From positions 64,001 to 128,000 of the forward strand of contig CAVXTH010000005.1 of NCBI GenBank assembly GCA_963764625.1: DNA of 64,000 bases, written 5' to 3'. The stretch comes from Candidatus Krumholzibacteriota bacterium. GTDB taxonomy: Bacteria > Krumholzibacteriota > Krumholzibacteriia > JAJRXK01. Shown here piece after piece: positions 1 through 64,000 of the stretch (positions within the stretch are counted from its first letter, which is position 1; each line of letters opens with the position of its first letter). The position numbers and the translations under genes are program-made. The notes beneath the pieces are model-generated. The model was not told the origin of the DNA. It saw nothing but the letters and a program-made list of their open reading frames with translations, and searched no databases.

Positions 1-240
1 GGACTCGCTGAAGCGCCGATCGCGGGAAAGAAGCGTGTGCACCAAGAGCGGAAAAACCGATTCCTCGAGCTTGGGCTTGAACAGAACCCGGGCCAATTCC
101 TCGCTGCCGACCGGTCGATTGACCCTCATGAAGTACTCGTGCGCACGAGTTCTCAGGCTCTCCAGGTTTTCCTTGCGCAATGGGGTGTGAGCATCCACCT
201 CGAGCTCCGATGCACTTCCAATGGGGCAGAATCTCCTTTG

Positions 241-249
241 ATTCTACCA
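241..249 (-). promoter_or_regulatory. Possible extended -10 promoter (TGGTAGAAT) directed toward the left window edge
   Basis: Minus strand reads TG-G-TAGAAT in the non-coding stretch below the 303 stop; no clear -35; target gene would run off the window. Confidence 0.3.
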
Positions 250-302
250 CAAACCGAGCACCGAGTGGTTGCTGTCGCGTGGAATCGAGTCGCTCGTGTG
301 AG

Positions 303-1070
303 TCAATCAGAGCCCAAGAGCTTCTGGACGCTCGACGGGATGCCGCTGGGAGAGGGCTTGCGCCCGAAGTCCACACACACGAGTTCGTCCTCGGTCAGCA
401 GCGGAGGCGGAGAGCCCGGTTGCGCCTCGGCAGGAGCAAGCTCGGTATCCACCTTGGAACGCAAGAGTCCGAAGATGGGCACCGCGGAGGAGATCTGGGC
501 CACCGCCACCGCCTGATTGCGGTACACCATGTCGCCGCGTCCCATCCTCACTCTCACTTCCCGGACTTCCTCCAGACGCACTTCCTCACGCGCGATCGTT
601 CTTTCGGAGATGAGGGTGTCCGGCAGGGCCTGACGCTCGACGGTGGGATTTTCGAAGAGGTCCTGAAAATGCCGTTTCAAAAGACGGTTGGTCTTCAGGT
701 TCTGAAGGTCTTGCTCCTCTACCGCCTCGCCGGGGAGAATCTTGAACACTCTGCGCAATCCGTCGAGGAGATCTCCCTGCCGCAGCGTGTCCAGGGGAGC
801 CACGAGCAAGACGTACGATTCCGCCTCATCCAAGAACTTCAACCCGATCCAGTGTTCCCCCTCGTCGGTCGCGGCGAGGACCTCGCAGCGGAGGCTCTCC
901 TTGGTCTGCTGACCCTCGGCCGTCTCGGTGCTCTGAAATTCCGCCCACGATCCCGGGCGAAGGTCGAGTTCGATGAGACCGCGGTGCCACCAGGAGAAGA
1001 TTTCCTGGGCGCGGCAGGGGCTAGCGCCGGCCAGAACGAAAAGCAGGAGAGTGGTTAGGACCCAGCGCAT
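303..1070 (-). CDS. Hypothetical exported protein
   Basis: ATG at 1070 gives a signal-peptide-like MRWVLTTLLLFVLAGASPCRA; the upstream part of ORF 303..1490 overlaps the cytochrome gene and is not used. Confidence 0.7.
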   Translation of the reverse strand: MRWVLTTLLLFVLAGASPCRAQEIFSWWHRGLIELDLRPGSWAEFQSTETAEGQQTKESLRCEVLAATDEGEHWIGLKFLDEAESYVLLVAPLDTLRQGDLLDGLRRVFKILPGEAVEEQDLQNLKTNRLLKRHFQDLFENPTVERQALPDTLISERTIAREEVRLEEVREVRVRMGRGDMVYRNQAVAVAQISSAVPIFGLLRSKVDTELAPAEAQPGSPPPLLTEDELVCVDFGRKPSPSGIPSSVQKLLGSD

Positions 1071-1156
1071 CGTCGATCGTTTTCCCCCCAAGAGCGAAAC
1101 GAACGCCCGGAGAGCCGAGTCTCCGGGCGTGGAAAGGGAAAGCACCCGTCGATTCC

Positions 1157-2518
1157 TCAGTGGGCGATGCGTGCCCAGTAGGTGTCGTAATCGAAGCTGG
1201 GATCGAATTCCGGGGTGTGACACTTCGTACAAGACTCCTTGGCCTGCTTTACCCACTCCCCATCGCGCGCGTGCATGCTGCCGTAGCCGTGGCAGGCCTC
1301 GCACTGGACGTTGAAGAGCGTGTTCCGCCCGTTGGCGGACACCGCGGGATCGAATCCGTTGTAGTAGTCCCATCCCGTCACGTGACAGCCCACGCATTCG
1401 GGATTGCTGGTCTGTCCCTTGGCCACCAGGGTCTGCCAGGCCTTGGCGTGCCCCGTATCCTGAAAGCTGGTGAAGATCGCCTTGTGGCAATTGCTGCAGC
1501 GCATCGTACCCAGGTACATCTCGCTCGTTTCCCCTTTGTCGGGACGGGGGCTGAGCTGGGAATGCTGGGACAACTTCTCGTTCGACTTGAGGAAGGTGTC
1601 GACCTCGGCCTGGACCTCCGCGATCTCCGGCGCCTGCAATCCGAGTTCGTGCAGAGTCAGAACCGCATCCTGGATGACACCCTTTGGAGTGACTTCCAGA
1701 TCGAGCTGACCCAGGTACTTGCCCTGGGGGTTGGCGGACACCAGGTAGATGTCGCCCACGCGGTTCAGGCGGCGGTACTCGCGCAGATCCGCGCCCTCGA
1801 CGCAGATATCGATGCCCGAACCCGAGCCGAGGTCGGTTAGCAGCTCGCGCGTGTCACGGGTGGACGCAGCCGAGAGCAGGATGATGAGATCACTCTTCTT
1901 CCTGAGTTCGGGCAGATACTTGTCCAGCGCGTCGCGAGGAGAGTCGATCACGAACTTGTCCACGTGCGCCGACATGGTGGTGATCGTGTAGCTCTGTCCG
2001 AGGACGGAGATGATCCCGATCCTGAGTCCGCCTTTTTTCACCACGGCGTAAGGATCGAAGAGTAGCTTACCGCCCTCGCCGCCCCGCAGATTGGCCGAGA
2101 TGTAGTGGAGCTTGCGCTTCACCGCCTGCTCCTTGAGGAAACTGAGACCGTAGTTCAGATCCCACTGTCCCACCGCCAGCACCGGATAATCCAGCTGGGC
2201 CACGTGGTCGAGCAAGAAGAGCGTCTGGGCTTTCGCGGCATCCGTACGACGGCCGTACATGTTCCCCGCGTCGAGGTGGAGCACGTTGTCATGATTCTTG
2301 GCGATGTCCTGAAATATGGCGGCCCTCCGGGCCAACCCACCGAGCGGCTTGTGTTTTCACCCACACGGGGCGATTTCACCGTGGACCGCCCCTTCGAAGG
2401 TGAGAGTCAGATTGACCATGTTCTCCTCGGCTTGCGACGCGGATCGAAGCGTCAGCACGCCGAGCGCCGCGGCGAGCGCAACGAGAAAGCTCGTTGCCCT
2501 CAGGGTGACTCGATGCAT
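1157..2518 (-). CDS. Selenoprotein: degenerate UshA/5'-nucleotidase-like domain (CGU motif) fused to a tetraheme cytochrome c (c554-like)
   Basis: ORFs 2357..2692 and 1157..2335 are in one frame separated only by TGA (2357-2359): HGEIAPCG-U-KHKPLGGLARRA. GGAGG RBS before ATG 2518, signal peptide, four CxxCH motifs (CSNCH, CVGCH, CEACH, CTKCH). Confidence 0.85.
2318..2337 (-). promoter_or_regulatory. Putative bacterial SECIS hairpin
   Basis: GGUUGGCCC-GGA-GGGCCGCC stem-loop with a G-rich apical loop starting 28 nt after the in-frame UGA. Confidence 0.65.
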
Positions 2519-2701
2519 TTCCATCCTCCACGGGGAGTACAAAAGGGGCCCATACTTGCGCGGGTGAGCCGTCATGATACCAAGAGAATACCGCTGACCG
2601 CAATCTCGGCCTTGGATTGCCCGCCGGCAGCTCCTTCTCCCGGCCAGGACACCCGCCCGGTTTGAATGCCTGGACCACGCGTCAGGTTCCAAAATAGACC
2701 A

Positions 2702-2728
2702 GGGCCCCCACCAGAGAGCGGGGGCCCC
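2702..2728 (-). terminator. GC-rich hairpin downstream of the HU gene (possible terminator)
   Basis: gggccccc...gggggccc inverted repeat about 55 nt after the HU stop; poor U-tract. Confidence 0.45.
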
Positions 2729-2782
2729 GTCAGGAATTGGACCTGGGGCTGGCTGGGGGCGGATCCAAGACCACGCGAGAGA

Positions 2783-3082
2783 CTACTTCCTCTTGTTCAC
2801 GTGATCCTTCAGAGCACGGCCCGCGCTGAATGCGGGAACGCGGCTCGCGGGAATGGCGATGGTGGCACCCGTCTGCGGGTTGCGACCCATCCGCTTCTTC
2901 CGCTTGCGGCTCTCGAAAGTGCCAAAACCCGTGATCTGGACCTTGCGGCCCCGGGTCAGCTCGGAAGCGATGATTCCCCTCTTCGGATCGGTGTCGAAGA
3001 GCATGTCGATAATCGCCTTGGCCTGACGGCCAGAGAGCTCGGACTTCGTCGCGAGCTTCGCGGTCAATTCGGTCTTGTTCAT
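2783..3082 (-). CDS. hup: DNA-binding protein HU
   Basis: MNKTEL start, VQITGFGTF and GRNPQTG motifs; AGGAGG RBS; TTGACA at 3132-3137 upstream. Confidence 0.93.
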   Translation of the reverse strand: MNKTELTAKLATKSELSGRQAKAIIDMLFDTDPKRGIIASELTRGRKVQITGFGTFESRKRKKRMGRNPQTGATIAIPASRVPAFSAGRALKDHVNKRK

Positions 3083-3271
3083 GGAACAGACCTCCTTTCT
3101 TGAATTCCCAATAGACCCTATGGTGGGATCCTGTCAACGCAAAATGTCGAAAATGCGGCGGATTTCCGCGGCTCTCGAATCGGGCGAACGCTCCGAACCA
3201 GAGCTTCAGGATCCTCAGCTCAGCCAGCGAGCTCGTGTCCAGCTGACGGGCCGCAGCCGACGGAGGGGAAG

Positions 3272-6200
3272 CTAAAACGACCCGACCTGTCCGAAGTAGC
3301 CGCCGAGACTCTGGTTGCCCCGTTGAATCTTCAAGTCGGGGATGCTCCGCAGGTAGATGCGGAAAGAGAAGTCGGAGGAGTTGGTGACCGAGCGGCGGAA
3401 CTCGATGCGCCACTGGTGGATATCGCGACTCAGACTGTAGCTCTGGTTGGTGAAATTTCCGGTCTCCACGTCGAAGTTGGCCGAGTAATCCAGATTCCAG
3501 GAGATGGGCAGGATCGCGCTCATCCGGGTGGAGATGGTGGCACGAGTGGGACTGTTGCGGCCGTTGGTGATACTCGCGCGGGCGTTGAAATTCCAGGGCA
3601 TGGTGTTGTCTTTGCTGCTCCGCTTCAGCTCCTGTCCCCCCGTCTGTCCAAACCAACTCTCGTCCTCGCGCGAGGTGGCCAGAGTGTCCGCTGGTTCTCC
3701 GATGCGCTCCACCACCGCGTTCTTGGGCTCCTTTCGCTCCAGGAACAACCCGCCAAAATCCATCTTTCCGTCCAGCCGCAGGTTGGTGCTCACGGTGGTG
3801 GAGAGCACCTGAAAGCGATAGGGATCGATGGACTGGTTCATGGTGAAATCGACGGCGCGCGTGAAGCCGGGGCTCAGACGCACCGTGGATCCGATGTTGT
3901 CCCAATTCTGGCCGGCAGGATCGTCGGGCCGGTAGCTGGTGGAGAGATCCCAGGTGAGCAGGCGTTCGAGCTTGCGCATTTCCTCCTTTTGGCCGGTCCC
4001 CTCGTCGCTCACGAGCTCTGATTCCGGGGATCCGGCGACGGCTTTATTCGTGCCGGAGACGCCCGACCGGTCGGCGCTCGGGTGCACGGCGTACTTGAAG
4101 CTCAGCTCGTTGCCCACTCTAATGCCGATGCTCTGACTTGCGCTCTGCTTGTCGCCGAGCTGCGGCCGCCACGAGTGACTCACCGCGAGCGAGAATTTGT
4201 GCTTCACGCCGCGCAGCGCCCCCAGGTGAGTGTCGAAGATCCCGTAGAGGTTCGTGCTCAGAGAATTGCGCCAGGACAGGCTCGGCGTGGTGCCCTCTTC
4301 CAGTTTGTCAGTTTCCGAGTCCAGCTCGTAGACCTCTTGGGTCTGGACATTGCCGTCGCCGTCGAGGATGGGGTTGCCGCTGCCGTCCTTGAGAGTGTCG
4401 GTGCGCGCTAGGTAGGTCTGCGAGAAGGTCGTGCGCCGGGAGTAGGCTTCCGCGAAACTCCCCGAGGAAGTCAAATTGAACGGCCCCAGGCGATACTGGG
4501 GGTTGTAGCTCAGGCCCCAGTTTCCCGAGGCGCTCAACTCGTCCACTCGACCGATCTCGTGCCTCTCGCGTTGGACGTCGCCCCGGTAGCTCTGGCTGAA
4601 GGTCATGTCTCTCAGGAGCTGCGCGGGGGCGCTCCCCTCGCCGCGCCGGCGCGCGGGCCCCAAGAGAGGCCGGCTCTTGAAGCTCAGACTCACGCTGGGA
4701 AGGGTCTGGCGGTAAATGAGATGGTCGGTGGTGGGATCGTCGTCCTCGGCGTTCACGTACTGGGTACGGGTGCCCGAGAGGTTGAGTCTCGCCCCCGACT
4801 CGAACCCGCGGCTCAGGCTCAGATTGCTGCGCAACTCGGTGGGCAGAAGATCGGCCGAATTGCCAGTGATGGGATCGACGTTGGTGATGGTGTTGGACGT
4901 GAGGTTCAGATTCGACGTGAGATTCCAGGCGTCGAAGAGCTCGGGCTGGCGGTGGTTGGCGAGAAATTTCCACTCCTTGCCCTTCTGATTCTGCTTGAGA
5001 GTGGTGGTCCAGGTGAACTCCACGTCGCCGCTGTACTTATACCTTAGGTTGTAGCGATTGCGAATCTGCAGCGAGAGGTCCCTCCTCTCGTTGAAAGCCC
5101 CCTTGAATGTGAAGTCGGTGTACTCGTTCGTGGCCCAGTAGTAACCCAGATCGCGAATGTAGCGGCCTTCGCGTCCACTCACTCCCAGGTTCACGTTGGG
5201 AAACATGATCCCCGAGTGGCGGCCGGAGTCGATCTTCTTGAAGAAGAAGGGAAAGGCGAAGACGGGCAGATCGCTGATGTAGAAGGTGACCTGCCGCGCC
5301 ACCACGCTCTTGCCGATCTTCACTTTCATCTTCTTCGCGGAGAAGTGGTAGTGGGGGTGCTCGAGATCGCACGAGGTGAACATCCCTCCGCGCACCAGCA
5401 GGGTTTCGTCGTTCACGCGGCGCACGTGACGACCGTAGTAGAACCCGTCGTCATAGCGCGTGATTCCATGGTCCACCGCCCCAGTCTTGTAGTCGAAGAG
5501 ATAGCCCATCCTATCTCCCACCAGCTTGCTGCTCGTGTCGATGATCATGGGTTCACCCTCGGCGATCAGCTCCCTCTCGTTGGTGTCGAAGTCGATGGAC
5601 TTGGCAGTCAGAGTGAGGTCCTGGTGACTCACGAGCGCGGTGCCCTGGATCTTGATGCGACCCTTGGGAACCCAGAAAACGGTCGACTCGCCGGAGTACC
5701 CCACGGTGTCCGCCAGGTGGGAGAAATCGACGAGCCCATCTTGCAATTCGGGGCCCGTGGACTCTTCCTTCAACTTCAGGCTGTCCAGCTCCACCCCTTC
5801 CGCCTGGGCCAAACTGTCCAGGCGCGCGTGCCGCATCGCAGCGAGGGAATCGCGTTCGGCCCGAATGCGGAGCACGCGACTGCGGTCGAGGAAGTGGTAC
5901 TTTCCCTGACTCGAACCGGTGATGGTGACCCGCTCCACGCGCCCATTTGCGAAGGCGATCTCGATGGAATCCCCCTCGGCCTCGTTCACCGAGATCACGT
6001 CGGTCTGGTCCTCCGGCAAATAGACGCTCTGCGCGTGACCGCTCACGCTGGTACGCAGGACTTCGCCTTCCTTCAGATCGATGTACAGACTGTCCCCGTG
6101 AAGCTCGTTTGTCAGCGGGATGCCCTTGAACTGTGATTTGAGAGTGTCGGGGCTGGAGTCCACCAGACTGGCTTTCCCGAGGATCGCGATGTGCCGCAGT

Positions 6201-7156
6201 TCTCCCGACAGATAGCCGAAGCGAATCGTCGACCCGGTCATGACCTGATCTTCCTGCTTCACTCGGGGCGAACCCCTCAGAATCAGAAGATCCTCGCCGT
6301 AGAAATCCGCCGTGTCCGCGTCGGCGATGGTCTGACCCTGTTGAAAGTGCACCTCTCCGATCGCCCGGCTGTGCTCGTTCTGGGTATCGAAGCTCATCCA
6401 CTTGCTCTTCACTGCAGCGGTCGCGCCCTCTTGATGCCGGCTGCGCAGCGTGGGGAGCGAATCGACGTAGGCGTAGCCCGTGCCGCGTTCGAACACGGCG
6501 TGCTCCCCGGTCACCACGGTGTGCGCCTCCTCGTCGACGAGCTTCACCGCGCCGAAGGCCTTCAGGCGCTGGGCGGCGCGGTCGTAGAAAAGGCTGTCGC
6601 CATCGACCGTGGTGGTCGAATCGACGAGACGAGCCGAACCAACCAGAGCCATGGCGTCGCGATCCCGCCAGTAGATCCCGCGCTCGCCGGTGCCCTTCGA
6701 ACCGTCATTGGTGAGTAGGCGGACGTGGCCGTAGGCCCAACCCACGCCCTGGGTTTCCCCCACCCGCAAGGAATCGGCCCAGAGTTGGAGCGAGTCGGTG
6801 ATCGCGTGGACGTTTCCCACCACCCAGATGTAACGATCGCTCTCGTAGTAACGTGCGCGATCCGCCGTCACGTGGAGTTTGCCCTGCCTGAAATAGGCCT
6901 CGCCCACTCCGAAGAAGACGTACCCGTCGGAAGTGAGAAGTCGCCGTCCGCTCGCCGCGCCGTAGTACATGCGCTCGGCGGGCTTGGCCTTGGATGGGGT
7001 TTGGCTGGGGAGAGCGTTGGCGGCCAGGATCGCGGCCAGAGAGAGCACGCAGAAGAGCGCAAGCGTCCGTCGCCCGAACCTGAGGAATTGGGTCCTTGCC
7101 GGTGGCACACGAAATGAAGCCGAAAAGCGGCTCAAGTCAGGACTCCATCTCCCCAT
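3272..7156 (-). CDS. lptD: LPS assembly protein LptD with a long N-terminal OstA/LptA-like beta-jellyroll region
   Basis: FTSCDLEHPHYHF, LPVFAFPFF, RHSGIMFP and RDIHQW LptD-type motifs; OstA-like repeats in the N-terminal ~430 aa; start may be TTG at 7135. Confidence 0.82.
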   Translation of the reverse strand: MGRWSPDLSRFSASFRVPPARTQFLRFGRRTLALFCVLSLAAILAANALPSQTPSKAKPAERMYYGAASGRRLLTSDGYVFFGVGEAYFRQGKLHVTADRARYYESDRYIWVVGNVHAITDSLQLWADSLRVGETQGVGWAYGHVRLLTNDGSKGTGERGIYWRDRDAMALVGSARLVDSTTTVDGDSLFYDRAAQRLKAFGAVKLVDEEAHTVVTGEHAVFERGTGYAYVDSLPTLRSRHQEGATAAVKSKWMSFDTQNEHSRAIGEVHFQQGQTIADADTADFYGEDLLILRGSPRVKQEDQVMTGSTIRFGYLSGELRHIAILGKASLVDSSPDTLKSQFKGIPLTNELHGDSLYIDLKEGEVLRTSVSGHAQSVYLPEDQTDVISVNEAEGDSIEIAFANGRVERVTITGSSQGKYHFLDRSRVLRIRAERDSLAAMRHARLDSLAQAEGVELDSLKLKEESTGPELQDGLVDFSHLADTVGYSGESTVFWVPKGRIKIQGTALVSHQDLTLTAKSIDFDTNERELIAEGEPMIIDTSSKLVGDRMGYLFDYKTGAVDHGITRYDDGFYYGRHVRRVNDETLLVRGGMFTSCDLEHPHYHFSAKKMKVKIGKSVVARQVTFYISDLPVFAFPFFFKKIDSGRHSGIMFPNVNLGVSGREGRYIRDLGYYWATNEYTDFTFKGAFNERRDLSLQIRNRYNLRYKYSGDVEFTWTTTLKQNQKGKEWKFLANHRQPELFDAWNLTSNLNLTSNTITNVDPITGNSADLLPTELRSNLSLSRGFESGARLNLSGTRTQYVNAEDDDPTTDHLIYRQTLPSVSLSFKSRPLLGPARRRGEGSAPAQLLRDMTFSQSYRGDVQRERHEIGRVDELSASGNWGLSYNPQYRLGPFNLTSSGSFAEAYSRRTTFSQTYLARTDTLKDGSGNPILDGDGNVQTQEVYELDSETDKLEEGTTPSLSWRNSLSTNLYGIFDTHLGALRGVKHKFSLAVSHSWRPQLGDKQSASQSIGIRVGNELSFKYAVHPSADRSGVSGTNKAVAGSPESELVSDEGTGQKEEMRKLERLLTWDLSTSYRPDDPAGQNWDNIGSTVRLSPGFTRAVDFTMNQSIDPYRFQVLSTTVSTNLRLDGKMDFGGLFLERKEPKNAVVERIGEPADTLATSREDESWFGQTGGQELKRSSKDNTMPWNFNARASITNGRNSPTRATISTRMSAILPISWNLDYSANFDVETGNFTNQSYSLSRDIHQWRIEFRRSVTNSSDFSFRIYLRSIPDLKIQRGNQSLGGYFGQVGSF

Positions 7157-8114
7157 TTTCGGAGAGAGCGTGGCGTGCGAGCAGAGCCGCTCCGATCGCC
7201 GCCGCGGGAAGCCCCAGCTCGGCGGACACCATGCGCACCCCCTTCCGGGCGGCAGACATCGAGCGCTCTTTCATGCTCTTGCGCGCCGGCCCCAGCAGCG
7301 CGTCACCGCACAGGGCCGCTCCCCCTCCGATCACGATGACATCGGGGTTGAAGATGTTCACGTAGCTCGCGCAGACCAGACCCAGAAGACGTCCCACGTC
7401 GGCCAGGATGGACGAGCTGAGGGGGTCTCCTTTCGCGGCCGCGGCAGCAATCGCTCGCGTCGAAAGTTCGCCTTCGGCCCGGCAGGCGGAGAGAAGTGCT
7501 TCCTTCTGCTCGTCTTGCGCCGCGTCGAGCCGACTCCCGGCAAGAACGGCGATCCCCTTGCTTCCCAGATAGGCCTCCACATGACCGGGCTCTCCGCAGC
7601 TACATTCCGGGCCGTCGACCTGGACGGTCATATGTCCCAACTCCCCGGCCACCCCCCGAGTTCCCCGGTAGAGCTTGCCATCGATGAGAATCGCTCCTCC
7701 CACCCCGGTCCCCAGGGCGAGAAGGATCGCGTGGCGCGCGCCGCGCGCCGCACCCAGATAGAGTTCGCCGTAGCCCATGGCGTTCACGTCATTCTCCGCC
7801 ACCACCGCCAGACCCAAAAGACCCTCGGAGACCTCGTCCGCCACCCGCCAGGTGCGAAGCTCGGGCAGATTGGGAGCGTCTTCGAGAACCCCCTGGTCGG
7901 TCAAAAGACCGGCTACCGCCACCCCGGCCGCCAACGGAGCTTCGCTTTCGCGTAACCAGGGCATCACCGCGTCCTGGAGCCTCTTCACGAAGTCCGACGG
8001 TCCGGAGAGTTCTCCCGTGGCAAAGCTGCACTCGCGCCTCACTGCATTTTCCGCATCCAGGGCGACCACCTTGCAGCTGCTCCCGCCGATATCGATGCCG
8101 AGGACTTCACTCAC
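7137..8114 (-). CDS. ROK family sugar kinase (glucokinase-like)
   Basis: GIDIGGS, ENDVNA, LGTGVGG and AGELGH...CSCG ROK motifs; GTG start overlaps the folC stop. Confidence 0.9.
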   Translation of the reverse strand: MSEVLGIDIGGSSCKVVALDAENAVRRECSFATGELSGPSDFVKRLQDAVMPWLRESEAPLAAGVAVAGLLTDQGVLEDAPNLPELRTWRVADEVSEGLLGLAVVAENDVNAMGYGELYLGAARGARHAILLALGTGVGGAILIDGKLYRGTRGVAGELGHMTVQVDGPECSCGEPGHVEAYLGSKGIAVLAGSRLDAAQDEQKEALLSACRAEGELSTRAIAAAAAKGDPLSSSILADVGRLLGLVCASYVNIFNPDVIVIGGGAALCGDALLGPARKSMKERSMSAARKGVRMVSAELGLPAAAIGAALLARHALSENGEMES

Positions 8115-9493
8115 TCCTGAGCCTCCTGCTTCTGTTGCCTTGGGCGACGCCGAAGGGGTTTGCCTTCGTCCCACAGGCGGGGACGAGAACTTGCGTGGAT
8201 GTCGTCGACTCCGAGGCGATCGAGAGCCTCCGCCACCGTGAAGTTCGAACCGGTGAGTAGAATGGAGGGGGTTCCCCCCACCACACGGCGTTGCTTCGCC
8301 CACTCGCGCGCGTGGAGCAGACTCTCGCGCACGCTCCCTACTTGCAATACTTTCGAGTCCCCTCCTCCGGGCGCTGAGCTGAGCGCGCGGACGAGTTCGG
8401 CCGCGGGAAGGGAGCGATACCAGCTAGGCTCGGCGCAGAGAATCACCGCCGCGCTCCGACGGATCGTCGCCAGAACTCCGGCCAGCTTCTTGTCTCGCAT
8501 CACCCCGAGCACCAGCAATCGGTTCTCCTTCTTCCCCTCGTGGCCCCATTGGTGAAGGAGGCCCCTCAGGGCCGGCGTGTTGTGGGCGGTATCCACGATG
8601 AGCTCCGGCTCCTCTCCCACGACTTCGAAGCGATAGGGAAACCGGACTCGGGCGAGAGCGGCTTCGGTGTCGCCCCGGGGCCAACCGTAACGCGAACTCA
8701 GATCCTCATAACACGCTCTCACCACGGAGGCCAGCATGGCCTGATGCCGGCCACGTTGCGCCAGAGTTCCTTCGTAGGGAGAACAGCTTCCCAGGTCGAT
8801 CGCTTCGGCGCCGCGCTCGGCGAGAAAATCAAGAGCGAACGCGCGCAGATCTCGACTCATTGGCCCCAGGTAGAAGGGGCGGCCCCTCCTGGCGAGGCCC
8901 AGCTTCTCGCTGGCAATCTCGCGCAGGCTTTCCCCCAGAATGTGCTGATGATCCGCGCCCACCGAACAGAGCAGCGCGCCGAGCGCATCCACCGCGTTCG
9001 TCGCGTCCAGGCGTCCGCCCAATCCCGTCTCGAGCACGGCCAACTCCACTCCCTTGCGCGCGAAGTGACACAGAGACAGAGCCGTCATCGTCTCGAAGAA
9101 CGTGGCGCCTCGGGCGACGATCTTCTCTCGATGCTCCTCTAGCAGCGCGGCCAGCTCCGCGGTGGAAATCGGAACCCCGTCGACCAGCGCTCGCTCGTGG
9201 ATCTCGAGAATGTGCGGACTGGTGTAGAGGCCGGTCCGCATTCCCGCCGCCCGACTCAGAGCATCCAAGAGGATGGCTGCGGTTCCCTTGCCGTTGGTGC
9301 CCGCGATGACGATGCTCTGAAACTCCCTCTCGGGATGACCCATGTCCTGCAGCAGTGCCTTGATGGACGACAGTCCGAGGCGCATCCCCAAGCGGTGCAG
9401 ACCAAAAAGCCATCGCGCGGCCGGGTCGGTGGCACGAAATGGAGGGAGCAGTGCGTCGAGATCGAGGGATTCAGGAATGGGCTCCGGCCCCAT
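8111..9493 (-). CDS. folC: Folylpolyglutamate synthase/dihydrofolate synthase
   Basis: IAGTNGKG, YTSPH, ETGLGGRLDATN and DTAHN motifs. Confidence 0.92.
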   Translation of the reverse strand: MGPEPIPESLDLDALLPPFRATDPAARWLFGLHRLGMRLGLSSIKALLQDMGHPEREFQSIVIAGTNGKGTAAILLDALSRAAGMRTGLYTSPHILEIHERALVDGVPISTAELAALLEEHREKIVARGATFFETMTALSLCHFARKGVELAVLETGLGGRLDATNAVDALGALLCSVGADHQHILGESLREIASEKLGLARRGRPFYLGPMSRDLRAFALDFLAERGAEAIDLGSCSPYEGTLAQRGRHQAMLASVVRACYEDLSSRYGWPRGDTEAALARVRFPYRFEVVGEEPELIVDTAHNTPALRGLLHQWGHEGKKENRLLVLGVMRDKKLAGVLATIRRSAAVILCAEPSWYRSLPAAELVRALSSAPGGGDSKVLQVGSVRESLLHAREWAKQRRVVGGTPSILLTGSNFTVAEALDRLGVDDIHASSRPRLWDEGKPLRRRPRQQKQEAQE

Positions 9494-10385
9494 CGGACTC
9501 CTCCCGCCAAGGCTTCACGCCATCGCAAAAGAAACGAAGAGCCTCGAACACCTCGTGCTTGAGATTCTTGCGCTCCACGATGCGATCCACCATCCCGTGC
9601 TCGAGGAGGAACTCGCTCCGTTGGAAGCCGTCCGGGAGCTCGGCGTTGATCGTCTGTTGAATGACCCGTGGGCCCGCGAAACCGATGAGCGCGCCCGGTT
9701 CCGCGAAGATGACGTCACCCAGCATGGCGAAGCTGGCAGTGACGCCTCCAGTGGTGGGATTGGTGAGGATCGAGATGAAGGGCAAGCCCTCCTCCGTGAG
9801 CCGGGCGAGCATCGCGCTCGTCTTCGCCATCTGCATGAGCGAGAGGATCGACTCCTGCATCCGCGCTCCACCGCTACGGCTGAGAATGATGACGGGAAGT
9901 TCGTTCGTGATTCCATCTTTCACGCAGCGTGCGATCTTTTCTCCTACCACCGAACCCATGCTTCCCCCGAGAAACGAGAAGTCCATGATGGCGACCGCCG
10001 CCTTGACCCCGTGAATCGTGGCGAAGCCGGTGAGCACCGCGTCTTCCTTGCCCGTCTTGGCGCGATTCTCCTTGATGCGATCGCGGTAGCGTTTCGAATC
10101 CTTGAAATTCAACGGGTCACCGCTCACCAGACCGCGATGCATTTCTTCGAAGCTCCCATCGTCCACCAACAGGTGAAGGTACTGCTCGGTGGAAATGGCC
10201 ATGTGGTGGCCGCACTGGTAGCAGACCCACAGGTTGGCCGCGAGCTCTTTGTGATAGATGAGGTCTCCGCAGGACGAGCACTTGGTCCAGAGATTCTCCG
10301 GCACCTCGAGGTGCGGGCGCACCGGCTTGCCGTCTTTTCGCAGCTGCTCGATGCCCTTGCGCGCGCGTTTGAGCCAGGATGGCAT
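9471..10385 (-). CDS. accD: Acetyl-CoA carboxylase carboxyltransferase subunit beta
   Basis: LWTKCSSC...CYQC zinc finger, GGSMGSVVGEKI, GGARMQE, GFAGPRVI. Confidence 0.96.
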   Translation of the reverse strand: MPSWLKRARKGIEQLRKDGKPVRPHLEVPENLWTKCSSCGDLIYHKELAANLWVCYQCGHHMAISTEQYLHLLVDDGSFEEMHRGLVSGDPLNFKDSKRYRDRIKENRAKTGKEDAVLTGFATIHGVKAAVAIMDFSFLGGSMGSVVGEKIARCVKDGITNELPVIILSRSGGARMQESILSLMQMAKTSAMLARLTEEGLPFISILTNPTTGGVTASFAMLGDVIFAEPGALIGFAGPRVIQQTINAELPDGFQRSEFLLEHGMVDRIVERKNLKHEVFEALRFFCDGVKPWREESDGAGAHS

Positions 10386-10484
10386 GGAACGAATCACTCC
10401 CCGTGTTCACCGAGAAACTCGGCGCCGCCTTCAATCTAGGCCCCTTCTCCACCTTTCGACAATCGCTTTCCCTGAGGAGAGCAG

Positions 10485-10973
10485 CTAGTGCGACGAATCG
10501 GGGTCCAAGGAGGGGTGGCTCGAGGACCCCAGGTGCTTGAGCATGACGACCGCATCCTCGCCCGTATCCGGATAATAGCCCCTTCTCAGCGCGATCTCCT
10601 TGAAACCGTTGCGCCGGTAGAATGCGCGCGCGGGGAGGTTCTCCTCGCGCACTTCCAGAGTGACCAGTGAGGCCCCGCTGGAAAGAGAATGGGACATGAC
10701 GGCTTCTAGAAGAGCCTGGCCAAAGCCCTTCCGCCGCTCGCTCTCCAGCACTCCGAGATTCACCACATGGAGTTCGTCGACCACGCACCAACAGAAGATG
10801 TACCCCACCGGCACTTCGTTCTTCAGAGCGAGGAGAGAGATGCGGGAGGCATCGCCACGAAGTTCCGCCGCGATCATCTCCCGGCTCCAAGGAGTGGGAA
10901 AGATGCTTCTCTCCATGCCGCGAATGGTGCTCAGATCGCCAAGAGTCGCCGGACGGATCTTCAGCTCGCTCAT
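10485..10973 (-). CDS. rimI: Ribosomal protein S18-alanine N-acetyltransferase
   Basis: FPTPWS, RRKGFG, TLEVREEN and RRGYY..TGEDA motifs; follows tsaB. Confidence 0.9.
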   Translation of the reverse strand: MSELKIRPATLGDLSTIRGMERSIFPTPWSREMIAAELRGDASRISLLALKNEVPVGYIFCWCVVDELHVVNLGVLESERRKGFGQALLEAVMSHSLSSGASLVTLEVREENLPARAFYRRNGFKEIALRRGYYPDTGEDAVVMLKHLGSSSHPSLDPDSSH

Positions 10974-11764
10974 CACGGATTCTCTTTGTCCGAGGGACTT
11001 CGTGGTGGTTGCTCGACCCTGATGCCAGTCGCGCGCTCCGCCTGGCTGGGTCCGAGATACACCGGAAGCAGAGCCGTCGGATCCGACCGCACGCACCACG
11101 GACATTTTTCGGCCACGGACAAGGCGAGCGTGCGCGCCATGGGGACGCAAGGTGAGACCTCGACTTCGTCCAGGAAGGTGGGGGCCTGCGCGCGGACGAG
11201 CTCGAGGGTCTCCGGTCCATCTGCCGAAACCAGTGTGAGGCGCGGTCCGTCGCGCAACTCGCGCTCCAGGGCGGGCGCCAGAGCGCGCCAGGCCCCACGT
11301 ACGAGCTCCAGCTCACGTCCTCGCGCCCGGTACGTCGCGGCGTACAGCGCGTCGCGGCCCGCCTCCATCAAGGCCAGGATCTGCAGCGGCTCCGCCAAGC
11401 GATCCGAAACAGGCGTCTTGGCGGCGATGGAACCGTCGGTTTCAAGAAGCGCCTGCCCGGCGAGAAGATCGAGGCTGGTGGCTCCGTAGAGGGGAAGTCC
11501 GCTCGCGTGGGCCAGACTCTTGGCGGTCATCACCCCGATGCGCAGACCGGTGTACGATCCGGGCCCGGTGACCACCGCGAGCTGAGTGATCTCGTCGCGG
11601 GTGCGACCCGCCATCATGAGGGCCCGATCGGCGAGCTCGAAAAACGCCTCCGCGTATCCCTGCGCCGGATCGTGCTCCACCAATGCGACCAGCTTCTCGC
11701 CGGCGACGAGGGCGATGGAGCCCCCCCGGCGACGGGAGGAATCGAGGGCCAGAATCAGACTCAC
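10973..11764 (-). CDS. tsaB: tRNA threonylcarbamoyladenosine biosynthesis protein TsaB
   Basis: ILALDSS start, GPGSYTGLRIG motif; lies between tsaE and rimI. Confidence 0.92.
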   Translation of the reverse strand: MSLILALDSSRRRGGSIALVAGEKLVALVEHDPAQGYAEAFFELADRALMMAGRTRDEITQLAVVTGPGSYTGLRIGVMTAKSLAHASGLPLYGATSLDLLAGQALLETDGSIAAKTPVSDRLAEPLQILALMEAGRDALYAATYRARGRELELVRGAWRALAPALERELRDGPRLTLVSADGPETLELVRAQAPTFLDEVEVSPCVPMARTLALSVAEKCPWCVRSDPTALLPVYLGPSQAERATGIRVEQPPRSPSDKENP

Positions 11765-12276
11765 GCACGCGCCCCCCGGGTCCAACCCTCCACCAACGCG
11801 GGAGCGAATTCGTCCTCCGAGTGGGTGAGGACCAGCTCCCGCAAGGTGCTCTGGCCTGCTCCCTGCGCGCCCACCGTGAGCTGAAGATGGAAGCAGGGAG
11901 CGAGAAGCTCGCGGATCGCTTCCGCCCATTCCACCAGGATCAGGGCTCCTTCCTCTCGCGCCTCCAGCAGGGACGCGTACAGATCTTCTTCGACCCGACC
12001 GTCCATCCGATACAGATCGGAGTGTACCACCAGGCTGATTCCGCTCGGGCCCGTGAGAGGATAGCGGTTTTCCAGGGTGAAAGTGGGAGAAGTCACGATG
12101 CGCTCATCCGCTCCCAACGCGGCCAGAACCCCCTTCACGAATGTCGTCTTCCCCGCCCCGAGATCTCCGGAGAGACAGACCACATCCGAGGGTAGGAGCT
12201 GGGCTGCCAACACTTCCGCCAGTCCCACCGTTTCCACCACGCTGTGGGTTTCGGCCGAAAGGCGCCGCAAGAACAC
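11761..12276 (-). CDS. tsaE: tRNA threonylcarbamoyladenosine biosynthesis ATPase TsaE
   Basis: GDLGAGKTTF, VTSPTFTL, HSDLYR and LVEWA motifs. Confidence 0.93.
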   Translation of the reverse strand: MFLRRLSAETHSVVETVGLAEVLAAQLLPSDVVCLSGDLGAGKTTFVKGVLAALGADERIVTSPTFTLENRYPLTGPSGISLVVHSDLYRMDGRVEEDLYASLLEAREEGALILVEWAEAIRELLAPCFHLQLTVGAQGAGQSTLRELVLTHSEDEFAPALVEGWTRGARA

Positions 12277-12277
12277 G

Positions 12278-13831
12278 TCAACCCGCCGTGAGGGTGCAAC
12301 ATGGGATGATCATCTCCTCCAGCGAGATGCCTCCGTGTTGAAACGAGCCGCGGTACTGGCGTTCGTACTCGTGGTAGTTCGTGGGATACACGAAGTAGTT
12401 GTAGTCCTTGGCGCAGATGTAGTTCTGGATGGGACTCTCGCGCGGCAATCCGTAGTCGACCGGGTTCTTCATGACGAATGCGGTGCGACTATCGACGTTC
12501 AGGTTATCGCCGTACTTGTAGCGGACGTTGTTGGACGCCTCCTTCTTCGCCTTCACTCTTGCCGCCTTGCGGACTTGTACCGAGCCGTGATCGGTGGTGA
12601 TGACCACCACGTTGCCGGGGTTTTCGGACAGAGAACGCAGAAGATCGAAGATGGCGGAATGCTGGAACCAGGAACGCATCACGCTGCGAAACGCCACTTC
12701 GTCGGGCGCCAGCTCCATGAGCAGATCGTTGGTGGACCGCCCGTGGGCGAGGATGTCCAGAAAGTTGATCACCCCCACTACCAGCGGAACGTCACCCAGG
12801 CTGGGAATCTGCTTCGCCATGGCCTCGGTCTCTTCGATGTTGAACGTCTTGTAGTACTTGAAGCCGACGGAGGCGAGACCGATCCGTTCCAGCTGCGCCT
12901 GAAGTAACTGGGGTTCGAAGGCGTTCTTGCTGCGCTCTTCCTGCGCCGATCCCCGCCACCATCTCGGATACCGGGTGGCGATCTCCAGCGGACTCAACCC
13001 GGCAAAGATCGCGTTGCGCGCGAAGGGAGTAGCAGTCGGCAGAAAACTGTAATAGAGGCTCTCCTCCACGTGATACAGGGGCAAGAGGAAGCTCGCGAGT
13101 TGCCGCCACTGGTCAAGACGCATGCAGTCGATCACGAAGAAGAAGACCTTCTTGCCGGCGCGAAGATGCGGGGCCACCCACTTGGGCACCACGTCGGTGC
13201 TCATCACGGGCCGGTCGTCAGACCTCATCCACGACTTGTAGTTATCTTCCACGAAGCGCCCGAAGTTGGTGTTGGCGTCCCGTAGTTGTTCCCGATGGGT
13301 TTGCACCAGCGAAGTGTCCGACAGTTCACCCAGCCGCAGTTCCCACGTCACGAGTTTCTCGAAGATCCTCGACCAGTCTTCGTGGGTTCTAGCCTCCAAT
13401 CGCTCTCGCGTGAGTTCGTTGAATCCTCGCAGGTAATCCTGCGCCACCTGACGCGCCTGAATCGCGTCCTCGTCGAGGGTCTTCTTCAGGGAGAGGAGAA
13501 TCTGATTGGGGTTGACCGGTTTCACCAGGAAGTCGTTGATCCGTCGGCCCAACGCGCGATCCATGAGCTCCTCTTCGTCGCTCTTGGTGATCATGATCAC
13601 CGGCACGCTATCGTTGAGGTCGCGAATGCCCTGGAGGGTCTCGATGCCGTTGCGGCCGGGCATCATTTCGTCGAGCAAAATCACGTCGAAGCGGCGCTCC
13701 TTCAAGAGCGCCAGAGCGTCGTCCCCGTTGCTCACGCCCTCGACCTCGAAGCCCTTGGCCTGAAGGAAGAGAATCTGACTGCGTAGCTCCTCGATCTGAT
13801 CGTCGACCCACAGGACGGTACGTGTTGCCAT
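12278..13831 (-). CDS. porX: PorX-like response regulator (receiver plus PglZ/alkaline-phosphatase domain)
   Basis: Receiver LWVDD...LLDEMMPG...ITK; PglZ motifs IDCMRLDQW, LPTATPFARNAIF, TTDHG, FQHGGISLEEM; adjacent to tsaE as in Bacteroidota. Confidence 0.85.
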   Translation of the reverse strand: MATRTVLWVDDQIEELRSQILFLQAKGFEVEGVSNGDDALALLKERRFDVILLDEMMPGRNGIETLQGIRDLNDSVPVIMITKSDEEELMDRALGRRINDFLVKPVNPNQILLSLKKTLDEDAIQARQVAQDYLRGFNELTRERLEARTHEDWSRIFEKLVTWELRLGELSDTSLVQTHREQLRDANTNFGRFVEDNYKSWMRSDDRPVMSTDVVPKWVAPHLRAGKKVFFFVIDCMRLDQWRQLASFLLPLYHVEESLYYSFLPTATPFARNAIFAGLSPLEIATRYPRWWRGSAQEERSKNAFEPQLLQAQLERIGLASVGFKYYKTFNIEETEAMAKQIPSLGDVPLVVGVINFLDILAHGRSTNDLLMELAPDEVAFRSVMRSWFQHSAIFDLLRSLSENPGNVVVITTDHGSVQVRKAARVKAKKEASNNVRYKYGDNLNVDSRTAFVMKNPVDYGLPRESPIQNYICAKDYNYFVYPTNYHEYERQYRGSFQHGGISLEEMIIPCCTLTAG

Positions 13832-13894
13832 GGCAGCTCCTGGATGAGGCTCTGGAAGAGAAGCTAGGTCAATTCAGTGCGATCCACTCGTTTA

Positions 13895-15172
13895 TCAACG
13901 AGTTTTGAGCTTGATGCGCAAGGTGCTGCCCTGCCCGGGCTCGGTCCAGGCCACGTCGATACTTCCCCCATGGTATTCGTCCACGATTCGCTTCACGAGC
14001 ACCAGTCCCAGACCCCAACCCCCCTCGCGGGTGGAAAAACCGGGTGAAAAAATCCGCCGCTGGACCGCCGGGGTCATCCCCTTCCCGTTGTCGGTGACGG
14101 TGATCACCACGTTCAGATCGCCCGGATCGTAGCGGCAGGAGACCCGCACTAGACCCCGGTCCTTGTCGATCGCGTCGAGCGCGTTCTTGATGAGATTTTC
14201 CAGAGCCCATTCCAGTAGCTCGGGATTGATCGGGGCCAGCGGAGTCTCTTCGACCGAGCTGATGAGTTCGACGTGGCTCTTGAGGTGGGGCAGGCGACGG
14301 TGGAAATAGGCGCAGGCGTTTTCCACCAGATGATCCACTCGCGCCGACACGAGCTTGGGACGGCTTCCGATCTGGGAGAAACGATCGGACACCTTGGCGA
14401 GTCGCTGGTGGTCGCGCTCGAGTTCTCCCAAGACCTGCCGCCGGTCTATGCTCGAAGAAGAACCGTCCGTGGCCAGCGCTCCTTCTTCGTCCTTTTCGCC
14501 TAGAAGTGCGAGCCACCCGCTCATGCTGGTGAGCGGGGTTCCCATCTGGTGAGCCGTTTCCTTGGCCATGCCCACCCAGATACTGCGCTCCTCGCTGCGT
14601 TTGAGATTGCGGAACGCAACCAGAGCGACTCCCATGAAGGCCACGATAAGGGCCGCTTCGAGCAGCGGCATCACGGTGAGCCGACGCGAGAGTTCGTTCT
14701 CGCCGTAGTGCAAGTAGAAGAGGGTACCCCCCTTGGGATCGGCGACGCTCAGGGGCTGCCCGTGACGATCGAATTCCTCCACCTTGGAAAGGAGTCGCAC
14801 GAGGGCCGGATCGCGCGGATTTCTGGGGTCCTCGTTCTGGAACTCGTCGGGGTTCTCCGGAAGGGGGATGCCCACCTGACTCGCGTTCCAGAACACCGGC
14901 AGACCCGCCGCATCGGTGAGAATGACCGGAACCGAGAGCTCGTCCATGGCCTCCCGGAGCTCGCGCAACTGGTTGGGATTTTCTGAAAGCAGCCGCTCGG
15001 CGGCGAGGTCCGCGAGAAGCCGAGTGGTCAACCCCGCCTGGCGTTCCACCGCCTGGTTGAGGCGCAGGGAGAAAACCACGATTGCCAGTACGATGACCGC
15101 GAGTCCCAGGAGCAGGTAGCTCTTGAGGAGCGCCCGGACCGTGGGACCTCGCAAGACGGCGGATGGCATCAC
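13895..15172 (-). CDS. Membrane sensor histidine kinase
   Basis: Two TM segments, H-box WVGMAKETAHQMGTP, ENLIKNALDA, DNGKG, GWGLGL. Confidence 0.92.
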   Translation of the reverse strand: MMPSAVLRGPTVRALLKSYLLLGLAVIVLAIVVFSLRLNQAVERQAGLTTRLLADLAAERLLSENPNQLRELREAMDELSVPVILTDAAGLPVFWNASQVGIPLPENPDEFQNEDPRNPRDPALVRLLSKVEEFDRHGQPLSVADPKGGTLFYLHYGENELSRRLTVMPLLEAALIVAFMGVALVAFRNLKRSEERSIWVGMAKETAHQMGTPLTSMSGWLALLGEKDEEGALATDGSSSSIDRRQVLGELERDHQRLAKVSDRFSQIGSRPKLVSARVDHLVENACAYFHRRLPHLKSHVELISSVEETPLAPINPELLEWALENLIKNALDAIDKDRGLVRVSCRYDPGDLNVVITVTDNGKGMTPAVQRRIFSPGFSTREGGWGLGLVLVKRIVDEYHGGSIDVAWTEPGQGSTLRIKLKTR

Positions 15173-15185
15173 TCATCAGCCCCGA

Positions 15186-16448
15186 TCAACCGATGTATTC
15201 CACGCCCCCCATGTAGGGTCGCAGAACCTCAGGGACACGGATCTTTCCCGTGCCGGTGAGATGGTTCTCCATGAGCGCGACGAGAACGCGGGGAAGCGCC
15301 AGCCCGCTTCCATTGAGCGTGTGCACGAAGATGGGCTTTTCGCCCTTGGCCCGCCGCCAGCGAATTTGGGCCCGCCGGGCCTGGAAATCGCGGAAATTGC
15401 TGCACGAACTCACCTCGAGCCAGGCGTCGACTCCCGGCGAGTAGACCTCGAGATCGAAACACTTGGCGGCCGCGAAGGAGAGATCTCCGGTGGCGAGTTT
15501 GACCACTCGATACGGCAGATCGAGTCCCTCGAGGAGATCGGTGGCGTTCGTCACCAACTCCTCCAACTCGGACTCACTGTCCTCGGGTCGACAGAAGCGA
15601 ACCATTTCCACTTTGTGAAATTGATGAACTCGCAGCATGCCGCGGGTGTCCTTGCCGGCGCTGCCCGCTTCGCGGCGGAAACAGGGGCTGAACGAGACAT
15701 AGCGGCGCGGGAGCTCGCTGGGGCCCAGGATGCTCTCCCGGTGGATGTTCGTAACGGAAACTTCGGCGGTGGGAATGAGCCACAGACCGTCGCCGGTGGT
15801 CTGGTACATGTCATCCGCCAGCTTGGGGAGCTGTCCGGTGCCTAACACCGCGTGGTCGCGTACCAGGTAGGGGGCATTGATCTCCTGGTAGCCCTGCTCT
15901 CGGTGCACGTCGAGAAACCAATTGATGAGTGCGCGCTCGAGCCGGGCCCCCTCTCCCTTGAGGAGAATGAACCCGCTGCCGCTCATGCGCGCCGCGGCTT
16001 CCAGGTCGAGAATTCCCAGGCGTTCCCCGATCTCCCAATGAGCTTGGGCGTGCTCCAACTTCTTCGGCTCTCCCCAGCTGCGAACCACCTCGTTCGCCTC
16101 TTCCCCACCGCGCGGGACGTCGTGGTCGGGAAGGTTGGGAATGCGCAGCTCGAGGTGCTGGAGTTCTTCGTCGAGCTCGACGAGCCGCGCTTCGCCGTCC
16201 TTGATCTCGTCCGAGACCTTCTTCATGGCGGCGATTGCCTCGGCGGCGTCCTGTCCGCTCTTCTTGGCCTCGCCAATTTTCTGGGAGGCTTGATTTCGCT
16301 CGGCCCGCAGGGCCTCCACCTCCACCAGGAGTTCGCGCCGTTTGTGGTCGGCGGAGAGAAAATCGTCCAACTTGGCCGCCTCGTTCTTGTCGAGGATCCC
16401 CTGACGAACCTGGGCTTCGTGTTCCCGGATGAAGCGACGATCGAGCAC
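15186..16448 (-). CDS. serS: Serine--tRNA ligase
   Basis: LIPTAEV, CFRREAG, RVHQFHKVE, EVSSCSN, HTLNGSGLA; GTG start at 16448 with GGGGAG RBS. Confidence 0.97.
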   Translation of the reverse strand: MLDRRFIREHEAQVRQGILDKNEAAKLDDFLSADHKRRELLVEVEALRAERNQASQKIGEAKKSGQDAAEAIAAMKKVSDEIKDGEARLVELDEELQHLELRIPNLPDHDVPRGGEEANEVVRSWGEPKKLEHAQAHWEIGERLGILDLEAAARMSGSGFILLKGEGARLERALINWFLDVHREQGYQEINAPYLVRDHAVLGTGQLPKLADDMYQTTGDGLWLIPTAEVSVTNIHRESILGPSELPRRYVSFSPCFRREAGSAGKDTRGMLRVHQFHKVEMVRFCRPEDSESELEELVTNATDLLEGLDLPYRVVKLATGDLSFAAAKCFDLEVYSPGVDAWLEVSSCSNFRDFQARRAQIRWRRAKGEKPIFVHTLNGSGLALPRVLVALMENHLTGTGKIRVPEVLRPYMGGVEYIG

Positions 16449-16578
16449 GATGATTCTCCCCGATGGCTTGCGTTGCGGCGGGAGCTGGGGTATGAAGACC
16501 CCTGGCATCCACTCCGCGCACCAAGCTAGCCGAGGGCGGTCCGCCCAAGCAAGAAATCATCGAAAGGAAGGGCCCCGC

Positions 16579-17334
16579 ATGCGGATCGACCCCAGCGCGT
16601 ATCGGGAAAGCGACCCCTGCGACCGGCTCATCCTGGCCCTGGACAGCTCCAGGCGCGAGGACGCCCTGCGCTTGATCGAGACGCTACGACCACGGCCTCG
16701 CTGGGTGAAGGTCGGGCTGCAACTCTTCACCGGGGCCGGTCCCACCGTGGTCGAGGAATTGGTGGAGCAAGGGCTGCGGGTGTTCCTGGACCTGAAATTC
16801 CACGACATTCCCAACACGATGGCCGGTGCAGTAGCGAGTGCTCGCGCTCTGGGGGCACGCTTTTGCACCGTGCATGCGTCGGCCGGCGCCGGGGTGCGCA
16901 GCGCGGTGGAGGCGGCGGGCGAAACGAGAGGGGCGACGAAAGAGAACGCGCTTCCTCCGGCGATTCTGGCGGTGACGGTGCTGACGAGTTTCGCCGCGGA
17001 CGAGCTCCCCTTCCTGCTCGATTCCCGTCAGAGTGGACGCGACCTGGTCCTTCGCCTGGCTTCGCAAGCCCTGCAGGCCGGGGCGTGCGGACTGGTGGCA
17101 TCCGCCGAGGAGATTCTCGCGTTGCGCGAAGCGGTGGGCGACGAGCCCCTGCTGGTGATTCCCGGCATCCGTCCGCGTGGAGCCGCGCGGGGGGATCAGA
17201 GTCGCGTGGCGACCCCAGGCGAAGCGCTGCGACGCGGCGCCGATTTTCTGGTCATCGGCCGTCCCATCACCCAGGCCGAGGATCCATCCCGCGCAATGGC
17301 CGAGATTCTGGACGAGATGTCGGGTGCGTTGTAG
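16579..17334 (+). CDS. pyrF: Orotidine-5'-phosphate decarboxylase
   Basis: LILALD, VKVG, FLDLKFHDIPNT, PGIRP and GRPIT motifs. Confidence 0.96.
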   Translation: MRIDPSAYRESDPCDRLILALDSSRREDALRLIETLRPRPRWVKVGLQLFTGAGPTVVEELVEQGLRVFLDLKFHDIPNTMAGAVASARALGARFCTVHASAGAGVRSAVEAAGETRGATKENALPPAILAVTVLTSFAADELPFLLDSRQSGRDLVLRLASQALQAGACGLVASAEEILALREAVGDEPLLVIPGIRPRGAARGDQSRVATPGEALRRGADFLVIGRPITQAEDPSRAMAEILDEMSGAL

Positions 17335-17397
17335 GCTGCTGATGGTAGCTTGGGCGCGTTGCCTGAATTCCGAAACCGGGCTCGAGGAGGTCGCGGC

Positions 17398-18006
17398 GTG
17401 AACACGGATGCTTCTGCTTTCGATCGACATTTGAAGCCCGATGAAGTGCGCGAGCGCTTGAGCGAATTGGGCGCGATCCTAGAGGGGCACTTCAAACTGA
17501 GCAGCGGACTGCACAGCAATCGCTATTTCCAGTGCTCCAAGGTCTTGCAATACCCGGACTTGGCTAAAGAGCTGGGACGACTCCTGGCGGAGCGGTGCAA
17601 CGAATTGGAGATCGATCTGGTGCTCTCTCCGGCGGTGGGGGGAATCCTCATCGGTCACGAGGTGGCGCGTGCCCTCGGCCGACGACATCTCTTCTGCGAG
17701 CGCAAGGAGAAGCAGTTGCAACTGCGGCGTGATTTCACGCTGCGCAAGGGAGAAGCCGCCCTGCTCGTGGATGACGTTCTCACCCGTGGCACCGCGCTCG
17801 CCGAAATGCGAACTGTGGTGGAGAGGCACGAGGGAACGGTGAAGTCGATCGCGGTCATCGTGGACCGGCGCGAGGAGATGGTCGCGCTCGATCTTCCGGT
17901 GCATTCGCTTCTGCGCGAAGAAGTCCGAACCTACGATCCGGCACAGTGCCCTCTCTGCAAGAAGGGCGTACCGCTGGAGTCCCCAGGTTCCCGCCACGAT
18001 GCCTGA
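17398..18006 (+). CDS. pyrE: Orotate phosphoribosyltransferase
   Basis: GHFKLSSGLHS and PRPP motif LLVDDVLTRG; follows pyrF. Confidence 0.93.
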   Translation: MNTDASAFDRHLKPDEVRERLSELGAILEGHFKLSSGLHSNRYFQCSKVLQYPDLAKELGRLLAERCNELEIDLVLSPAVGGILIGHEVARALGRRHLFCERKEKQLQLRRDFTLRKGEAALLVDDVLTRGTALAEMRTVVERHEGTVKSIAVIVDRREEMVALDLPVHSLLREEVRTYDPAQCPLCKKGVPLESPGSRHDA

Positions 18007-20068
18007 TCGTTCCACTCGTCTCTCGCAGCTATTTTGGGCTCTGGCGATCGTCCTCTTGATTGCCTCGAGCCTCTACGCCTTGAGAGTTCCACGAGCCCCC
18101 AATTCCGACCGCTACGACTACGCGGGACGAGCTTACCAGTTCACCCAGGGCCACGATCTCTCCTCCCTGATCGTCTATCCCCTGCGGATGAGCTTTCCCG
18201 ACCACGAGGTGTGGCCGCCCTCGAACCTCACGCGTCCTCCACTGTGGCCGATTCTTCTGATCCCCGAAGTGCGTTTCGGGCTCGGCGCGGGGAGCGGAGT
18301 CGTGATTTCCGCCGTTCTGACCGCGCTTCTTCTGGTTTTCTTCGGCACGAGCCTGAGCAAGGAGGGAAGGCTGGCCGGCAGCTTCGCCGCCCTCGCGTTC
18401 ATGTCCTCCTTCACCACCTGGAGAATCGTGGCCGAGGCGGGGCCGGAGATGGCGATGGCGCTGATCCTCCTCATCCTGTGGAACTTCCGCCCCAAAGGGC
18501 GGGGCATCATGGCGCATCTGGCGTGCGGATGCCTCTACGGTCTACTTCCCCTTCTCCACCCCACCGGCTGGCTGTTGGCCGCGGCAGCCTTCTTCGCGCG
18601 TCCGGGGCGCTACGAGCGGGCCGGTCTCGTGGTGCTTCTCGGCGGCGCGCTCACCGCCGGGCCCTGGTATCTCCACATCTGGCTGAAGACCGGCAATCCC
18701 CTCGGGCTCTTGCAGTCCTACGCCGAACTGTCGCGCAACCTAAATGACCCGGGTGGGCTGGGTGCGTATCGCGGACTGGTGCCGGTGCCCACCTCAGAGG
18801 TCCTGGCCCAGCGGGGCGCGGAGGTGGCGCGGCTGGGTCTGCACCGTTTGAAGCTGCATCTGCTGCTGTGGAACCACTGGCTGAATTGGCCGCTCACCGC
18901 CGTGGCCTTGTGGGGCGCGAAGCAGAGAGTGGGTCTGGCCCTGCGCGACGTCTTCTTGGGCATCACGGTCTTTGCCATTTTGTCGCCGTGGAGCGGCGAA
19001 TTCAGGCCCCTCTTGCCGCTCCTTCCCGTCGCCTGTCTCTGGGTGGGCGAAGGGATGGCCGCGCTGGCGAAGACCTTCGCACCGGCCGTGATCCTGTGTT
19101 TCGCCCTGGCGGCGGTCTTCGGTCCCTGGCTTCTGCCGCCCGGCGCGAGCGCGACTCTCTTCACCGACGCGCGCACCTGGCCGCTGGCGGTGCGCCGCCC
19201 TCCGGACACGATCGTGCAGCAGCTGCAAGGCGCCGGCGATGCGAACGCGCCGTTTTTCTGCGACAGCTCGGTTCTCTCCTGGGAAGCCCGCCGCAGCTGC
19301 GTCTTCTTGCCCGAGAGTCCACGCGTCTTGCGCCAACTGCAACAGCAGGCGCCGCTGCGCCACTCGACGATCCTCGCGCTGGGGCAGGGACGAGCCTCGC
19401 GCTGGCTGACGGGAGACGGCTGGAGCGCCTTTTTGGACAGCTGTACCGTGGTCGCGTCGCAACCCGAGGGAGCGCTGATCCTGGAGATCCCGCCGCCGCG
19501 AGCCGCGATGAGCCGGGCGGAGCCAAGCGATTCGACCCAGGTGAGAAACGTCGAGGCGAATCGAACCAGCGTCGACCAGAGCCACCCATTGCCGGCGGAG
19601 TTCGTTCCGCCTCACCTCACGGAAATCCCGGTTCCCCCCGCCTCCCGCTTTGGACTCCGCTTGCGCCGCAGCGCCCTGAAAGCTCTGCTCCGTCTGACCG
19701 CGGCCGCGCAAGAGGACACGGTGGAGCTACGCGTGGTGAGCGCGTACCGCTCCTACGAGCGCCAGAGAGTGCTGTACGAACGAGCCCAGGCGCACTACGG
19801 GGAAAACCAGCGCTGGGTGGCCGCTCCCGGGACCAGCGAACATCAGCTCGGCACCACGGTCGACTTCGCGGATGCGGCGTTGCGGCACGCGGTCGATCCC
19901 TCCTTCGCGGACACCAGGGAAGGAAACTGGCTGAAGTCCCACGCGGCCGCCTTCGGATTCGAGTTGAGCTATCCTCCCGAGACGGCGGAGAACAAGGGCT
20001 ATCATCCCGAGGCCTGGCATTATCGCTACCTCGGTCCGCCGGGTCCTGCGAAGGCGTCGGCGCCGTGA
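17999..20068 (+). CDS. Polytopic GT-C/ArnT-like membrane protein fused to a C-terminal VanY-type (M15B) D,D-carboxypeptidase
   Basis: Many TM segments with D..DY and RPPLWP loop motifs; C-terminal SAYRSYERQ, PGTSEHQLG..VD and EAWHYRY. Confidence 0.75.
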   Translation: MPDRSTRLSQLFWALAIVLLIASSLYALRVPRAPNSDRYDYAGRAYQFTQGHDLSSLIVYPLRMSFPDHEVWPPSNLTRPPLWPILLIPEVRFGLGAGSGVVISAVLTALLLVFFGTSLSKEGRLAGSFAALAFMSSFTTWRIVAEAGPEMAMALILLILWNFRPKGRGIMAHLACGCLYGLLPLLHPTGWLLAAAAFFARPGRYERAGLVVLLGGALTAGPWYLHIWLKTGNPLGLLQSYAELSRNLNDPGGLGAYRGLVPVPTSEVLAQRGAEVARLGLHRLKLHLLLWNHWLNWPLTAVALWGAKQRVGLALRDVFLGITVFAILSPWSGEFRPLLPLLPVACLWVGEGMAALAKTFAPAVILCFALAAVFGPWLLPPGASATLFTDARTWPLAVRRPPDTIVQQLQGAGDANAPFFCDSSVLSWEARRSCVFLPESPRVLRQLQQQAPLRHSTILALGQGRASRWLTGDGWSAFLDSCTVVASQPEGALILEIPPPRAAMSRAEPSDSTQVRNVEANRTSVDQSHPLPAEFVPPHLTEIPVPPASRFGLRLRRSALKALLRLTAAAQEDTVELRVVSAYRSYERQRVLYERAQAHYGENQRWVAAPGTSEHQLGTTVDFADAALRHAVDPSFADTREGNWLKSHAAAFGFELSYPPETAENKGYHPEAWHYRYLGPPGPAKASAP

Positions 20069-20904
20069 AGCGGGTGATCTTGGTGTTCGCGTCCGGGCTG
20101 AGCCGGCGTTTCCTGACCAGCGAGGCGATGCCCTGGCTCAGCGCGGCCCAGGACCCGCGCCACGTGAGCGAGCTGGCGCCGACCTTTCCCTCCCTGCCCG
20201 AAGTCGTGAGCTACTGCGCTCTGAGCGGTCAGCTTCCCGCGGTGCACGGATGCGTTCTCACCCGCGACCTGACGCGCGCGCCGCACGAGAAGTTCGAGCC
20301 GCAGCTCCGCGTGGTCGCCGAAGGACAGCTCCTGGAGCAGGCCCGCGCCCACGGCCTTTCTTCGGACCAGCGAAGAGAAGCGGCCGCGGCGTTGGATGAG
20401 CAACTGCGCGAACTCTTCGAAGCCAGAGAGGAGAACGACCTGCTTCTGGTCGCGGGACTCTGCGACGCGCAGCCCGTCGACGAGCGCATCGCCTGGGAGT
20501 CCCTTCCGCGCGACGCGGACTGCCGCTTCGCGGCGGAGAGCGCGATTCTGCAGGTGCGCGTTTCCAAGTCCTCGAGCCTCTCCCGTGTGGGCGAAGCTCT
20601 CCTGCGCACCCGCGGCGTCGAACGGGTGCTCCACGGAGATGCCCTCACCGCATTCGGGGTCGATGAGGAAGCGGGCACGCAGCTGCTGGCGCTCGCTCGC
20701 GAGGGATTCAGCTTCGAGGAAGAACGCGCGGCGGTGGGAAATCCCCGGGGTACGGCGGAAGAAGAGAGCGTGCTGGTGGCGCTGGGCTCGAGTGCTCGCA
20801 CGAGCTGGCCGGCCACGCTCCACGCTCTCCGGCTCGCCCCCAGTTTGGCCCGGTACTGGGGACGACCGGAGTCTGGCTACGCCGACCGACCCTTCGCCCT
20901 CTGA
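20065..20904 (+). CDS. Degenerate alkaline-phosphatase/nucleotide pyrophosphatase superfamily protein
   Basis: GTG overlapping the previous stop (GTGA); RVILV..SGL, MPWL, PTFPSLP and SGQLPAVHG resemble the phosphodiesterase N-terminus, but metal ligands are not evident. Confidence 0.55.
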   Translation: MKRVILVFASGLSRRFLTSEAMPWLSAAQDPRHVSELAPTFPSLPEVVSYCALSGQLPAVHGCVLTRDLTRAPHEKFEPQLRVVAEGQLLEQARAHGLSSDQRREAAAALDEQLRELFEAREENDLLLVAGLCDAQPVDERIAWESLPRDADCRFAAESAILQVRVSKSSSLSRVGEALLRTRGVERVLHGDALTAFGVDEEAGTQLLALAREGFSFEEERAAVGNPRGTAEEESVLVALGSSARTSWPATLHALRLAPSLARYWGRPESGYADRPFAL

Positions 20905-21032
20905 GCCGCCCGGGGACGCGTTCTCTGGGGACAGTCATGTGGTTTTTTTTCGCCTGCCAGAACCCTGTCAATCTGGCAGTTTCATTCAAGATCTTGGTAG
21001 TAAAGAACTTGCCGATGATCGCCGTCCGGAGG

Positions 21033-21212
21033 GCGAGGAGGAGCCCTGAGGGCCGTCATGGAGAGTTCGAACTCTTGGTGAGGAAAAGCCCCGAATTCTT
21101 CTAGCCACCGTCTCACGCGTCTACTATGCTCTAATTTGCGGGCTGCCTCCTATTGGCCACTCGGTTCGGCTAACCACGTTTAAAATCCGGGACAGCCTTC
21201 GAGGCGGCTCGC
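21033..21212 (+). ncRNA. ssrS: Probable 6S RNA (SsrS-like rod-shaped RNA)
   Basis: Nested pairings GAGCC/GGCUC, CUGAGGGC/GCCUUCGAG, GUC/GAC, a central bubble (3' strand CGUUUAAAAUCCGG), then UGGU/ACCA, AGCC/GGCU, CCGA/UCGG, GCCA/UGGC; about 175 nt, intergenic, followed by a terminator. Confidence 0.65.
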
Positions 21213-21220
21213 AGTACTTG

Positions 21221-21254
21221 AAAAGGCCCGAGACCAATGGTCCCGGGCCTTTTT
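21221..21254. terminator. Bidirectional rho-independent terminator
   Basis: aaaaggcccg-agacc-aat-ggtc-ccgggcctttt between the ncRNA and the convergent M16 gene. Confidence 0.85.
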
Positions 21255-21275
21255 CCATGTGACGCGAACGCAGAC

Positions 21276-23434
21276 TCAGCTCTGCGGTTTGGCGAAGATC
21301 GCGAGATCGATCTTCGGATTGAGCTCGATGCTCTGTGTATCCACTGTCATGAGGGGTTCGCCCCCATGCGTCACCGACACCTTTTGCGGGAAGAGAATTC
21401 CGCCGTAATCCTTCCAATCGCTGAAAGTGGATTCCTGCAGACCCATCGTTTGCGTGATCATGTGCTTCGCCATGTCCGCCTGCTTGAGGGGCATGTGCGA
21501 AGTGGGGTCGAAGTAGAGTTTGACCCACTTTTTGTCACTCAGCCACACGAGCACCACGTCGGCGTTCGCATCTCCCACTTTCTCGGCGGGTAGAGCTTGA
21601 AGCTGGAAGGAATCGAAGTGTCCCACGATGTAGTGGACGTCTTCGATGATTCCCTCGCGCTGCTTCGCTGCCTGCTCCCCCCCACGTCCTGAATTCCCTG
21701 CGGTCCCTTGGCCCAAGCTCCGTCGGCGGACACGGCCTGCACCATGTCCCCCATGGGCATGTTGATTTCCACCCGTGAGCTGCTCGGGTAGAGAGTCCAG
21801 CTCTTCAGGCCGATTCCGATGGTCATACCCTGCACGCTCAGGCTCGCCTTGTCCTCGCGGTGAATGCTCTTTAGCTTGGAGAGTTTCTCTCCGCCCAAGG
21901 CCTTCTTCGCGGCCGCGAGAATGGAGCGACCCTTCTCGATCGTCTCCGCGGTTGGCTCGGGGAACTCGGGACCTTTCGGCTCGGGGATACTGATATCCAG
22001 ATTCTCGACCGGGCCGAATTCGGTCAGATCTCCATCCCACTCCGAGGTCTTCCCCACCGCGACGATGGCGAAATCCTCCGGATGGATGCGGCGCTGGGCC
22101 ACGTCCTCCACGTTTTTCGCGGTGACGGCGCGGACCTTGTCCGGGTACTGCTCCAGGAAGTCGCTGGGGTAGCCCAGGAACTCGTAGGTCTGCAGACGCC
22201 TCAGGGTCTGGCTCTTCTGAACGAAATTGAAGACATAGGAATTGAGCATGGCCTCCTTGGCCTTACTCAGCTCGTCCGGGCTCACTTCAGAATCACGGAT
22301 CTTGTCGATCTGCTGCAGAACCGCCCCCAGGGCCTTGTCCACCGTGGAGTTCTTGGTCCCGCAGTACGCCATGAAGGCGCCCTCGTGGGCCATTCCCACG
22401 CCCGGCGCGCTCCCCACGGAATAGGCCAGCCCCAGGTTACTCCTCACCTCGTTGAACAACCGGGACGAGAAGCCTCCCCCCAGGATTCGATTCATGACGA
22501 TCATCGAGTAGTAATCGGGATCGTCCATCTTCATGCCGATCTGGCCCGCCGCGAAGTAGCTCTGGGTCACGTCGTCCTTGTTGGCGACCAGCACCTGGCG
22601 CGCCTGCGCCTTGGGCACCTTGGGCAGAGGAGGCACCGGATTGTCGACTCTCGGCCAATTCTCGAATTTACCCTTGAGCTCGTCGAGCATCTGGGCCGAG
22701 TCGAAGTCCCCCCACACCGCGAGCATCATGTTCTCGGGGTGATAGAAGTACTGGTAAAAATCCACGAGGTCGTCGCGAGTGATCGCGTCGATGGTCGCGT
22801 ACTCGGTGTTGCGCGCGTAGGGGTGCTCGGGTCCCCAAATGGCCTTGGGGATTTCCCGGCGCAGAATCGACATGAGTTCGTCGTTGCGCCGCGCGATGGA
22901 GGCCCGCTGCGAGGTCTTGGCCAGGTCAATCTTGTCGTCTTCGAATGCGGGATGCTGCAGAACGTCGCTCACCAGCTCCAGCCCGCGCTTGGCATCCTTA
23001 CGCAGGAAGGAGAAGCTCACGGTGCCCTCCGTGTCGTCGACTTCGCTCTCGATCGAGGCGCCCATGCTCTCGAGCAACTCATCGAGATCGTCTCCGCTCA
23101 TGGTCTCGGTTCCGCCGGTCCGTAGGACTTCGCCCTCGATCTCGGCCAAGCCGACTTTCGCGGCGGGTTCGTAGACCGAACCGGTCCGGATCAGGACACG
23201 GCCTTCGACCAGCGGCCACTGGTGGTCTTCCATGAGATAGATGACCATGCCGTTGGCCAGTTCGTGCCGCTGGTAGTTGGGCACCTCCACCTTTCCCAGT
23301 TCGGGAAAGTGGAAGTTCTCCCACGGCTTCTTCGCCGCCTGGGCGTCGGCGACGCAGAGCGCAAGCAGAAGGGGAAAGAGGGCGGCCACGGCAAGCGCGG
23401 CCGATAGGCTCCGGCTTACTCTAGCTCGCATCAT
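21276..23434 (-). CDS. M16B peptidase non-catalytic subunit with a C-terminal extension (one frameshift)
   Basis: LANGM, GGGFSSRLF.EVR..LGLAY, no HxxEH; reading switches frame at the 7-G run (plus-strand C run 21677-21683) into ORF 21276..22040. Confidence 0.82.
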
Positions 23435-24935
23435 CGGCTCCCTTCTCCTCGGTCACGATGGTTCCGACGGTCAGATTCTTCTCGATCAAGTAGGTCTTGC
23501 ACAGCCGAGAGAGGTCGTCGAGCGTCACCGTGTCGACTTCGCTGGGATAACTGAGGGCTCGCTCCCAGTCTCCCAGGATGACCTGCGCACTGCACAGAGT
23601 CCGCGCCATGCCGGTGTTGGACCGCACCTGGCGGATCCAATTGGCTTTCAGCCGCGTCTTGGCCCCCTCGAGTTCCTCGGCGGTGATTTCACCAGACTTC
23701 ACTTTCTCGATTTCCTTCAGAATGCTGCTCTCGCACTGTGCCGCGGTGTACCCCTTGGCCGGCACCGCGAAGGTCAAGAAGAGCCCGGGGTAGAGTTGAC
23801 CCGGGAACCCGGTGAAGGCGCCAACGCTCACCGCGGACTTCTCGTCCTTCACCAGCTCCTTGTACAGGCGGCTGCTGCGGCCGTTGGCCAACACTTCGGT
23901 CAGCACGTCGAAGGCCGCGTCATCGGGGCTCGAGGCGGCCGGCTTGTGGTAACCCATGATCAACAGCGGCTGGCCTGGATCCTCCAGGGTCACGGTGCGT
24001 TCGGCGATCTGCGGCGGCTCGACGGTGCGAACCGGCTCGGGAATCTTTTCCGCCTTCCACGGTCCGAAATACTTCTCCGCGAGCGACTTCACTTCCTTGG
24101 GATCGACGTCGCCTGCGAGACAGATGACGATATTGCCCGGCACGTAGTACTTCGCATGGAACTTGAGCGCGTCGTTGCGCGTGAAGGCCTCGAGATCGCT
24201 CATGTGCCCCACGGTGGGCTGGCCGTAGGGATGGGCTTTGTACGCAGTGGTGATGAATTCCTCGAGGAGACGGCCGAAGGAACTCGACTCGGTACGCATG
24301 CGCCGTTCTTCCTCCACCACGTCGCGCTCCTTGTAGAATTCGCGCAGAATCGGGTGGATGTAACGCTGCGATTCCAGGTAGGCCCACAACTCCAGCTTGT
24401 TGCTGGGAAGATTGTAGAAGTAGGTGGTCACGTCCGACTGGGTGCTGGCGTTCAGACCGGTGCCCCCAGCCTGCTCCACGATGCTTCCGAACTCGTTCTT
24501 CACCACGTACTGGTCGGCGGCATCCTCGGCCGCCTTCATCGCATCTTTGGCCTTTGCCACCTCTTCGTCGGAGGCCCCGCTCAGCTTGGTTTGCCACCAA
24601 GCCGCTTGGGCCTCGTCCACGGCGTCGAGCGCCTTCTTCTCTTTGGAGTAGTTGGTGGTGCCGATGATGTCGGTACCTTTGAACGCCATGTGCTCGAACA
24701 TGTGGGCCAGGCCGGTGATGCCGGGAACTTCGTTCACCGACCCCACTTTGCACATGGACACGTAACTGAACACGGGCGATTCGTGGCGTTGAACCACGAT
24801 GAATCGCAGGCCGTTATCCAGTGTGAAGGTGGAAATGTTCTTCTCGAGCTCGGCGGTGTCTTGGGCCAGGGCCGAGACAGCACCTTGCGCCAAAACCGTC
24901 AGCAAGAGAAGACAAGTCAGGAGTGCGCGTCGCAT
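23421..24935 (-). CDS. M16B zinc peptidase catalytic subunit (secreted)
   Basis: Signal peptide; GLAHMFEHMAFKGT (HxxEH), NASTQSD.T.Y, ERDVVEEERRMR. Confidence 0.92.
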   Translation of the reverse strand: MRRALLTCLLLLTVLAQGAVSALAQDTAELEKNISTFTLDNGLRFIVVQRHESPVFSYVSMCKVGSVNEVPGITGLAHMFEHMAFKGTDIIGTTNYSKEKKALDAVDEAQAAWWQTKLSGASDEEVAKAKDAMKAAEDAADQYVVKNEFGSIVEQAGGTGLNASTQSDVTTYFYNLPSNKLELWAYLESQRYIHPILREFYKERDVVEEERRMRTESSSFGRLLEEFITTAYKAHPYGQPTVGHMSDLEAFTRNDALKFHAKYYVPGNIVICLAGDVDPKEVKSLAEKYFGPWKAEKIPEPVRTVEPPQIAERTVTLEDPGQPLLIMGYHKPAASSPDDAAFDVLTEVLANGRSSRLYKELVKDEKSAVSVGAFTGFPGQLYPGLFLTFAVPAKGYTAAQCESSILKEIEKVKSGEITAEELEGAKTRLKANWIRQVRSNTGMARTLCSAQVILGDWERALSYPSEVDTVTLDDLSRLCKTYLIEKNLTVGTIVTEEKGADDAS

Positions 24936-25065
24936 CTGCCCTCCTCAGGGTTAAGAAGCCGGTGGGGACGAAAAAAGCGGAGACATGACCACAAGACAGG
25001 TCTCTGGTCGCGCCTACAGGCGAAGCAGGGTAACAACGATTCCGCTCGGGGGTCAAAGTCAACTT

Positions 25066-25668
25066 TCATGTTCGTTTGCCCGAGACGCAGGGAGAATCGG
25101 GGTCGTAGAAGCGCAAGCGCAACTCTTGGCCTTCACGCACCCCAATTCGGCGAGAGGTGGCCACGCGCCGCGGTGGCTCGTAGGGCCAGATCCCCAGCTC
25201 ATCTCGGGTGAGATCCAAACCGTTGTGGCGCAGGTCGAGGCCGAGGGCCTGGCACAGCTTGGCCGGGCCGTTCGCGATTTCCGCGCCCCGGCGCCCTCGG
25301 CGCGCGCCCATCAGCCCGGCTCCGAGCAAGACCTCGCCGGCACGCAGCAGAACCGCTCCCGCGACGCCCTTTCGTTCCGCGACCACGTTCGAGCAGTAGT
25401 GCATGCCGTAGGTGAAATACACGTAGAGGTGGCCGGGAGTTTCAAACATTTCGCGATTTCGCGCCGTCATCCCGCGATGAGCGTGGCTGGCCGGGTCGCG
25501 CCCATCACCCAGATAGGCCTCCACCTCGACCAACCGAAGCGCCAGGGTGAGACCGCCAACGCGCAGGACCAGCGCACATCCCAAGAGATCCGGGGCGAGA
25601 ATCTCGGCACCGCGGGCGAAGAACCGTCGTCCCAAGCGCCGGTAGGCGGGAAATTCTCCGCGCCCCAT
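25066..25668 (-). CDS. mpg: 3-methyladenine DNA glycosylase (AAG/MPG family)
   Basis: VEVEAY, DPASHA, YVYFTYGMHYC, GAVLLRA, NGPAKLCQALG, RIGV. Confidence 0.93.
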   Translation of the reverse strand: MGRGEFPAYRRLGRRFFARGAEILAPDLLGCALVLRVGGLTLALRLVEVEAYLGDGRDPASHAHRGMTARNREMFETPGHLYVYFTYGMHYCSNVVAERKGVAGAVLLRAGEVLLGAGLMGARRGRRGAEIANGPAKLCQALGLDLRHNGLDLTRDELGIWPYEPPRRVATSRRIGVREGQELRLRFYDPDSPCVSGKRT

Positions 25669-26513
25669 CAGTTGATCACGTACTCCTTGCGCCCGAACAC
25701 CATCCCTCCGAGGAACGTGAACAGGGTCACGACCCCCAACAGGATGAGCAGCGAACCCCAAAGCGGCAGGCTGTATTCCACCGCGAGCAGATTCTTGACG
25801 AAGTCGGCCAGCGACGCCTGGACGTCCTGACGGCTGACGATGAGATTGCGCAGGTGCCATTCGAGGGTCCACATCTGCAGCCGGGTCGGAGCCACGCTCA
25901 CTGTGCTCTCCCAGGCGAAAATGTAGAGGATTCCCCAGATCAAGGGCTTCTTGAAGACGGTGCCCATGAAGGCAAAGATGGCCGTGTAGCAGAACACCGC
26001 CAAGAGAATCACCAGGAAGTAGTTGGTGTACACTTCGATGAACTCGAGGTTGATGGCCTGGGTGTTGCCCAGCACCATCAAGAGGAAACACACCGCAAGA
26101 GAAGCGACCAGCACCAGGGCCGAGACGCTCTGTACCGCCAACAAGCGGCCGGCATAGACCGCGCCTCGCGCGAGCGGACGGGTGAAGAGATAGGTGATGG
26201 TTCTCCCTTCCACCTCGTCGTGGATCGTGGGCACACCGAAGAAGAGGCTCACCAGGTAGACGAGCGCCTTGAGATAGACCAGTCCGCCGATGTTCGCGAA
26301 GAACTGCGTCGGCGAGATTTCCTTGGCGCCGTAAATACGCCAGATGATGGTGAGGACGAGAGGAAACACCACGGCCATTCCCAGGAACACGAGGCGCTTC
26401 CTGCGCACGAGCTCCTTGACGGCGGCGTTGTACACCAGACCAATCGTGCGCGACGGATCGAGAGTGGTCGGCGGGCTTTCGCCGTAAGTTGCTTCGAGCT
26501 CTCTTCCGTTCAC
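25668..26513 (-). CDS. ABC-2 type transporter permease
   Basis: About 6 TM segments; DEVEGRTITYLFTRPL motif. Confidence 0.85.
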   Translation of the reverse strand: MNGRELEATYGESPPTTLDPSRTIGLVYNAAVKELVRRKRLVFLGMAVVFPLVLTIIWRIYGAKEISPTQFFANIGGLVYLKALVYLVSLFFGVPTIHDEVEGRTITYLFTRPLARGAVYAGRLLAVQSVSALVLVASLAVCFLLMVLGNTQAINLEFIEVYTNYFLVILLAVFCYTAIFAFMGTVFKKPLIWGILYIFAWESTVSVAPTRLQMWTLEWHLRNLIVSRQDVQASLADFVKNLLAVEYSLPLWGSLLILLGVVTLFTFLGGMVFGRKEYVIN

Positions 26514-27478
26514 TTGCCGTCCTCCACCAGATACTCGAACAGGCTCTTGAGGTTGTCGTCGAGAGTGGTCCACGAGTGAATTCCCATCTCGCGCCGCAAC
26601 GCCACTTCGGGCAACCACCGGTAGAGTTCCCGGGGCAGATCGGATTCGAGAAGCAGCGTGGTCTCCGACATCACCCTCAGTCCCTGGACGTCTTTGAGAG
26701 CGATGGATTCACGCGCCAGATCGCGCGGCGCTTCGCAGTTCACTTCGATCCGGTGCGGATGCCGCTCGATCGCGTCGCGAATCTCGCCGATGTCCCCGTC
26801 CGCCAGGATTTGACCGCGATGAATGAGCAGAATTCGCGAGGTCATCGCCTCGACTTCGTGCAGAATGTGACTGCTCACCATGACCGTCTTTCCCTCGGCT
26901 CCGAGCTGCTCGATCAGGCCCATCGATTCTCGCCGGCTGACGGGATCCATGCCGTTGAACGGTTCGTCGAGGAAGAGGATCTGGGGATCGTGCGCGAGGG
27001 CTTGCGCGAGCTTGATTTTCTGGCGCATGCCCTTCGAATAGCCCTTCACCCGCCGGTCGGCCGCCTCGGTGAGGTGAGTGCGCTCTAGCGCCAGCGCCGC
27101 GCGCTCCCCGGCCTCCTGCTTGCTGAACCCCTGCAGACGGGTGAGATAGACCAGCATTTCCCGCCCGGTCATCGACTCGTAGAGGGCATCGGGCTCGGCC
27201 ACGAAGCCGATGATGCGGTAGAAGCCCCGGTGGTGCGCGAGGTCGTGGCCGTACACGCGAACCACCCCGGCGCTGGGCTTCAACTGACCCGCCAGCAGTT
27301 TGAAGAGGGTGCTCTTGCCCGCCCCGTTGAGCCCCAGCAAACCGGTGACCCCGGGTGTCACGTCCACCGTGAGATCGTTGACCCCGATGACCTGACCGTA
27401 CCAGCGCGACAGGTTCTGGGTCTGCAGCACGACGGGGGTGGTCGAGGGTGGGGACGAAGGCGGAGTGGTCTGGATCAA
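26510..27478 (-). CDS. ABC transporter ATP-binding protein
   Basis: GLNGAGKST, YSKGMRQK, LFLDEP, VSSHIL; exact start uncertain. Confidence 0.9.
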   Translation of the reverse strand: MIQTTPPSSPPSTTPVVLQTQNLSRWYGQVIGVNDLTVDVTPGVTGLLGLNGAGKSTLFKLLAGQLKPSAGVVRVYGHDLAHHRGFYRIIGFVAEPDALYESMTGREMLVYLTRLQGFSKQEAGERAALALERTHLTEAADRRVKGYSKGMRQKIKLAQALAHDPQILFLDEPFNGMDPVSRRESMGLIEQLGAEGKTVMVSSHILHEVEAMTSRILLIHRGQILADGDIGEIRDAIERHPHRIEVNCEAPRDLARESIALKDVQGLRVMSETTLLLESDLPRELYRWLPEVALRREMGIHSWTTLDDNLKSLFEYLVEDGK

Positions 27479-28332
27479 AGCACGACCTCCACCGGATGGA
27501 TGCGTCGGCGCAGAATCAGGTAGCAGCCAATCGCCACCGCCAAAAGCACGATGAGACTGAAAAGAGGGTGATAGCCGAGGGGGCGGTCCGCGCCGAAGAT
27601 CCAGGCGCCCACCTGCTTGAGATTCGCGTCGACGTTCAAGAGGCTCCAGAGGGACCAGCCGGTGAGCATCTTGAGGATCCGGGTGACGCCATCCACCACC
27701 AAGAGACCCCACAGGAGAACCCAACTCACGGCGATGATCGCGCTGCGCTGTGCGACGGAGGAGAGCATCAGGACCATGAGTCCGGCCGCGAGCGCCCACA
27801 ACGTGCAGTACACCACGGCCAACAGCGGAGCGGCCCACACCGTCGCGAAGTAGCCTTGCTGGACGCTCACCGCGATGGCAAACAACCAGAGCAGGAGCAC
27901 CGGGACCAAGCTGACCGCGAACACGAACGCGCTCACGATGCCCAGCTTGCCCAGGATGTAGTCGTTCGGGGTCAAGGGGCGTGAGAAGTAGATCTGGAGG
28001 GCGTGAAAGCGACGGTCCTTCGAGATGAGATCGGTTCCCGAGAGCAGAACGAACAGGATGACGAACACCGACTGGCCCTTCAGCGCCGAATAGAAGAAGC
28101 TGAGACCCGTCTTGAGCAGACCGGAGGATTGCAGCACGCTTCCCGCGCGCAAATCACCGTAGAGGACGACGCCGCGAATGAGGACGGCCGCCCACGCGAA
28201 GACCAGCAACAAGAGAGTGCGTCGCCGCTTGATCTCGGCGAGAAAACCACGGCGAAGAATCGGCCAGAAGCGCAGGGGGCGCGCCTGGATCTCCCCCTCC
28301 CATCGAGTGTATCCCTGCTCGTAAATCGGCAT
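27475..28332 (-). CDS. ABC-2 type transporter permease
   Basis: Multiple TM segments; LISKDRRFHALQIYFSRPL...YILGK. Confidence 0.85.
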   Translation of the reverse strand: MPIYEQGYTRWEGEIQARPLRFWPILRRGFLAEIKRRRTLLLLVFAWAAVLIRGVVLYGDLRAGSVLQSSGLLKTGLSFFYSALKGQSVFVILFVLLSGTDLISKDRRFHALQIYFSRPLTPNDYILGKLGIVSAFVFAVSLVPVLLLWLFAIAVSVQQGYFATVWAAPLLAVVYCTLWALAAGLMVLMLSSVAQRSAIIAVSWVLLWGLLVVDGVTRILKMLTGWSLWSLLNVDANLKQVGAWIFGADRPLGYHPLFSLIVLLAVAIGCYLILRRRIHPVEVVL

Positions 28333-29258
28333 CAGTCGATCGCCTCGAAGAATGTGTCTTCCACCGTGCGGCCCGCCGGCAACAGATGCCGGATCTCGAG
28401 TTCATCCCGCAGCGAGAGCGCCGCGTGAAAAATGGGCTCGGGTCCGTCCACGCCTTCTTTCAGACGCACCCGGATTCCGTTCTTGATGGGGCTGAAGTCG
28501 TGACCTTGTCCCCTCAGCGCCTCGCCGAGCGATTGCAGATCTCCCCGGCCGCGGACCTCGTAGAGCATGTGTTCGTGCAGTGAATCGCGGCTCACCGGCT
28601 CCTGGGACATGAGCCGGCCCTCCTTGAGGATGAGCACGCTGTCGCAAGTCTCCTGCACGTCGGGCAAGAGGTGGCTGCTCAGGACGACGGAAACCCCCTT
28701 GGTCTGGCTGATCTGCCGGATGAGAGCGAGCATGGTCTCCCGCCCCGGAGGGTCCATCCCGTTAGTGGGCTCGTCCAGAAAGATCAAGTCGGGGTCGTGG
28801 ACCAAGGCCTGCGCCAGCTTGAGTCGTTGCTTCATTCCCTGGCTGTAGGTCTCCAGATCGCGGTAGCGCGCCTCGCCCAGTCCCACGTAGTAAAGGACCT
28901 GATGCGCGCGCTGCATGGCATCCTTGGAACTCATGCCGGTAAGCTCACCGGCGTAGCCCGTCAGCTCGACCGCGTTCATGCCCGGCACCAGGCATTCGCT
29001 CTCCGGGACGAGCCCGATGCGCCGACGCAGGGTCAGAGGATCGACCGCGGGATCGATCCCCAGTACCTGGGCTTTTCCGGGCTCGAGGGGGAGGAGCCCC
29101 AGCAGTGTGCGCAGGAGGGTGGTCTTGCCCGAGCCGTTGGGGCCCAAAAGACCCACAGCGCCGCCCGTAAGCTCGAAATCGAGCCCGTGGAGCACCATTT
29201 TCTCGCCATAGGACTGGCTGAGAGCGGAGCAGCGGAGGATGGGGTCGATAGAGGACAC
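28332..29258 (-). CDS. ABC transporter ATP-binding protein
   Basis: GPNGSGKTT, YSQGMKQR, IFLDEPT, LSSHLL. Confidence 0.92.
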   Translation of the reverse strand: MSSIDPILRCSALSQSYGEKMVLHGLDFELTGGAVGLLGPNGSGKTTLLRTLLGLLPLEPGKAQVLGIDPAVDPLTLRRRIGLVPESECLVPGMNAVELTGYAGELTGMSSKDAMQRAHQVLYYVGLGEARYRDLETYSQGMKQRLKLAQALVHDPDLIFLDEPTNGMDPPGRETMLALIRQISQTKGVSVVLSSHLLPDVQETCDSVLILKEGRLMSQEPVSRDSLHEHMLYEVRGRGDLQSLGEALRGQGHDFSPIKNGIRVRLKEGVDGPEPIFHAALSLRDELEIRHLLPAGRTVEDTFFEAID

Positions 29259-29434
29259 GATTCGCCTCTGTACGCGCTTGGCTGGCGGGAAGTTGCGGAG
29301 ATTTGGGCTCGTGGCGACGGGGCTAGGGCCGCGCGCCGGACCGGACGAAACTAGCGCAGATCTCCCCCCCTGTCATCTGTTCGCGCGCGGACTCCTGGGC
29401 TCGGGAAGCGGGGAAACCAGAGGAATTGGCCCAC

Positions 29435-29464
29435 TTGTCCGCCCGGCATGCGCCGTGCTATAAT
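29435..29464 (+). promoter_or_regulatory. Sigma70-type promoter
   Basis: TTGTCC-N18-TATAAT with extended TG (TGCTATAAT), upstream of the 29592 gene. Confidence 0.7.
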
Positions 29465-29591
29465 TTCACCAGTTCCTGACACCCTATCCCGTCCCGGGCG
29501 ATTCCACACCCGCGGCGGGTATTACTGCTCCTCGTGGGATGAAACCGGCCTCCCTGAGACCAGGCTTCGTCTCCTGAAAAGGAATCAGTCC

Positions 29592-30383
29592 ATGGATCAC
29601 CGCGGTCGCGGTTTCGCTCGTCTCCTTCCTTTTTTCCTGTTGGCTCTCTTCGCCGTGCCCGCGCACGCGGTGTTCGATGTGCCCTGGGGGACTTCCTGGG
29701 ATGGCATCGCGCTGCAGGACGTCATCGACAACTATCTCAGCTCACAGTTCCCCGCGACCTACTCGCCGGGTGACGTGGACGCACTCACCATGTACGAGGG
29801 GTATCTGGCAGGTGACGCCGACCTGAGCCCCACTCCCTACTGGGAGGATTCGGACTTCACCAATCTCATCGTCAAGGAGCTCGCCGGCTACCAGTGGAAC
29901 AACACGATGGGCTGGTACGAGATCGGCTATCCGGACATCGACGGCTTCAACGATGGCGTGATCTTCACCGGCGACGAGGGGCCGGGAAACACGCAGACCG
30001 TCAGCTTCAGTTCGCCCACCCGTTTCGGCTTTTGGCTGAATCCCAATGGTGATCAGGACGCTCAGGGCGCTCCGGAACCCGAGAAGTTCTATACCGATCG
30101 CACTCTGAACGACCCGGGACCGGATGGAAGCGGCACCCTCCATGGCCCTCAGGGGGGAGACCCCCAGTGCCTCATCTACAACGTGTCCTATCTCTACGGA
30201 CGGCCGGCTTACATTCTGGCCTGGGAGGATCTGGACTCGGGACTCGAGATCAACGCGAGCCCCGAACCCAACTACACCGACAACGACTACAACGATCTCG
30301 TGGTGTTGATCCTGGCCTCGTCACCGGTACCCACGCAGTCCCAGTCGTGGGGACGCGTGAAGTCTCTGTTCAACCAGAAGTAG
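29592..30383 (+). CDS. Secreted acidic protein with a DUF4114-like domain and C-terminal SWGRVKSLF tail
   Basis: Signal peptide ending VPAHA; WEDL...DNDYNDLVV motif; ends PVPTQSQSWGRVKSLFNQK. Confidence 0.75.
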   Translation: MDHRGRGFARLLPFFLLALFAVPAHAVFDVPWGTSWDGIALQDVIDNYLSSQFPATYSPGDVDALTMYEGYLAGDADLSPTPYWEDSDFTNLIVKELAGYQWNNTMGWYEIGYPDIDGFNDGVIFTGDEGPGNTQTVSFSSPTRFGFWLNPNGDQDAQGAPEPEKFYTDRTLNDPGPDGSGTLHGPQGGDPQCLIYNVSYLYGRPAYILAWEDLDSGLEINASPEPNYTDNDYNDLVVLILASSPVPTQSQSWGRVKSLFNQK

Positions 30384-30416
30384 AGCCCCGCGCTCCGGGC
30401 CCGTCCCCACCGCGGA

Positions 30417-32177
30417 TCAGTGAAGATCCGCGGTGGTAGACTCGGTCTTCGCACTCTCAGCCAGCTTGCGGGTCTTGTATTCCTCCGCCAGACGGAAGAG
30501 GTCCTGCTTGTCCTTCGCCTGGGCCAGGATCTTCACCGCTTCCCACAACTGCCCGTCATCCTTGATGGAAACGTGATAGGCCGCCTCCGAGCCGTTGAAG
30601 TGCCGCTGCAGTTCGCGCAGGATCCCGCTCTTCACGTACCCCAGATTGTCATTCATGAGCTTCTTGTCCCAGCTCAAATCGAATTCCTTGAGGTACTTCT
30701 TGAGATTCTCGCGTTTGGCGGCCATGGCGTAGAACCCGTCGAGGAGCTTGGGAGTCACTTCGAAGTTCGCCGGTAGACTCTTGTGGTCGACGGCGTACTC
30801 GGTGGCGAAAGTGAAGAAAATGCCGTCCCGCTCCAAGCAGACCTCGGCGTCGTTGAGCAGGGTGGGTTCGATCTTCACGTCGGGGGTGATTCCTCCGCCC
30901 CCGTAGACCTGCCGGCCCATGTCGGTGAAGTAGACCTCACCTGAGGGGTGCTCCACTTCCGGATTCTGCCCGCTCAAAGAGTCGGTCTGGCTGGCGTCCT
31001 CCAGGGAATCGGCGTCCGCCTTGGCTTGGGCGTCGACGAGCTCGCCGTCGCGAGTCCGCTTACGATGAATCGAACGGCCGCTGGGAGTGTAGTAGCGGGC
31101 GGTGGTCAGCTTGAGGGCCTTGTCGGGAGGCAAATCGAAGACGGTCTGGACCGAGCCCTTCCCGAAGGTGTTCTGCCCCGCGATCAGGCCCACGTCGTGG
31201 TCTTGCATGGCGCCGGAGAAGATTTCACTGGCGCTGGCCGACGAACCGTTGACGAGCAGCAAGAGGGGGGTCTTGCTCCAATCGACTTCGTCCTCATCGG
31301 TGGCGTAGTAGCTCAGGTTGTTCCGCATGTAGCGGCCCTTGGTATAGACGATGAGCTCGCCCTGCTTGAGGAAGAGCCCACTCACGTCTTTTGCCGCGGT
31401 CAAGAGACCGCCGGGATTGAAGCGTAAATCGATGAGCAGGCGCTTCATCCCCTGCTTTTCCAGCTTCTCCACCGCGGTGCGCAACTCGTCGGCGGTGGTG
31501 CGCGCGAAGTTGGTGATGCGGACGTATCCCACCTTGGCGTCGTCATCGATCATGAACACGTAGGGAATGCTCTCGAGTTTGATGATGTCGCGCGTAATGG
31601 TGTAATGCCGGGTCGTGTCTTCGCCGGCCCTGCGGATTCCGATCGTCACCTGAGTGCCCTTGGGCCCTCGCAGTTTGTCCACGGCATCGTTGGTCTTCCA
31701 GCCCTTGGTGCTCTCGCCCTCGATCTCGACGATCTGATCGCCGCCCTGAATGCCCATGAGATAGGCAGGCGTGCCCTCGATCGGTGACACCACCGTGATC
31801 CATCCGTCGCGCAGGGTGATCTGAATCCCCAGCCCGCCGAATTCACCCTGGGTGCTCGTCATCAGGTCGTCGTAGGACTCGGGAGTCAACAGCTGGCTGT
31901 GCGCGTCCAGCTTGTCGAGCATGCCGTCGATCGCCGAGTTGATGAGATCCTCCGGATCGAGCTCATCCACGTAGTTGCGGGTGATTCGCTCGTAGACACG
32001 GCCGAACAACTCGAGGCTGTCGTAGTACTCCTGACTGCGGGTCACGGCCTTCTTCTGGGTGCCTTGGTCGTCCTGATCGCTTTTTCCGCGTCCAGCGGCG
32101 GCCCCGAGAACGAACCCGGTGCACAGCACGGCCACGACCGAGACTGCGAGGAGGAGTTTGCGGCGATTGAGCTTCAT
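30417..32177 (-). CDS. ctpA: Carboxyl-terminal processing protease (S41A)
   Basis: GEFGGLGI (PDZ), DLRFNPGGLL, SASASEIFSGA.QD, TFGKGSVQ, KLTTARYYTPSGRSI. Confidence 0.95.
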   Translation of the reverse strand: MKLNRRKLLLAVSVVAVLCTGFVLGAAAGRGKSDQDDQGTQKKAVTRSQEYYDSLELFGRVYERITRNYVDELDPEDLINSAIDGMLDKLDAHSQLLTPESYDDLMTSTQGEFGGLGIQITLRDGWITVVSPIEGTPAYLMGIQGGDQIVEIEGESTKGWKTNDAVDKLRGPKGTQVTIGIRRAGEDTTRHYTITRDIIKLESIPYVFMIDDDAKVGYVRITNFARTTADELRTAVEKLEKQGMKRLLIDLRFNPGGLLTAAKDVSGLFLKQGELIVYTKGRYMRNNLSYYATDEDEVDWSKTPLLLLVNGSSASASEIFSGAMQDHDVGLIAGQNTFGKGSVQTVFDLPPDKALKLTTARYYTPSGRSIHRKRTRDGELVDAQAKADADSLEDASQTDSLSGQNPEVEHPSGEVYFTDMGRQVYGGGGITPDVKIEPTLLNDAEVCLERDGIFFTFATEYAVDHKSLPANFEVTPKLLDGFYAMAAKRENLKKYLKEFDLSWDKKLMNDNLGYVKSGILRELQRHFNGSEAAYHVSIKDDGQLWEAVKILAQAKDKQDLFRLAEEYKTRKLAESAKTESTTADLH

Positions 32178-32371
32178 GGAGTGTCCCCTGACTGGTGAAT
32201 GCGCCGAGGATTGAGGTGAGGAAACGCCTGAGATTACGGAAGAAACCGGCGTACGGAGTCGGCAAGCTCACGTTAAGAGCTTGTACGAACGACAGCAATA
32301 TGTGTTCCGCGCAACTGGGGCCGGACGGCGCGCCCGAGTCCTCTCGGGGAAGCCTGGGGCAGGCTGGGGAA

Positions 32372-33010
32372 TCAACCCGACCGGAGGCGCAGGAGGACTT
32401 TCAAGTGGGTCCAGGCCTCCTCGCTGAGCGCTTCGCGCGAGAGGGTCCCGTCCAGGACCCGGAAACGCTCGGGGTGCCGCGCCGCGAGCTTTGCGTAGCC
32501 CACGCGGACCCGCTCGTGAAACTCGAACTCCTCGCTCTCCATCCGATCCCGCTCGCGGTTGCCCATCCGGGCCCGGCCCTCCTGGGGGCTGAGCTCCACC
32601 AAAAAGGTGAGATCGGGCACCAAGTCGCCCGTCGCCAGCCGGTTCAGCTCCTCGACCCGCTCGAGCCCCAGGCCCCTTCCCTCGCCCTGGTAGGCGGAGG
32701 ACGAATCGCCGTAGCGGTCGCAGAGAACGATCTCCCCGCGCTGCAGGGCGGGGCGCAGCACTTCCTCGACCAGTTGCGCCCGGGCCGCGAGCATGAGAAA
32801 GAGCTCGCTGAGCGGGCTCAGATCGGTGTGCCTCGAGTCCAGGACCACGCGGCGAATCCGCTCGCCGGGCGCGGTGCCTCCCGGTTCCCGGCTCAAGATG
32901 ACGGTGTGGCCGCTCGCATTCAGACGCTCGGCCAGGGCCCGCAGCAGAGTGGACTTCCCGCAACCCTCTACCCCCTCGAAGGTCACCAGTATGCCCAGCT
33001 CCGGCTTCAC
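32372..33010 (-). CDS. tmk: Thymidylate kinase
   Basis: TFEGVEGCGKST, REPGGT, LCDRYGDSSSAYQG. Confidence 0.95.
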   Translation of the reverse strand: MKPELGILVTFEGVEGCGKSTLLRALAERLNASGHTVILSREPGGTAPGERIRRVVLDSRHTDLSPLSELFLMLAARAQLVEEVLRPALQRGEIVLCDRYGDSSSAYQGEGRGLGLERVEELNRLATGDLVPDLTFLVELSPQEGRARMGNRERDRMESEEFEFHERVRVGYAKLAARHPERFRVLDGTLSREALSEEAWTHLKVLLRLRSG

Positions 33011-33618
33011 GCCGATCCGCCTTCCTGAGGTCGATCGAGCTTCCTCGCGACGTGGACGATCCTCTGCACCACCGTGACCCAGGTCAGGATCGCCAGCGCG
33101 AAAACCACGAACCCGGTCGCGGTGCGCCCCAGCATGAGACCGGCACTCAAGAGAACAATCCGTTCGGGTCGCTCCAACCACCCCACTCTGCACTCGGTCC
33201 CTAGGCCCTCCGCCCGCGCGCGCGCATAGGAGGTGATGAGCGAGCCGGCCAGAGCCAAGAGAGTCAGCTCCGAAAGCCAGGGCAAGGAGTACTGATTCAG
33301 TCTCATGTCGTGAAGCAGTCCGAGTAGGAGCGCGGTTTCGCTGAGCCGATCGAAAGTGGAATCGAGAAAGGCTCCGAGCAGAGAGACCCGGTTCTGCCGG
33401 CGCGCGAGCGCGCCGTCGAGCATGTCGAATCCGCTGGCGAAGAGGAACGCGAGACCGCCGAAGAACAGGTGGCCCCGCCACACGATGGCGGCCGCGCCAA
33501 AATTCAGGAAGAGACCAACGAAGGTCAGAAGAGTGGGCGTAAATCCCGCCGCATCCAGAACGCGAACCAGCGGCTGGATCCGGTCGCGGATGACTTGATG
33601 GAGGTCGATCTTGCTCAC
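33007..33618 (-). CDS. pgsA: CDP-alcohol phosphatidyltransferase (PgsA/PIP-synthase-like)
   Basis: DMLDGALAR...GAFLDSTFDR motif; SYARARAEGLG and ERPER. Confidence 0.85.
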   Translation of the reverse strand: MSKIDLHQVIRDRIQPLVRVLDAAGFTPTLLTFVGLFLNFGAAAIVWRGHLFFGGLAFLFASGFDMLDGALARRQNRVSLLGAFLDSTFDRLSETALLLGLLHDMRLNQYSLPWLSELTLLALAGSLITSYARARAEGLGTECRVGWLERPERIVLLSAGLMLGRTATGFVVFALAILTWVTVVQRIVHVARKLDRPQEGGSA

Positions 33619-33649
33619 GGAAGCAGTCAACCCTTCCTGGCCGCCGCTG

Positions 33650-34336
33650 TCAAGCAGTGGCGGGGGCGAGAACCAAGACGAGTTCGCCTTTCGGCGGATG
33701 GTCGCGGTAGTACTCCAGCTGCTCGACGGCGGTGCCACGCCGCACCTCTTCGTGCAGCTTGGTCATCTCACGACAGACGGCGAGCCGCCGGTCCGGCAGG
33801 GTTTCCACGAAGAGAGGCAGGCTCTTGAGCAGTCGATGACTCGATTCCAGCACCACGATGGTTCGCTCCTCTTGCCTATAGCCGTTCAGCTGGCGGGCGA
33901 GCCGTCCGCTCCGCCGCGCGAGCCAGCCGTCGAACACGAAGCGATCGGTGGGGAATCCGCTGAGCGCCAGGGCCATGATCACGCTGGACGGTCCGGGGAC
34001 CATGCTCACCAAGAAGCCCGAGCGGACCGCGGCGCGCACCACTCTGAAGCCCGGATCGGCGACCAGGGGCGTACCCGCGTCGCTCACCAGCGCGACGTTC
34101 TCCCCCGCGGCCAGACTCTCCATGATCTCGCGAGCCCTCTCCTCTTCGTTGTGATCGTGACAGGATCGCAGTCGAGCCTCGATCCCGAGCCTCTTGAGCA
34201 GTTTTCCGGTGTGTCGAGTATCTTCCGCGTAGATGCGATCGGCCTCGCGCAGAGTTCTCTGCGCGCGGGGAGAAAGGTCCTCGAGGTTGCCGATGGGAGT
34301 CGCCACCAGGGTGAGCACGTCGCCTATCCCATCCAA
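33650..34336 (-). CDS. rsmI: 16S rRNA (cytidine1402-2'-O)-methyltransferase
   Basis: VATPIGNLED, AEDTR, LVSDAGTP..ADPG, REMTKLHEE, KGE. Confidence 0.95.
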   Translation of the reverse strand: MDGIGDVLTLVATPIGNLEDLSPRAQRTLREADRIYAEDTRHTGKLLKRLGIEARLRSCHDHNEEERAREIMESLAAGENVALVSDAGTPLVADPGFRVVRAAVRSGFLVSMVPGPSSVIMALALSGFPTDRFVFDGWLARRSGRLARQLNGYRQEERTIVVLESSHRLLKSLPLFVETLPDRRLAVCREMTKLHEEVRRGTAVEQLEYYRDHPPKGELVLVLAPATA

Positions 34337-35208
34337 TCGCGCGGATACAGAAAGTCCTTGTCCACGGTGCGATTGCTGAGTTTCACGATTACGGGCATCT
34401 TGCGCTTGTACTGCGATCGCTTCATGAGCGTAGTCACGCGATCGATGAGCTCAGGGGCAAACCCGAGGCGCAGCAGTCCCTCCCTTCGCTGCCTTCGATC
34501 GACCATCTCGTACAGCAGGTGATCCACTTCCGCGTACTTCATGCCCAGTTCGGCCTCGTCGGTCTGTCCCTGCCAGAGATCGGCGCTCGGCGGCTTGTTC
34601 ACGATCTCCTCGGGGATACCCAGGTGACGGGACAGCGCGAAGACCTGGCTCTTGTAGAGGTCACCGATTGCATTCACCGCGCTGGCCGAATCGCCGAAGA
34701 TGGTGGAATAGCCCAGCAGCAGTTCGGTCTTGTTGGAAGTGCCCAGCACGAGGCCGCTGCGCGCCTGGCTGTAATCGTAGAGGATGGTCATGCGTTCGCG
34801 CGCCATCTTGTTGCCACGCCGGTTGCGATCGGCCTCGGGATGCTTCGCAAAGTAGGCGTCGATCTGCGGCGTGATCTCTTCGAGCTTCGATTCGATTCCG
34901 AGCGCGTCCACCACGAGGCGCGCGTGGAGCAGACTCTCCGGGGAGCTAGCGGCGTAGGGCATGAGGAGGGCGAGGACGTTTTCCGGCCCGAAAGTGCGCG
35001 CCGCCAGGGCCGCCACCAGCGCGGAGTCGATTCCACCGGAGAGGCCCAGTAACACCTTGGAAAATCCCGCGCGCACCACTTCTCTCTGAAGTCCGGCGCT
35101 GAGGACTCGCACCGCGGCGTCCCACTGCAACTCGAGCGCTCCCAGAGCCCCGAGTTCACGCTGGGGTTCTTGCAACGGATTCGCGGACGGCTTTGAGCCG
35201 CGTCTCAT
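34324..35208 (-). CDS. nadE: NAD+ synthetase (synthetase subunit)
   Basis: GLSGGIDS, GNKMARERM, GTSNKTE..LGY.T.FGD, KPPSADLW.GQTDE. Confidence 0.95.
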   Translation of the reverse strand: MRRGSKPSANPLQEPQRELGALGALELQWDAAVRVLSAGLQREVVRAGFSKVLLGLSGGIDSALVAALAARTFGPENVLALLMPYAASSPESLLHARLVVDALGIESKLEEITPQIDAYFAKHPEADRNRRGNKMARERMTILYDYSQARSGLVLGTSNKTELLLGYSTIFGDSASAVNAIGDLYKSQVFALSRHLGIPEEIVNKPPSADLWQGQTDEAELGMKYAEVDHLLYEMVDRRQRREGLLRLGFAPELIDRVTTLMKRSQYKRKMPVIVKLSNRTVDKDFLYPRDWMG

Positions 35209-36101
35209 TCGTCGCCCTCCTGGTCCTCGAAGGACTCCGGGCTGGAGGCGGCGGCGCTGCGCGCCGACGCGATGCGGCCCAGCTCTCTTCGCGTGAGCTC
35301 GATCTTCTCGTCCCGCAGGATGGGGTTACTCAATCGTGCCTGCCGCACTTTCTCGAAGTCGATTTCTCCCACCACCAATTGCTCGTCGTACAGAGCTCCC
35401 ACCGCGAGCTCGCTCCCATCCGGGCCCAAGAGCACGCTGCGACCCCAGAACACCAACCCGTCTTCGCTTCCCACTCGATTGCAAAACGCGATGTAGCAGC
35501 CGTAGAGCCGGGCGTAGGTGCGCAGGGTGTCCACCCAGGTTCGGGCGTTCTGGGGCATTTCACCCTCGCGGAGGTCGCGTACCGGACTCGCGGTCTGTAC
35601 CACCAGCAACTGTGCGCCGTCGAGCAAGAGCATGGTCACGAGCGAAGGGTGCCACGAGTCTTCGCAAATGGTGAAACCGATCCGGCCGTAACGAGTGCGA
35701 GCCGCGACCACGCTGCTCCCGGCTCCAACGAATCTCGCCTCGTCGAACACTCCGTAACTGGCCAGATACACCTTCCGGTGCACGTGCTTCACCTGACCTC
35801 TCTCGAGATAGAAAGAAGAGATGTACTGGGCGTGCCCTTCCGACTCCTCGATGCCTCCCACGCAGAGCGACATATCGCCGGCGGCCTTGCCCAGCCGGCC
35901 GAAGAGAGGATCGGCAGCGCTCATCGCGAGGTCCCCCACCATGTCTTGCAGCAGGTAGCCCGAAAGCGAGAGTTCGGGAAAGACCAGCAGGTCGACTTTC
36001 TCTTTGCGCGCGCGCCGGATCCACTCCTCGTGAATGGCGGCGTTCGCCTCGAGGTCGCCCAGTTTGAGGTTGCATTGGGCCAAACCGATACGCAGGTCCA
36101 T
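35205..36101 (-). CDS. Nitrilase-fold amidohydrolase, probable glutaminase subunit of NAD synthetase
   Basis: FPELSLSGY (Glu), HRKVYL (Lys), ICED (Cys) triad; 4-nt overlap with nadE. Confidence 0.88.
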   Translation of the reverse strand: MDLRIGLAQCNLKLGDLEANAAIHEEWIRRARKEKVDLLVFPELSLSGYLLQDMVGDLAMSAADPLFGRLGKAAGDMSLCVGGIEESEGHAQYISSFYLERGQVKHVHRKVYLASYGVFDEARFVGAGSSVVAARTRYGRIGFTICEDSWHPSLVTMLLLDGAQLLVVQTASPVRDLREGEMPQNARTWVDTLRTYARLYGCYIAFCNRVGSEDGLVFWGRSVLLGPDGSELAVGALYDEQLVVGEIDFEKVRQARLSNPILRDEKIELTRRELGRIASARSAAASSPESFEDQEGDE

Positions 36102-36117
36102 CTCCGCTCCACTTTCG

Positions 36118-37563
36118 TCAGTGCTTGCGCCAGAACTCCGGAGCAAACAAGACCAACACGGTGTAGAGTTCGAGCCTCCCCACCAACATACAGAAAGTCA
36201 GAACCCACTTTCCCACCACATGAACGTGGGCAAAGTTGTTGGTCGGACCCACGCTTCCCACCCCGGGGCCGATGTTGTTGAGAGTTGCCGCCACACTGCC
36301 GAAGGCCGAGACCAGATCCAAGCCCACCAAGGTCATGCAAAACGTGGCCAGGGTGGTGATGATCATCATCAAGAGGATGAAGCCCATGATGTTGGTCACG
36401 ATGTCCGGCGGTACGCCGCTGCGATTGAAGCGAATGGTGTACACCGCTCTAGGGTGCAGCAGCTTTCTCAACTCGTTGCTCGCATGTCTCAGAAAGATCA
36501 AGAACCGGGCGTTCTTCATGCCTCCCCCCGTCGACCCCGCACAGCCCCCGATGAACATCAAGAGCAGGAGCAGGTACTGAGGCATGCTTCCCCACTTCGC
36601 GTAGTCCTCGGTGCAGAATCCGGTCGTCGTCATGATGGAAACGACCTGAAAGAAACTGCCCCTGAGGTTGCGGCCGATGCTGAACTCGGCGAGACGGAGA
36701 TTGGAGAGAAAAATGATGGAGACAGCCACGAGAATGACGACGAGATAGGTGCGAAATTCGTCATCCCGAAAATAATTCTTGAGGCGCCCGCGCAGCGCTG
36801 CGAAGTGCAGGGAGAAGTTGGCTCCCGCGATGAACATGAACACGATCATGATGATTTCGGCCGCCGGGTTGTGCAGCGCCGCCACGGAGGCATCCTTGGT
36901 CGAGAACCCCCCGGTTGCCATGGTGGTGAAGGTGTGACAGATGGCGTCGAAAGGAGAGAGCCCGCTCAGGATCAGGGCCAGGGCTTCCACCACCGAGATC
37001 AGCACGTAGACTCCCCACAGCAACTTCGCCGTCTCCTTGATCCGCGGAGTGAGTCGATCGGGGCTGGGCCCCGGAGCTTCGGCCTTGAAGAGCTGCATCC
37101 CGCCGATGCCGAGAATGGGCAGGATCGCCAGGCTCAGCACCACGATTCCCATTCCCCCCAACCACTGAATGAGGGAACGCCACAGCAGCATCGAATTGGA
37201 CTGGGCCTGGATATCGGTGAGGATGCTGGCGCCGGTTGTGGTGAAGCCGCTCATCGATTCGAAGTAGGCATCGGTGAAGTTGGGAATGGAGCCACTGATC
37301 CAAAACGGCAGGGCGCCGATCAGGGCCGCCAAGAGCCAACCGAAGGTGACGATGAGAAATCCATCGCGAGTGCCGAGCTCCTGCCGGCCTCGCCCCACTA
37401 CCACCAGGGTTCCCCCCACGACGACGGCCACGAGACCGCTGAGGAGGAATACGACCACCTCGTCCTCGTGGTAGAGGAGAGCACAGATGAGAGGAACGAC
37501 CATGGCGATGCCGGTGGCGAACGCCAGCAGGCCAAGAACTCGAAGTACCACACGTGGATTCAA
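36118..37563 (-). CDS. trkH: Trk potassium uptake membrane protein
   Basis: FESMSGFTTTG, WLGGMG, ATGGFS, GGCAGSTGGG, NNIGPG, GRLE. Confidence 0.95.
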   Translation of the reverse strand: MNPRVVLRVLGLLAFATGIAMVVPLICALLYHEDEVVVFLLSGLVAVVVGGTLVVVGRGRQELGTRDGFLIVTFGWLLAALIGALPFWISGSIPNFTDAYFESMSGFTTTGASILTDIQAQSNSMLLWRSLIQWLGGMGIVVLSLAILPILGIGGMQLFKAEAPGPSPDRLTPRIKETAKLLWGVYVLISVVEALALILSGLSPFDAICHTFTTMATGGFSTKDASVAALHNPAAEIIMIVFMFIAGANFSLHFAALRGRLKNYFRDDEFRTYLVVILVAVSIIFLSNLRLAEFSIGRNLRGSFFQVVSIMTTTGFCTEDYAKWGSMPQYLLLLLMFIGGCAGSTGGGMKNARFLIFLRHASNELRKLLHPRAVYTIRFNRSGVPPDIVTNIMGFILLMMIITTLATFCMTLVGLDLVSAFGSVAATLNNIGPGVGSVGPTNNFAHVHVVGKWVLTFCMLVGRLELYTVLVLFAPEFWRKH

Positions 37564-37573
37564 GTTCGCCGTC

Positions 37574-38905
37574 CTAGAAGAGCTTCTGCACCGCGCTCAC
37601 CGCGCTCGGGAGCGCGAACACGAGGACCTTGTCACCGGGATCGATGACGTCACCCCCTCGAGGAATCACGATCTGATAGGGCTTGATGATGGCGCCGAGC
37701 AGAGCGTTGCGAGTGAACTCCAATTCGGAGATGGGAATTCCCGTCACCTTGGAAGTCTCGGTGGCCTGCAACTCCACGATCTCAGCTTCGTTTTCCTTGA
37801 GTGAAGTGAGGCTGAGCAGATTCCCGCGCCGGAAGTAGCGCATGATGGCGTCGGCCGTCGAGAGACGCGGAGAGACCGCCGCGTCGACTCCGATGGTGGA
37901 GAGAAGCGGTACGTAGTTCGGCTGACGGATGAGAGCAATCGTCTTATGCGCACCGTGAGTACGCGCGAGGAGACTCGCCATGAGATTCATGTCGTCGTCT
38001 TCGCTCAGGGCCACGAAGCCGTCCATCTCGGCCAATCCTTCGCTCTCGAGAAACTCGAGATCGGTGGGATCGCCCAGTAGCACCAGAGTGTTCTCCAGTT
38101 TCGTGCTGGCCCGGTGCGCGAGCTCGGAATTGCGCTCCAGCAATTTCACCGCGATCCCGTTCTCGCTGAGCATTCGCGCCAGACTCACTCCGATCGAATT
38201 GGCCCCCACGATCATCACGGCTTCGATCGGCGCGGTGGGCGGCGCCAGGTATTGTAGCGCCTCCTCGATCTTCCCCCGACGGCCCACGATGAACACCTGG
38301 TCGTCTTCCTGGAGGAGATCCTCCCCGCAGGGGATGATGGTCTTGCCCGAACGCGTGATGGAGGCGACGAGGGCCCACCGCGCGCCGAGTTCGCTCTCGA
38401 TTTCCACCAGGCTTTTGCCCTCGACGGCGGCACCCCTCCCCACTCGCGCGCCGATCACCTGCACCCGACCATCCGCGAACTCGTAGATGTCGGTGGCCGC
38501 TTTCTTCTGCAGCAACTCGTGGAGTGCGTTCACCGCTTCCCGGTCGGGATTGATGAGGTGGTTGATCTCTTCAAAGCAGGAAGATTCGCCGGTGTAGTAC
38601 TCTTCGTTTCGCACCCGCGCGACTTTGGTGGGCACCCCCAGCCGATGAGCCGTAAGGCAGGCCAGAATGTTGATCTCGTCCACGTCGGTGACCGCGATGA
38701 GAATGTCGGTCTTCTCGACTTCCGCCTCCTGGAGCATGGAAATCGTCGCGCCGTTGCCCTGGAGCACCAGCGCGTCGAGGTGCTGCTGTGCCTCGGCCAC
38801 GACCGCCTCGTTGGATTCGATGAGGGTAACGTCGTGATTCTCTCGGCTCAGACGTTCCGCGACGATCGAACCCACGGCTCCCGCCCCGACGATGATGATC
38901 TTCAT
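37574..38905 (-). CDS. trkA: Trk potassium uptake NAD-binding protein
   Basis: MKIIIVGAGAVG; duplicated RCK_N/RCK_C organisation; adjacent to trkH. Confidence 0.94.
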   Translation of the reverse strand: MKIIIVGAGAVGSIVAERLSRENHDVTLIESNEAVVAEAQQHLDALVLQGNGATISMLQEAEVEKTDILIAVTDVDEINILACLTAHRLGVPTKVARVRNEEYYTGESSCFEEINHLINPDREAVNALHELLQKKAATDIYEFADGRVQVIGARVGRGAAVEGKSLVEIESELGARWALVASITRSGKTIIPCGEDLLQEDDQVFIVGRRGKIEEALQYLAPPTAPIEAVMIVGANSIGVSLARMLSENGIAVKLLERNSELAHRASTKLENTLVLLGDPTDLEFLESEGLAEMDGFVALSEDDDMNLMASLLARTHGAHKTIALIRQPNYVPLLSTIGVDAAVSPRLSTADAIMRYFRRGNLLSLTSLKENEAEIVELQATETSKVTGIPISELEFTRNALLGAIIKPYQIVIPRGGDVIDPGDKVLVFALPSAVSAVQKLF

Positions 38906-38928
38906 CGCAAATCCTCCAGCCGCGGATT

Positions 38929-39951
38929 CTAGAGAGAGAGCCCGTTCAGGATGAATAGGGCGCGCTCGCAGTCTTCCTTGCTGACATCCAGGTGAGTGGT
39001 GAGGCGGATTCTGGCGGGGCCGAAGGCCACACCGAGCACGTCTTTCTCGGCCAGGGCCGCCAGCAGGCGCTCCGCCCCGATGGCCTCATCCACGTCGACG
39101 AGCACGATGTTGGTTTCGGGCAGGGCGGCAACTCGGATCCGTGGATGATCGAGACCTTCGGCGAGCATCCGCGCGTTTTCGTGATCCAGTTGGAGCCGGG
39201 AGAAATTGTGGTCGAGCGCGTAGAGACAAGCGGCGGCGAGAAGCCCCGATTGCCGCATTCCACCCCCGAAGCGTTTGCGCAGACGCCGGCCCCGATCGAT
39301 CTCCTCTTTGCTTCCGGCGAGGCACGATCCGACGGGTGCCCCAAGCCCCTTGGAGAAGCAGACGGAGACCGTGTCCACATTCTCACACCAGCGCGCGAGC
39401 GGGATCGATGTGGCCACCGAAGCATTGAACAGCCTGGCTCCGTCCAGGTGCAGCTTCAATCCCCGATCGTGACAGCCTTGTCCGACCTCATCGATGCACT
39501 GCAGCGGGACGATCGTGCCACCCTGTCGATTGTGAGTGTTCTCCAGGCAGACCAAGGAAGCTCTGGCTTTGTGAAGGTTGTCCGGTGCGATCGCTTTCTC
39601 GATATCGCTCCACGAGGGGGCTCCGCGCTGCGTGACCACCAGAGTCGGCCACAGGCCCGAGAGAGCGGCGGGAGCGCCCGCCTCGTAGTGGTAGATGTGA
39701 CTCTCGGCTTCCAGAATGATCTGATCGCCCGGACGGGTGTGGAGCCCGACTCCGATCTGATTGCTCATCGTGCCGCTGGGAACGTAGAGGGCCGCTTCCT
39801 TGCCCAGCTCCTTTGCGACCCTTTCCTGCAAGCGGTTGACGGTGGGGTCGTCTCCGTGGACGTCATCTCCGACTTCGGCTTCCGCGATGACGCGCCGCAT
39901 CGCGGAGCCGGGCCGCGTGATCGTGTCACTGCGTAGGTCGATGGTTTTCAT
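38929..39951 (-). CDS. ltaE: Low-specificity L-threonine aldolase
   Basis: IDLRSDT, SGTMSN, LENTHN, HLDGARLFNA, CFSKGLGAPVGS, GGGMRQ. Confidence 0.94.
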   Translation of the reverse strand: MKTIDLRSDTITRPGSAMRRVIAEAEVGDDVHGDDPTVNRLQERVAKELGKEAALYVPSGTMSNQIGVGLHTRPGDQIILEAESHIYHYEAGAPAALSGLWPTLVVTQRGAPSWSDIEKAIAPDNLHKARASLVCLENTHNRQGGTIVPLQCIDEVGQGCHDRGLKLHLDGARLFNASVATSIPLARWCENVDTVSVCFSKGLGAPVGSCLAGSKEEIDRGRRLRKRFGGGMRQSGLLAAACLYALDHNFSRLQLDHENARMLAEGLDHPRIRVAALPETNIVLVDVDEAIGAERLLAALAEKDVLGVAFGPARIRLTTHLDVSKEDCERALFILNGLSL

Positions 39952-39993
39952 TGCTTCGTGACGGATCTCGTCCGCGCAGCCAGGAGGAGCGGG

Positions 39994-40272
39994 CTAGGTC
40001 AGTGCGACCCGGTCCTTGAGCATCTTGCTCACTTTGAATACGGGCACGCGGCGCTCGGGCACCGGCACCGACTCACCGGTGCGAGGGTTTCTCGCCATGC
40101 GCGCCTTGCGCTGCTTCACCTTGAAGGTACCGAAGCCCCGGATCTCCAAGTGTTTGCCCTCGGCGAGAGCGGTGCCGACACTCTTGAGGAAGAGCTCCAC
40201 CGCCTCCGCCACCTCCTTCTTGGTCAACCCCGTCCGCAGTGCGATGTCCTCGACGATATCCTGTTTAGTCAT
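39994..40272 (-). CDS. HU/IHF family DNA-binding protein (IHF-beta-like)
   Basis: MTKQDIV, EIRGFGTF, ARNPRTGE.V.VP.RRVP.FK. Confidence 0.92.
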   Translation of the reverse strand: MTKQDIVEDIALRTGLTKKEVAEAVELFLKSVGTALAEGKHLEIRGFGTFKVKQRKARMARNPRTGESVPVPERRVPVFKVSKMLKDRVALT

Positions 40273-40356
40273 GGGAATACCCGTGGAGAGAAGTGCAAAT
40301 CGATCGGAAACACGTGTCTCCGGTGGCGTGAGCGAAGTCCCCACACCGCCCTTCAA

Positions 40357-40385
40357 GGGATACGCTTCATCTAACTCCTTGTCAA
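40357..40385 (-). promoter_or_regulatory. Sigma70-type promoter of the IHF/HU gene
   Basis: TTGACA-N17-TATCCC on the minus strand, 85 nt upstream of the ATG. Confidence 0.55.
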
Positions 40386-40595
40386 CAACCACTTTGTCCC
40401 CTCGGTCCGGACCGAAGCCGGCCGAAGCGCGGGAGGCGGCGGCGCGGCGCGCGTTCGCAAAATGACCGGGCCGTGGCGGTCCTGAGGGCAGCTTGGCGCG
40501 TGTTGGCCCAGAGGGGGCGGATGAGGCGCGCATCAATTCCTTCAGGGTCAAGGACTTACTCCCCCGACCCCGGAGGGCCGTCCCGGGCCTTCACC

Positions 40596-40611
40596 TGGCA
40601 TTTCCTTTGCT
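40596..40611 (+). promoter_or_regulatory. Sigma54 (-24/-12) promoter motif
   Basis: TGGCATTTCCTTTGCT: GG-N10-GC, close to TGGCACG-N4-TTGCW; upstream of the 40744 lipoprotein gene. Confidence 0.6.
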
Positions 40612-40743
40612 GTGGTGCCCAGCAGAAGCGCCACCTCCGCTGAGGGCTTCCCTCCCCGCGAAACGGGCCCGCGGACGGGCGCACCAGAATGAAGTCACAG
40701 TCCTGAGCCGGCATCCGAGTCTGGAATCCGAGGTCTCTACACG

Positions 40744-41178
40744 ATGGTCATCTCCCGACGAGCTTCCCTGATCCTTCTGGGTTTCTTCGCGGTTTCGGCG
40801 CTAATGTACTCGGGTTGTGGCAACGAAACAGCCGGCACCAGCCCCAAACTCGACACGAATCCTCCCGCAGTTCCGGTAGAGCTCACGGTCCAGGCACTTC
40901 CCGGCCAGGGCGTCAGCCTCAGCTGGGCGGCCAACACCGTCGACTCCGATCTCTCCGGTTACGTTGCATATCGCAGCGAATCACCCCATGGCGGGTTTTG
41001 CCCGCTCGCTTCCGGCCCAGTGAGCACCAATTCGCTGCTCGATCGGAGCGCAAGGCCCGGACACAGCTACTGGTACCAGGTCGCCGCACGCGATGTGAAT
41101 CGCAATGAAAGCGCCCGCAGCGCCAGCGCGAGTGTGACGATTTCGGCCGCAACCAAGCCGCAACTGGCCTCTCGCTGA
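40744..41178 (+). CDS. Small lipoprotein with a fibronectin type III-like domain
   Basis: Hydrophobic signal plus YSGC lipobox-like Cys; DTNPPAVP..L, LSW....DSDLSGY.AYRS, YWYQVAA.D..RNES FN3 pattern. Confidence 0.78.
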   Translation: MVISRRASLILLGFFAVSALMYSGCGNETAGTSPKLDTNPPAVPVELTVQALPGQGVSLSWAANTVDSDLSGYVAYRSESPHGGFCPLASGPVSTNSLLDRSARPGHSYWYQVAARDVNRNESARSASASVTISAATKPQLASR

Positions 41179-41329
41179 GACCCCGGCGCACCGGCGCTCA
41201 CGGTGGACTCTTGGGGCGAATTGCTGCCCGTTGGGGTGAATTGGTACGACTTTCGCTCTCCAGCGGTTGTCTGGGGTTCGCCGCGGATTCGTCCGCAAAA
41301 CGAGGCTACGAGCTCGCGTGGGGAGCACC

Positions 41330-44300
41330 ATGGATCGCAATCTCGAGAAAAATCTTCGCAAGATCCAAGGCTTGCGCGAAAAAGGGCAACTGGATAAGGC
41401 CCTCTCCCAGCTCGATTCTTGGGCCAAGAAGAACCCCGATACCCCGCACTATCAGTACGAGGCGGCCAACGTCGCCCTGGACCTGGGAGACCACGTCAGC
41501 GGCCTGCGCTGGCTCAAGAACCTCCTGCGAAGCGCTCCGGATAGCCGGGTGCGCGTTCTGGATGCGGTCAACGAACGCTTCCAGAACGAACCGATTCTCC
41601 CCTTGGGCGAATTCTTGATCGACCGTTACCTCTCTCGCGACGAGATCGAGCCGGCCCTCGCGGTGGTCACGCAACTGAGCGAAGAGGATCTCGAGCAATA
41701 CCGACAGAAGTTGAGGATCCGGCATTCGGGTCTGGCCTCTTCCTCGACTCCCGAGCTGCTCAAGTTCAGTCTCTACGCTCAGATCGCGGTCGCGCACGCC
41801 CAGAAGAATCCCGAGGAATTCGGAGCGCACGCCCAGGAGCTGCTCGCGGGTCAGATCGAGCAGGCCAAGACCCTTGCCGCTCTGTGCGAATCGGAGCTGA
41901 AGCTCCATACGCGTTGCACACCCCTGTTGGCTGCGGCCGGGCTCGCGCAGCTTCAGACCAAGCAGGTGGAGCGCGCCTGTCAACTCTTGAGCGCGGCAGC
42001 CGCACCGGAAACCGCGCCGGCGCTCCTGGAGAAGCTGCGGGACCAGCGCGTGCCCGAAGAACACCGCGGCACCTGGCTGCGAACCCTGGCCGAACTGGCT
42101 CTGGCGGCGCGCTCCTTTCAGGAGGCGACCGATTTCTTCCGCGAAGCGGCGGACGCCAACCCAAAATCGCGCGCGGACATTCTGGAACGACTGCAGAATC
42201 TCCCCCCTTCCCTCGACGCCGAAGCAGCCGCCCCGCTGTGGAAGCTGCAGCTGCGATTGCTCGTGGTGATGCGTAAATACGGTCCGGTGCCCAATCTGAT
42301 CGAAAAGCTGCGCACGGAGGCCAAGATCGACGCCGACGAGCTGCGCGCGATCATGGGCGAGGGGCAGGAGAACTCCGAGGCTCCGGCCGAGATGGCCTTC
42401 CTGCTCACCGAAGCCGCTCTGCAGGCCAAGGATCTGGCGGCAGCGGTCCAACACACCACGGAAATCCCGGATCGGGACGAACACGTCCTCCACAAGGTCA
42501 TTCGCGCCATCGAGCAGGTCTTGCCCGAGTGGACGAGTGAAAAGCGCCTGGAACTCTCCGCCCTGCAGGCGGTCATCTACGCGCGTCTGGGTCAGCAGCG
42601 AGGCGCCAACGAGACTCTGGCCGAGCTGTGGGAGAAGGAAGAGGACGCGAGCGCTCTCTTCGCAGTCACGAAGACCTGTCTGCAGAGAGTTCAGCCTTCG
42701 GCCCGTCTTCTCTCCGCCATGCTCAAGCCCTCGCTCGCCGCCGGTCAAACCGAGCTGCTGAGCGAAGCGCTCGACGGTCTGCTCCACTACAACCCCGAGG
42801 ATCTCAAATGGACCGCTGACGATATCGTGGCTCAACTGGACGAGATGCCCGAGTACAGCGCGGCCCTCCTTTCCATCTTGGACCAGGCGGACAGTGAACT
42901 GGGCGCCAACCAATTGCTGCGGTATCCGGTGGCGTGCGCGGCCCTCAGTTGCGGGAAGATCGCGCGAGCCGTCCCCGAGTTCCAGATTCTCCTCATGGCG
43001 CGTCCTCAGCTCGCCGAGGAAGTCCTGGAACGTCTGCGACGCGCTCTGCAGGACAACCCCGAAGACGCAGAACTCAACTTGGCTGCCTTTGATCTGCTCT
43101 GGGAAGCGCAAGAGCACGAAGAGGCGGAACAGTGCCTGGTGCGGGCCCTCCGGGCGGAACCCGAACGTATCCAGGAGCTCAGCGATCGCTTCGAGCAACT
43201 CCTCGTCGACGCGCCCGACTCCTCTGCGCTGTGGCTGGGCTATGGGGAAGCTCTGTACAGCATCGGCCGCTTCGCACAGCTCGATGAACTGGTGAAGCGA
43301 GCCCTCGCCTCGAAGATCGATTCCTCGAGTCTTTCCGATCTGCGTCTTCTGCAGGCGCGGGTGCTCGTGGACGAGGGACACGTGGACGACGCGGTAGCGC
43401 ACATCGAGCTTCTGCTGAACGAAGCGGAAGAGCCGCCGGAGCACGCGGTGGGAGTCTTGCAGGGATTACTCGAGAGCGATCCCGGCAACGCCCGGGCCCG
43501 CTACCTTCTGGGCCGCGCCGGCGACGCCGATCTCGACATTGCGGTTCCCGCGTTCTGTAAGGCGGCCGATCTGGACCGGAATCTGGTCAAGGATGTCGCG
43601 GCCCAGCTCGACGCGCTCTTGGCGCGTCCCGCGGCTACCGCGACCCACTTCCTTCTCGTCGCCAATTTTGATCGACGCCACCGTGATCCCCAAATCGCAT
43701 CCCGTGCCTACGAGCGCGCGCTGCGGCTCGACTCCAACACGGCGGACAAGGTGCTGGCCGATCTGAGCGGCGAACTCGAGAGCCCCTCGGCCACACTCGA
43801 GCTGCTCTACACCGCGGCCCACGCCGCGCGCCACGCGGGCAAGCTCGAACAAGCCTGCCAGATCCTCACGCGCCTCTACGGGCAGAACACGGCCGAGATC
43901 CGCCACGTACTGGCCGAGCTGCGCAAGGTCAGTCAGGAGTTTCCCGAGGAGCTGCTGCCGCAGAGAACCAGCGCGCGCATTCTTCTGGCCGACAAACAGG
44001 TGGAAGCCGCGGCCGAGCTCGTAGCATCACTGGCCACCAACCCCAACTATCCGGTGGAGCTGAGGCGCGCGATGCTGGAGGAGTTCCAGCAGAGAGTTCC
44101 CGCCCACTGGGGCCTGCTCATGGGCCTCGCGCAGTTCAGGGGACAGGACGGAGATCGCGACCAGGCGGCCGAGCTCCTGTGGAGCGCGTTGCAGCACGAA
44201 GATCTCGACATCGAAGCGGCCCTCGGCGTCACCCGCGCTCTTCTGATGGACGCTCCCGAGCAGGGCGAACTGCGTCTGATTCAACACGACCTCCTTCTGC

Positions 44301-45136
44301 GCAGCGGCCAGGTCGAGGCGGCCTACGAGGCGCTGCCCCAGCCGAGCGCGCTGCCCCGCGAACGTCAGAGCGAGCTCAACACTCGTCTCTCCGCCGCGAG
44401 CCGGCGTGGCTTCGGGCACATCAACTTCGTTTTGAGCCAGGCCGAGTCCTACCGGCAGGAGGGGCGCCGCGACGAGAGTCTGGCGCTCCTGCGTCAGGCC
44501 TACGAGAAAGCCGAGGGAGAGGACCGGGTTCGCCTGGGTTCGGAACTGGCGCGGAGCCTGAAGCACGTGGGCCGGCAGGACGAAGCCCAGGAAATTTTCC
44601 TGGGCCTGGTCGACGAGGGTCTGCAGTGGACGCAAGTCTACTCCCTAGTGGGGCGCTGGCGGGTGGAACGCCTCGAACAGGAGGGTCGCGCCCTTCGTCA
44701 GCGTATCGAAGAGAACCCAGACGACTATGAGGCGCGTCTGCAACTCGGGGCGATTCTCCTGCAGCGCGACAAAGTCGCCGAAGCGGCGGATCTCCTGAGC
44801 GAAACCCACGCCGAGGGAGAGCCCAGGCTCAGGCGAGCCTGTCTGTTGGCCGATGCCTACTTGCGGCTGGACCGTTGCACGCGAGCCGAAGCGGTCTTGC
44901 ACGCGGTAGCGGGGGAGACCGAGGACTTTTGGGCGGAGGAGATCGAGTGGCGGATGGCACAGTGCGCCCAGCGCATGGAACGCCATGCCGAATGTCATGC
45001 CCGCTACGAGAAACTTTTCGATAGCAAGCGATATGGTGAACGCGCCCGTGAGAGGGCCACGGAGGCCTACGGCCGCTATCTCAGCGACCTCGCCGGAGAG
45101 TATCGGGCAGTGCTCTCTCGGGTGAGCACACTTTAG
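41330..45136 (+). CDS. Large all-helical TPR-repeat protein
   Basis: About 1270 aa, Leu/Ala/Glu-rich with recurrent TPR-like motifs (e.g. DPGNARARYLLGR, NPDDYEARLQLG); GGGAG RBS before ATG 41330. Confidence 0.75.
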   Translation: MDRNLEKNLRKIQGLREKGQLDKALSQLDSWAKKNPDTPHYQYEAANVALDLGDHVSGLRWLKNLLRSAPDSRVRVLDAVNERFQNEPILPLGEFLIDRYLSRDEIEPALAVVTQLSEEDLEQYRQKLRIRHSGLASSSTPELLKFSLYAQIAVAHAQKNPEEFGAHAQELLAGQIEQAKTLAALCESELKLHTRCTPLLAAAGLAQLQTKQVERACQLLSAAAAPETAPALLEKLRDQRVPEEHRGTWLRTLAELALAARSFQEATDFFREAADANPKSRADILERLQNLPPSLDAEAAAPLWKLQLRLLVVMRKYGPVPNLIEKLRTEAKIDADELRAIMGEGQENSEAPAEMAFLLTEAALQAKDLAAAVQHTTEIPDRDEHVLHKVIRAIEQVLPEWTSEKRLELSALQAVIYARLGQQRGANETLAELWEKEEDASALFAVTKTCLQRVQPSARLLSAMLKPSLAAGQTELLSEALDGLLHYNPEDLKWTADDIVAQLDEMPEYSAALLSILDQADSELGANQLLRYPVACAALSCGKIARAVPEFQILLMARPQLAEEVLERLRRALQDNPEDAELNLAAFDLLWEAQEHEEAEQCLVRALRAEPERIQELSDRFEQLLVDAPDSSALWLGYGEALYSIGRFAQLDELVKRALASKIDSSSLSDLRLLQARVLVDEGHVDDAVAHIELLLNEAEEPPEHAVGVLQGLLESDPGNARARYLLGRAGDADLDIAVPAFCKAADLDRNLVKDVAAQLDALLARPAATATHFLLVANFDRRHRDPQIASRAYERALRLDSNTADKVLADLSGELESPSATLELLYTAAHAARHAGKLEQACQILTRLYGQNTAEIRHVLAELRKVSQEFPEELLPQRTSARILLADKQVEAAAELVASLATNPNYPVELRRAMLEEFQQRVPAHWGLLMGLAQFRGQDGDRDQAAELLWSALQHEDLDIEAALGVTRALLMDAPEQGELRLIQHDLLLRSGQVEAAYEALPQPSALPRERQSELNTRLSAASRRGFGHINFVLSQAESYRQEGRRDESLALLRQAYEKAEGEDRVRLGSELARSLKHVGRQDEAQEIFLGLVDEGLQWTQVYSLVGRWRVERLEQEGRALRQRIEENPDDYEARLQLGAILLQRDKVAEAADLLSETHAEGEPRLRRACLLADAYLRLDRCTRAEAVLHAVAGETEDFWAEEIEWRMAQCAQRMERHAECHARYEKLFDSKRYGERARERATEAYGRYLSDLAGEYRAVLSRVSTL

Positions 45137-45154
45137 TCGAAAGAGGAAGACGAC

Positions 45155-46678
45155 ATGTACGACGAGAGCCAAGACCAAACGACCACGGTGCAGGACGAAG
45201 ATCCGGGCGCGAAGATGGAGTCCCCCGGGACGGATCGCGTCGTCCTTCAAGCCCTGGAGGGGCTTGCCCACGCCACGGACCGCCTGGTGGACGAGGTGAA
45301 GGAGAGCTCTCGCACCCAGGACGCTTCCTGGCGCGGCAATCTCGCGGACGGGCTCGACGGAGTGGTGGACCAGGTGGAACACCGTCTCACCAAGGAGAGA
45401 AGTCAGCTGGAAGCCATCCTGCGCACGGCCATGGAGGAGATCCTCGAGGCCAAGATCCAGGAGCTGCGCGAGCTGAGCTCGGGCAAACCCGACAGCGGGG
45501 AGCTGGAGGAGACCATTTCACGTCGCGCGGAGCTGCTGGAGAACTCGCTGGCGGCGCGGCTCGCGGAAGTCCTACAGGAGACTCTGAGCAAGTACGGCGA
45601 GCTACGCAGCGAGAGCTCATCCGCTTCCTCGATCGAGGCGCACTCCGAGGAGACGCAAGAGCCGACCGCGGCGGCGGATCCCGGCGTCATCGTCGAGGCC
45701 GTCATCAGCCAGTTCGAAGAGAAGCTGAACCAGGCTCTCAAGGAACACGACGAGACGGTGGAGGATGCACTCGCCAACCGGGTGCAGGAGATCGTGGACG
45801 AGAGCTTGCGTAAGCGCTCCGAGTCCGATTCAGACGGGTACAAAGAGACTCTCAACACCTCTCTGGCGGAGCAGCAGGAAACCGCGGAGAAGATGTTGAA
45901 GGAACAGCTGCAGTCGCTGAAGGACTCGATGGAGCAATCCATTGCGGCCCTGAAGGACGAAGTTAAGTCCCAGGCCGAGGCCCTTCGCAAGGCCTTAGAG
46001 GACACCAGCGAACAGCGCACCCAAGAGCTGAGCCGCTGGCGCGACCAACAGAACGAACGCATCGCCCAGATCGAGAGCGAGACCAAGGAACTCAGCTCGA
46101 TGGGCGAACGGATCGAGAAGAGTCACGGAGAGATCTCGGATTTCTTCGAGGGTCAAAAAGAGCGAGCGAAGGTCGAGGAAGATCGCCAACGCAAAGAAGA
46201 GGCGCGGCGCCTCAACAACGCCGGCGTGAGTGCCTATCACGCCGGGGAATACGAGACTGCGAACGGACTCTTCGAGAAGGCCATCGATCGTGACTGCCGG
46301 TTCAGCCAGGCGTTCAACAACCTCGGGCTCACCCTGACCGAATTGAATCGCCACGATGAAGCGCAGGCCGCGTTCGAGTCCGCGCTCGAGCTCGATCCCG
46401 AGTTGGGAGCGACCTACAACAATCTGGGCTACGCGCTCTTCCTCCAGGAGAACTACGAGGCCGCCATCCAGATGTACAAGGAGGCGGTGGGCCGTCAGTG
46501 CGACGTGAGCGCGGCGTGGACGAATCTGGGCAACGCGCACCACAAGCTGGGAGAGACGGAGAAGGCGGTTCAGGCCTGGCAGCACGCGCTGGAAGCCGAT
46601 CCGGGCAACGAGCGCGCGCAGTCCTACCTGGAGCAGGTCACCGCGGGAATGAGTCAGACTCCTTCGAAGAAATCCTAG
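45155..46678 (+). CDS. Coiled-coil protein with C-terminal TPR repeats
   Basis: Acidic heptad-rich N-terminus; four canonical TPRs (AFNNLG, TYNNLG, AWTNLG). Confidence 0.82.
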   Translation: MYDESQDQTTTVQDEDPGAKMESPGTDRVVLQALEGLAHATDRLVDEVKESSRTQDASWRGNLADGLDGVVDQVEHRLTKERSQLEAILRTAMEEILEAKIQELRELSSGKPDSGELEETISRRAELLENSLAARLAEVLQETLSKYGELRSESSSASSIEAHSEETQEPTAAADPGVIVEAVISQFEEKLNQALKEHDETVEDALANRVQEIVDESLRKRSESDSDGYKETLNTSLAEQQETAEKMLKEQLQSLKDSMEQSIAALKDEVKSQAEALRKALEDTSEQRTQELSRWRDQQNERIAQIESETKELSSMGERIEKSHGEISDFFEGQKERAKVEEDRQRKEEARRLNNAGVSAYHAGEYETANGLFEKAIDRDCRFSQAFNNLGLTLTELNRHDEAQAAFESALELDPELGATYNNLGYALFLQENYEAAIQMYKEAVGRQCDVSAAWTNLGNAHHKLGETEKAVQAWQHALEADPGNERAQSYLEQVTAGMSQTPSKKS

Positions 46679-47795
46679 GGCTGTCCTTCACCCCTTCCCC
46701 GCGGGAGATCAACCGGCGCAGCTCGGTCAGGACGCGCTCCTGCGAGAGCCCCGCCATGGTGCCGTCCGGACTTTGCAGGGCCACCACGCTCTCGTTGGGC
46801 GGCTTCCAGCTTTCTGCCGGCGTGGGGCCGAAGAGCGCCACCGTGGGCGCCCCCACCGCCCCGGCCACGTGCATGATGCCGGTATCGTTCAACAAAGCCA
46901 ACTGAGAGGCGGCGAGAGCCGCCCCCACCGTGCGTACCGAAACCCCGCGCAGGACCGGCAGCTCCGCGTTCAGACCCGCTTGAAGCTCGCCGGTGGCCGT
47001 CCCGTCGGCCGGCCCCTCGACGCACCAGGGGGACCACCCTTCCTCGCGCAGACGCTCCACCACCGCCGCAAAGCGTTCGGGCGGCCAGCGGTTGGCCTGC
47101 TTGCCCGCGCCCGGATGGACCGCGAAATACGGGGGTTCGCCAACTTTGGCCAGAAACTCCGCGGCCCGGCGCCGGTTCTCCTCGGAGAGGACCAGAGTGG
47201 TGCTGCGGTCGTGCGTCTCGATCCCGATGCTCTTGAGCGGCATCAGTCCGTGATCGATCGCGTGCCCTTCCACTTCCTTGCTGCTGGGCATCTGCAGGTT
47301 GTAGAGCCACTGGCTGAAGGACCAGCCGAAGGGGCGACTGTCGCCTCCGATGATACGCCGTGCACCGCTCAACACCGCGATCCACGAGGAGGTGCCGCTG
47401 TAGGAGACACTGTTGAGAACGATCGCGAGCTCGGGGTCGAAGGCTCGCAGCGAGCGCACGAAACCCACCGCGTGCCGGGGAGACCGGCGCGCACGCACCT
47501 TGTCGAAGAGATAGACCCGCTCGAGATAGGGATTGCCGCGCACCACGCCGTCGTTCACTGGCGCCGTCACGATGGCCAGATGCGCGCCCTCGAAGGTCTC
47601 GGCGATCGCGCGGATCGCGGGCACGGCACAGAGCATGTCCCCCATTTGATTGTGCTGCCTGACGATCAGGATGCGACGCGGATTCTCCGCCCGAATCTGC
47701 TCCAGAGTCATCGCGAGCCGGTGAAAGAAGGGGCGCAGCAGCCACTCCAAGAGGCGCTTCAGCCAACGGTCTCTCCTGCGGCTCATGCGGCCCAT
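46638..47795 (-). CDS. Glycosyltransferase family 9 (ADP-heptose:LPS heptosyltransferase-like)
   Basis: ILIVR..QMGD, HPGAG..ANRWP, NDTGIMHVA.AVG.PTVALFGPT. Confidence 0.9.
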   Translation of the reverse strand: MGRMSRRRDRWLKRLLEWLLRPFFHRLAMTLEQIRAENPRRILIVRQHNQMGDMLCAVPAIRAIAETFEGAHLAIVTAPVNDGVVRGNPYLERVYLFDKVRARRSPRHAVGFVRSLRAFDPELAIVLNSVSYSGTSSWIAVLSGARRIIGGDSRPFGWSFSQWLYNLQMPSSKEVEGHAIDHGLMPLKSIGIETHDRSTTLVLSEENRRRAAEFLAKVGEPPYFAVHPGAGKQANRWPPERFAAVVERLREEGWSPWCVEGPADGTATGELQAGLNAELPVLRGVSVRTVGAALAASQLALLNDTGIMHVAGAVGAPTVALFGPTPAESWKPPNESVVALQSPDGTMAGLSQERVLTELRRLISRGEGVKDSPRISSKESDSFPR

Positions 47796-47799
47796 GCAC

Positions 47800-48780
47800 T
47801 CACTCCCTGCGATCGCGCCAGTCATTCAGGCGCGGGGGAAGCTCTTCGAGGAGCCCAAGGTAGCGTCGGTAGCGGCCGCCATCCAGCGCGCCGCTCTTGA
47901 CCGCCGCGCGCACCGCGCAGTCCGGTTCGTGGTCGTGCAGACAGTCGCGAAAGTGGCATTCGCCGCGGTAGGGGCCGAACTCGACGAAACAGGGCGCGAG
48001 ATCGGGCCGCGCCATCCCCCACAATCCGAATTCGCGCATCCCCGGGGTGTCCGCCAGATAGCCGCCACCGTCCAGGGGAAAGAGACGGCTGCTGGAGGTG
48101 GTGTGACGGCCCTGGCCGCTCTTCTCCCCCACGCTCGAGGTTTTCAAATCGAGTCCCTTCTGCAGGGCCGAGATGAGGCTCGACTTTCCCACCCCGGAGA
48201 GCCCCACGAAAGCGCCCACCCCGCGCGATAGGGCCTCTCGGAGCTCCCCGATCCCCAGTCCGTTCAGGGCGCAGCAGAGGTGGACCGGATAGCCCAGGGA
48301 CTCATAGAGGCTGCGCAGCGGACTTGGATCCTCGGCCTCTGGCAGATCCGCCTTGTTCAAGACCAGGCCCGAGGCGACCCCCTGATGCTCAGCCGCGGCC
48401 AGGATGCGATCCACGAACATGAGATTCAGGGGAGGCCGGACCAGGGAAGCGATGATCCAGAGCCGGTCCAGGTTGGCGATGACGACCTGCTCCTGCGAGC
48501 GGCGACGTCCTCCACTGGGAGCGGGGCGCGAGATCTGGTTGCGGCGGGGCAGGATCTCCTGGATGACTCCAGCTTGGCCGCTCGTCGAGGCCTCCTCCTT
48601 GAAGCGAACGCGGTCGCCGATGACCGCCACGCGCACCTGCACCTGACGGCCATGCCGCAGGCGACCGGCGATGGCGCAGGCCCAGATTTCCGCGCCGTCG
48701 CTTTCTTGCGCCTGCACCAGATAGCGGTTGGCGCCGTGCTGGATGACGAGGCCCTCGATCTCACACCCCCGCGGGCCCAC
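47800..48780 (-). CDS. rsgA: Ribosome small subunit-dependent GTPase A
   Basis: IGDRV, LNKAD, GLSGVGKSS, GRHTT, DTPGMRE, C.FRDC.H..EPDC; start approximate. Confidence 0.93.
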   Translation of the reverse strand: MGPRGCEIEGLVIQHGANRYLVQAQESDGAEIWACAIAGRLRHGRQVQVRVAVIGDRVRFKEEASTSGQAGVIQEILPRRNQISRPAPSGGRRRSQEQVVIANLDRLWIIASLVRPPLNLMFVDRILAAAEHQGVASGLVLNKADLPEAEDPSPLRSLYESLGYPVHLCCALNGLGIGELREALSRGVGAFVGLSGVGKSSLISALQKGLDLKTSSVGEKSGQGRHTTSSSRLFPLDGGGYLADTPGMREFGLWGMARPDLAPCFVEFGPYRGECHFRDCLHDHEPDCAVRAAVKSGALDGGRYRRYLGLLEELPPRLNDWRDRRE

Positions 48781-48955
48781 GCGCCGGCGATACCCCGTGA
48801 TGGGCCCATGCTGAAGACTTGATAGACTCGAACGAGGGAACAACAGTTCCCTGGCCTTGTCTAGCCCACTCCCTTTTGCTACTGTTTCAGCATCTTCTAG
48901 AAAAATCCTCTTTTCCCGCCGGGCTCCGTCTTCGCGACTTTCCCTGGCCCCACCG

Positions 48956-49417
48956 ATGAACGTCGAACAATTGATGCAGCATGTCGACCCCGCCCTCTGG
49001 ATTGGCAATTTCTCCTCACGCAGCAAAGACGAAGCGCTCCAAAAACTGACGGAAGTTCTCGTTTCGTCCGGAAAAGTCAAGAATGGCGCGGTCATTCTCG
49101 AAATGCTGCGCAATCGCGAGGCCCTGGGAAGCACCGCCGTCGGTAGCGGCGTGGCCTTTCCCCATGGCCGCTCGGTGGCCATCTCGGATCTGATCATCCT
49201 GGTCGCGCGCAGCACCAAGGGAATTGATTTCGACAGCATCGACGGCGAGAAGACCCGACTCTTCTTCCTCCTCTTGGCTCCTCCTCAGGACCGCGGGAAT
49301 GCCTACCTCCAGGCCTTGGGGGTGATCACCGGGCTCGTCCAACGGGACGACGTTCGGGAGAAGCTGCTGAACGCCACGAATTTCGACGCCATGATGACCG
49401 TGTTGAAGGAGGCCTGA
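48956..49417 (+). CDS. PTS EIIA (fructose/Ntr-type) domain protein
   Basis: REALGSTAVGSGVAFPHGR phospho-His motif; F.SIDG...LFFLL. Confidence 0.9.
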   Translation: MNVEQLMQHVDPALWIGNFSSRSKDEALQKLTEVLVSSGKVKNGAVILEMLRNREALGSTAVGSGVAFPHGRSVAISDLIILVARSTKGIDFDSIDGEKTRLFFLLLAPPQDRGNAYLQALGVITGLVQRDDVREKLLNATNFDAMMTVLKEA

Positions 49418-49420
49418 GGC

Positions 49421-49771
49421 TTGAGCCCCACGAACAATGTCCAGCTTCTCGTCGCCCTCCAAGATCTCGACCAAATGATCCGCGAAGCCGAAGACACCAA
49501 GAAGCGAGAAGCTCTGGAGAAGATGGGGTTTCCCGTGAGTGGGGTCGACGAGCTGCGCAAGGCCCACTCGAAGCTGGAAGCAAAGCTCCCGCCGCAGTTG
49601 GTGCGCCGCTACAAGCGCATCAAGGATCGCACCGGACGGGCCGTGGTGCCCGTGGTGGACAGCACCTGCACCGGTTGCTTCACGAACGTACCCTCGATCT
49701 TCACCAGCGCGGTCAACGAGAACAAAATCATGTTCTGCGAGACCTGCGGACGGATGCTCTTCTGGCCCTAG
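49421..49771 (+). CDS. Short C4-type zinc-ribbon protein (DUF164-like)
   Basis: LVALQDLD, AVVPV...CTGC...CETCGRML; long coiled coil absent. Confidence 0.82.
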   Translation: MSPTNNVQLLVALQDLDQMIREAEDTKKREALEKMGFPVSGVDELRKAHSKLEAKLPPQLVRRYKRIKDRTGRAVVPVVDSTCTGCFTNVPSIFTSAVNENKIMFCETCGRMLFWP

Positions 49772-49925
49772 GAAGCCCGGGCCTTCCTCTTTCCTCCCTG
49801 GCGGCTTCGGACCGGTCACCACGGCCAGAATCCGACCATGAGGGCCCGAGGAAGGCGGCGAAGGCTATGAGCATATCTCCTTTGTTTCCAGTGAGTTTCA
49901 TGTCCATCCGCGCTCGCCCGGGGGC

Positions 49926-49941
49926 GGGCACTCCCGTTGCA
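49926..49941 (+). promoter_or_regulatory. Sigma54 (-24/-12) promoter motif
   Basis: GGGCACTCCCGTTGCA: GG-N10-GC with CAC and TTGCA; about 100 nt upstream of the bactofilin ATG. Confidence 0.55.
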
Positions 49942-50039
49942 CCGGGTCGGGGCAGGGGGAGGTTTCTGGAACATCTTCCCTTTTCGCAACGGAACCCGAG
50001 CCCCGTGCCCCGAGGCGGGCACGCGACACTGGAGGAAGC

Positions 50040-50567
50040 ATGTTCGGAGGCAAGGAAAAGTCGCAGGATTTCAGTGGAATTCCCCCGACCCCGACCACCC
50101 CGACGGTGAACCCGAGCCCGAAGGCCAAGAACCAGAACAAGGATCAGATCACGGCCTATTTGGGACCCGACGTTCACATCGAGGGAAAATTGCGGTTTGA
50201 GAACGCGGTTCTCATCGAGGGCACCTTCAACGGTGAGATCGAGAGCGAAGGGAATCTGATCATCGGAGAGAACGCCGAGGTCGACGCGAAGATCACCACG
50301 AGGACCATCGCCATCAAGGGAAAGCTCAAGGGAAGCATCCACGCCTCGGAGAGGGTGGAGCTCCAGGGCCATGGCCAGCTCCAAGGCGATATCGTCACCC
50401 CTTCGTTGCAGATGGACGAGACGGTGTTCTTCCAGGGATCATGCTCGATGCCCTCGGGGTCGAGCACGCAGCACCAGTCGAGGCCGGCGGAGACCGCCAG
50501 CCACTCGACTCCGAAGCGGGAGACCGTGGACGAGATCGTGGATGCGGTGGGATCGAACAAGAACTGA
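50040..50567 (+). CDS. Bactofilin (polymer-forming cytoskeletal protein)
   Basis: TAYLGPDVHIEGKL...IEGTFNGEI...LQGDI.TPSL....VFFQGSC beta-helix pattern; GGAGG RBS. Confidence 0.92.
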   Translation: MFGGKEKSQDFSGIPPTPTTPTVNPSPKAKNQNKDQITAYLGPDVHIEGKLRFENAVLIEGTFNGEIESEGNLIIGENAEVDAKITTRTIAIKGKLKGSIHASERVELQGHGQLQGDIVTPSLQMDETVFFQGSCSMPSGSSTQHQSRPAETASHSTPKRETVDEIVDAVGSNKN

Positions 50568-50603
50568 GGACTTTGGGCCGCGGCGATCGGCCTGAAGAAG
50601 CGA

Positions 50604-50640
50604 AGGCCGGGTCCCGAAAGGGATCCCGGCCTCTTTCTTT
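50604..50640 (+). terminator. Rho-independent terminator
   Basis: aggccggg-tccc-gaaa-gggat-cccggcct followed by ctttcttt, between convergent genes. Confidence 0.8.
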
Positions 50641-50673
50641 AGCTCTCCTGGAGGGGCGGATAGGGCGCGTGCC

Positions 50674-52023
50674 CTAGAGGTCGCCGGGAAGGCTGTTGCT
50701 CTCGCTAAGAGTCAGGCCCCGCGCGAGCACATCATCCACCTCTTCCACAATCCGGTTGGCCTCGCCGCCGTCGTCGATCCCGTCCAGGTCGCGGCTCTTG
50801 TCCTTCTCGACGCTCTGGCGCTCGAAGGCCGCGATTTCTTCGGCCGTCATCACTCCCGACTCCTTCTCGAACACGAACTCGTCGATGTAATCGACCGTGA
50901 TGAGGTCTCCGCGCACGACTTGGCCGCTCGAGATGAGGTGGCCGATGGGAGTCACGAGCTTGCTCTCGACCGCTCTCCGCAAAGGGCGCGCTCCGAAGCG
51001 CGGATCGTGACCTTCCTCCACCAAGCGCTCCTTCACCTTGGCGCTGACGCGCAGGAGAAAGGGCTCGGTGCAGCCGATGCTGCGGATGTGAATGTCGGCG
51101 ATGAGATTGTCGAGAATCTGGTAGAGATGGGATTCCTTCAGAGTGTCGTAGGTGATCAGCTCGTCGAAGCGGTTGAGGAACTCGAAGGGGAATGTCTTGC
51201 GGGCCTCGTGCAACGCGGCCTCGTGAACGTCTCGGTCCAGCCTCTCCTCGTCGCTGCCGTCGTAGAAGCCGATGTCCTGATGGGAGAGATGTTTGCCCAT
51301 GGCTTCGCTGCCCACGTTGGTCGTGAGCACGATGATGCTCCGGCGGAAATCGACCTCTTCGTTGTTCCCCAGGACCAGGGTTCCGTCCTCGAGAATCCCC
51401 AAGAGCATGCTCCAGAGTTTGGGATGGGCCTTCTCGATCTCGTCGAAGAGAACGAGCGAGAGCCCTCCCTCGTCGTCCTGCAGATGGGAGCCGCCCAGGC
51501 TTTCCTGGAACAGACCCAGACCTTCCTCCAGCGCCTTCTTGTGGTGTCGACCGAGGTTCTCCTTGCAGAGCAGGGGTTTGATCTCACCCCCGACGTAGCC
51601 CGGAGGACTCCCCAGGAGCTTGGAGAGGTTGTAGTGGGCGGAGTACTCCTGACAGTTCACCCGGGTGAAGGCCTTGCGGCTGCCGAACAGGGCCTCGGCC
51701 AGACAGCGAACCGTCTCGGTCTTACCCACTCCGGTCGGGCCCAAGAGCATCATGGTGAGGATTGGACTCTCCGGATCGTGAATTCCCGCCAGCAGACGCG
51801 AGAAAGAGTTGGTGACGGTTTCCAGCGCGCGTGGCTGGCCGACCACCATCTTCTGCATGAGGTCGTGGAACCGGGCGAGTTGGGGATTGCGCTGGCTCGG
51901 ATCGAGCCGGACGCGGTCGTGAACAACGGGGCAGCGTGCCGGTTGGGCCAAGGGAATCTCCTCCAAAAGGGCGGTCGAGCCGCAGTCGCTGCTTCCTCGC
52001 CCCCCCGGCGCACGAAGCGACAC
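50674..52023 (-). CDS. Stand-alone ClpA/B/C second-AAA-domain (D2) ATPase
   Basis: VVGQ..A, GPTGVGKTE, LLGSPPGYVG, LVLFDEIEKAH, EFLNRFD, FGARPLRRAV; no N-domain or NBD1. Confidence 0.85.
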   Translation of the reverse strand: MSLRAPGGRGSSDCGSTALLEEIPLAQPARCPVVHDRVRLDPSQRNPQLARFHDLMQKMVVGQPRALETVTNSFSRLLAGIHDPESPILTMMLLGPTGVGKTETVRCLAEALFGSRKAFTRVNCQEYSAHYNLSKLLGSPPGYVGGEIKPLLCKENLGRHHKKALEEGLGLFQESLGGSHLQDDEGGLSLVLFDEIEKAHPKLWSMLLGILEDGTLVLGNNEEVDFRRSIIVLTTNVGSEAMGKHLSHQDIGFYDGSDEERLDRDVHEAALHEARKTFPFEFLNRFDELITYDTLKESHLYQILDNLIADIHIRSIGCTEPFLLRVSAKVKERLVEEGHDPRFGARPLRRAVESKLVTPIGHLISSGQVVRGDLITVDYIDEFVFEKESGVMTAEEIAAFERQSVEKDKSRDLDGIDDGGEANRIVEEVDDVLARGLTLSESNSLPGDL

Positions 52024-52351
52024 TCTAGGTACTCCAAGGACATGCAGGATAAAGACCGGAAGCGACTACCCGCGCCCTGCCCCTGCGCCACCCTGTCCAC
52101 CCTCGGAGAATCGCGCCATAGAAGGCGAGGAAGGGCTCGCCTCCACGAGGAATCATGAGGACGGCAAAACCCCCAGACCACCGCGAGCTAGGGCCGTAGG
52201 GTACGAAACGAGGGGGCAAAATCGGGGTGTTTTCTTCAGTGTCCCCCTCGCGATCCGCGGCCTGGAGGCTTGCAAAAGGAAAGGGAGTCTCGCATCGCGG
52301 CAAGACTCCCCTGGTGAGAATTCAGCCTGGTGGTAGGTGGTTCGAAGGCCC

Positions 52352-54031
52352 CTATTGCAGGTCCAGATCCTGGAGATACGAAGCGCGGGTTCCCCCCACA
52401 TCCTCCTTGAAACGATCGTCCGAATGAGGGGACACCGGCGAGTGGGCCTTGATGTAGTCTGACAGGGCCTCGCGGGTGAGCATGCCGGTGTAGTTGACCT
52501 TGTCGGGGGGGATCTCGGCCAAGAAGTCCAGGCCGCTGTTTCCCTCCATCAGGAAGTCGCTGGTGATGACCTTGTATTCCTTCCCCGGCACGACGGGAGT
52601 GCCATCGACCAGAGTGAGTTGGAGCACTCGCTTGCCGAGGGGCGCATCCGGATCGACCACTGCCTTCACTCCGCTGTAGGCGATCCCGCTGCTGTTCCGA
52701 CCCGTCTTGCGCTCGAAGATGCGGCGGATCATCGAGCCGTCCATCTGTACCGTAGCCAGGGCGTTCCCGAAGGGAAGCACGCGCATCAGGTCTCCCTCCG
52801 TAATGCGGCCCACGGAGAGATCCGAGCGCAGCCCTCCCAGGTTCGTGAAGGAGAAATCGCCGTCCTGGGCCTCGAGCATGGCCGAGGTCACGAGGATCCC
52901 CATTCGCGAGAGCGGACCACCGTTGCGCGAGAGCTCCACCGCCGAGCGGCCCACCGTCTTGTCCAGACCCTTGCGGGCGTCCGCCACGTAGGGAGCCAAA
53001 TCGTCCGCCATTTCGGGGTCCGGCCAGTACTGATCCTCGAAGAGCGTAATGAGAGTTCCGTCGCGGCGCGGGCTCTCGTACCCCATGAGCTGCTTGGTCG
53101 CGCGGTCGATGAGGAGCACCACGTGTCCGATGGAGGAGCCGTTCCCGAAGGTCTCGAAGACCATCGCCTGCGTCACCGGATCGATCCACGGCTTGCGGTA
53201 TCCACGGTGAGTGTGACCGCCGATGATGACGGGGACTCCCGTGACCACGTGTGCGATGGCCATGTCACCCTCTGCATCGTGCTCGAGATCGTCGCCGGCC
53301 TTCACCCTCTTCTCGAGCTGTTTCCAACCGGTGTCGGGATCGTACGGCAAGCCCTCGTGGATGAGTGCGAAGACCATGTCGACGTGTTCCTTGTTCACCA
53401 GAATGTCACGGTACTTTTCGAGCGCGGGAGGAATAGGGCGGAAATCCAGACCCTTCACGTTCTCATCGAAGGCCATCGATTTGGTGGCGGGAGTGATGGC
53501 GCCGATGATCCCGATCTTGAGGCCGGCCTTCTCCACCACGCGATACGGCACCACCCAGTCGACGAGCTCGTCCGTACCCTCCTTGTAGATGTTGGCGCAG
53601 ACGAACTTCTGATTCATCGCGGCAGACATGCGAATGGGAACGTCCTTGCCCTTGTCGAATTCATGGTTCCCCACCGTGACCGCGTCGTAGTGCATGGTGT
53701 TGAAGTAGGTCTCCATGACCTTGCCCTTGCTCAGAGTTCCCACCGGAGCTCCCTGCCAGGTGTCACCCGCGTCGACCAACAGAACGGCCTGGTTGGGATC
53801 GTGGCTGGCTTCCGCCCTCACTTTCTGTACGTAGGCCGCCGCCGCCGCGCCACCGCCCAGAGGAGGCGGAAAATCGGGGCTCATGAAGCGCGCCGCCTCG
53901 GGCCCGACGTGACCGTGGATGTCGTTCGTCCACAACAGATTCAGACGGATCATCCCGTCGTTCTCGGCCCGCGCGACCGGCGCGAGAAGAGAGCAAAGGG
54001 CGAGGATGAGAAAAAGCGTTTTGGCTCGCAT
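52352..54031 (-). CDS. Secreted 5'-nucleotidase/bifunctional metallophosphoesterase (UshA family)
   Basis: Signal peptide; intact TNDIHG, DAGD, GNHEFD, GGHTH; C-terminal N.GGLR..L, LPFGN. Confidence 0.92.
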   Translation of the reverse strand: MRAKTLFLILALCSLLAPVARAENDGMIRLNLLWTNDIHGHVGPEAARFMSPDFPPPLGGGAAAAAYVQKVRAEASHDPNQAVLLVDAGDTWQGAPVGTLSKGKVMETYFNTMHYDAVTVGNHEFDKGKDVPIRMSAAMNQKFVCANIYKEGTDELVDWVVPYRVVEKAGLKIGIIGAITPATKSMAFDENVKGLDFRPIPPALEKYRDILVNKEHVDMVFALIHEGLPYDPDTGWKQLEKRVKAGDDLEHDAEGDMAIAHVVTGVPVIIGGHTHRGYRKPWIDPVTQAMVFETFGNGSSIGHVVLLIDRATKQLMGYESPRRDGTLITLFEDQYWPDPEMADDLAPYVADARKGLDKTVGRSAVELSRNGGPLSRMGILVTSAMLEAQDGDFSFTNLGGLRSDLSVGRITEGDLMRVLPFGNALATVQMDGSMIRRIFERKTGRNSSGIAYSGVKAVVDPDAPLGKRVLQLTLVDGTPVVPGKEYKVITSDFLMEGNSGLDFLAEIPPDKVNYTGMLTREALSDYIKAHSPVSPHSDDRFKEDVGGTRASYLQDLDLQ

Positions 54032-54096
54032 GACTTACTCCTGGGGGTGTCCACTGATCATGGGCTTCGTCTGTTCTGTCCCACAAGATAGTAAAG

Positions 54097-55469
54097 CTAG
54101 AAGCTCCGCGAGACCCCCAAGAGAAGGGTCACCATCCCGTCTTCCACTTTCGAGAGGCTCGTCGGCGCCGCGTCGTCCGGGCGATCGGTCCACTGGTAGG
54201 GTTCGATCGAAAATGAAGGCCTGCCGGGAGGTTTGCCGGTGATACTGGAGCGTCACGTCGATCTGGTAATCCGCGGCCTTGTAACCAACTCCGCCGGAGA
54301 AGATCGACCGATTCGACTCGGGATCGGCGTAGTTCTCCAGATAACGGAATCCGAAGCGGGCCGGCACGTTGTTGTAGAAGACGTGTTCCAGACCAAAGCG
54401 CACGTCCCAGGTGTTCGCGGAGGGAACGCTCTGCGAAATGAAGGCCGCGGTCCGATAGCTGTCCGCGGCGATGCCTTCCCAGAAACGGCGCACCACGTCC
54501 ACCGAAAACACGGTGGCCAGTTCATTGCGGGGGCGATAGGTGAGACCGGCGCGGAGCGTGCCGGGGTACTTGATCTTCACGTCCTCACCGCCCACCGGCA
54601 TGACAACCATGCTCTGGTCGTAGGGCATCCACGACTCCGACCGTCGAATCGAATCGAGAGGTGATCGCTCCCTCCACCGTGAACGGCGCCTCGAAACTGG
54701 CACCGAGATCCAACCGCTCGTTCACCGTCCCCGAGGCCCCCACCGTGATTCCCCAGCCCGAGAGCTCGTGCTCGAACGCGGCCGAGCCCGGATCGCTGAG
54801 GAAATTACTCTGATAGATGGGGGTGGTGAGCGTGTTGGCCCGGTGCTTCAGCTTACCGAAATAGCGGTGGACGGTGAGCCCCAGGCGAAGCCGTGGCACG
54901 AGCTCCATGCCGTAGCCCACCGAGATGGAGCGCAGATGCCCTTCGATCTTATAGTCCCGCAGTTGAATCACCGCGTCGCGCGTATCGACGTAAGGTGAAG
55001 GATCACGGATCTCTTCGGAATAGTCGTAGTTGAAGCTGTAGCGGTCGAAGATCCCGATTCCCAGGGTCATGTTTCTCTCCGGCGAGAGCCGGTAGATGGC
55101 CCCTCCCTGTCCGAGACCGTAGCTGTTGCGATTGCTGGCCACGGTGGTGTCGGTGAGGTAGGAGTTGAAGGAGTCGAAGAGCGGTTGGAACCGGTCTTCG
55201 TTGGCCTGCAAGATGCCACCGTTGACTTCGAGCAAAAGGCGGCCGTCCATCTGCGAGAGCATCGCCGGGTTCGCCACCAGACTGGCGCTGCCCAGGTAAA
55301 GTGCTGCGCCCACCGAACCCATGGCTGCCGCCCGCGGTGTGGTGGCCGCGAAAGGCGTTCCAAATGCCGCGTCCAGCGTGGTGAATGCCACCGCCGGATG
55401 AACTGCCGCTACTTGCACCAGTAGAACCAGTGCTAGGACAAGTAGGCTTCTGCGAATCGTGCCACGCAT
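54097..55469 (-). CDS. FadL/PorV-like outer-membrane beta-barrel (two frameshifts)
   Basis: Signal peptide, PRAAAMG...NPAML N-terminal motif, alternating beta strands; frame changes near 54630 and 54185 give the C-terminus KVEDGMVTLLLGVSRSF-stop (54097-54099). Confidence 0.72.
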
Positions 55470-55479
55470 GGGATACTCC

Positions 55480-58047
55480 CTAGAAGTTATAGTCGAGCTG
55501 GAGACGGAAGGCCGTGATTTCACGTTAGTCGCCCGCGCAGAAGTCGCTGGGGACGGAATTGGCGTATTGGCGAAGTTCCAGATTGTCCCGCGTCCGCTGC
55601 CGGTCGTGCGTCATTTTGAATCGTACGAGCATGCTGTCCGATAGCCGACTCTGCACGAGGAACCAGCTGCGAATACCCTGGCCATCGACCGCGATGAACT
55701 CGTTGTCCTCGAAGTTCCACAGAAAGCCGTCGTAGAGCTCCGTGCTCAAAGTGAACTGGAGGCGATCGTTGACATTGTGAACCAGCATGCCCTGGATGGC
55801 CTGACTGGGGCTGGCGGCTTGAGCCAGAGGAGTGAAATTGCTGCCATCGGGAACGGCCGGGCCGCTCAGGCGCGGACGCGGCGCGAAACTGTGTTGGTGT
55901 TGCTGTAGAGCAGGCGCAGTTCGTCGTAGGCCGTCAGGCGCCCGCGGACCTCGAAGCGTGAATCCCAGCTCTTGAAGCGCCGATTGTCGAAGAGTTCTTC
56001 AGAGGCGCGATCGCTGTAGCGCTGTCGCACGCGGAACCGTACTGGCCACACCGGTGCATACTCCACGCGAAGCGTGTAGCGGCGCTGGCTCTGGCTATCC
56101 GCCTTGCGCACCCACTGGTCGAATTCCAGACCGGAAATGGTGATCTGCCGGCTGATGCGGTAGCGCGTCTGCAGGAAGATGCCACGTTCGGCCTTGGTCT
56201 GTGGGCTGCTCGTCTCGAGCCAGGAATAGAGCGGAGAATTCAGGCGGAACGGATCGGAGAGCAGGGTCTGTCCGTAACGGTTGTCCTCGCCGAACGGCCG
56301 CGCGTAGGGATTGTCGAAGCCCACGTCGTAATCGCGGTAGAGGGCAAAGAGACTCAAGTTTTCGAACTGCGTATAGCCGGTGAACACCATGGCGTCCGGA
56401 GCATTGGAAAGGATGCCGCCATTGGGGTTCGAATCGAGTTTCGCGTATTCCCCCTGGAGAGCCACGTTGTCCACTACGGTCTGGAACTCGGCTCCCACCA
56501 CGCGGCGGAACTTGCCCAGTTGCATGGAGTCGTAGGCATTGAACAGTTCGGAATCCCTGCCGTCCAAGAGATCGGTCCGCGCCACCAGAGTGTTGACATT
56601 GGGATCCCAGGGGAGGTTGTGGTGCGCCTCGTAGCCGGAGAGACCGACGAAAGTGCCGGGCATGATCTCGTAGCGCAACAGGCCGCCGTAGAGCGTTTCA
56701 TCGAATGCACCGCGGCGAATGCCGCTTCCCATCTGCTCGTACTCGTCGTTCTCGAAGCGCGGACTCCCCACGATGTACTTGTTGATGCTCACCGCATCGC
56801 CGTTGGCATCGAAGTTCAGAATCCCGTCCTTCTTGGATCGCTGACGAAACCCAGGAACTGGAAATTGCCCAGCGAAGCCTCGGCCGCGGCTCCTCTGAGA
56901 GCGAACTCGTAGGAACGACTCATGTCCCCCAGGAGTCCCTGCGGGCGCTTGTTGAAGCCCGTCTCCAGTTTTGCGGGCTCAGACAGTAGTCGGTGTTATC
57001 CATGACCAAGCCCTGGCCGAACGCGACCCGAAAATTCCCCAGCACCACTTTGTCGAGCTGGAATCTCTCGGCGTTCTGGTTGCGCCACTCCAGGAAGTAC
57101 TTGGCGGTCTCCGCCAGATTGCGTTCACCCACGTCGCGGAAGGTGCTCACTCCCGCCTTCCACTGCAGCCCCATCCGCAGCCTCAGCTTGGTCAAAACCG
57201 CCGGGTTGGGGCTGTCCAGATGTTTGATCCCATAGGGAGTCTCCTGGTCGAAGATCGGATTCTGGGCGAGGGCATCCGCGGGATGAAAGGTCTCCGTCAG
57301 CACGTCCTTATCATTCAGCAGATAGGGCGTATTGAAGGTCTGAAGCTGCATGCTGCCGTGGAGCTTCAGGTCCGATTCCGGTGGCTCATAGACCACGTAA
57401 TCGCGGAGATTCCGGAACGCCCAGTAGTTCAATCCGTCTACGCTTCTCAATTGGCGCTCGCCTTGGATTTCCCCAGAACGCTCGCGCGCCTTGATGATGG
57501 CGGTCGCGTCCACCGGGGAGACGTTCTGATAACTCTGCAGATCGTAGAGCGAGAGATCGTTGATGTTGCGCGGCTCGAGCAACTGATCACGATACTCGTC
57601 CGCCAACTCTTCACTCGCCCCTTCCTGGCTCAAGAACCGTTGCAGTTGCCGGAACGATTCGTCGTAGCGACGCACCCAATCTTCCTGGGTCTTGGGCGGC
57701 ATCGTCGCGACGAGTGGCAACAGTTCCTTGATCATGGCCGGCGTGACGCCTTCGACGTGTCGCAAGTCGTAGATCGAGGAGAAATAGCTGCGGTAGGTGC
57801 GGTACTCGTAGATGGCGTCGGCTACCTCGGCGGGAATCGGCAGCTTCTTCAGCTGCTCCCGGGTCGCCCGGTTGAGGTCGAGCTTTCCCTGACTCAACGA
57901 TTCGTCGGTCTGGATTTTGCTGGCCTCGATGGCTTCCCGCCGCGAGTCACCCTGTTCGTACTGGGCATGAGAACTCGCCACGGGCAGCAGGCAAAACGCC
58001 GCCGCCAGGAGGAGTCCGCGCCGGATGCTCTTGCGCGGAGCGTTCAC
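55480..58047 (-). CDS. Outer-membrane protein with two ComEA-like helix-hairpin-helix domains (multiple frameshifts)
   Basis: Signal peptide; KLDLNRATREQL..LP...ADAI.EYR and a second HhH RNINDLS..DL; GNFRVAFGQGLVM; fragments 56920..58047, 55866..56792 and 55525..55788 join by frame changes; ends FRLQLDYNF-stop at 55480. Confidence 0.72.
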
Positions 58048-58048
58048 G

Positions 58049-58963
58049 CTACTCCCCCCCTCCCGAGAAGCGATAGCTCAGACCGAATTGATGCGTCGAT
58101 TCGAGAATGCCTCCACCGGTGGAGAAGGCGTAGTCGAGGGTCGCGCCGTGAAAGTGCACCCCAAAGCCGGCGCAGAGCTTGTTGGGATCGGTTTGCAGAC
58201 CCGCCCGGAGATCGAGCACGTCGAGAATGCCGAACTCGGCTCCGCCATGGACGCGAAACTCCTCGCCCACGCGACTGCGGATGTCGAACGCGGTGGTGAC
58301 CTGCTCGTAGGGCTGGTAGCTCACGCCGATGGCCACCTGTTGGATGAGCTCTTCGCTGTCGTCACCGATCGTGGGATTGTTGATGTTCTTGGCGATGAAA
58401 CCGATCTTGGTCCGGTCCCACACCTCCACGATCCCGGAGATGTCCAGACCGGTGGCCCAGGCGTTTCCCGGGTCGATGCCGTTGCTGCCGTCACCCGCCA
58501 GACCGATGCTCTGTCCGAAATCGAGATTGTAGAAGTTCAGAGTCCACCCGACGGCCGCGCCAGAGGCATCGTCCTTGAAGAGCTGGAATCCATTGGAGAT
58601 GGAAACCGTATATTCGCTGAGCAAGCTCGTGCCTTGATTCTCGACTCCCAGGTGCCGAAGGCCGATGGCCACGCCACCCCAATTGCCCGGTAAGGGCATT
58701 GCACCCCCGACCGTGGAGAGTCGGTTGTAGCTGCCGTTGTTGGGCTCGGCCGTCGCCACCGCGGCTTGCGGTGTCGTCATCCAGGGCAACAGCGCGGGGT
58801 TGTTGTAGAAACTCCAAGCATCACCGTCGACGGCCACCACGGCTGAACCCATGGCACGCGCGCGCGGGCTCACGGCCAGATCGTCGAACGCGGCCCAAGT
58901 GCTCGTCGCGACGAGCAAAAACAGCGGCAACAGCAGGAGAATCGGAGTTCGTTTCGCTTGCAT
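58049..58963 (-). CDS. PorV/PorQ-like outer-membrane beta-barrel protein
   Basis: AGGAGG RBS, signal peptide, SPRARAMG...YNNPALL, LDLRAG, LDYAF, THQFGLSYRF. Confidence 0.8.
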   Translation of the reverse strand: MQAKRTPILLLLPLFLLVATSTWAAFDDLAVSPRARAMGSAVVAVDGDAWSFYNNPALLPWMTTPQAAVATAEPNNGSYNRLSTVGGAMPLPGNWGGVAIGLRHLGVENQGTSLLSEYTVSISNGFQLFKDDASGAAVGWTLNFYNLDFGQSIGLAGDGSNGIDPGNAWATGLDISGIVEVWDRTKIGFIAKNINNPTIGDDSEELIQQVAIGVSYQPYEQVTTAFDIRSRVGEEFRVHGGAEFGILDVLDLRAGLQTDPNKLCAGFGVHFHGATLDYAFSTGGGILESTHQFGLSYRFSGGGE

Positions 58964-58976
58964 TGAGCCGTGCCTC

Positions 58977-61900
58977 CTATCGATCCAGGCGTGACGCCAC
59001 GACCACGGGCATCTGCTTTTCGTTGGATCCGTTGCTCCCGGTCGAGCGCGTCTGCAGGTGAGCCACGTAAGCGCCAGCCGGTACGAACTCGCCGAATTCA
59101 TCCGTGCCATCCCATTCGATAGTTGCCCGGTTGTCGTTGAATACCGAGTCGAGGGGTTTCACTCGGCTGTCGAATAAGGTCTTCACAAGGGTCCCATTCA
59201 TGTTGAAGATTCTCAGGATCACTTCACCGTTTTTTGCGATGAGATCGGAGCTGAGGTTGATCGTCAGCGGATAGCGCTCGCCATCGCGCGGAAGGAAGGT
59301 GAAGGGCGGCCCGTCCAGAGTAATGGCGTCCACCAGGAGAGGTGCGAGAGCCGCGGTGATCCCCGGGGCCGCGATGGCGTTTCCATTTAGATCCGCCACT
59401 CCGCTCACGCGTACCGACCAGTTCTCCTCCAGTCCCAAGTTGCGATCGAGGTTGAGCCGGATCCGGGTGGTCGATCCAGAAACGAAAGCGGCGCCGGTCA
59501 CCCCGGCGGTTTCCGAGGGAGAGTTCGTCTGGAACACCTGGTAATTGCTGGAGTTCGTCGCGGAACTCGCTTCGACTGCTTCGCTGAAGTCGATGATCAC
59601 CGTCGAGGCGGTCTCCAGGCTGGCTCGGTCGATCCTGGGCGGCGAGGTGTCACCGGCCTGGCCTTCGAAGATGTCGCTCACCAACCCCACGTTGACCTGA
59701 TAGGTGCTCCCGAACAATCCACCCGCGCCGCGCGCGGTGATCGTGGTGCCCGTGGTGAAGGTGGGCGCATTGAGCGTATCCACCACGCGGACGTCGATCG
59801 GACCCGAGCCGTCGTTCACCGTATAGTTCACGCCGGGGCCTGCGACCGCCTGCGCGGTGATCGGTCCGGAGATTTCGATGAAGGTCCCTTCCCAGTTGTT
59901 GCTGGCCGCCGCACCGGTGGAGAGCTGCGCCGCCGAGGGCCGCGGATTCCCGCCCGACAACAGCGTCACTTCCGTCGGATTTTCGATTTCGACGGTGGTG
60001 AAGTACAGAGAGACCGTTCCCGTCACGCGCACCGCATTCCCTATGGTGCGCGCGGCCGCCACGCCGAAGCCATTGCCGAAGAGATTGATCCCCCTGCCGG
60101 AGGAATCCTGAATGTACCCGGAGGTGGTCGTCCCGCGGTAATCGCTGGGGATGTACACCACGCCTTCCACCGTGACCACTTGACCGTCGTAGTTCGCGGG
60201 ATTGGCCTGGATGGTGGCGATGGGAGTGGCATTGGAGGTGGTGTAGGTGAAGACGGCGGTGTTGCTGCCCGCGATCAGGTTCCCCGCCAGATCTTTTACG
60301 TTGCTCACCGAAACGGTGTAGGAAGTGTCCTCGGTCAGGGAGGACGAGAGGCTCAGCGTGACGTGGCTCCCGTTGAGGGATGCGCCGTTCACCGCGATGG
60401 TATTGGCGGGAGTCGAGGTCTGGAACACCTGGTAGTTGCCCGCGGTCTGGGCCGTCGTGGTATCGAGGGATTCGTTGAAATTCACCGTGACCGAAGTGGC
60501 TGACGAAGCGCTCGCGCCGGTGACGGTGGGCGGAGTGGTGTCGACTCCGCCTCCGGTGGACACGTCGCTGACCAGACCCACGAGCACTTGAAAGTCGGGA
60601 CTGAACTCTCCACCCGCTCCGCGCGCGGTGATGGTGGTTCCAGTGCTGAAGCTCGGCGCGCCCAGAGTATCGACGATCCTGACCACGATCGGTCCCGATC
60701 CGTCATTGACCGTGTAGTTGGTCCCCGGTCCGCCGACTGCCTGCGCGGTGATGGGACCGGTGACCTCGATGAAGGTTCCCTCCCACTGCGAGTTGGCCGC
60801 CGCGCCGGTGGAAAGTTGCACTGGTGAAGGCCGCGAATTGCCGCCCGACAGGACCGCCACTTCTGTGGGATTGGCGATCTCGACGGTGGAGAAGTAGAGG
60901 GAGACGGTGCCAGTCACCCTGATCCGATTTCCCACGGTCTGCGCGGCCGGAACGTCGAAGCCACTGCCAAAGACATTGATGCCGCGACCCGAAGAATCCT
61001 GGATGTAGCCGGAGATGGTGGCGCCACGGTAGTCGCTGGGGATGTACACCACGCCCTCCACCGTCACCACTTGACCGTCGTAGCTGGCGGGATTGGCTTG
61101 AATGTCCGCGATGGAAGTGGCGGAAGAAGCGCTAAAGCTGAAGGTCGCCGTATTACTGGTGCCAATCACACCGCCCTGCGTGTCCTCGACATCGGCCACC
61201 TCGACGGTGTAGCCCACTCCGTCGCTGAGCGAAGAGCCCAGACTGAGGGTGACGCTGGAGGTCGCGGCGCTCACCCCGACCACGCTCAGAGGACTTCCTG
61301 GCTGCGCGGTGGGATAAACCGTGAACGACCCCGGGTCGCTCGCGCTGGCCGCGTCGATCGCTTTGTTGAAATTCACTACCACGGTGGTGGCGTCGCTGGC
61401 CGAGGCATCGCTGACCGCGAGTTCCACCGGCCCCGCGGTGGAGACGTCGGAGAGGGCGCCCACGAGCACCTGGAAAGTGGTGGAGAAGGCCCCTCCCGCG
61501 CCACGCGCGGTGATCGTGGTGCCGTTGCTGAAGCTGGGCGCGCTGAGGGTGTCCACCACCCGTACGTCGATCGGGCCCGAGCCGTCGTTGATCGTGTAGT
61601 TGATACCGGGTCCGGAGACCGCCTGGCTCACGATGGAGCCGGTCACCTCGATGAAGGTGCCCTCCCACTGCGAATTCGCCGCCGCCCCGGTGGTGAGTTG
61701 GACCGGTGAAGGCCGCGGATTGCCGCCCGACAGGACCGCCACTTCGGTGGGATTGGAGATCTCGACCGTGGTGAAGTACAGAGAGACGGTGCCGGTCACC
61801 CTGATCCGGTTGCCCACGGTCTGCGCGGCCGGAACGTCGAAGCCGGTGCCGAAGAGATTGATGCCGCGACCCGAGCTGTCCTGGATGTAACCGGAGATCG

Positions 61901-62399
61901 TGGCGCCGCGATAGTCGGACGGGATGTACACGGTGCCTTCCACCGTGACGACCTGCCCGTCATACGCGGCCTCGTTCCCTTGAATGTCCCCGATGGGTGT
62001 GGCGGAGCTGCCTCCCCCGCTGGCGGTGAAATCCATCGACGGCGCGCCCGAGATGGCTTGGCCGGTGGTGTTCTCCACGTTCTGCACCCGCATCGTGTAG
62101 ACCACGCCACCGGTCAGGGGGGTGGAGAGAGTGATCGTCACCGTTGCTTGTGACACCGCTGCGTTCGAGAGAGTGGGGCGGTTCCCCGTGTTGTCCTTCT
62201 CGAAGAGGAGATAGTTAGCGACCGTCTCGCCGGTCACGGGGTCGATGTTCTCGGAGAAGGTCACGACCACCGTGGACAGGTCGGTGTTCTCGACAGAGAC
62301 CAAGGTCGGCTGCGCCGCCGCGGTCGTGATGCCCAACGCGAGAAGAATCCAAAGGCTCGAGGCGGCCATGGTCATGGCCATTCCCAGTTTGCGTCGCAA
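58977..62399 (-). CDS. Secreted surface protein: alternating Ig-like (Big_5/SbsA-like) and OB-fold repeats with a C-terminal FlgD-type Ig sorting domain
   Basis: Signal peptide; 4 Ig-like units (VVVTFSE.ID...NY) alternating with 3 units PI..IQ...GQVVTVEG.V...YIQDSSGRGINLF...WEGTFIEV; C-terminal LRIFNMNGTLVKTL...WDGTDE.G..VPAGAY. Confidence 0.8.
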   Translation of the reverse strand: MRRKLGMAMTMAASSLWILLALGITTAAAQPTLVSVENTDLSTVVVTFSENIDPVTGETVANYLLFEKDNTGNRPTLSNAAVSQATVTITLSTPLTGGVVYTMRVQNVENTTGQAISGAPSMDFTASGGGSSATPIGDIQGNEAAYDGQVVTVEGTVYIPSDYRGATISGYIQDSSGRGINLFGTGFDVPAAQTVGNRIRVTGTVSLYFTTVEISNPTEVAVLSGGNPRPSPVQLTTGAAANSQWEGTFIEVTGSIVSQAVSGPGINYTINDGSGPIDVRVVDTLSAPSFSNGTTITARGAGGAFSTTFQVLVGALSDVSTAGPVELAVSDASASDATTVVVNFNKAIDAASASDPGSFTVYPTAQPGSPLSVVGVSAATSSVTLSLGSSLSDGVGYTVEVADVEDTQGGVIGTSNTATFSFSASSATSIADIQANPASYDGQVVTVEGVVYIPSDYRGATISGYIQDSSGRGINVFGSGFDVPAAQTVGNRIRVTGTVSLYFSTVEIANPTEVAVLSGGNSRPSPVQLSTGAAANSQWEGTFIEVTGPITAQAVGGPGTNYTVNDGSGPIVVRIVDTLGAPSFSTGTTITARGAGGEFSPDFQVLVGLVSDVSTGGGVDTTPPTVTGASASSATSVTVNFNESLDTTTAQTAGNYQVFQTSTPANTIAVNGASLNGSHVTLSLSSSLTEDTSYTVSVSNVKDLAGNLIAGSNTAVFTYTTSNATPIATIQANPANYDGQVVTVEGVVYIPSDYRGTTTSGYIQDSSGRGINLFGNGFGVAAARTIGNAVRVTGTVSLYFTTVEIENPTEVTLLSGGNPRPSAAQLSTGAAASNNWEGTFIEISGPITAQAVAGPGVNYTVNDGSGPIDVRVVDTLNAPTFTTGTTITARGAGGLFGSTYQVNVGLVSDIFEGQAGDTSPPRIDRASLETASTVIIDFSEAVEASSATNSSNYQVFQTNSPSETAGVTGAAFVSGSTTRIRLNLDRNLGLEENWSVRVSGVADLNGNAIAAPGITAALAPLLVDAITLDGPPFTFLPRDGERYPLTINLSSDLIAKNGEVILRIFNMNGTLVKTLFDSRVKPLDSVFNDNRATIEWDGTDEFGEFVPAGAYVAHLQTRSTGSNGSNEKQMPVVVASRLDR
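59668..62003 (-). repeat. Three intragenic direct repeats of the OB-fold module (about 560 bp cores, about 885 bp period)
   Basis: Near-identical segments at about 61441-62003, 60560-61120 and 59668-60230 (e.g. YIPSDYRG..SGYIQDSSGRGIN in each). Confidence 0.85.
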
Positions 62400-62661
62400 G
62401 GGTCCAGCTCCTTGGCTGACGGCCCCGAAGCGGGGTCGCCGATCGGATCTCAGCGGGGAGCGATCGAGTCACAGTGGAGAGGACGAGAGGCGCCCTTCCA
62501 AGATTCGCGGACCGCTGCTACCCGTAGGAAAGAGAAACTACGCTAGCAAACTCGCGAGTGTTGGGAAAGAAGAAGATGCAATTCTCCCGCAATTCTCTTC
62601 CGCGCGGTGGGAGGCGAGGCCACGACCACCGGATGAGGTGGAAGCAGAAAGGCGAAGAATA

Positions 62662-63132
62662 CTAGAAGTGTTTGGCCTCGACCTCGCGCAGAGCGGCGAT
62701 GACCGAGGCGGGAGTATCGGCGGCACGGAGCGCCGCGAGGAAAGAGTCGATGCGTAGCAGTTTGGAGATCCGCGCCAGGACCCTCAGTTGCTGTCCCGGG
62801 AGTTCGCGCGACCCCACCAACAGGAAGACCAGATCTACGGGTTCGCCGTCCACGGCGCCAAACTCGATGGGTTCGGCCAGATGGGCGATCATGACCACGC
62901 TGCCCGCGAGCTGATCGCTGCGGACGTGGGGAAGAGCCATTCCTCCTCCGATCCCGGTGGACTCCATCTCCTCCCGGGCCAGGATGGCCTTGAGCAGGAC
63001 CTGAGGATCATTGATGCGTCCGAGCTCTCCCAACCGGTCGACGAGGACTTCCAGACACTCCCCTCGATTCGCCGCTTTCAGAGAGGCGAAACAGAGCTCG
63101 GGGGAACAGTAGTTGAGGAGTTTCATCACCAT
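62662..63132 (-). CDS. PTS EIIA (Ntr/fructose-type) domain protein
   Basis: REEMESTGIGGGMALPHVR, FGAVDGEPVDLVFLL, LRVLARISKLL. Confidence 0.9.
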   Translation of the reverse strand: MVMKLLNYCSPELCFASLKAANRGECLEVLVDRLGELGRINDPQVLLKAILAREEMESTGIGGGMALPHVRSDQLAGSVVMIAHLAEPIEFGAVDGEPVDLVFLLVGSRELPGQQLRVLARISKLLRIDSFLAALRAADTPASVIAALREVEAKHF

Positions 63133-63164
63133 CGGTCTCTCCTCTCATGGAAGGCGTTCGAATC

Positions 63165-64000
63165 TCAGCTCGGGGCTCCAGCTCGCTCGCGCAGAAAGAG
63201 TTCCACCTGTTCCGCCACCGCCATGAAGGCCTTGGCGGACGCGCTCTCGGGCGAGGCCGCGACGATGGGAAGCCCATTGTCTCCGCACTCGCGCACCTGG
63301 GCTTCGATGGGTACGCTCCCCAGATAGGGGACGCCGAAGCGATCGCTGGTCCTCTTTCCCCCACCCTTTCCAAACACATCCTCTTCATGGCCGCAATGCG
63401 GGCAGACGAAGCCGCTCATGTTTTCGACCACCCCGACGATGGGCACTTTGGTCTCCTCGAACATCTGGATGCCGCGCACGACATCGATGAGGGCGACGTC
63501 CTGGGGAGTGGTGACCATGATCACCCCGCTCAGAGGAACTCTCTGCACCAAGGTCAGCTGAGCATCGCCCGTGCCCGGGGGCAGATCGACCACGAGAACG
63601 TCCAGCTCGCCCCAAACCACTTCGTTCAGGAATTGGGTCACCGCGCCCATCACCATGGGCCCGCGCCAGATCATCGCCTTGTCGCTGGGCACGAGGAAGC
63701 CGATGGACATGCACGCGATACCTTCTTTATGCACGGGAAGGATCTTGCGGTTGTCGGCCACTTTGGGCTGCTCGGTGATTCCCAACATGGTGGGAAGACT
63801 CGGTCCATAGATGTCGGCGTCGAGCAAGCCCACTTTCTGGCCGCGGCGCGAGAGAGCCAGCGCCAGGTTGGTGGCAACCGTCGACTTGCCCACCCCACCC
63901 TTGGCGCTCGCCACCGCGAGAATGGTCTTCACGCCGGGAAGCGCGGCCTGTCCCGCCCAGGGGTCGCCTGATCCAGCCGGAGGGTGCCCGTGCCCCGAGG
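63165..64000 (-). CDS. mrp: Mrp/ApbC (NBP35) iron-sulfur cluster carrier ATPase, 5'-partial
   Basis: SAKGGVGKST, DADIYGPS, IWRGPM, DLPPGTGD, VTTPQ, ENMS.F.CPHC; frame stays open to the window edge. Confidence 0.94.
   Translation of the reverse strand, partial: SGHGHPPAGSGDPWAGQAALPGVKTILAVASAKGGVGKSTVATNLALALSRRGQKVGLLDADIYGPSLPTMLGITEQPKVADNRKILPVHKEGIACMSIGFLVPSDKAMIWRGPMVMGAVTQFLNEVVWGELDVLVVDLPPGTGDAQLTLVQRVPLSGVIMVTTPQDVALIDVVRGIQMFEETKVPIVGVVENMSGFVCPHCGHEEDVFGKGGGKRTSDRFGVPYLGSVPIEAQVRECGDNGLPIVAASPESASAKAFMAVAEQVELFLRERAGAPS

Follow-up and report, generated by a model that had tools for sequence, protein, structure and literature searches.

An in-frame TGA in a Krumholzibacteriota tetraheme cytochrome gene almost certainly encodes selenocysteine: an annotation correction in a catalogued UshA-like family

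Does a TGA inside a candidate exported cytochrome gene end one protein ahead of another, or does it encode selenocysteine within a single one? The question is raised by a locus in a 64,000-nucleotide stretch of a Candidatus Krumholzibacteriota genome (GenBank assembly GCA_963764625.1, contig CAVXTH010000005.1, positions 64,001 to 128,000), hereafter the window, whose own numbering is used throughout. Standard ORF calling divides the locus into two parts, 2357..2692 and 1157..2335, and the public protein collection holds only the latter, a 392-residue fragment (P0002) that begins at a TTG 3' of the TGA and has neither a signal peptide nor the active-site motif. Related database entries carry the names 'multiheme c-type cytochrome' or '2',3'-cyclic-nucleotide phosphodiesterase'. 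The original prediction was that the two parts are in frame and form one gene split at the TGA, and translation bears this out. A single minus-strand frame runs from an ATG at 2518-2516 to a stop at 1159-1157, itself a TGA, and encodes 453 residues when TGA is read as U. It contains one internal TGA, at 2359-2357 (codon 54), in the context ...HGEIAPCG-U-KHKPLGGLARRA. The gene and its immediate signals are as follows.

1157..2518, minus strand: putative selenoprotein coding sequence, complete (translation with TGA as U; match to NF041198 above its cut-off)
2524..2529, minus strand: Shine-Dalgarno-like GGAGGA, six bases ahead of the ATG (direct sequence reading)
2429..2518, minus strand: predicted Sec-type signal peptide, residues 1-30, cleavage after SQA (by eye)
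2357..2365, minus strand: Cys52-Gly53-Sec54 motif, with the predicted Sec codon TGA at 2357-2359 (invariant columns in relatives)
1106..1131, minus strand: terminator-like GC-rich hairpin and T-rich tail 3' of the gene (pattern scan, consensus match only)

The putative signal peptide was recognized by eye as MHRVTLR, a hydrophobic run and SASQA, with EE following the cleavage site; in the structure model residues 1-29 mostly have a pLDDT below 50. The stem of the terminator-like hairpin was placed at 1119-1106 by the pattern scan, and a longer inverted repeat is visible by eye.

The read-through protein falls into a family that is already on record. It matches the NCBIfam model NF041198 ('UshA_like_PCGU', UshA-like (seleno)protein) with 299.1 bits (E = 5.5e-89) against a cut-off of 275, and a six-frame search of the genome with the same model returned 291.3 bits. 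We assign the gene with high confidence as a Sec-containing member of NF041198. This is also the family of UshA-like selenoproteins that had been proposed, with Cys homologs of the form PCGC...GGLARR; the homolog P0088 reads PCGCNANSAGGLARR. The window protein shares with the family the P-C-G-U motif, the UshA-type N-terminal domain, the C-terminal tetraheme match and the alternation of Sec and Cys. It differs in length, with 453 residues against a profile of 519 positions, of which 5-271 and 366-518 are matched and 272-365 are not, and also in that it and its three closest relatives in our alignment A1 have lost four residual metal-ligand positions still found in most members. Because the NF041198 profile already includes a C-terminal multiheme part (positions about 342-519, of which the window protein matches 366-518 with 117.7 bits), the heme fusion is the normal form of the family, and the novelty that had been implied for it does not stand: the architecture lies within a catalogued profile. 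The family is near-universal in the phylum, with a match at E <= 1e-20 in 199 of 201 sampled genomes. The same phylum contains short, lipoprotein-like Cys forms of about 320-330 residues, for instance L038, which share the N-terminal domain and read S-C-G-C where the window protein has its P-C-G-U but lack the heme domain, the TGA and the hairpin described below, and which score 164.7 bits, below the NF041198 cut-off.

Reviews have catalogued the family as 'COG0737, UshA-like, CxU', with its alternation of Sec and Cys, since 2008 (PMC2398784, 2008; PMC9312934, 2022; PMC13188914, 2026), and a term search of the 2026 review (PMC13188914) gave no mention of a Krumholzibacteria-type lineage. Our search of the literature on UshA-like selenoproteins, multiheme selenocysteine nucleotidases and selenocysteine in Krumholzibacteriota returned catalogue listings and no functional study, so the incorporation of selenium, the loading of the hemes and any activity are predictions here. 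The window gene is an annotation fix within a catalogued selenoprotein family rather than a new kind of protein, and it involves no new principle. Its practical value lies in correcting a public record that consists of the 392-residue fragment only.

Several lines of comparison bear on how the TGA is read. Homologs were expected to have Cys or Sec at this position, and among 30 related loci 17 have TGA and 13 a Cys codon (TGC or TGT); in a wider set of 70 loci the numbers are 57 and 13, a ratio that is not unbiased given that 40 of the 70 were chosen for a flagged TGA. Trp was never found at this column among the homologs examined. Every one of 33 aligned full-length relatives has C-G-C/U here (the window protein reads APCGU, residues 50-54). 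The Cys displayed at this column for P0011, P0012 and P0039 may be Sec in the source records, since the display renders U as C. If the TGA were an ordinary stop, the locus would comprise two genes, one for an exported peptide of 53 residues and one for a cytochrome of 392 residues starting from the TTG at 2335. Standard ORF calling and the entry in the public collection both follow this reading, and the gene does use TGA as its terminal stop. However, the 392-residue part carries four CxxCH motifs but would lack the signal peptide needed to bring them to the heme-attachment system of the periplasm. Further, the frame, the preceding PCG and the TGA are kept in 57 sequences whose protein identity goes as low as 31%, the remaining homologs have Cys in place of the TGA, and a hairpin with compensatory changes follows the TGA in the TGA forms only. 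Given these observations, we consider an ordinary stop very improbable.

A lone in-frame stop is also the expected look of a sequencing or assembly error or of a fresh mutation in a recent pseudogene. Inspection of the raw reads at 2357-2359 had been proposed as a check; at the level of assembled contigs, the TGA proved unchanged in two DNA runs and two RNA-library runs. The source sample may itself be among the DNA runs. The RNA-library contigs are not proof of transcription, and they span just 16 and 15 of the 30 bins of the window, uncovered bins being uninformative. In addition, TGA occupies the same column in relatives of many genera, and we regard an error or a pseudogene as next to impossible. 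The internal TGA thus almost certainly stands for selenocysteine, and the product is an exported protein with four hemes.

Bacterial SECIS elements lie just 3' of the Sec UGA, and a hairpin had been noticed there.

2318..2336, minus strand: predicted SECIS hairpin with its core stem at 2320-2334 and a GGA apical loop at 2326-2328 (conservation, covariation, RNAalifold, published model)

The motif GGCCC-GGA-GGGCC lies at 2333-2321. Counted from the A of the TGA, the stem begins with a G at the 24th base and the loop at the 29th. The distance of 28 nt originally given for the hairpin is therefore right for the start of the loop and wrong for the foot of the stem. The six core pairs (26-40 to 31-35) are formed in 55 of 55 distinct Sec-type sequences. 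Compensatory pair types occur at 27-39 (GC, UA, UG, GU, CG), 30-36 (CG, UA) and 24-42 (GC, CG, AU), and the compensatory changes in the hairpin are synonymous. With the reservation that the sequences are related and hence not independent, paired cells amount to 91.1% against 82.2 +/- 0.8 in shuffles and the covariation score is 0.326 against 0.162, neither value being reached in any of 500 shuffles; slid controls were 29-53% paired. Two of five covariation measures lie within the range of the shuffles: 113 of 500 shuffles reach the number of pairs in which both partners change, and 89 of 500 reach that of further pair types. RNAalifold independently predicted the same hairpin core. The Cys forms are without the hairpin: all 12 of their distinct sequences have G.G at pair 29-37.

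Folding of the single sequence is less telling. The hairpin has a predicted energy of -12.7 kcal/mol (z = -1.51), which 14 of 200 shuffles equalled, a stability with no significant excess over the shuffles, and the folding of a 73-nt stretch gave z = +0.32 relative to shuffles. Because single-sequence folding cannot separate the hairpin from a GC-rich background, the case for it is a comparative one, and we judge it genuine from its conservation and covariation across relatives. Part of the conservation of the stem comes from protein coding, since the stem overlaps the conserved peptide GGLARRA. The legend of Fig. 2 in the 2026 review gives four rules for bacterial SECIS elements, namely a loop of 3-9 nt, G first in the loop, a spacing of 16-37 nt and an energy <= -7.5 kcal/mol (PMC13188914), and all four hold for this hairpin, which bears out its predicted position just 3' of the UGA. 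It resembles the bSECISearch model, as given in the same legend (PMC13188914), in its GGA loop with G first and then G, its upper stem of 6-8 bp and its distance of 28 nt from the UGA, and differs in that its 3-nt loop sits at the lower size limit. An Rfam search returned no SECIS family and only four sub-threshold matches that we attribute to chance. One of these four, to Acido-Lenti-1 (19.3 bits against 37), falls on the plus strand over the complement of the hairpin.

The genome encodes the machinery that such a codon would call for. We identified selA (454 bits), selB (355 bits), selD (358 bits) and a tRNA-Sec (selC; 73.3 bits, anticodon tca), all above their cut-offs, and the selD gene carries an in-frame TGA of its own and is Sec-containing. 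There is strong support for a scheme in which SelB and tRNA-Sec would decode UGA codon 54 as selenocysteine, with insertion directed by the hairpin of 6-8 bp whose GGA loop begins 28 nt past the UGA. Cytochrome c maturation genes were predicted as well, and three PF01578 cytochrome c assembly genes of the Ccm type are present, of which one of CcmF size and one of CcmC size adjoin; heme maturation of the ResB/System II type was not found in this genome, which is 96% complete.

What kind of protein results from read-through can be read from its two domains.

1619..2419, minus strand: degenerate metallophosphoesterase (UshA/5'-nucleotidase N-terminal) domain, residues about 34-300 (Foldseek, 2z1a alignment, ligand columns)
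1160..1522, minus strand: cytochrome c554-like tetraheme domain, residues about 333-453 (PF13435, NF041198 positions 366-518, 1bvb match)
1484-1498, 1382-1396, 1289-1303 and 1217-1231, minus strand: four CxxCH motifs, at residues 341, 375, 406 and 430

The structure model (pLDDT 85.8, pTM 0.81) supports the UshA fold that had been proposed, with Foldseek matches to 5'-nucleotidases and CD73 at E of about 1e-20, and the sequence matches the Thermus 5'-nucleotidase 2z1a at E = 1.6e-9. The protein has the N-terminal fold of 5'-nucleotidase, UshA and CD73 (2z1a, 1ush, 4h1s; TM about 0.54, query-normalised) and their GG-x-ARR helix motif, but it lacks their dimetal and catalytic residues and their C-terminal substrate-binding domain (no Pfam match to PF02872 at E <= 0.01), and it has gained a heme domain along with a Cys-Gly-Sec loop. 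None of the 33 aligned sequences has the catalytic Asn-His of motif III, and 29 of 33 are without the His of motif I. At the dimetal and catalytic columns the window protein reads A44, N86, Q118, W119, A217 and A243, with H46 as the sole survivor; A44, N86, A217 and A243 stand for the lost Asp of motifs I and II and the lost His of motifs IV and V. Most members keep these ligands: of 33 sequences, 23 have the Asp at each of the two Asp columns, 23 and 22 have the His at the two His columns, and 25 have an additional Glu. In the window protein and in L025, L028 and L030, its closest relatives in A1, all four residual ligands are lost and the CGU motif is kept.

Since the metal and catalytic residues of a phosphoesterase are gone, hydrolysis is unlikely. 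A working 5'-nucleotidase or SoxB-type hydrolase with an incidental heme tail might be suspected from the weak family matches to SoxB (TIGR04486, 67.7 bits) and UshA (45.6 bits) and from the Foldseek matches, which include SoxB 2wdc as well as 5'-nucleotidases. However, these scores are far under the respective cut-offs of 550 and 600, motif III is absent throughout and a single His survives in the window protein, the substrate-binding domain is missing, and a canonical two-domain 5'-nucleotidase with PF02872 is encoded elsewhere in the window (52352-54031). We give a working hydrolase very little credence and favor a degenerate phosphoesterase scaffold.

The four C-terminal CxxCH motifs had been noted from the start and are present as listed. 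The domain that carries them matches PF13435 (cytochrome c554) with 55.4 bits against a gathering threshold of 20.8 and the c554 structure 1bvb at E = 8.6e-9, and scores 43.4 bits with the equivalog NF043010, below its cut-off of 400. It is similar to cytochrome c554 of Nitrosomonas (1bvb/1ft5) in its tetraheme arrangement and CxxCH spacing, whereas c554 is a free electron carrier and the window domain is fused. Outside the CxxCH motifs the only invariant His residues are H357, H416 and the C-terminal H453, and there is no invariant Met, Lys or Tyr. With only three invariant extra His for four hemes, the heme domain would leave one of its hemes short of a conserved distal ligand.

The neighborhood consists of an HU gene and lptD upstream and a 255-residue exported protein downstream, the latter with no Pfam or NCBIfam match. 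These neighbors are kept in 14-15 of 18 loci. We considered them as a clue to function and rejected them: because the arrangement looks like ordinary synteny among housekeeping genes, and the selenoprotein gene is flanked by terminator-like hairpins, no functional link is drawn.

There is strong support for the view that the mature protein would join a 5'-nucleotidase-type scaffold stripped of its metal and catalytic residues to a c554-like domain with four covalently bound hemes. The Cys52-Gly53-Sec54 loop appears to sit where the ancestral enzyme had its first metal-binding motif, and it may act as the active site, with a selenenylsulfide/selenol couple that passes electrons to or from the four hemes on the periplasmic side. 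The putative activity would most likely be to reduce, or possibly to oxidize, a small substrate such as a sulfur or selenium compound or a peroxide. We rate this heme-coupled Cys-x-Sec redox mechanism as evenly balanced between right and wrong. The family, which would combine selenocysteine and four hemes in one periplasmic protein, is a reasonable target for biochemistry.

Alternatively, Cys and Sec could be ligands rather than a free redox couple, binding either a residual metal in the phosphoesterase pocket or the sixth position of a heme. The old ligand columns and the Glu that most family members keep would suit the former, and the shortage of invariant His the latter. Against the former, the window protein, L025, L028 and L030 have given up the four residual ligands and retained CGU, so metal binding cannot be what the motif does throughout the family. 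Against the latter, cytochrome c554 has one five-coordinate heme, and a heme of that kind would explain the missing His without Cys or Sec. We view a ligand role as unlikely overall and continue to prefer the redox couple. The narrower proposal that the invariant Cys52 or Sec54 is the sixth ligand of the heme that is one His short, or lies directly above it, is a long shot. TsdA and SoxAX use a His/Cys-ligated catalytic heme for sulfur-sulfur chemistry, and if the proposal were true the protein would have a His/Sec(Cys)-ligated catalytic heme of this kind, the first with selenium. Because the residual metal ligands are gone while CGU and the hemes are kept, the window protein and its three closest A1 relatives would be the cleanest form for examining this proposal.

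The frame on the minus strand, which is interrupted by one TGA and preceded by GGAGGA, encodes a 453-residue read-through product. As originally noted, the parts on either side of the TGA lie in one frame, and the features read from the sequence are as follows:

ATG 2518-2516 to TGA 1159-1157, minus strand: selenoprotein gene, a single open frame
2359-2357, minus strand: Sec codon TGA, codon 54, the sole break in the frame
six bases upstream of ATG 2518-2516, minus strand: GGAGGA
2333-2321, minus strand: hairpin GGCCC-GGA-GGGCC

The product begins with what looks by eye like a typical signal peptide (MHRVTLR followed by a hydrophobic stretch and SASQA|EE), reads ...HGEIAPCG-U-KHKPLGGLARRA around codon 54, and carries four CxxCH motifs at residues 341, 375, 406 and 430. 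Plain ORF calling returns the gene as two pieces, and the public protein collection holds only a 392-residue piece that starts downstream of the TGA (P0002). Were the TGA a stop separating two genes, the four-heme cytochrome would be left without a signal peptide, and the two-gene reading fails for this reason.

We searched for homologs in 201 genomes of the same phylum and found a match to the UshA-like (seleno)protein family NF041198 at E ≤ 1e−20 in 199 of them; 36 of the 201 lie above the family cut-off once split pieces are summed. At the codon-54 column, where Cys or Sec had been expected, 17 of 30 loci have TGA and 13 have Cys (12 TGC, 1 TGT). Adding 40 loci picked for one flagged TGA gives TGA in 57 of 70 and Cys in 13, a ratio thus biased by the selection, and neither Trp nor a variable residue occurs at this column among the 70 loci. 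Cys52, Gly53 and Sec/Cys54 are invariant in all 33 aligned full-length proteins.

The hairpin had been placed 28 nt downstream of the UGA. This holds for the loop and not for the foot of the stem, since with GGCCC-GGA-GGGCC at 2333-2321 it is the loop that begins 28 nt after the UGA. The bacterial SECIS model in the Fig. 2 legend of PMC13188914 specifies a loop of 3-9 nt with a G within its first two bases, a spacing of 16-37 nt to the UGA and an energy of at most −7.5 kcal/mol; the GGA loop, the spacing and the energy of −12.7 kcal/mol of our hairpin fall within all four limits. In this one GC-rich sequence the stability does not exceed that of shuffles (z = −1.51 for the hairpin and +0.32 for a 73-nt stretch). 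From the TGA on, the alignment of the 57 Sec-type sequences is free of gaps, and all 55 distinct ones have standard pairs throughout the six-pair core formed by columns 26-31 and 35-40; RNAalifold, unguided, gives the same core. Pair 27-39 is GC in 34, GU in 11, UA in 5, UG in 4 and CG in 1, and pair 30-36 is CG in 50 and UA in 5. Outside the core, pair 24-42 is GC in 43, CG in 5, AU in 5 and unpaired in 2, and pair 25-41 is mismatched in 37 of the 55. Often the changes leave the encoded amino acids of both arms unaltered, for instance Ala GCC to GCU with Arg AGG to AGA. Among these Sec-type sequences, which are related to one another, 91.1% of cells are paired against 82.2 ± 0.8 in shuffles (0/500 reach 91.1%) and 29-53% in slid controls, and the covariation score is 0.326 against 0.162 (0/500); two count-type covariation measures lie within the shuffle range (113/500 and 89/500). 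Where Sec forms encode GGLARR, Cys forms have GGLGRR, and pair 29-37 is G.G in all 12 distinct Cys-form sequences; the hairpin is therefore confined to the TGA forms.

The same genome (96% complete, 9 contigs) was found to hold the Sec machinery that had been sought: selA (454 bits), selB (355 bits), tRNA-Sec (73.3 bits, anticodon tca) and, outside the window, selD (locus L010, G000:C1:137574-138506; TIGR00476, 358 bits). One in-frame TGA interrupts this selD, whose product, the selenophosphate synthetase, is therefore probably a selenoprotein as well. Cytochrome c maturation genes, also sought, are represented by three PF01578 assembly genes, including a CcmF-size and CcmC-size pair separated by about 4 kb on the same contig; ResB was not found in this 96% complete genome. 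Four runs, each registered as a salt-marsh metagenome (two of DNA, two of metatranscriptome libraries), yielded Logan contigs that cover 2357-2359 and read TGA there unchanged, not TGC, TGT or TGG; the source sample may itself be one of the two DNA runs, and the RNA-library contigs are no proof of transcription. The 24 differences between these contigs and the window all fall within 1250-2051. Across 2052-2700, which takes in the Sec codon, the hairpin and the gene start, the contigs, few and of low depth, show zero differences. Homologs, SECIS, machinery and contigs combined exclude that the TGA stems from a sequencing error, a pseudogene or an alternative genetic code. The original observation is confirmed, and the interpretation of TGA 2359-2357 as selenocysteine in an UshA-like protein is supported.

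The read-through protein scores 299.1 bits (cut-off 275) against NCBIfam NF041198, 'UshA_like_PCGU, UshA-like (seleno)protein', and 55.4 bits against the cytochrome c554-type domain PF13435 of Pfam. The fusion of an UshA fold to a tetraheme cytochrome had been implied to be new. In a six-frame genome search, however, the 519-position NF041198 profile aligns to the N-terminal domain over positions 5-271 and to the heme domain over 366-518; because both halves match this single profile, a fused multiheme module is standard for the family, and the combination is not new. The UshA-type fold proposed for the N-terminal domain was borne out by an AlphaFold2 model built from the 33-sequence alignment (pLDDT 85.8, pTM 0.81), whose N-terminal domain matches PDB 5'-nucleotidases, CD73 and UshA in Foldseek at E of about 1e−20. 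The 2008 GOS selenoproteome paper counts 'COG0737, UshA-like, CxU' (76 Sec sequences) as a known family (PMC2398784), and 2022 and 2026 reviews include an UshA-like protein with a CxU motif (PMC9312934, PMC13188914), the latter giving accession NF041198 and a second family, NF049981. We found no functional study of the family in the literature searched. The gene is a previously unannotated member of an already catalogued family, and its novelty is low. Related database proteins bear names that point to a Krumholzibacteria-like lineage.

An alignment with the Thermus 5'-nucleotidase 2z1a gave the motif columns, which we then compared across the 33 family members:

Motif I Asp: retained in 23/33; A44 in the window protein
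Motif I His: found in only 4/33; H46
Motif II Asp: retained in 23/33; N86
Motif III Asn-His: missing in 33/33 (Glu at the Asn column in 25); Q118 and W119
Motif IV His: retained in 23/33; A217
Motif V His: retained in 22/33; A243

Judged by this alignment, the hydrolase site is gone in the window protein, and Pfam finds no 5'-nucleotidase C-terminal substrate-binding domain in it. In the alignment the window protein is closest to three relatives, loci L025, L028 and L030, and all four have replaced every one of the D, D, H and H columns (44, 86, 217, 243) and have kept CGU and all heme residues. At the motif I His column, His occurs in these four proteins alone. This small clade lacking any residual metal ligand has apparently not been described before, a modest addition.

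The CGU loop follows the first strand (old motif I) and precedes the GG-x-ARR helix, which would put it at the entrance to the former metal site. Every one of the 33 sequences keeps the four CxxCH motifs of the heme domain together with H357, H416 and H453; that the family's four hemes are matched by three conserved distal histidines is likewise a modest observation apparently unstated before. His453 (codon 1160-1162) is the last residue in 32 of these proteins, P0089 having a 29-residue tail, and is probably a distal heme ligand. We infer, with roughly even confidence for and against, a periplasmic redox enzyme in which electrons would pass between the four hemes and a selenenylsulfide couple formed by Cys52/Sec54. 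The most plausible putative substrate class is a small sulfur, selenium or peroxide compound.

The surroundings of the gene comprise:

3272-7156, minus strand: 1294-aa LptD (PF19838, PF03968), upstream
2783-3082, minus strand: HU-type DNA-binding protein (PF00216), upstream
2729-2700 and 1119-1106, minus strand: terminator-like hairpins flanking the selenoprotein gene, by pattern match
306-1070, minus strand: 255-aa exported protein, directly downstream, with no Pfam or NCBIfam match

One of these hairpins separates the gene for the 255-aa protein from the selenoprotein gene. The order of HU, LptD, selenoprotein and downstream ORF recurs in 14-15 of the 18 full-length loci, and the same-strand ORFs at the downstream position group by BLAST in 14 of the 18, the window's own ORF being outside that comparison. 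This looks like general synteny that offers no lead on function. The window also encodes a canonical 559-aa 5'-nucleotidase paralog (52352-54031, minus strand; PF00149 and PF02872) that has no internal stop and scores only 46.4 bits against NF041198. Finally, short Cys-form relatives of about 300-330 aa (L027, L029, L031, L032, L035, L037, L038, L039, L043, L048, L051 and L052) come from other families of the phylum. Their signal peptide resembles that of a lipoprotein, and they carry an SCGC motif but lack the heme domain and the hairpin; one of them, L038, scores 164.7 bits against NF041198, below the cut-off.

Follow-up and report, generated by a model that had tools for sequence, protein, structure and literature searches.

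Growth on DNA in Shewanella involves an extracellular nuclease, ExeM/NucH, together with a periplasmic UshA-type nucleotidase; this system is not known to have a dedicated outer-membrane channel. In Gram-negative competence, ComEA works with the PilQ secretin; it resides in the periplasm, either free or anchored to the membrane, and builds up on DNA. In the type IX pairs SprA-PorV and PorZ-PorQ/PorU-PorV, a small FadL-type barrel binds the C-terminal domain (CTD) or tail of a surface protein. The BamA-BamG pair of Bacteroidota, in the available part of its description, likewise sets a small FadL-type barrel against a large one (PMC12611786). Pilus-independent transformation of Riemerella anatipestifer involves RA0C_RS04920, RA0C_RS04915 and RA0C_RS02645, according to the accessible portion of that report (PMC8459023). 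The closest described analogue of the locus presented here, judged from the accessible text of its description, is the Bacteroidales DNA-utilisation locus ddbABCDEF (Sharan et al., PNAS 2025; PMC12478041), which is built from different parts.

The window (the whole 64-kb stretch of Krumholzibacteriota DNA that was analysed) carries five co-oriented genes, g1 to g5, that span 52352-62399 on the minus strand:

58977-62399, minus strand: g1, secreted surface protein, 1140 aa
61425-62027, minus strand: g1 tandem-OB unit 1 (AF2 model and Foldseek)
60543-61112, minus strand: g1 tandem-OB unit 2
59670-60236, minus strand: g1 tandem-OB unit 3
58980-59309, minus strand: g1 CTD, about 110 aa (alignment of 22 sequences)
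58049-58963, minus strand: g2, PorV/PorQ-like outer-membrane barrel, 304 aa
55480-58047, minus strand: g3, two ComEA-like HhH domains and a predicted barrel of about 24-26 strands, frame-broken as assembled
about 57721-57891, minus strand: g3 HhH domain 1 (HHH_3)
about 57394-57567, minus strand: g3 HhH domain 2 (HHH_3)
54097-55469, minus strand: g4, FadL/PorV-family outer-membrane barrel, frame-broken as assembled (455 aa in congener G002)
52352-54031, minus strand: g5, 5'-nucleotidase/UshA-YfkN-type phosphoesterase, 559 aa, intact, with an N-terminal signal peptide
52281-52312, minus strand: terminator-like hairpin, a 13-bp stem followed by a T-rich tail, 40 nt past the g5 stop

The sequence-only reading had described five co-oriented genes with gaps of 13, 1, 10 and 65 nt from g1 to g5; these values are right, and they are identical in the intact congener G002. 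All of the domains that it named are recovered by Pfam and NCBIfam searches of the operon genes and the G002 orthologues, and domain searches of the operon agree with it in finding no TonB-dependent/Plug, SusCD or pilus genes. There is also no nuclease gene in the operon of the genome studied, and no dprA, comEC or recombination gene at the locus. The hairpin after g5 is one of three terminator-like sites in 11.5 kb, where shuffled sequence has 7.9 on average, and its placement is therefore no more than suggestive. Elsewhere the genome encodes ComEC, a secretin and a small ComEA, and DNA uptake therefore does not need g3. SprA, at least seven PorV-family genes over the cut-off and an ExeM-like gene also lie outside the operon, and DUF5689 is absent from the genome.

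The resemblance to ddb, on the available account of that locus, lies in a surface HIN-like tandem-OB protein (DdbD there, the g1 units here) beside an outer-membrane transporter, and in nucleic-acid-digesting enzymes joined with secretion signals that sort parts between surface and periplasm. The same text describes a TonB-dependent transporter (DdbC), a DUF5689 lipoprotein and three nucleases in ddb (PMC12478041), whereas the operon here has neither a TonB-dependent/Plug domain nor a nuclease, in a genome without DUF5689. In contrast to ddb, the binder here is modelled as a cargo protein whose type IX-like tail docks on a PorV-like barrel, the putative channel carries ComEA-type domains, and the conserved enzyme is a 5'-nucleotidase. 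In Riemerella, pilus-free transfer of DNA over the outer membrane requires three proteins jointly: a DNA binder at the surface, a barrel in the outer membrane and a protein with HhH domains. In what is available of that account, the barrel belongs to the TonB-dependent type and the HhH protein stands apart from it; in the present locus, by contrast, a single protein combines the HhH domains with an unrelated barrel, and the association is with a nucleotidase, not with competence genes. The sequence-only reading knew of no description of such a system; functional analogues do exist in ddbABCDEF and the Riemerella genes, but they are differently constructed.

Likenesses to the other systems are partial. 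As with ComEA and PilQ, ComEA-type HhH domains would be sited where DNA enters the periplasm, and a binding ratchet is plausible; however, each barrel here has only two tethered domains, their hairpins are partly degenerate, and the locus lacks pilus and secretin. Although g2 and g4 are distant members of the FadL-type barrel superfamily, as are the small barrels of SprA-PorV and BamA-BamG, both fall under the curated cut-offs of those families, g3 is neither SprA nor BamA, and better PorV and BamG candidates lie elsewhere in the genome. The ExeM/NucH model matches the g1 OB module through its N-terminal part, and a UshA-type enzyme would complete the salvage, but g1 lacks the EEP nuclease domain and the ExeM-like gene of this genome is outside the operon.

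The two HHH_3 domains of g3 score 61 bits (Pfam cut-off 27), and domain 1 superposes on the solved ComEA structure 8dss with Z 11.6 and an rmsd of 1.4 A over 64 residues at 30% identity; the tandem aligns with the double-HhH N-terminus of EEPD1 (E 7e-4). The hairpins stray from the usual Gly-x-Gly (LPIP and GVT in domain 1, NVSP in domain 2; the small ComEA of this genome has RVG and GVG). The HhH fold is also known from proteins that do not act on DNA, among them GspK and PsbU, each a weaker Pfam match here. The AF2 model of the G002 orthologue of g3 (pLDDT 78.9, pTM 0.77) predicts a barrel of about 24-26 strands, the size of usher pores, and its best structural matches are the ushers FimD and PapC (Z 14.3 and 14.2). 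Open frames of g3 orthologues range from 843 to 992 aa. The description of g3 as carrying two ComEA-like HhH domains is borne out by the HHH_3 matches and, for domain 1, the 8dss superposition.

In the g1 protein, a signal peptide is followed by four Big_5 Ig-like domains (104 bits over 4 stretches), between which lie three tandem-OB units, and then by a conserved CTD; Pfam also gives weak matches to tRNA_anti-codon and DUF5818. For its G002 orthologue, the N-terminal portion of the ExeM_NucH model is a match (E 1.4e-16), and the PorU C-terminus and FlgD_ig are weak ones; no EEP nuclease domain is found in g1. In an AF2 model (pLDDT 93, pTM 0.88; alignment of 22 units), the tandem-OB unit is predicted to fold like the HIN and RPA nucleic-acid binders, and this fold and the ExeM/NucH match agree with the earlier assignment of g1 OB folds to the nucleic-acid-binding type. 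The best Foldseek matches are Teb1 AB, the HIN domains of p204, p202, IFI16 and AIM2, POT1 and RPA; the roughly 40 matches listed are all DNA-binding tandem-OB proteins, at TM-scores of only about 0.4. Either half of the unit matches nucleic-acid OB folds with Z 10-12.8. The fold is not proof of a nucleic-acid role, because structure matches also include YgiW, CcmE and an engineered OBody, which share the OB fold and do not bind nucleic acid. Compared with the genome's own ExeM-like protein, the unit gives no significant BLASTP match (E 0.17).

The g1 CTD is predicted to dock on g2, whose G002 orthologue matches the NCBIfam model PorV_fam at E 1.2e-15 (58 bits, under the 90-bit cut-off). The complex model gives an ipSAE of 0.79 (best control 0.00), with at least 97% contact agreement between runs and a partner pLDDT of at least 77; 116 of 157 solved complexes attain the mark applied, compared with 2 of 215 mismatched pairs. 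This outcome, positive for the CTD-PorV docking that the sequence-only reading had put forward as a check, may partly reflect resemblance to solved PorV-type complexes. That reading had made g2 a dedicated shuttle; g2 looks more like a dedicated anchor for the CTD, always paired with g3.

The gene order g1-g2-g3-g4-(X)-g5, where X is a gene inserted in some relatives, is kept in 13 of 13 loci of relatives. Among Krumholzibacteriota loci with room, g2 is found in 69/69, g1 in 64/64, g4 in 61/61 and g5 in 51/51, and the complete set in 49/49 with enough flank. A distant sample of 80 metagenome loci (relatives about 30% identical; names on record include WOR-3, Edwardsbacteria and Fermentibacteraceae) has g2 in 53/53 loci with room, a g1-like gene in 36/50, g4 in 44/65, g5 in 30/39, and all five in 18/34 with enough flank. 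The order is thus common to several candidate phyla, and the genes first grouped by their spacing are strongly co-conserved, although the relatives are kin and the counts are not independent. The five genes form a conserved core, since the PTS/Clp flanks are not kept in distant loci. Among 41 genomes of the class, g3 occurs in 17, strong g4 matches in the same 17, and strong g5 orthologues (E <= 1e-96) in these and in G031, i.e., in 1 of the 24 genomes without g3. Fewer than half of the related genomes searched carry the module; in one genus, g3, g4 and g5 are all present in G007 and all missing from G008 and G009.

A surface display or secretion module is unlikely but would account for several features: g3 and g2 would be a small counterpart of SprA-PorV or BamA-BamG, in which a FadL-type barrel on a large barrel accepts g1 as its CTD-bearing cargo and retains it, the HhH domains are periplasmic docking or plug modules, and the nucleotidase acts on nucleotides that diffuse in. 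The g2-g3 pair is invariant (69/69 and 53/53 loci), with the genes often overlapping or 1 nt apart; some loci hold g(1)-g2-g3 only, and in some distant loci housekeeping genes follow g2-g3. The predicted binding of the CTD to g2 and the partly degenerate hairpins fit as well, as does retention of the CTD when the passenger domains differ: family f2 has lamin-tail domains (LTD) and CBM_56 in the g1 slot in place of OB repeats (Pfam), and L163 has a different, FlgD_ig-tailed protein there. However, SprA and the PorV-family genes elsewhere are already available for type IX export, and display leaves unexplained both the tracking of g3 by g5 (17/17 genomes with g3, 1/24 without) and the recurrence of ComEC-type MBL, OB and LTD modules at the locus.

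Imported DNA could instead be destined for natural transformation, with g1 catching double-stranded DNA, g3 pulling it through the outer membrane and ComEC importing one strand, by analogy with the pilus-independent route of R. anatipestifer. ComEA-type domains are tethered in g3, and the genome encodes ComEC; in R. anatipestifer, by the accessible part of the report, transformation requires a DUF5689 protein on the surface together with a barrel in the outer membrane and an HhH protein (PMC8459023), and the DUF5689 protein DdbD is described as resembling the p202 HIN domain (PMC12478041), as the g1 unit does. An entry port of this kind is nevertheless rather improbable: the usual kept partner is a nucleotidase (51/51 Krumholzibacteriota and 30/39 distant loci), an enzyme of degradation products, whereas dprA, comEC and recombination genes are absent from the locus, and a secretin and free ComEA are available for the usual route.

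The remaining genes concern the nature of the substrate. The g5 frame is open, with a signal peptide and both Pfam models over the cut-off (5_nucleotid_C, 111 bits; Metallophos, 30.9 bits), as expected of the intact, exported 5'-nucleotidase first described; NCBIfam gives PRK09419 (E 5e-74) and UshA (6e-50), both under equivalog cut-offs, among matches that include UDP-sugar hydrolase, NAD nucleotidase and 2',3'-cyclic phosphodiesterase models. For g4, the G002 orthologue matches Toluene_X/FadL (33.3 bits, cut-off 29.7), BamG (E 2.7e-13, under cut-off) and PorV_fam (E 5.8e-10); with the g2 match, this upholds the view of both proteins as PorV/FadL-like barrels. Gene X, inserted between g4 and g5 in 12 of 51 loci and not found in G000, encodes a ComEC-type MBL lipoprotein. 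Among functionally informative models, the ComEC/Rec2 C-terminal domain matches it best (E 2e-11 and 8e-15), although for one of the two X proteins an MBL-type beta-lactamase model scores slightly higher.

A substrate other than polymeric nucleic acid (nucleotide sugars, NAD, cyclic nucleotides, teichoic-acid-like polymers or glucans) is improbable. OB, LTD and CBM domains would then be general adhesion domains, with g3 and g4 as channels for small phosphoesters; the broad substrate ranges of UshA/CpdB-type enzymes, the varied NCBIfam matches of g5 and CBM_56 in the g1 slot of some relatives agree with this, and FadL-type barrels, in the available part of one account, usually carry small hydrophobic molecules (PMC12611786). 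Yet for small solutes a barrel of some 24-26 strands that bears ComEA-type domains is larger than needed, and the ComEC-type MBL, ExeM-type OB and HhH domains all indicate nucleic acid. Indeed, four separate domains (HhH, the g1 OB/LTD, the X MBL and the g5 nucleotidase) point to it.

The best explanation, to which we give about an even chance, is that the operon serves TonB- and pilus-independent capture, import and nucleotide salvage of extracellular nucleic acid. The first observation of this locus is partly confirmed and its interpretation partly supported. g1 would be exported, probably via the type IX secretion system of the genome, and held on the surface through its CTD docked onto the small barrel g2, where its three Ig-spaced tandem-OB units would bind DNA or RNA multivalently. 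g2 is always encoded beside g3, and usually translationally coupled to it. Nucleic-acid fragments would pass through the large barrel of g3; its N-terminal ComEA-like domains would face the periplasm, and these tethered domains and downstream hydrolysis would make entry irreversible. Cutting to mononucleotides in the periplasm may fall to the ComEC-type MBL lipoprotein in some relatives and to other nucleases in the genome studied. In the periplasm g5 would then strip phosphate, yielding nucleosides and phosphate for inner-membrane carriers, with the FadL-type barrel g4 as a possible accessory partner.

The five genes are real, but the assembly interrupts the frames of g3 and g4, a point that the sequence-only reading did not mention. 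Relative to congeners G002 and G003, where g3 is a single ORF of 860 or 855 aa and g4 one of 455 aa, the lesions are:

near 56975, g3: one extra base
near 56963, g3: one extra base
near 56837, g3: one missing base
near 55890, g3: one missing base
55525-55527, g3: in-frame TAA (Lys in congeners)
near 54632, g4: one extra base
near 54194, g4: one extra base

If all six indels and the TAA were real mutations, the operon would be a recently inactivated, strain-specific remnant, which is possible but doubtful. All seven lesions lie in a stretch of 3.9 kb, with g1, g2, g5 and the gene on either flank undamaged, and only 3 other genes in the window switch frame (66 conserved ORF queries). The TAA, moreover, is a substitution, not the commonest long-read error, and among contigs of public runs no near-identical one bridges the TAA or the 54632 site. 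Against this, near-identical contigs (0-2 mismatches) over 55765-55976 and 56685-56930, which take in the two deletion sites, are each one letter longer than the window; the extra bases at 56963 and 56975 are absent in related strains (90-95% alike) in 3 of 4 public runs, and contigs spanning 54194 are one letter shorter. These differences suggest that most of the lesions are assembly consensus errors. Frame errors are present elsewhere in the assembly, and the 14 codons past the g3 TAA, including the C-terminal LQLDYNF, encode amino acids identical to those of the congeners.

The five co-oriented operon genes, designated g1 to g5, lie on the minus strand of a stretch with a G+C content of 60-65%, and each flank carries one further minus-strand gene:

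62662-63132, minus strand: PTS-EIIA/PtsN-like gene, operon neighbour, 262 nt away
58977-62399, minus strand: g1, 1140 aa, signal peptide
58049-58963, minus strand: g2, 304 aa, distant PorV/PorQ-family barrel
55480-58047, minus strand: g3, two HhH domains and a barrel; frame-broken as assembled
54097-55469, minus strand: g4, FadL-family barrel; frame-broken as assembled
52352-54031, minus strand: g5, nucleotidase Pfam domains, signal peptide
50674-52023, minus strand: single-ring Clp/ClpB-D2-like AAA+ ATPase, operon neighbour, 328 nt away

The gaps of 13, 1, 10 and 65 nt that a sequence-only reading had given for g1-g5 are correct, and the same values occur in G002, a congener with an intact operon. 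The biology of the operon was read from such intact orthologues. Downstream of g5, at a distance of 40 nt, is a terminator-like hairpin (13-bp stem), and a scan for promoter sites of the sigma-70-like type found none at the operon. The entire window (1-64000) is collinear with single contigs of G002 and of a second congener, G003, at about 79-80% nucleotide identity.

The loci of the g3 family belong to Candidatus Krumholzibacteriota relatives, and distant full-length members carry the names WOR-3, Edwardsbacteria, Fermentibacteraceae and, in one case, an Elusimicrobiota-labelled metagenome-assembled genome. A word-indexed search gave 374 family members at E <= 1e-3, nearly all of them 740-900 aa long and with HHH_3 as their sole Pfam domain; a profile search of 1.84 billion cluster representatives gave 152 matches at E <= 1e-30. 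One distant member, P0183 (1251 aa), has a 430-aa N-terminal TPR-repeat extension before the HhH domains. Within the class, g3 is present in 17 of 41 genomes (7/9 in family f1, 7/7 in f2, 2/6 in f3, and 0/18 in other families with the query used), a patchy distribution that marks the operon as an accessory system rather than a housekeeping one. Strong g4 matches occur in the same 17 genomes, and strong g5 orthologues (E <= 1e-96) in these 17 and in G031. In one genus, g3, g4 and g5 are all found in G007 and none of them in G008 or G009. The sole exception to co-occurrence is G031, a genome in one contig (86% complete) with a strong g5 orthologue of 58% identity (G031:C1:3523229-3524866), in which g3 and g4 were not found with the queries used.

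The order PTS-g1-g2-g3-g4-(X)-g5-Clp, where X is an additional metallo-beta-lactamase-fold (MBL) gene, is kept in 13 of 13 relatives' loci. A synteny search had been proposed as a check on the five-gene set, and its outcome favours the set. Among 72 Krumholzibacteriota loci from species-representative genomes, g2 is present in 69/69, g1 in 64/64, g4 in 61/61 and g5 in 51/51, and all five genes in 49/49, each denominator being the loci with enough flank. Eighty distant metagenome loci (~30% identity), found through an alignment of distant g3 members, contain g2 in 53/53, a g1-like gene in 36/50, g4 in 44/65 and g5 in 30/39, with all five genes in 18 of 34. These are raw counts over genomes that are kin. 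Where contigs extend far enough for detection, the Clp gene flanks the operon at 47 of the 72 loci and the EIIA gene lies upstream at 42, and neither flank was detected at the loci of distant relatives. Since the five genes are kept there and these flanks are not detected, g1-g5 form the conserved core, with the g2-g3 pair as its invariant centre. The PTS-EIIA-like and Clp-like genes were set aside as members of the system, their synteny being limited to Krumholzibacteriota and their gaps being 262 and 328 nt. Genes missing at distant loci may in part reflect sequence divergence. Downstream inspection of eight exception loci (L126, L143, L162, L180, L188, L198, L199 and L201) showed, where sizeable ORFs are present, housekeeping genes or a ~400-aa protein without a Pfam match, and no recognisable g4 or g5.

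The g3 protein has about 860 residues and is for the most part a barrel. The claim that it bears two ComEA-like HhH domains is borne out by two HHH_3 (PF12836) stretches (61 bits, cut-off 27), both over the cut-off in a scan of the organism's own genome, and by the predicted fold. In a model built from 48 sequences (pLDDT 78.9, pTM 0.77), the two helical HhH domains occupy residues ~55-215 and a barrel of ~24-26 strands residues 229-860. HhH domain 1 (residues 53-116) superimposes on the solved ComEA structure 8dss_B over 64 residues (Z 11.6, rmsd 1.4 A, 30% identity), and the EEPD1 N-terminus, likewise a double HhH, aligns in sequence with the tandem of g3 (E 7e-4). Scores against the ComEA subfamily models are below their cut-offs (TIGR01259, 48.9 vs 152.35 bits; TIGR00426, 30.3 vs 53.1 bits). 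HhH hairpins follow a Gly-x-Gly rule; those of g3 read LPIP/GVT and NVSP/GL, with the usual glycines mostly replaced, and those of the genome's small ComEA read RVG/GVG. The best structural matches of the barrel (VIA-align) are the usher pores FimD (Z 14.3, 372 residues, rmsd 4.9 A, 11% identity) and PapC (Z 14.2, 369 residues, rmsd ~5 A, ~10% identity), which lead the list without standing clearly above other large barrels. Usher barrels of the FimD/PapC type have 24 strands. The likeness is one of barrel size only; no usher Pfam match was found in g3, and the whole model retrieves generic large barrels alone in Foldseek (TM 0.2-0.3).

The g1 protein comprises four Big_5 domains and three units of ~190 aa. 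A unit model from 22 aligned units (pLDDT 93, pTM 0.88) consists of two OB folds, and the roughly 40 matches listed by Foldseek against the PDB are all tandem-OB DNA binders (E 4e-7 to 5e-5), including Teb1 AB, POT1, RPA and the Oxytricha telomere protein (TM ~0.4). The HIN domains of p202, p204, IFI16 and AIM2 also match (E 2e-6 to 4e-5, TM ~0.4). Each half of the unit resembles nucleic-acid OB folds (Z 10-12.8, rmsd ~2.2 A), with a few non-nucleic-acid OB proteins also listed. The proposed likeness to the OB folds of ExeM-type nucleases stands for the N-terminal region of the ExeM/NucH model (NF033681), of which the G002 orthologue matches positions 21-112 only (E 1.4e-16; 60.5 bits, cut-off 300), and a domain search found no Exo_endo_phos (EEP nuclease) domain in g1. 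An ExeM/NucH-like protein (551 aa, OB region plus EEP nuclease) is encoded elsewhere in the genome (G000:C4:30921-32372, minus strand; locus L107:262-1917) and, with the listed start codon, lacks an obvious signal peptide. A BLASTP comparison of the g1 OB unit with this protein is without support (best E 0.17).

The passenger portion of g1 is variable. In family f2 the g1 slot holds a protein with two lamin-tail domains (LTD), sometimes with a CBM_56 domain, and a distinct protein with a FlgD_ig tail takes its place at one distant locus. The last ~110 residues, the C-terminal domain (CTD), are conserved throughout and weakly match the PorU C-terminus (E 1.9e-4) and FlgD_ig (E 0.028). The genome encodes a SprA over its cut-off and has 14 PorV/PorQ-family matches, 7 of them over the cut-off. 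The description of g2 as a PorV-like barrel is upheld as a family match (NF033709, E 1.2e-15) but not at the curated cut-off (58 vs 90 bits). Docking of the CTD on PorV, another proposed check, was addressed by complex prediction: the g1 CTD and g2 scored 0.79, whereas the highest-scoring of three controls gave 0.00. The mark of the g1 CTD-g2 pair was attained by 116 of 157 solved complexes and 2 of 215 mismatched pairs. The model runs agree in at least 97% of contacts, with a partner pLDDT of at least 77. The prediction supports docking of the g1 CTD on g2, with a pass that may stem from similarity to complexes already solved. The main rival reading, in which g2-g3 serves display or secretion as a pair comparable to SprA-PorV or BamA-BamG and has no role in import, would suit the invariant pairing of g2 with g3 and the variability of the g1 passenger domain. 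That reading leaves unexplained both the tight link to a nucleotidase and the recurring nucleic-acid modules, and we regard it as unlikely.

The g4 protein had been described as FadL/PorV-like. The FadL half of the description holds, as the G002 orthologue exceeds the Toluene_X (PF03349) cut-off (33.3 vs 29.7 bits; the broken fragment in the window reaches 17.4 bits), and the PorV half is a weak likeness below the cut-off (NF033709, 39.3 bits, cut-off 90), as is a likeness to BamG. Of 41 related genomes, 22 gave no g4 match at E <= 0.001 and a further 2 gave weak matches only. Identity with BamG (NF053685) was rejected on the grounds of a score below the cut-off (49.8 vs 250 bits), a better candidate elsewhere in the genome (64.3 + 38.7 bits) and the patchy presence of g4. 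The genome's best BamG-like match, G000:C6:281476-282552, contains one in-frame TGA.

The g5 protein, read previously as an intact secreted 5'-nucleotidase of the UshA type, matches both Metallophos (30.9 bits, cut-off 21.5) and 5_nucleotid_C (111.1 bits, cut-off 23.6), has a signal peptide, and retains the metal-binding motifs NDIHGH, GDxxQG, GNHEF and GGHTH, readable and intact. Its scores are below the equivalog cut-offs for UshA and CpdB (UshA, 170.5 vs 600 bits; PRK09419, 249.6 vs 1646 bits). At 1055-2692 on the minus strand lies a separate UshA-like metallophosphoesterase gene, whose PCGU motif includes an in-frame TGA and whose C-terminal region carries four CxxCH haem-binding motifs; it is likely a selenoprotein of the 'UshA_like_PCGU' type. 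About 20 related genomes have paralogous matches to it, each with exactly one in-frame TGA.

Of 51 Krumholzibacteriota loci, 12 have gene X inserted between g4 and g5; it was not found in the source genome with one query, and appears to be missing from that genus. The encoded lipoprotein combines a fibronectin-like N-terminal domain with an MBL fold:

L015:12089-13474: gene X
L016:12778-14232: gene X
L017:12677-14212: gene X
L019:4234-5658, minus strand: gene X
L025:13111-14445: gene X

For two X proteins, the ComEC/Rec2 C-terminal MBL domain gives the strongest functionally informative named match (E 2e-11 and 8e-15); in one of the two, an MBL-type beta-lactamase model is slightly ahead. The operon might alternatively be an entry port for transformation, a reading in keeping with the presence of ComEC in the genome. 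The nucleotidase partner argues against it, as does a genome already equipped with a secretin and a free ComEA, and we consider it quite improbable.

The operon is real and strongly conserved, and its parts fit a common theme. Four modules unrelated in fold (OB or LTD in g1, ComEA-type HhH in g3, ComEC-type MBL in X and nucleotidase in g5), each with its nearest known relatives in DNA uptake or extracellular nucleic-acid breakdown, share one operon across phyla. The simplest account is a refined form of the sequence-only reading: capture of nucleic acid at the surface, entry via g3, and periplasmic salvage of nucleosides and phosphate. We place this account about midway between doubt and acceptance. 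On the established framework of gene order, order conservation, domain identity and predicted folds, g1 would be displayed on the surface with its CTD docked on g2, as modelled, there to bind nucleic acid, and g2 would sit beside g3. Nucleic-acid fragments would pass through g3, in its presumed topology, and be hydrolysed in the periplasm, where g5, if located there, would release nucleosides and phosphate. A bolder version, possible but doubtful in our view, makes g3 a new nucleic-acid import gate, a ~24-strand barrel with two ComEA-type domains tethered to its periplasmic mouth, through which polymeric DNA or RNA would be reeled in without TonB, pilus or secretin. The gate would be fed by a multivalent OB (or LTD) catcher displayed via the type IX route while docked on g2, the coupled PorV-like barrel, would be common to Krumholzibacteriota, WOR-3, Edwardsbacteria and Fermentibacteria, and would provide a major route of environmental DNA turnover in sediments and soils.

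In sediments and soils, extracellular DNA makes up a large reserve of phosphorus, nitrogen and carbon. To our knowledge, DNA entry across the outer membrane is described for pilus-secretin competence machines and, recently, for the TonB-dependent Ddb and Riemerella systems. The capture and salvage account, if true, would add a third solution, made of type IX-style parts and a ComEA-fused barrel. The operon is kept across several uncultivated FCB-related phyla, and would then be a genomic marker for their DNA-foraging members; the OB units, the HhH domains, the g1 CTD-g2 pair and the g3 barrel are clear test objects.

The closest described system in concept, in the literature covered, is the ddbABCDEF locus of Bacteroidales, in which a DUF5689 protein with a p202-HIN-like fold is partnered by a TonB-dependent barrel and nucleases (PMC12478041). 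Related transformation genes of Riemerella comprise a DUF5689 protein with that type of fold, a TonB-dependent barrel and an HhH protein (PMC8459023). Compared with ddb, the present operon has the same logic but none of the defining parts. The modelled g1 unit has a HIN-like tandem-OB fold, as does the DdbD-type surface protein; however, none of the five operon proteins has a TonB-dependent, Plug or DUF5689 match, in agreement with the earlier claim of an operon lacking TonB, and DUF5689 was not found in the genome (96% complete). Whereas the ddb locus includes secreted nucleases, the operon in the window has no nuclease gene, and its binder would be anchored by a tail, through the modelled docking, rather than by a lipid. 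In contrast to both the ddb and Riemerella systems, the barrel is fused to HhH domains. The belief that the system was undescribed holds in the narrow sense that a literature search found no paper on an HhH-fused barrel or on this operon, but a conceptual analogue exists in ddb. One survey mentions Krumholzibacteriota solely as carriers of secreted nucleases (PMC11495043). Judged from sequence and structural models, the operon is a candidate variant of a nucleic-acid utilisation system, and its outer-membrane component is putatively of a new kind.

In the assembly, six 1-nt indels and an in-frame TAA break the frames of g3 and g4, both of which are intact single ORFs in G002 and G003 (g3 860/855 aa, g4 455 aa). 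Relative to the congeners, g3 has surplus bases near 56975 and 56963, single bases missing near 56837 and 55890, and a TAA at 55525-55527 in place of a lysine codon; the final 14 codons after the TAA, including the C-terminal LQLDYNF, encode the same amino acids as in the congeners. Surplus bases near 54632 and 54194 interrupt g4. Frame switches were scored at the protein level, and a blastn indel count was dropped because ~79% identity produces hundreds of compensating alignment artefacts. The lesions are clustered, since elsewhere in the 64-kb window 3 of 66 conserved ORF queries switch frame. The frame-switching genes, relative to their G002/G003 orthologues, lie at 15189-16572, 21279-23452 and 13328-14444, all on the minus strand, and probably contain assembly indels like those of g3 and g4. 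Programmed frameshifting and another genetic code were rejected as causes of the broken frames, given six separate indels of both signs and congeners intact in one frame.

Contigs from four public metagenome runs were aligned to 54000-58100 as a check on the lesions. In three runs, related strains at 90-95% likeness have contigs without either surplus base at 56963 and 56975. Near-identical contigs over 55765-55976 and 56685-56930 (0 and 2 mismatches) are each one letter longer than the window, as judged by record length against window length, and contigs spanning 54194 are one letter shorter. This evidence is in keeping with consensus errors, in a region shared by several co-occurring strains, and the frame errors are probably artefacts of assembly. 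A real, very recent inactivation in the source strain sits poorly with these length and base differences, but among the four runs no near-identical contig bridges 55525-55527, 54632 or 56963/56975, and 54822-55369 has no contig coverage. It is for want of such a bridge at the TAA and at 54632 that a real inactivation keeps an appreciable, though clearly minor, share of probability. As this case illustrates, calling a pseudogene in such genomes calls for a prior check of its frameshifts against the reads. The SprA homologue at G000:C9:993505-1000012 matches in two different open frames (511 aa and 1888 aa), with a break falling between 994185 and 994580 that may be one more frame error.
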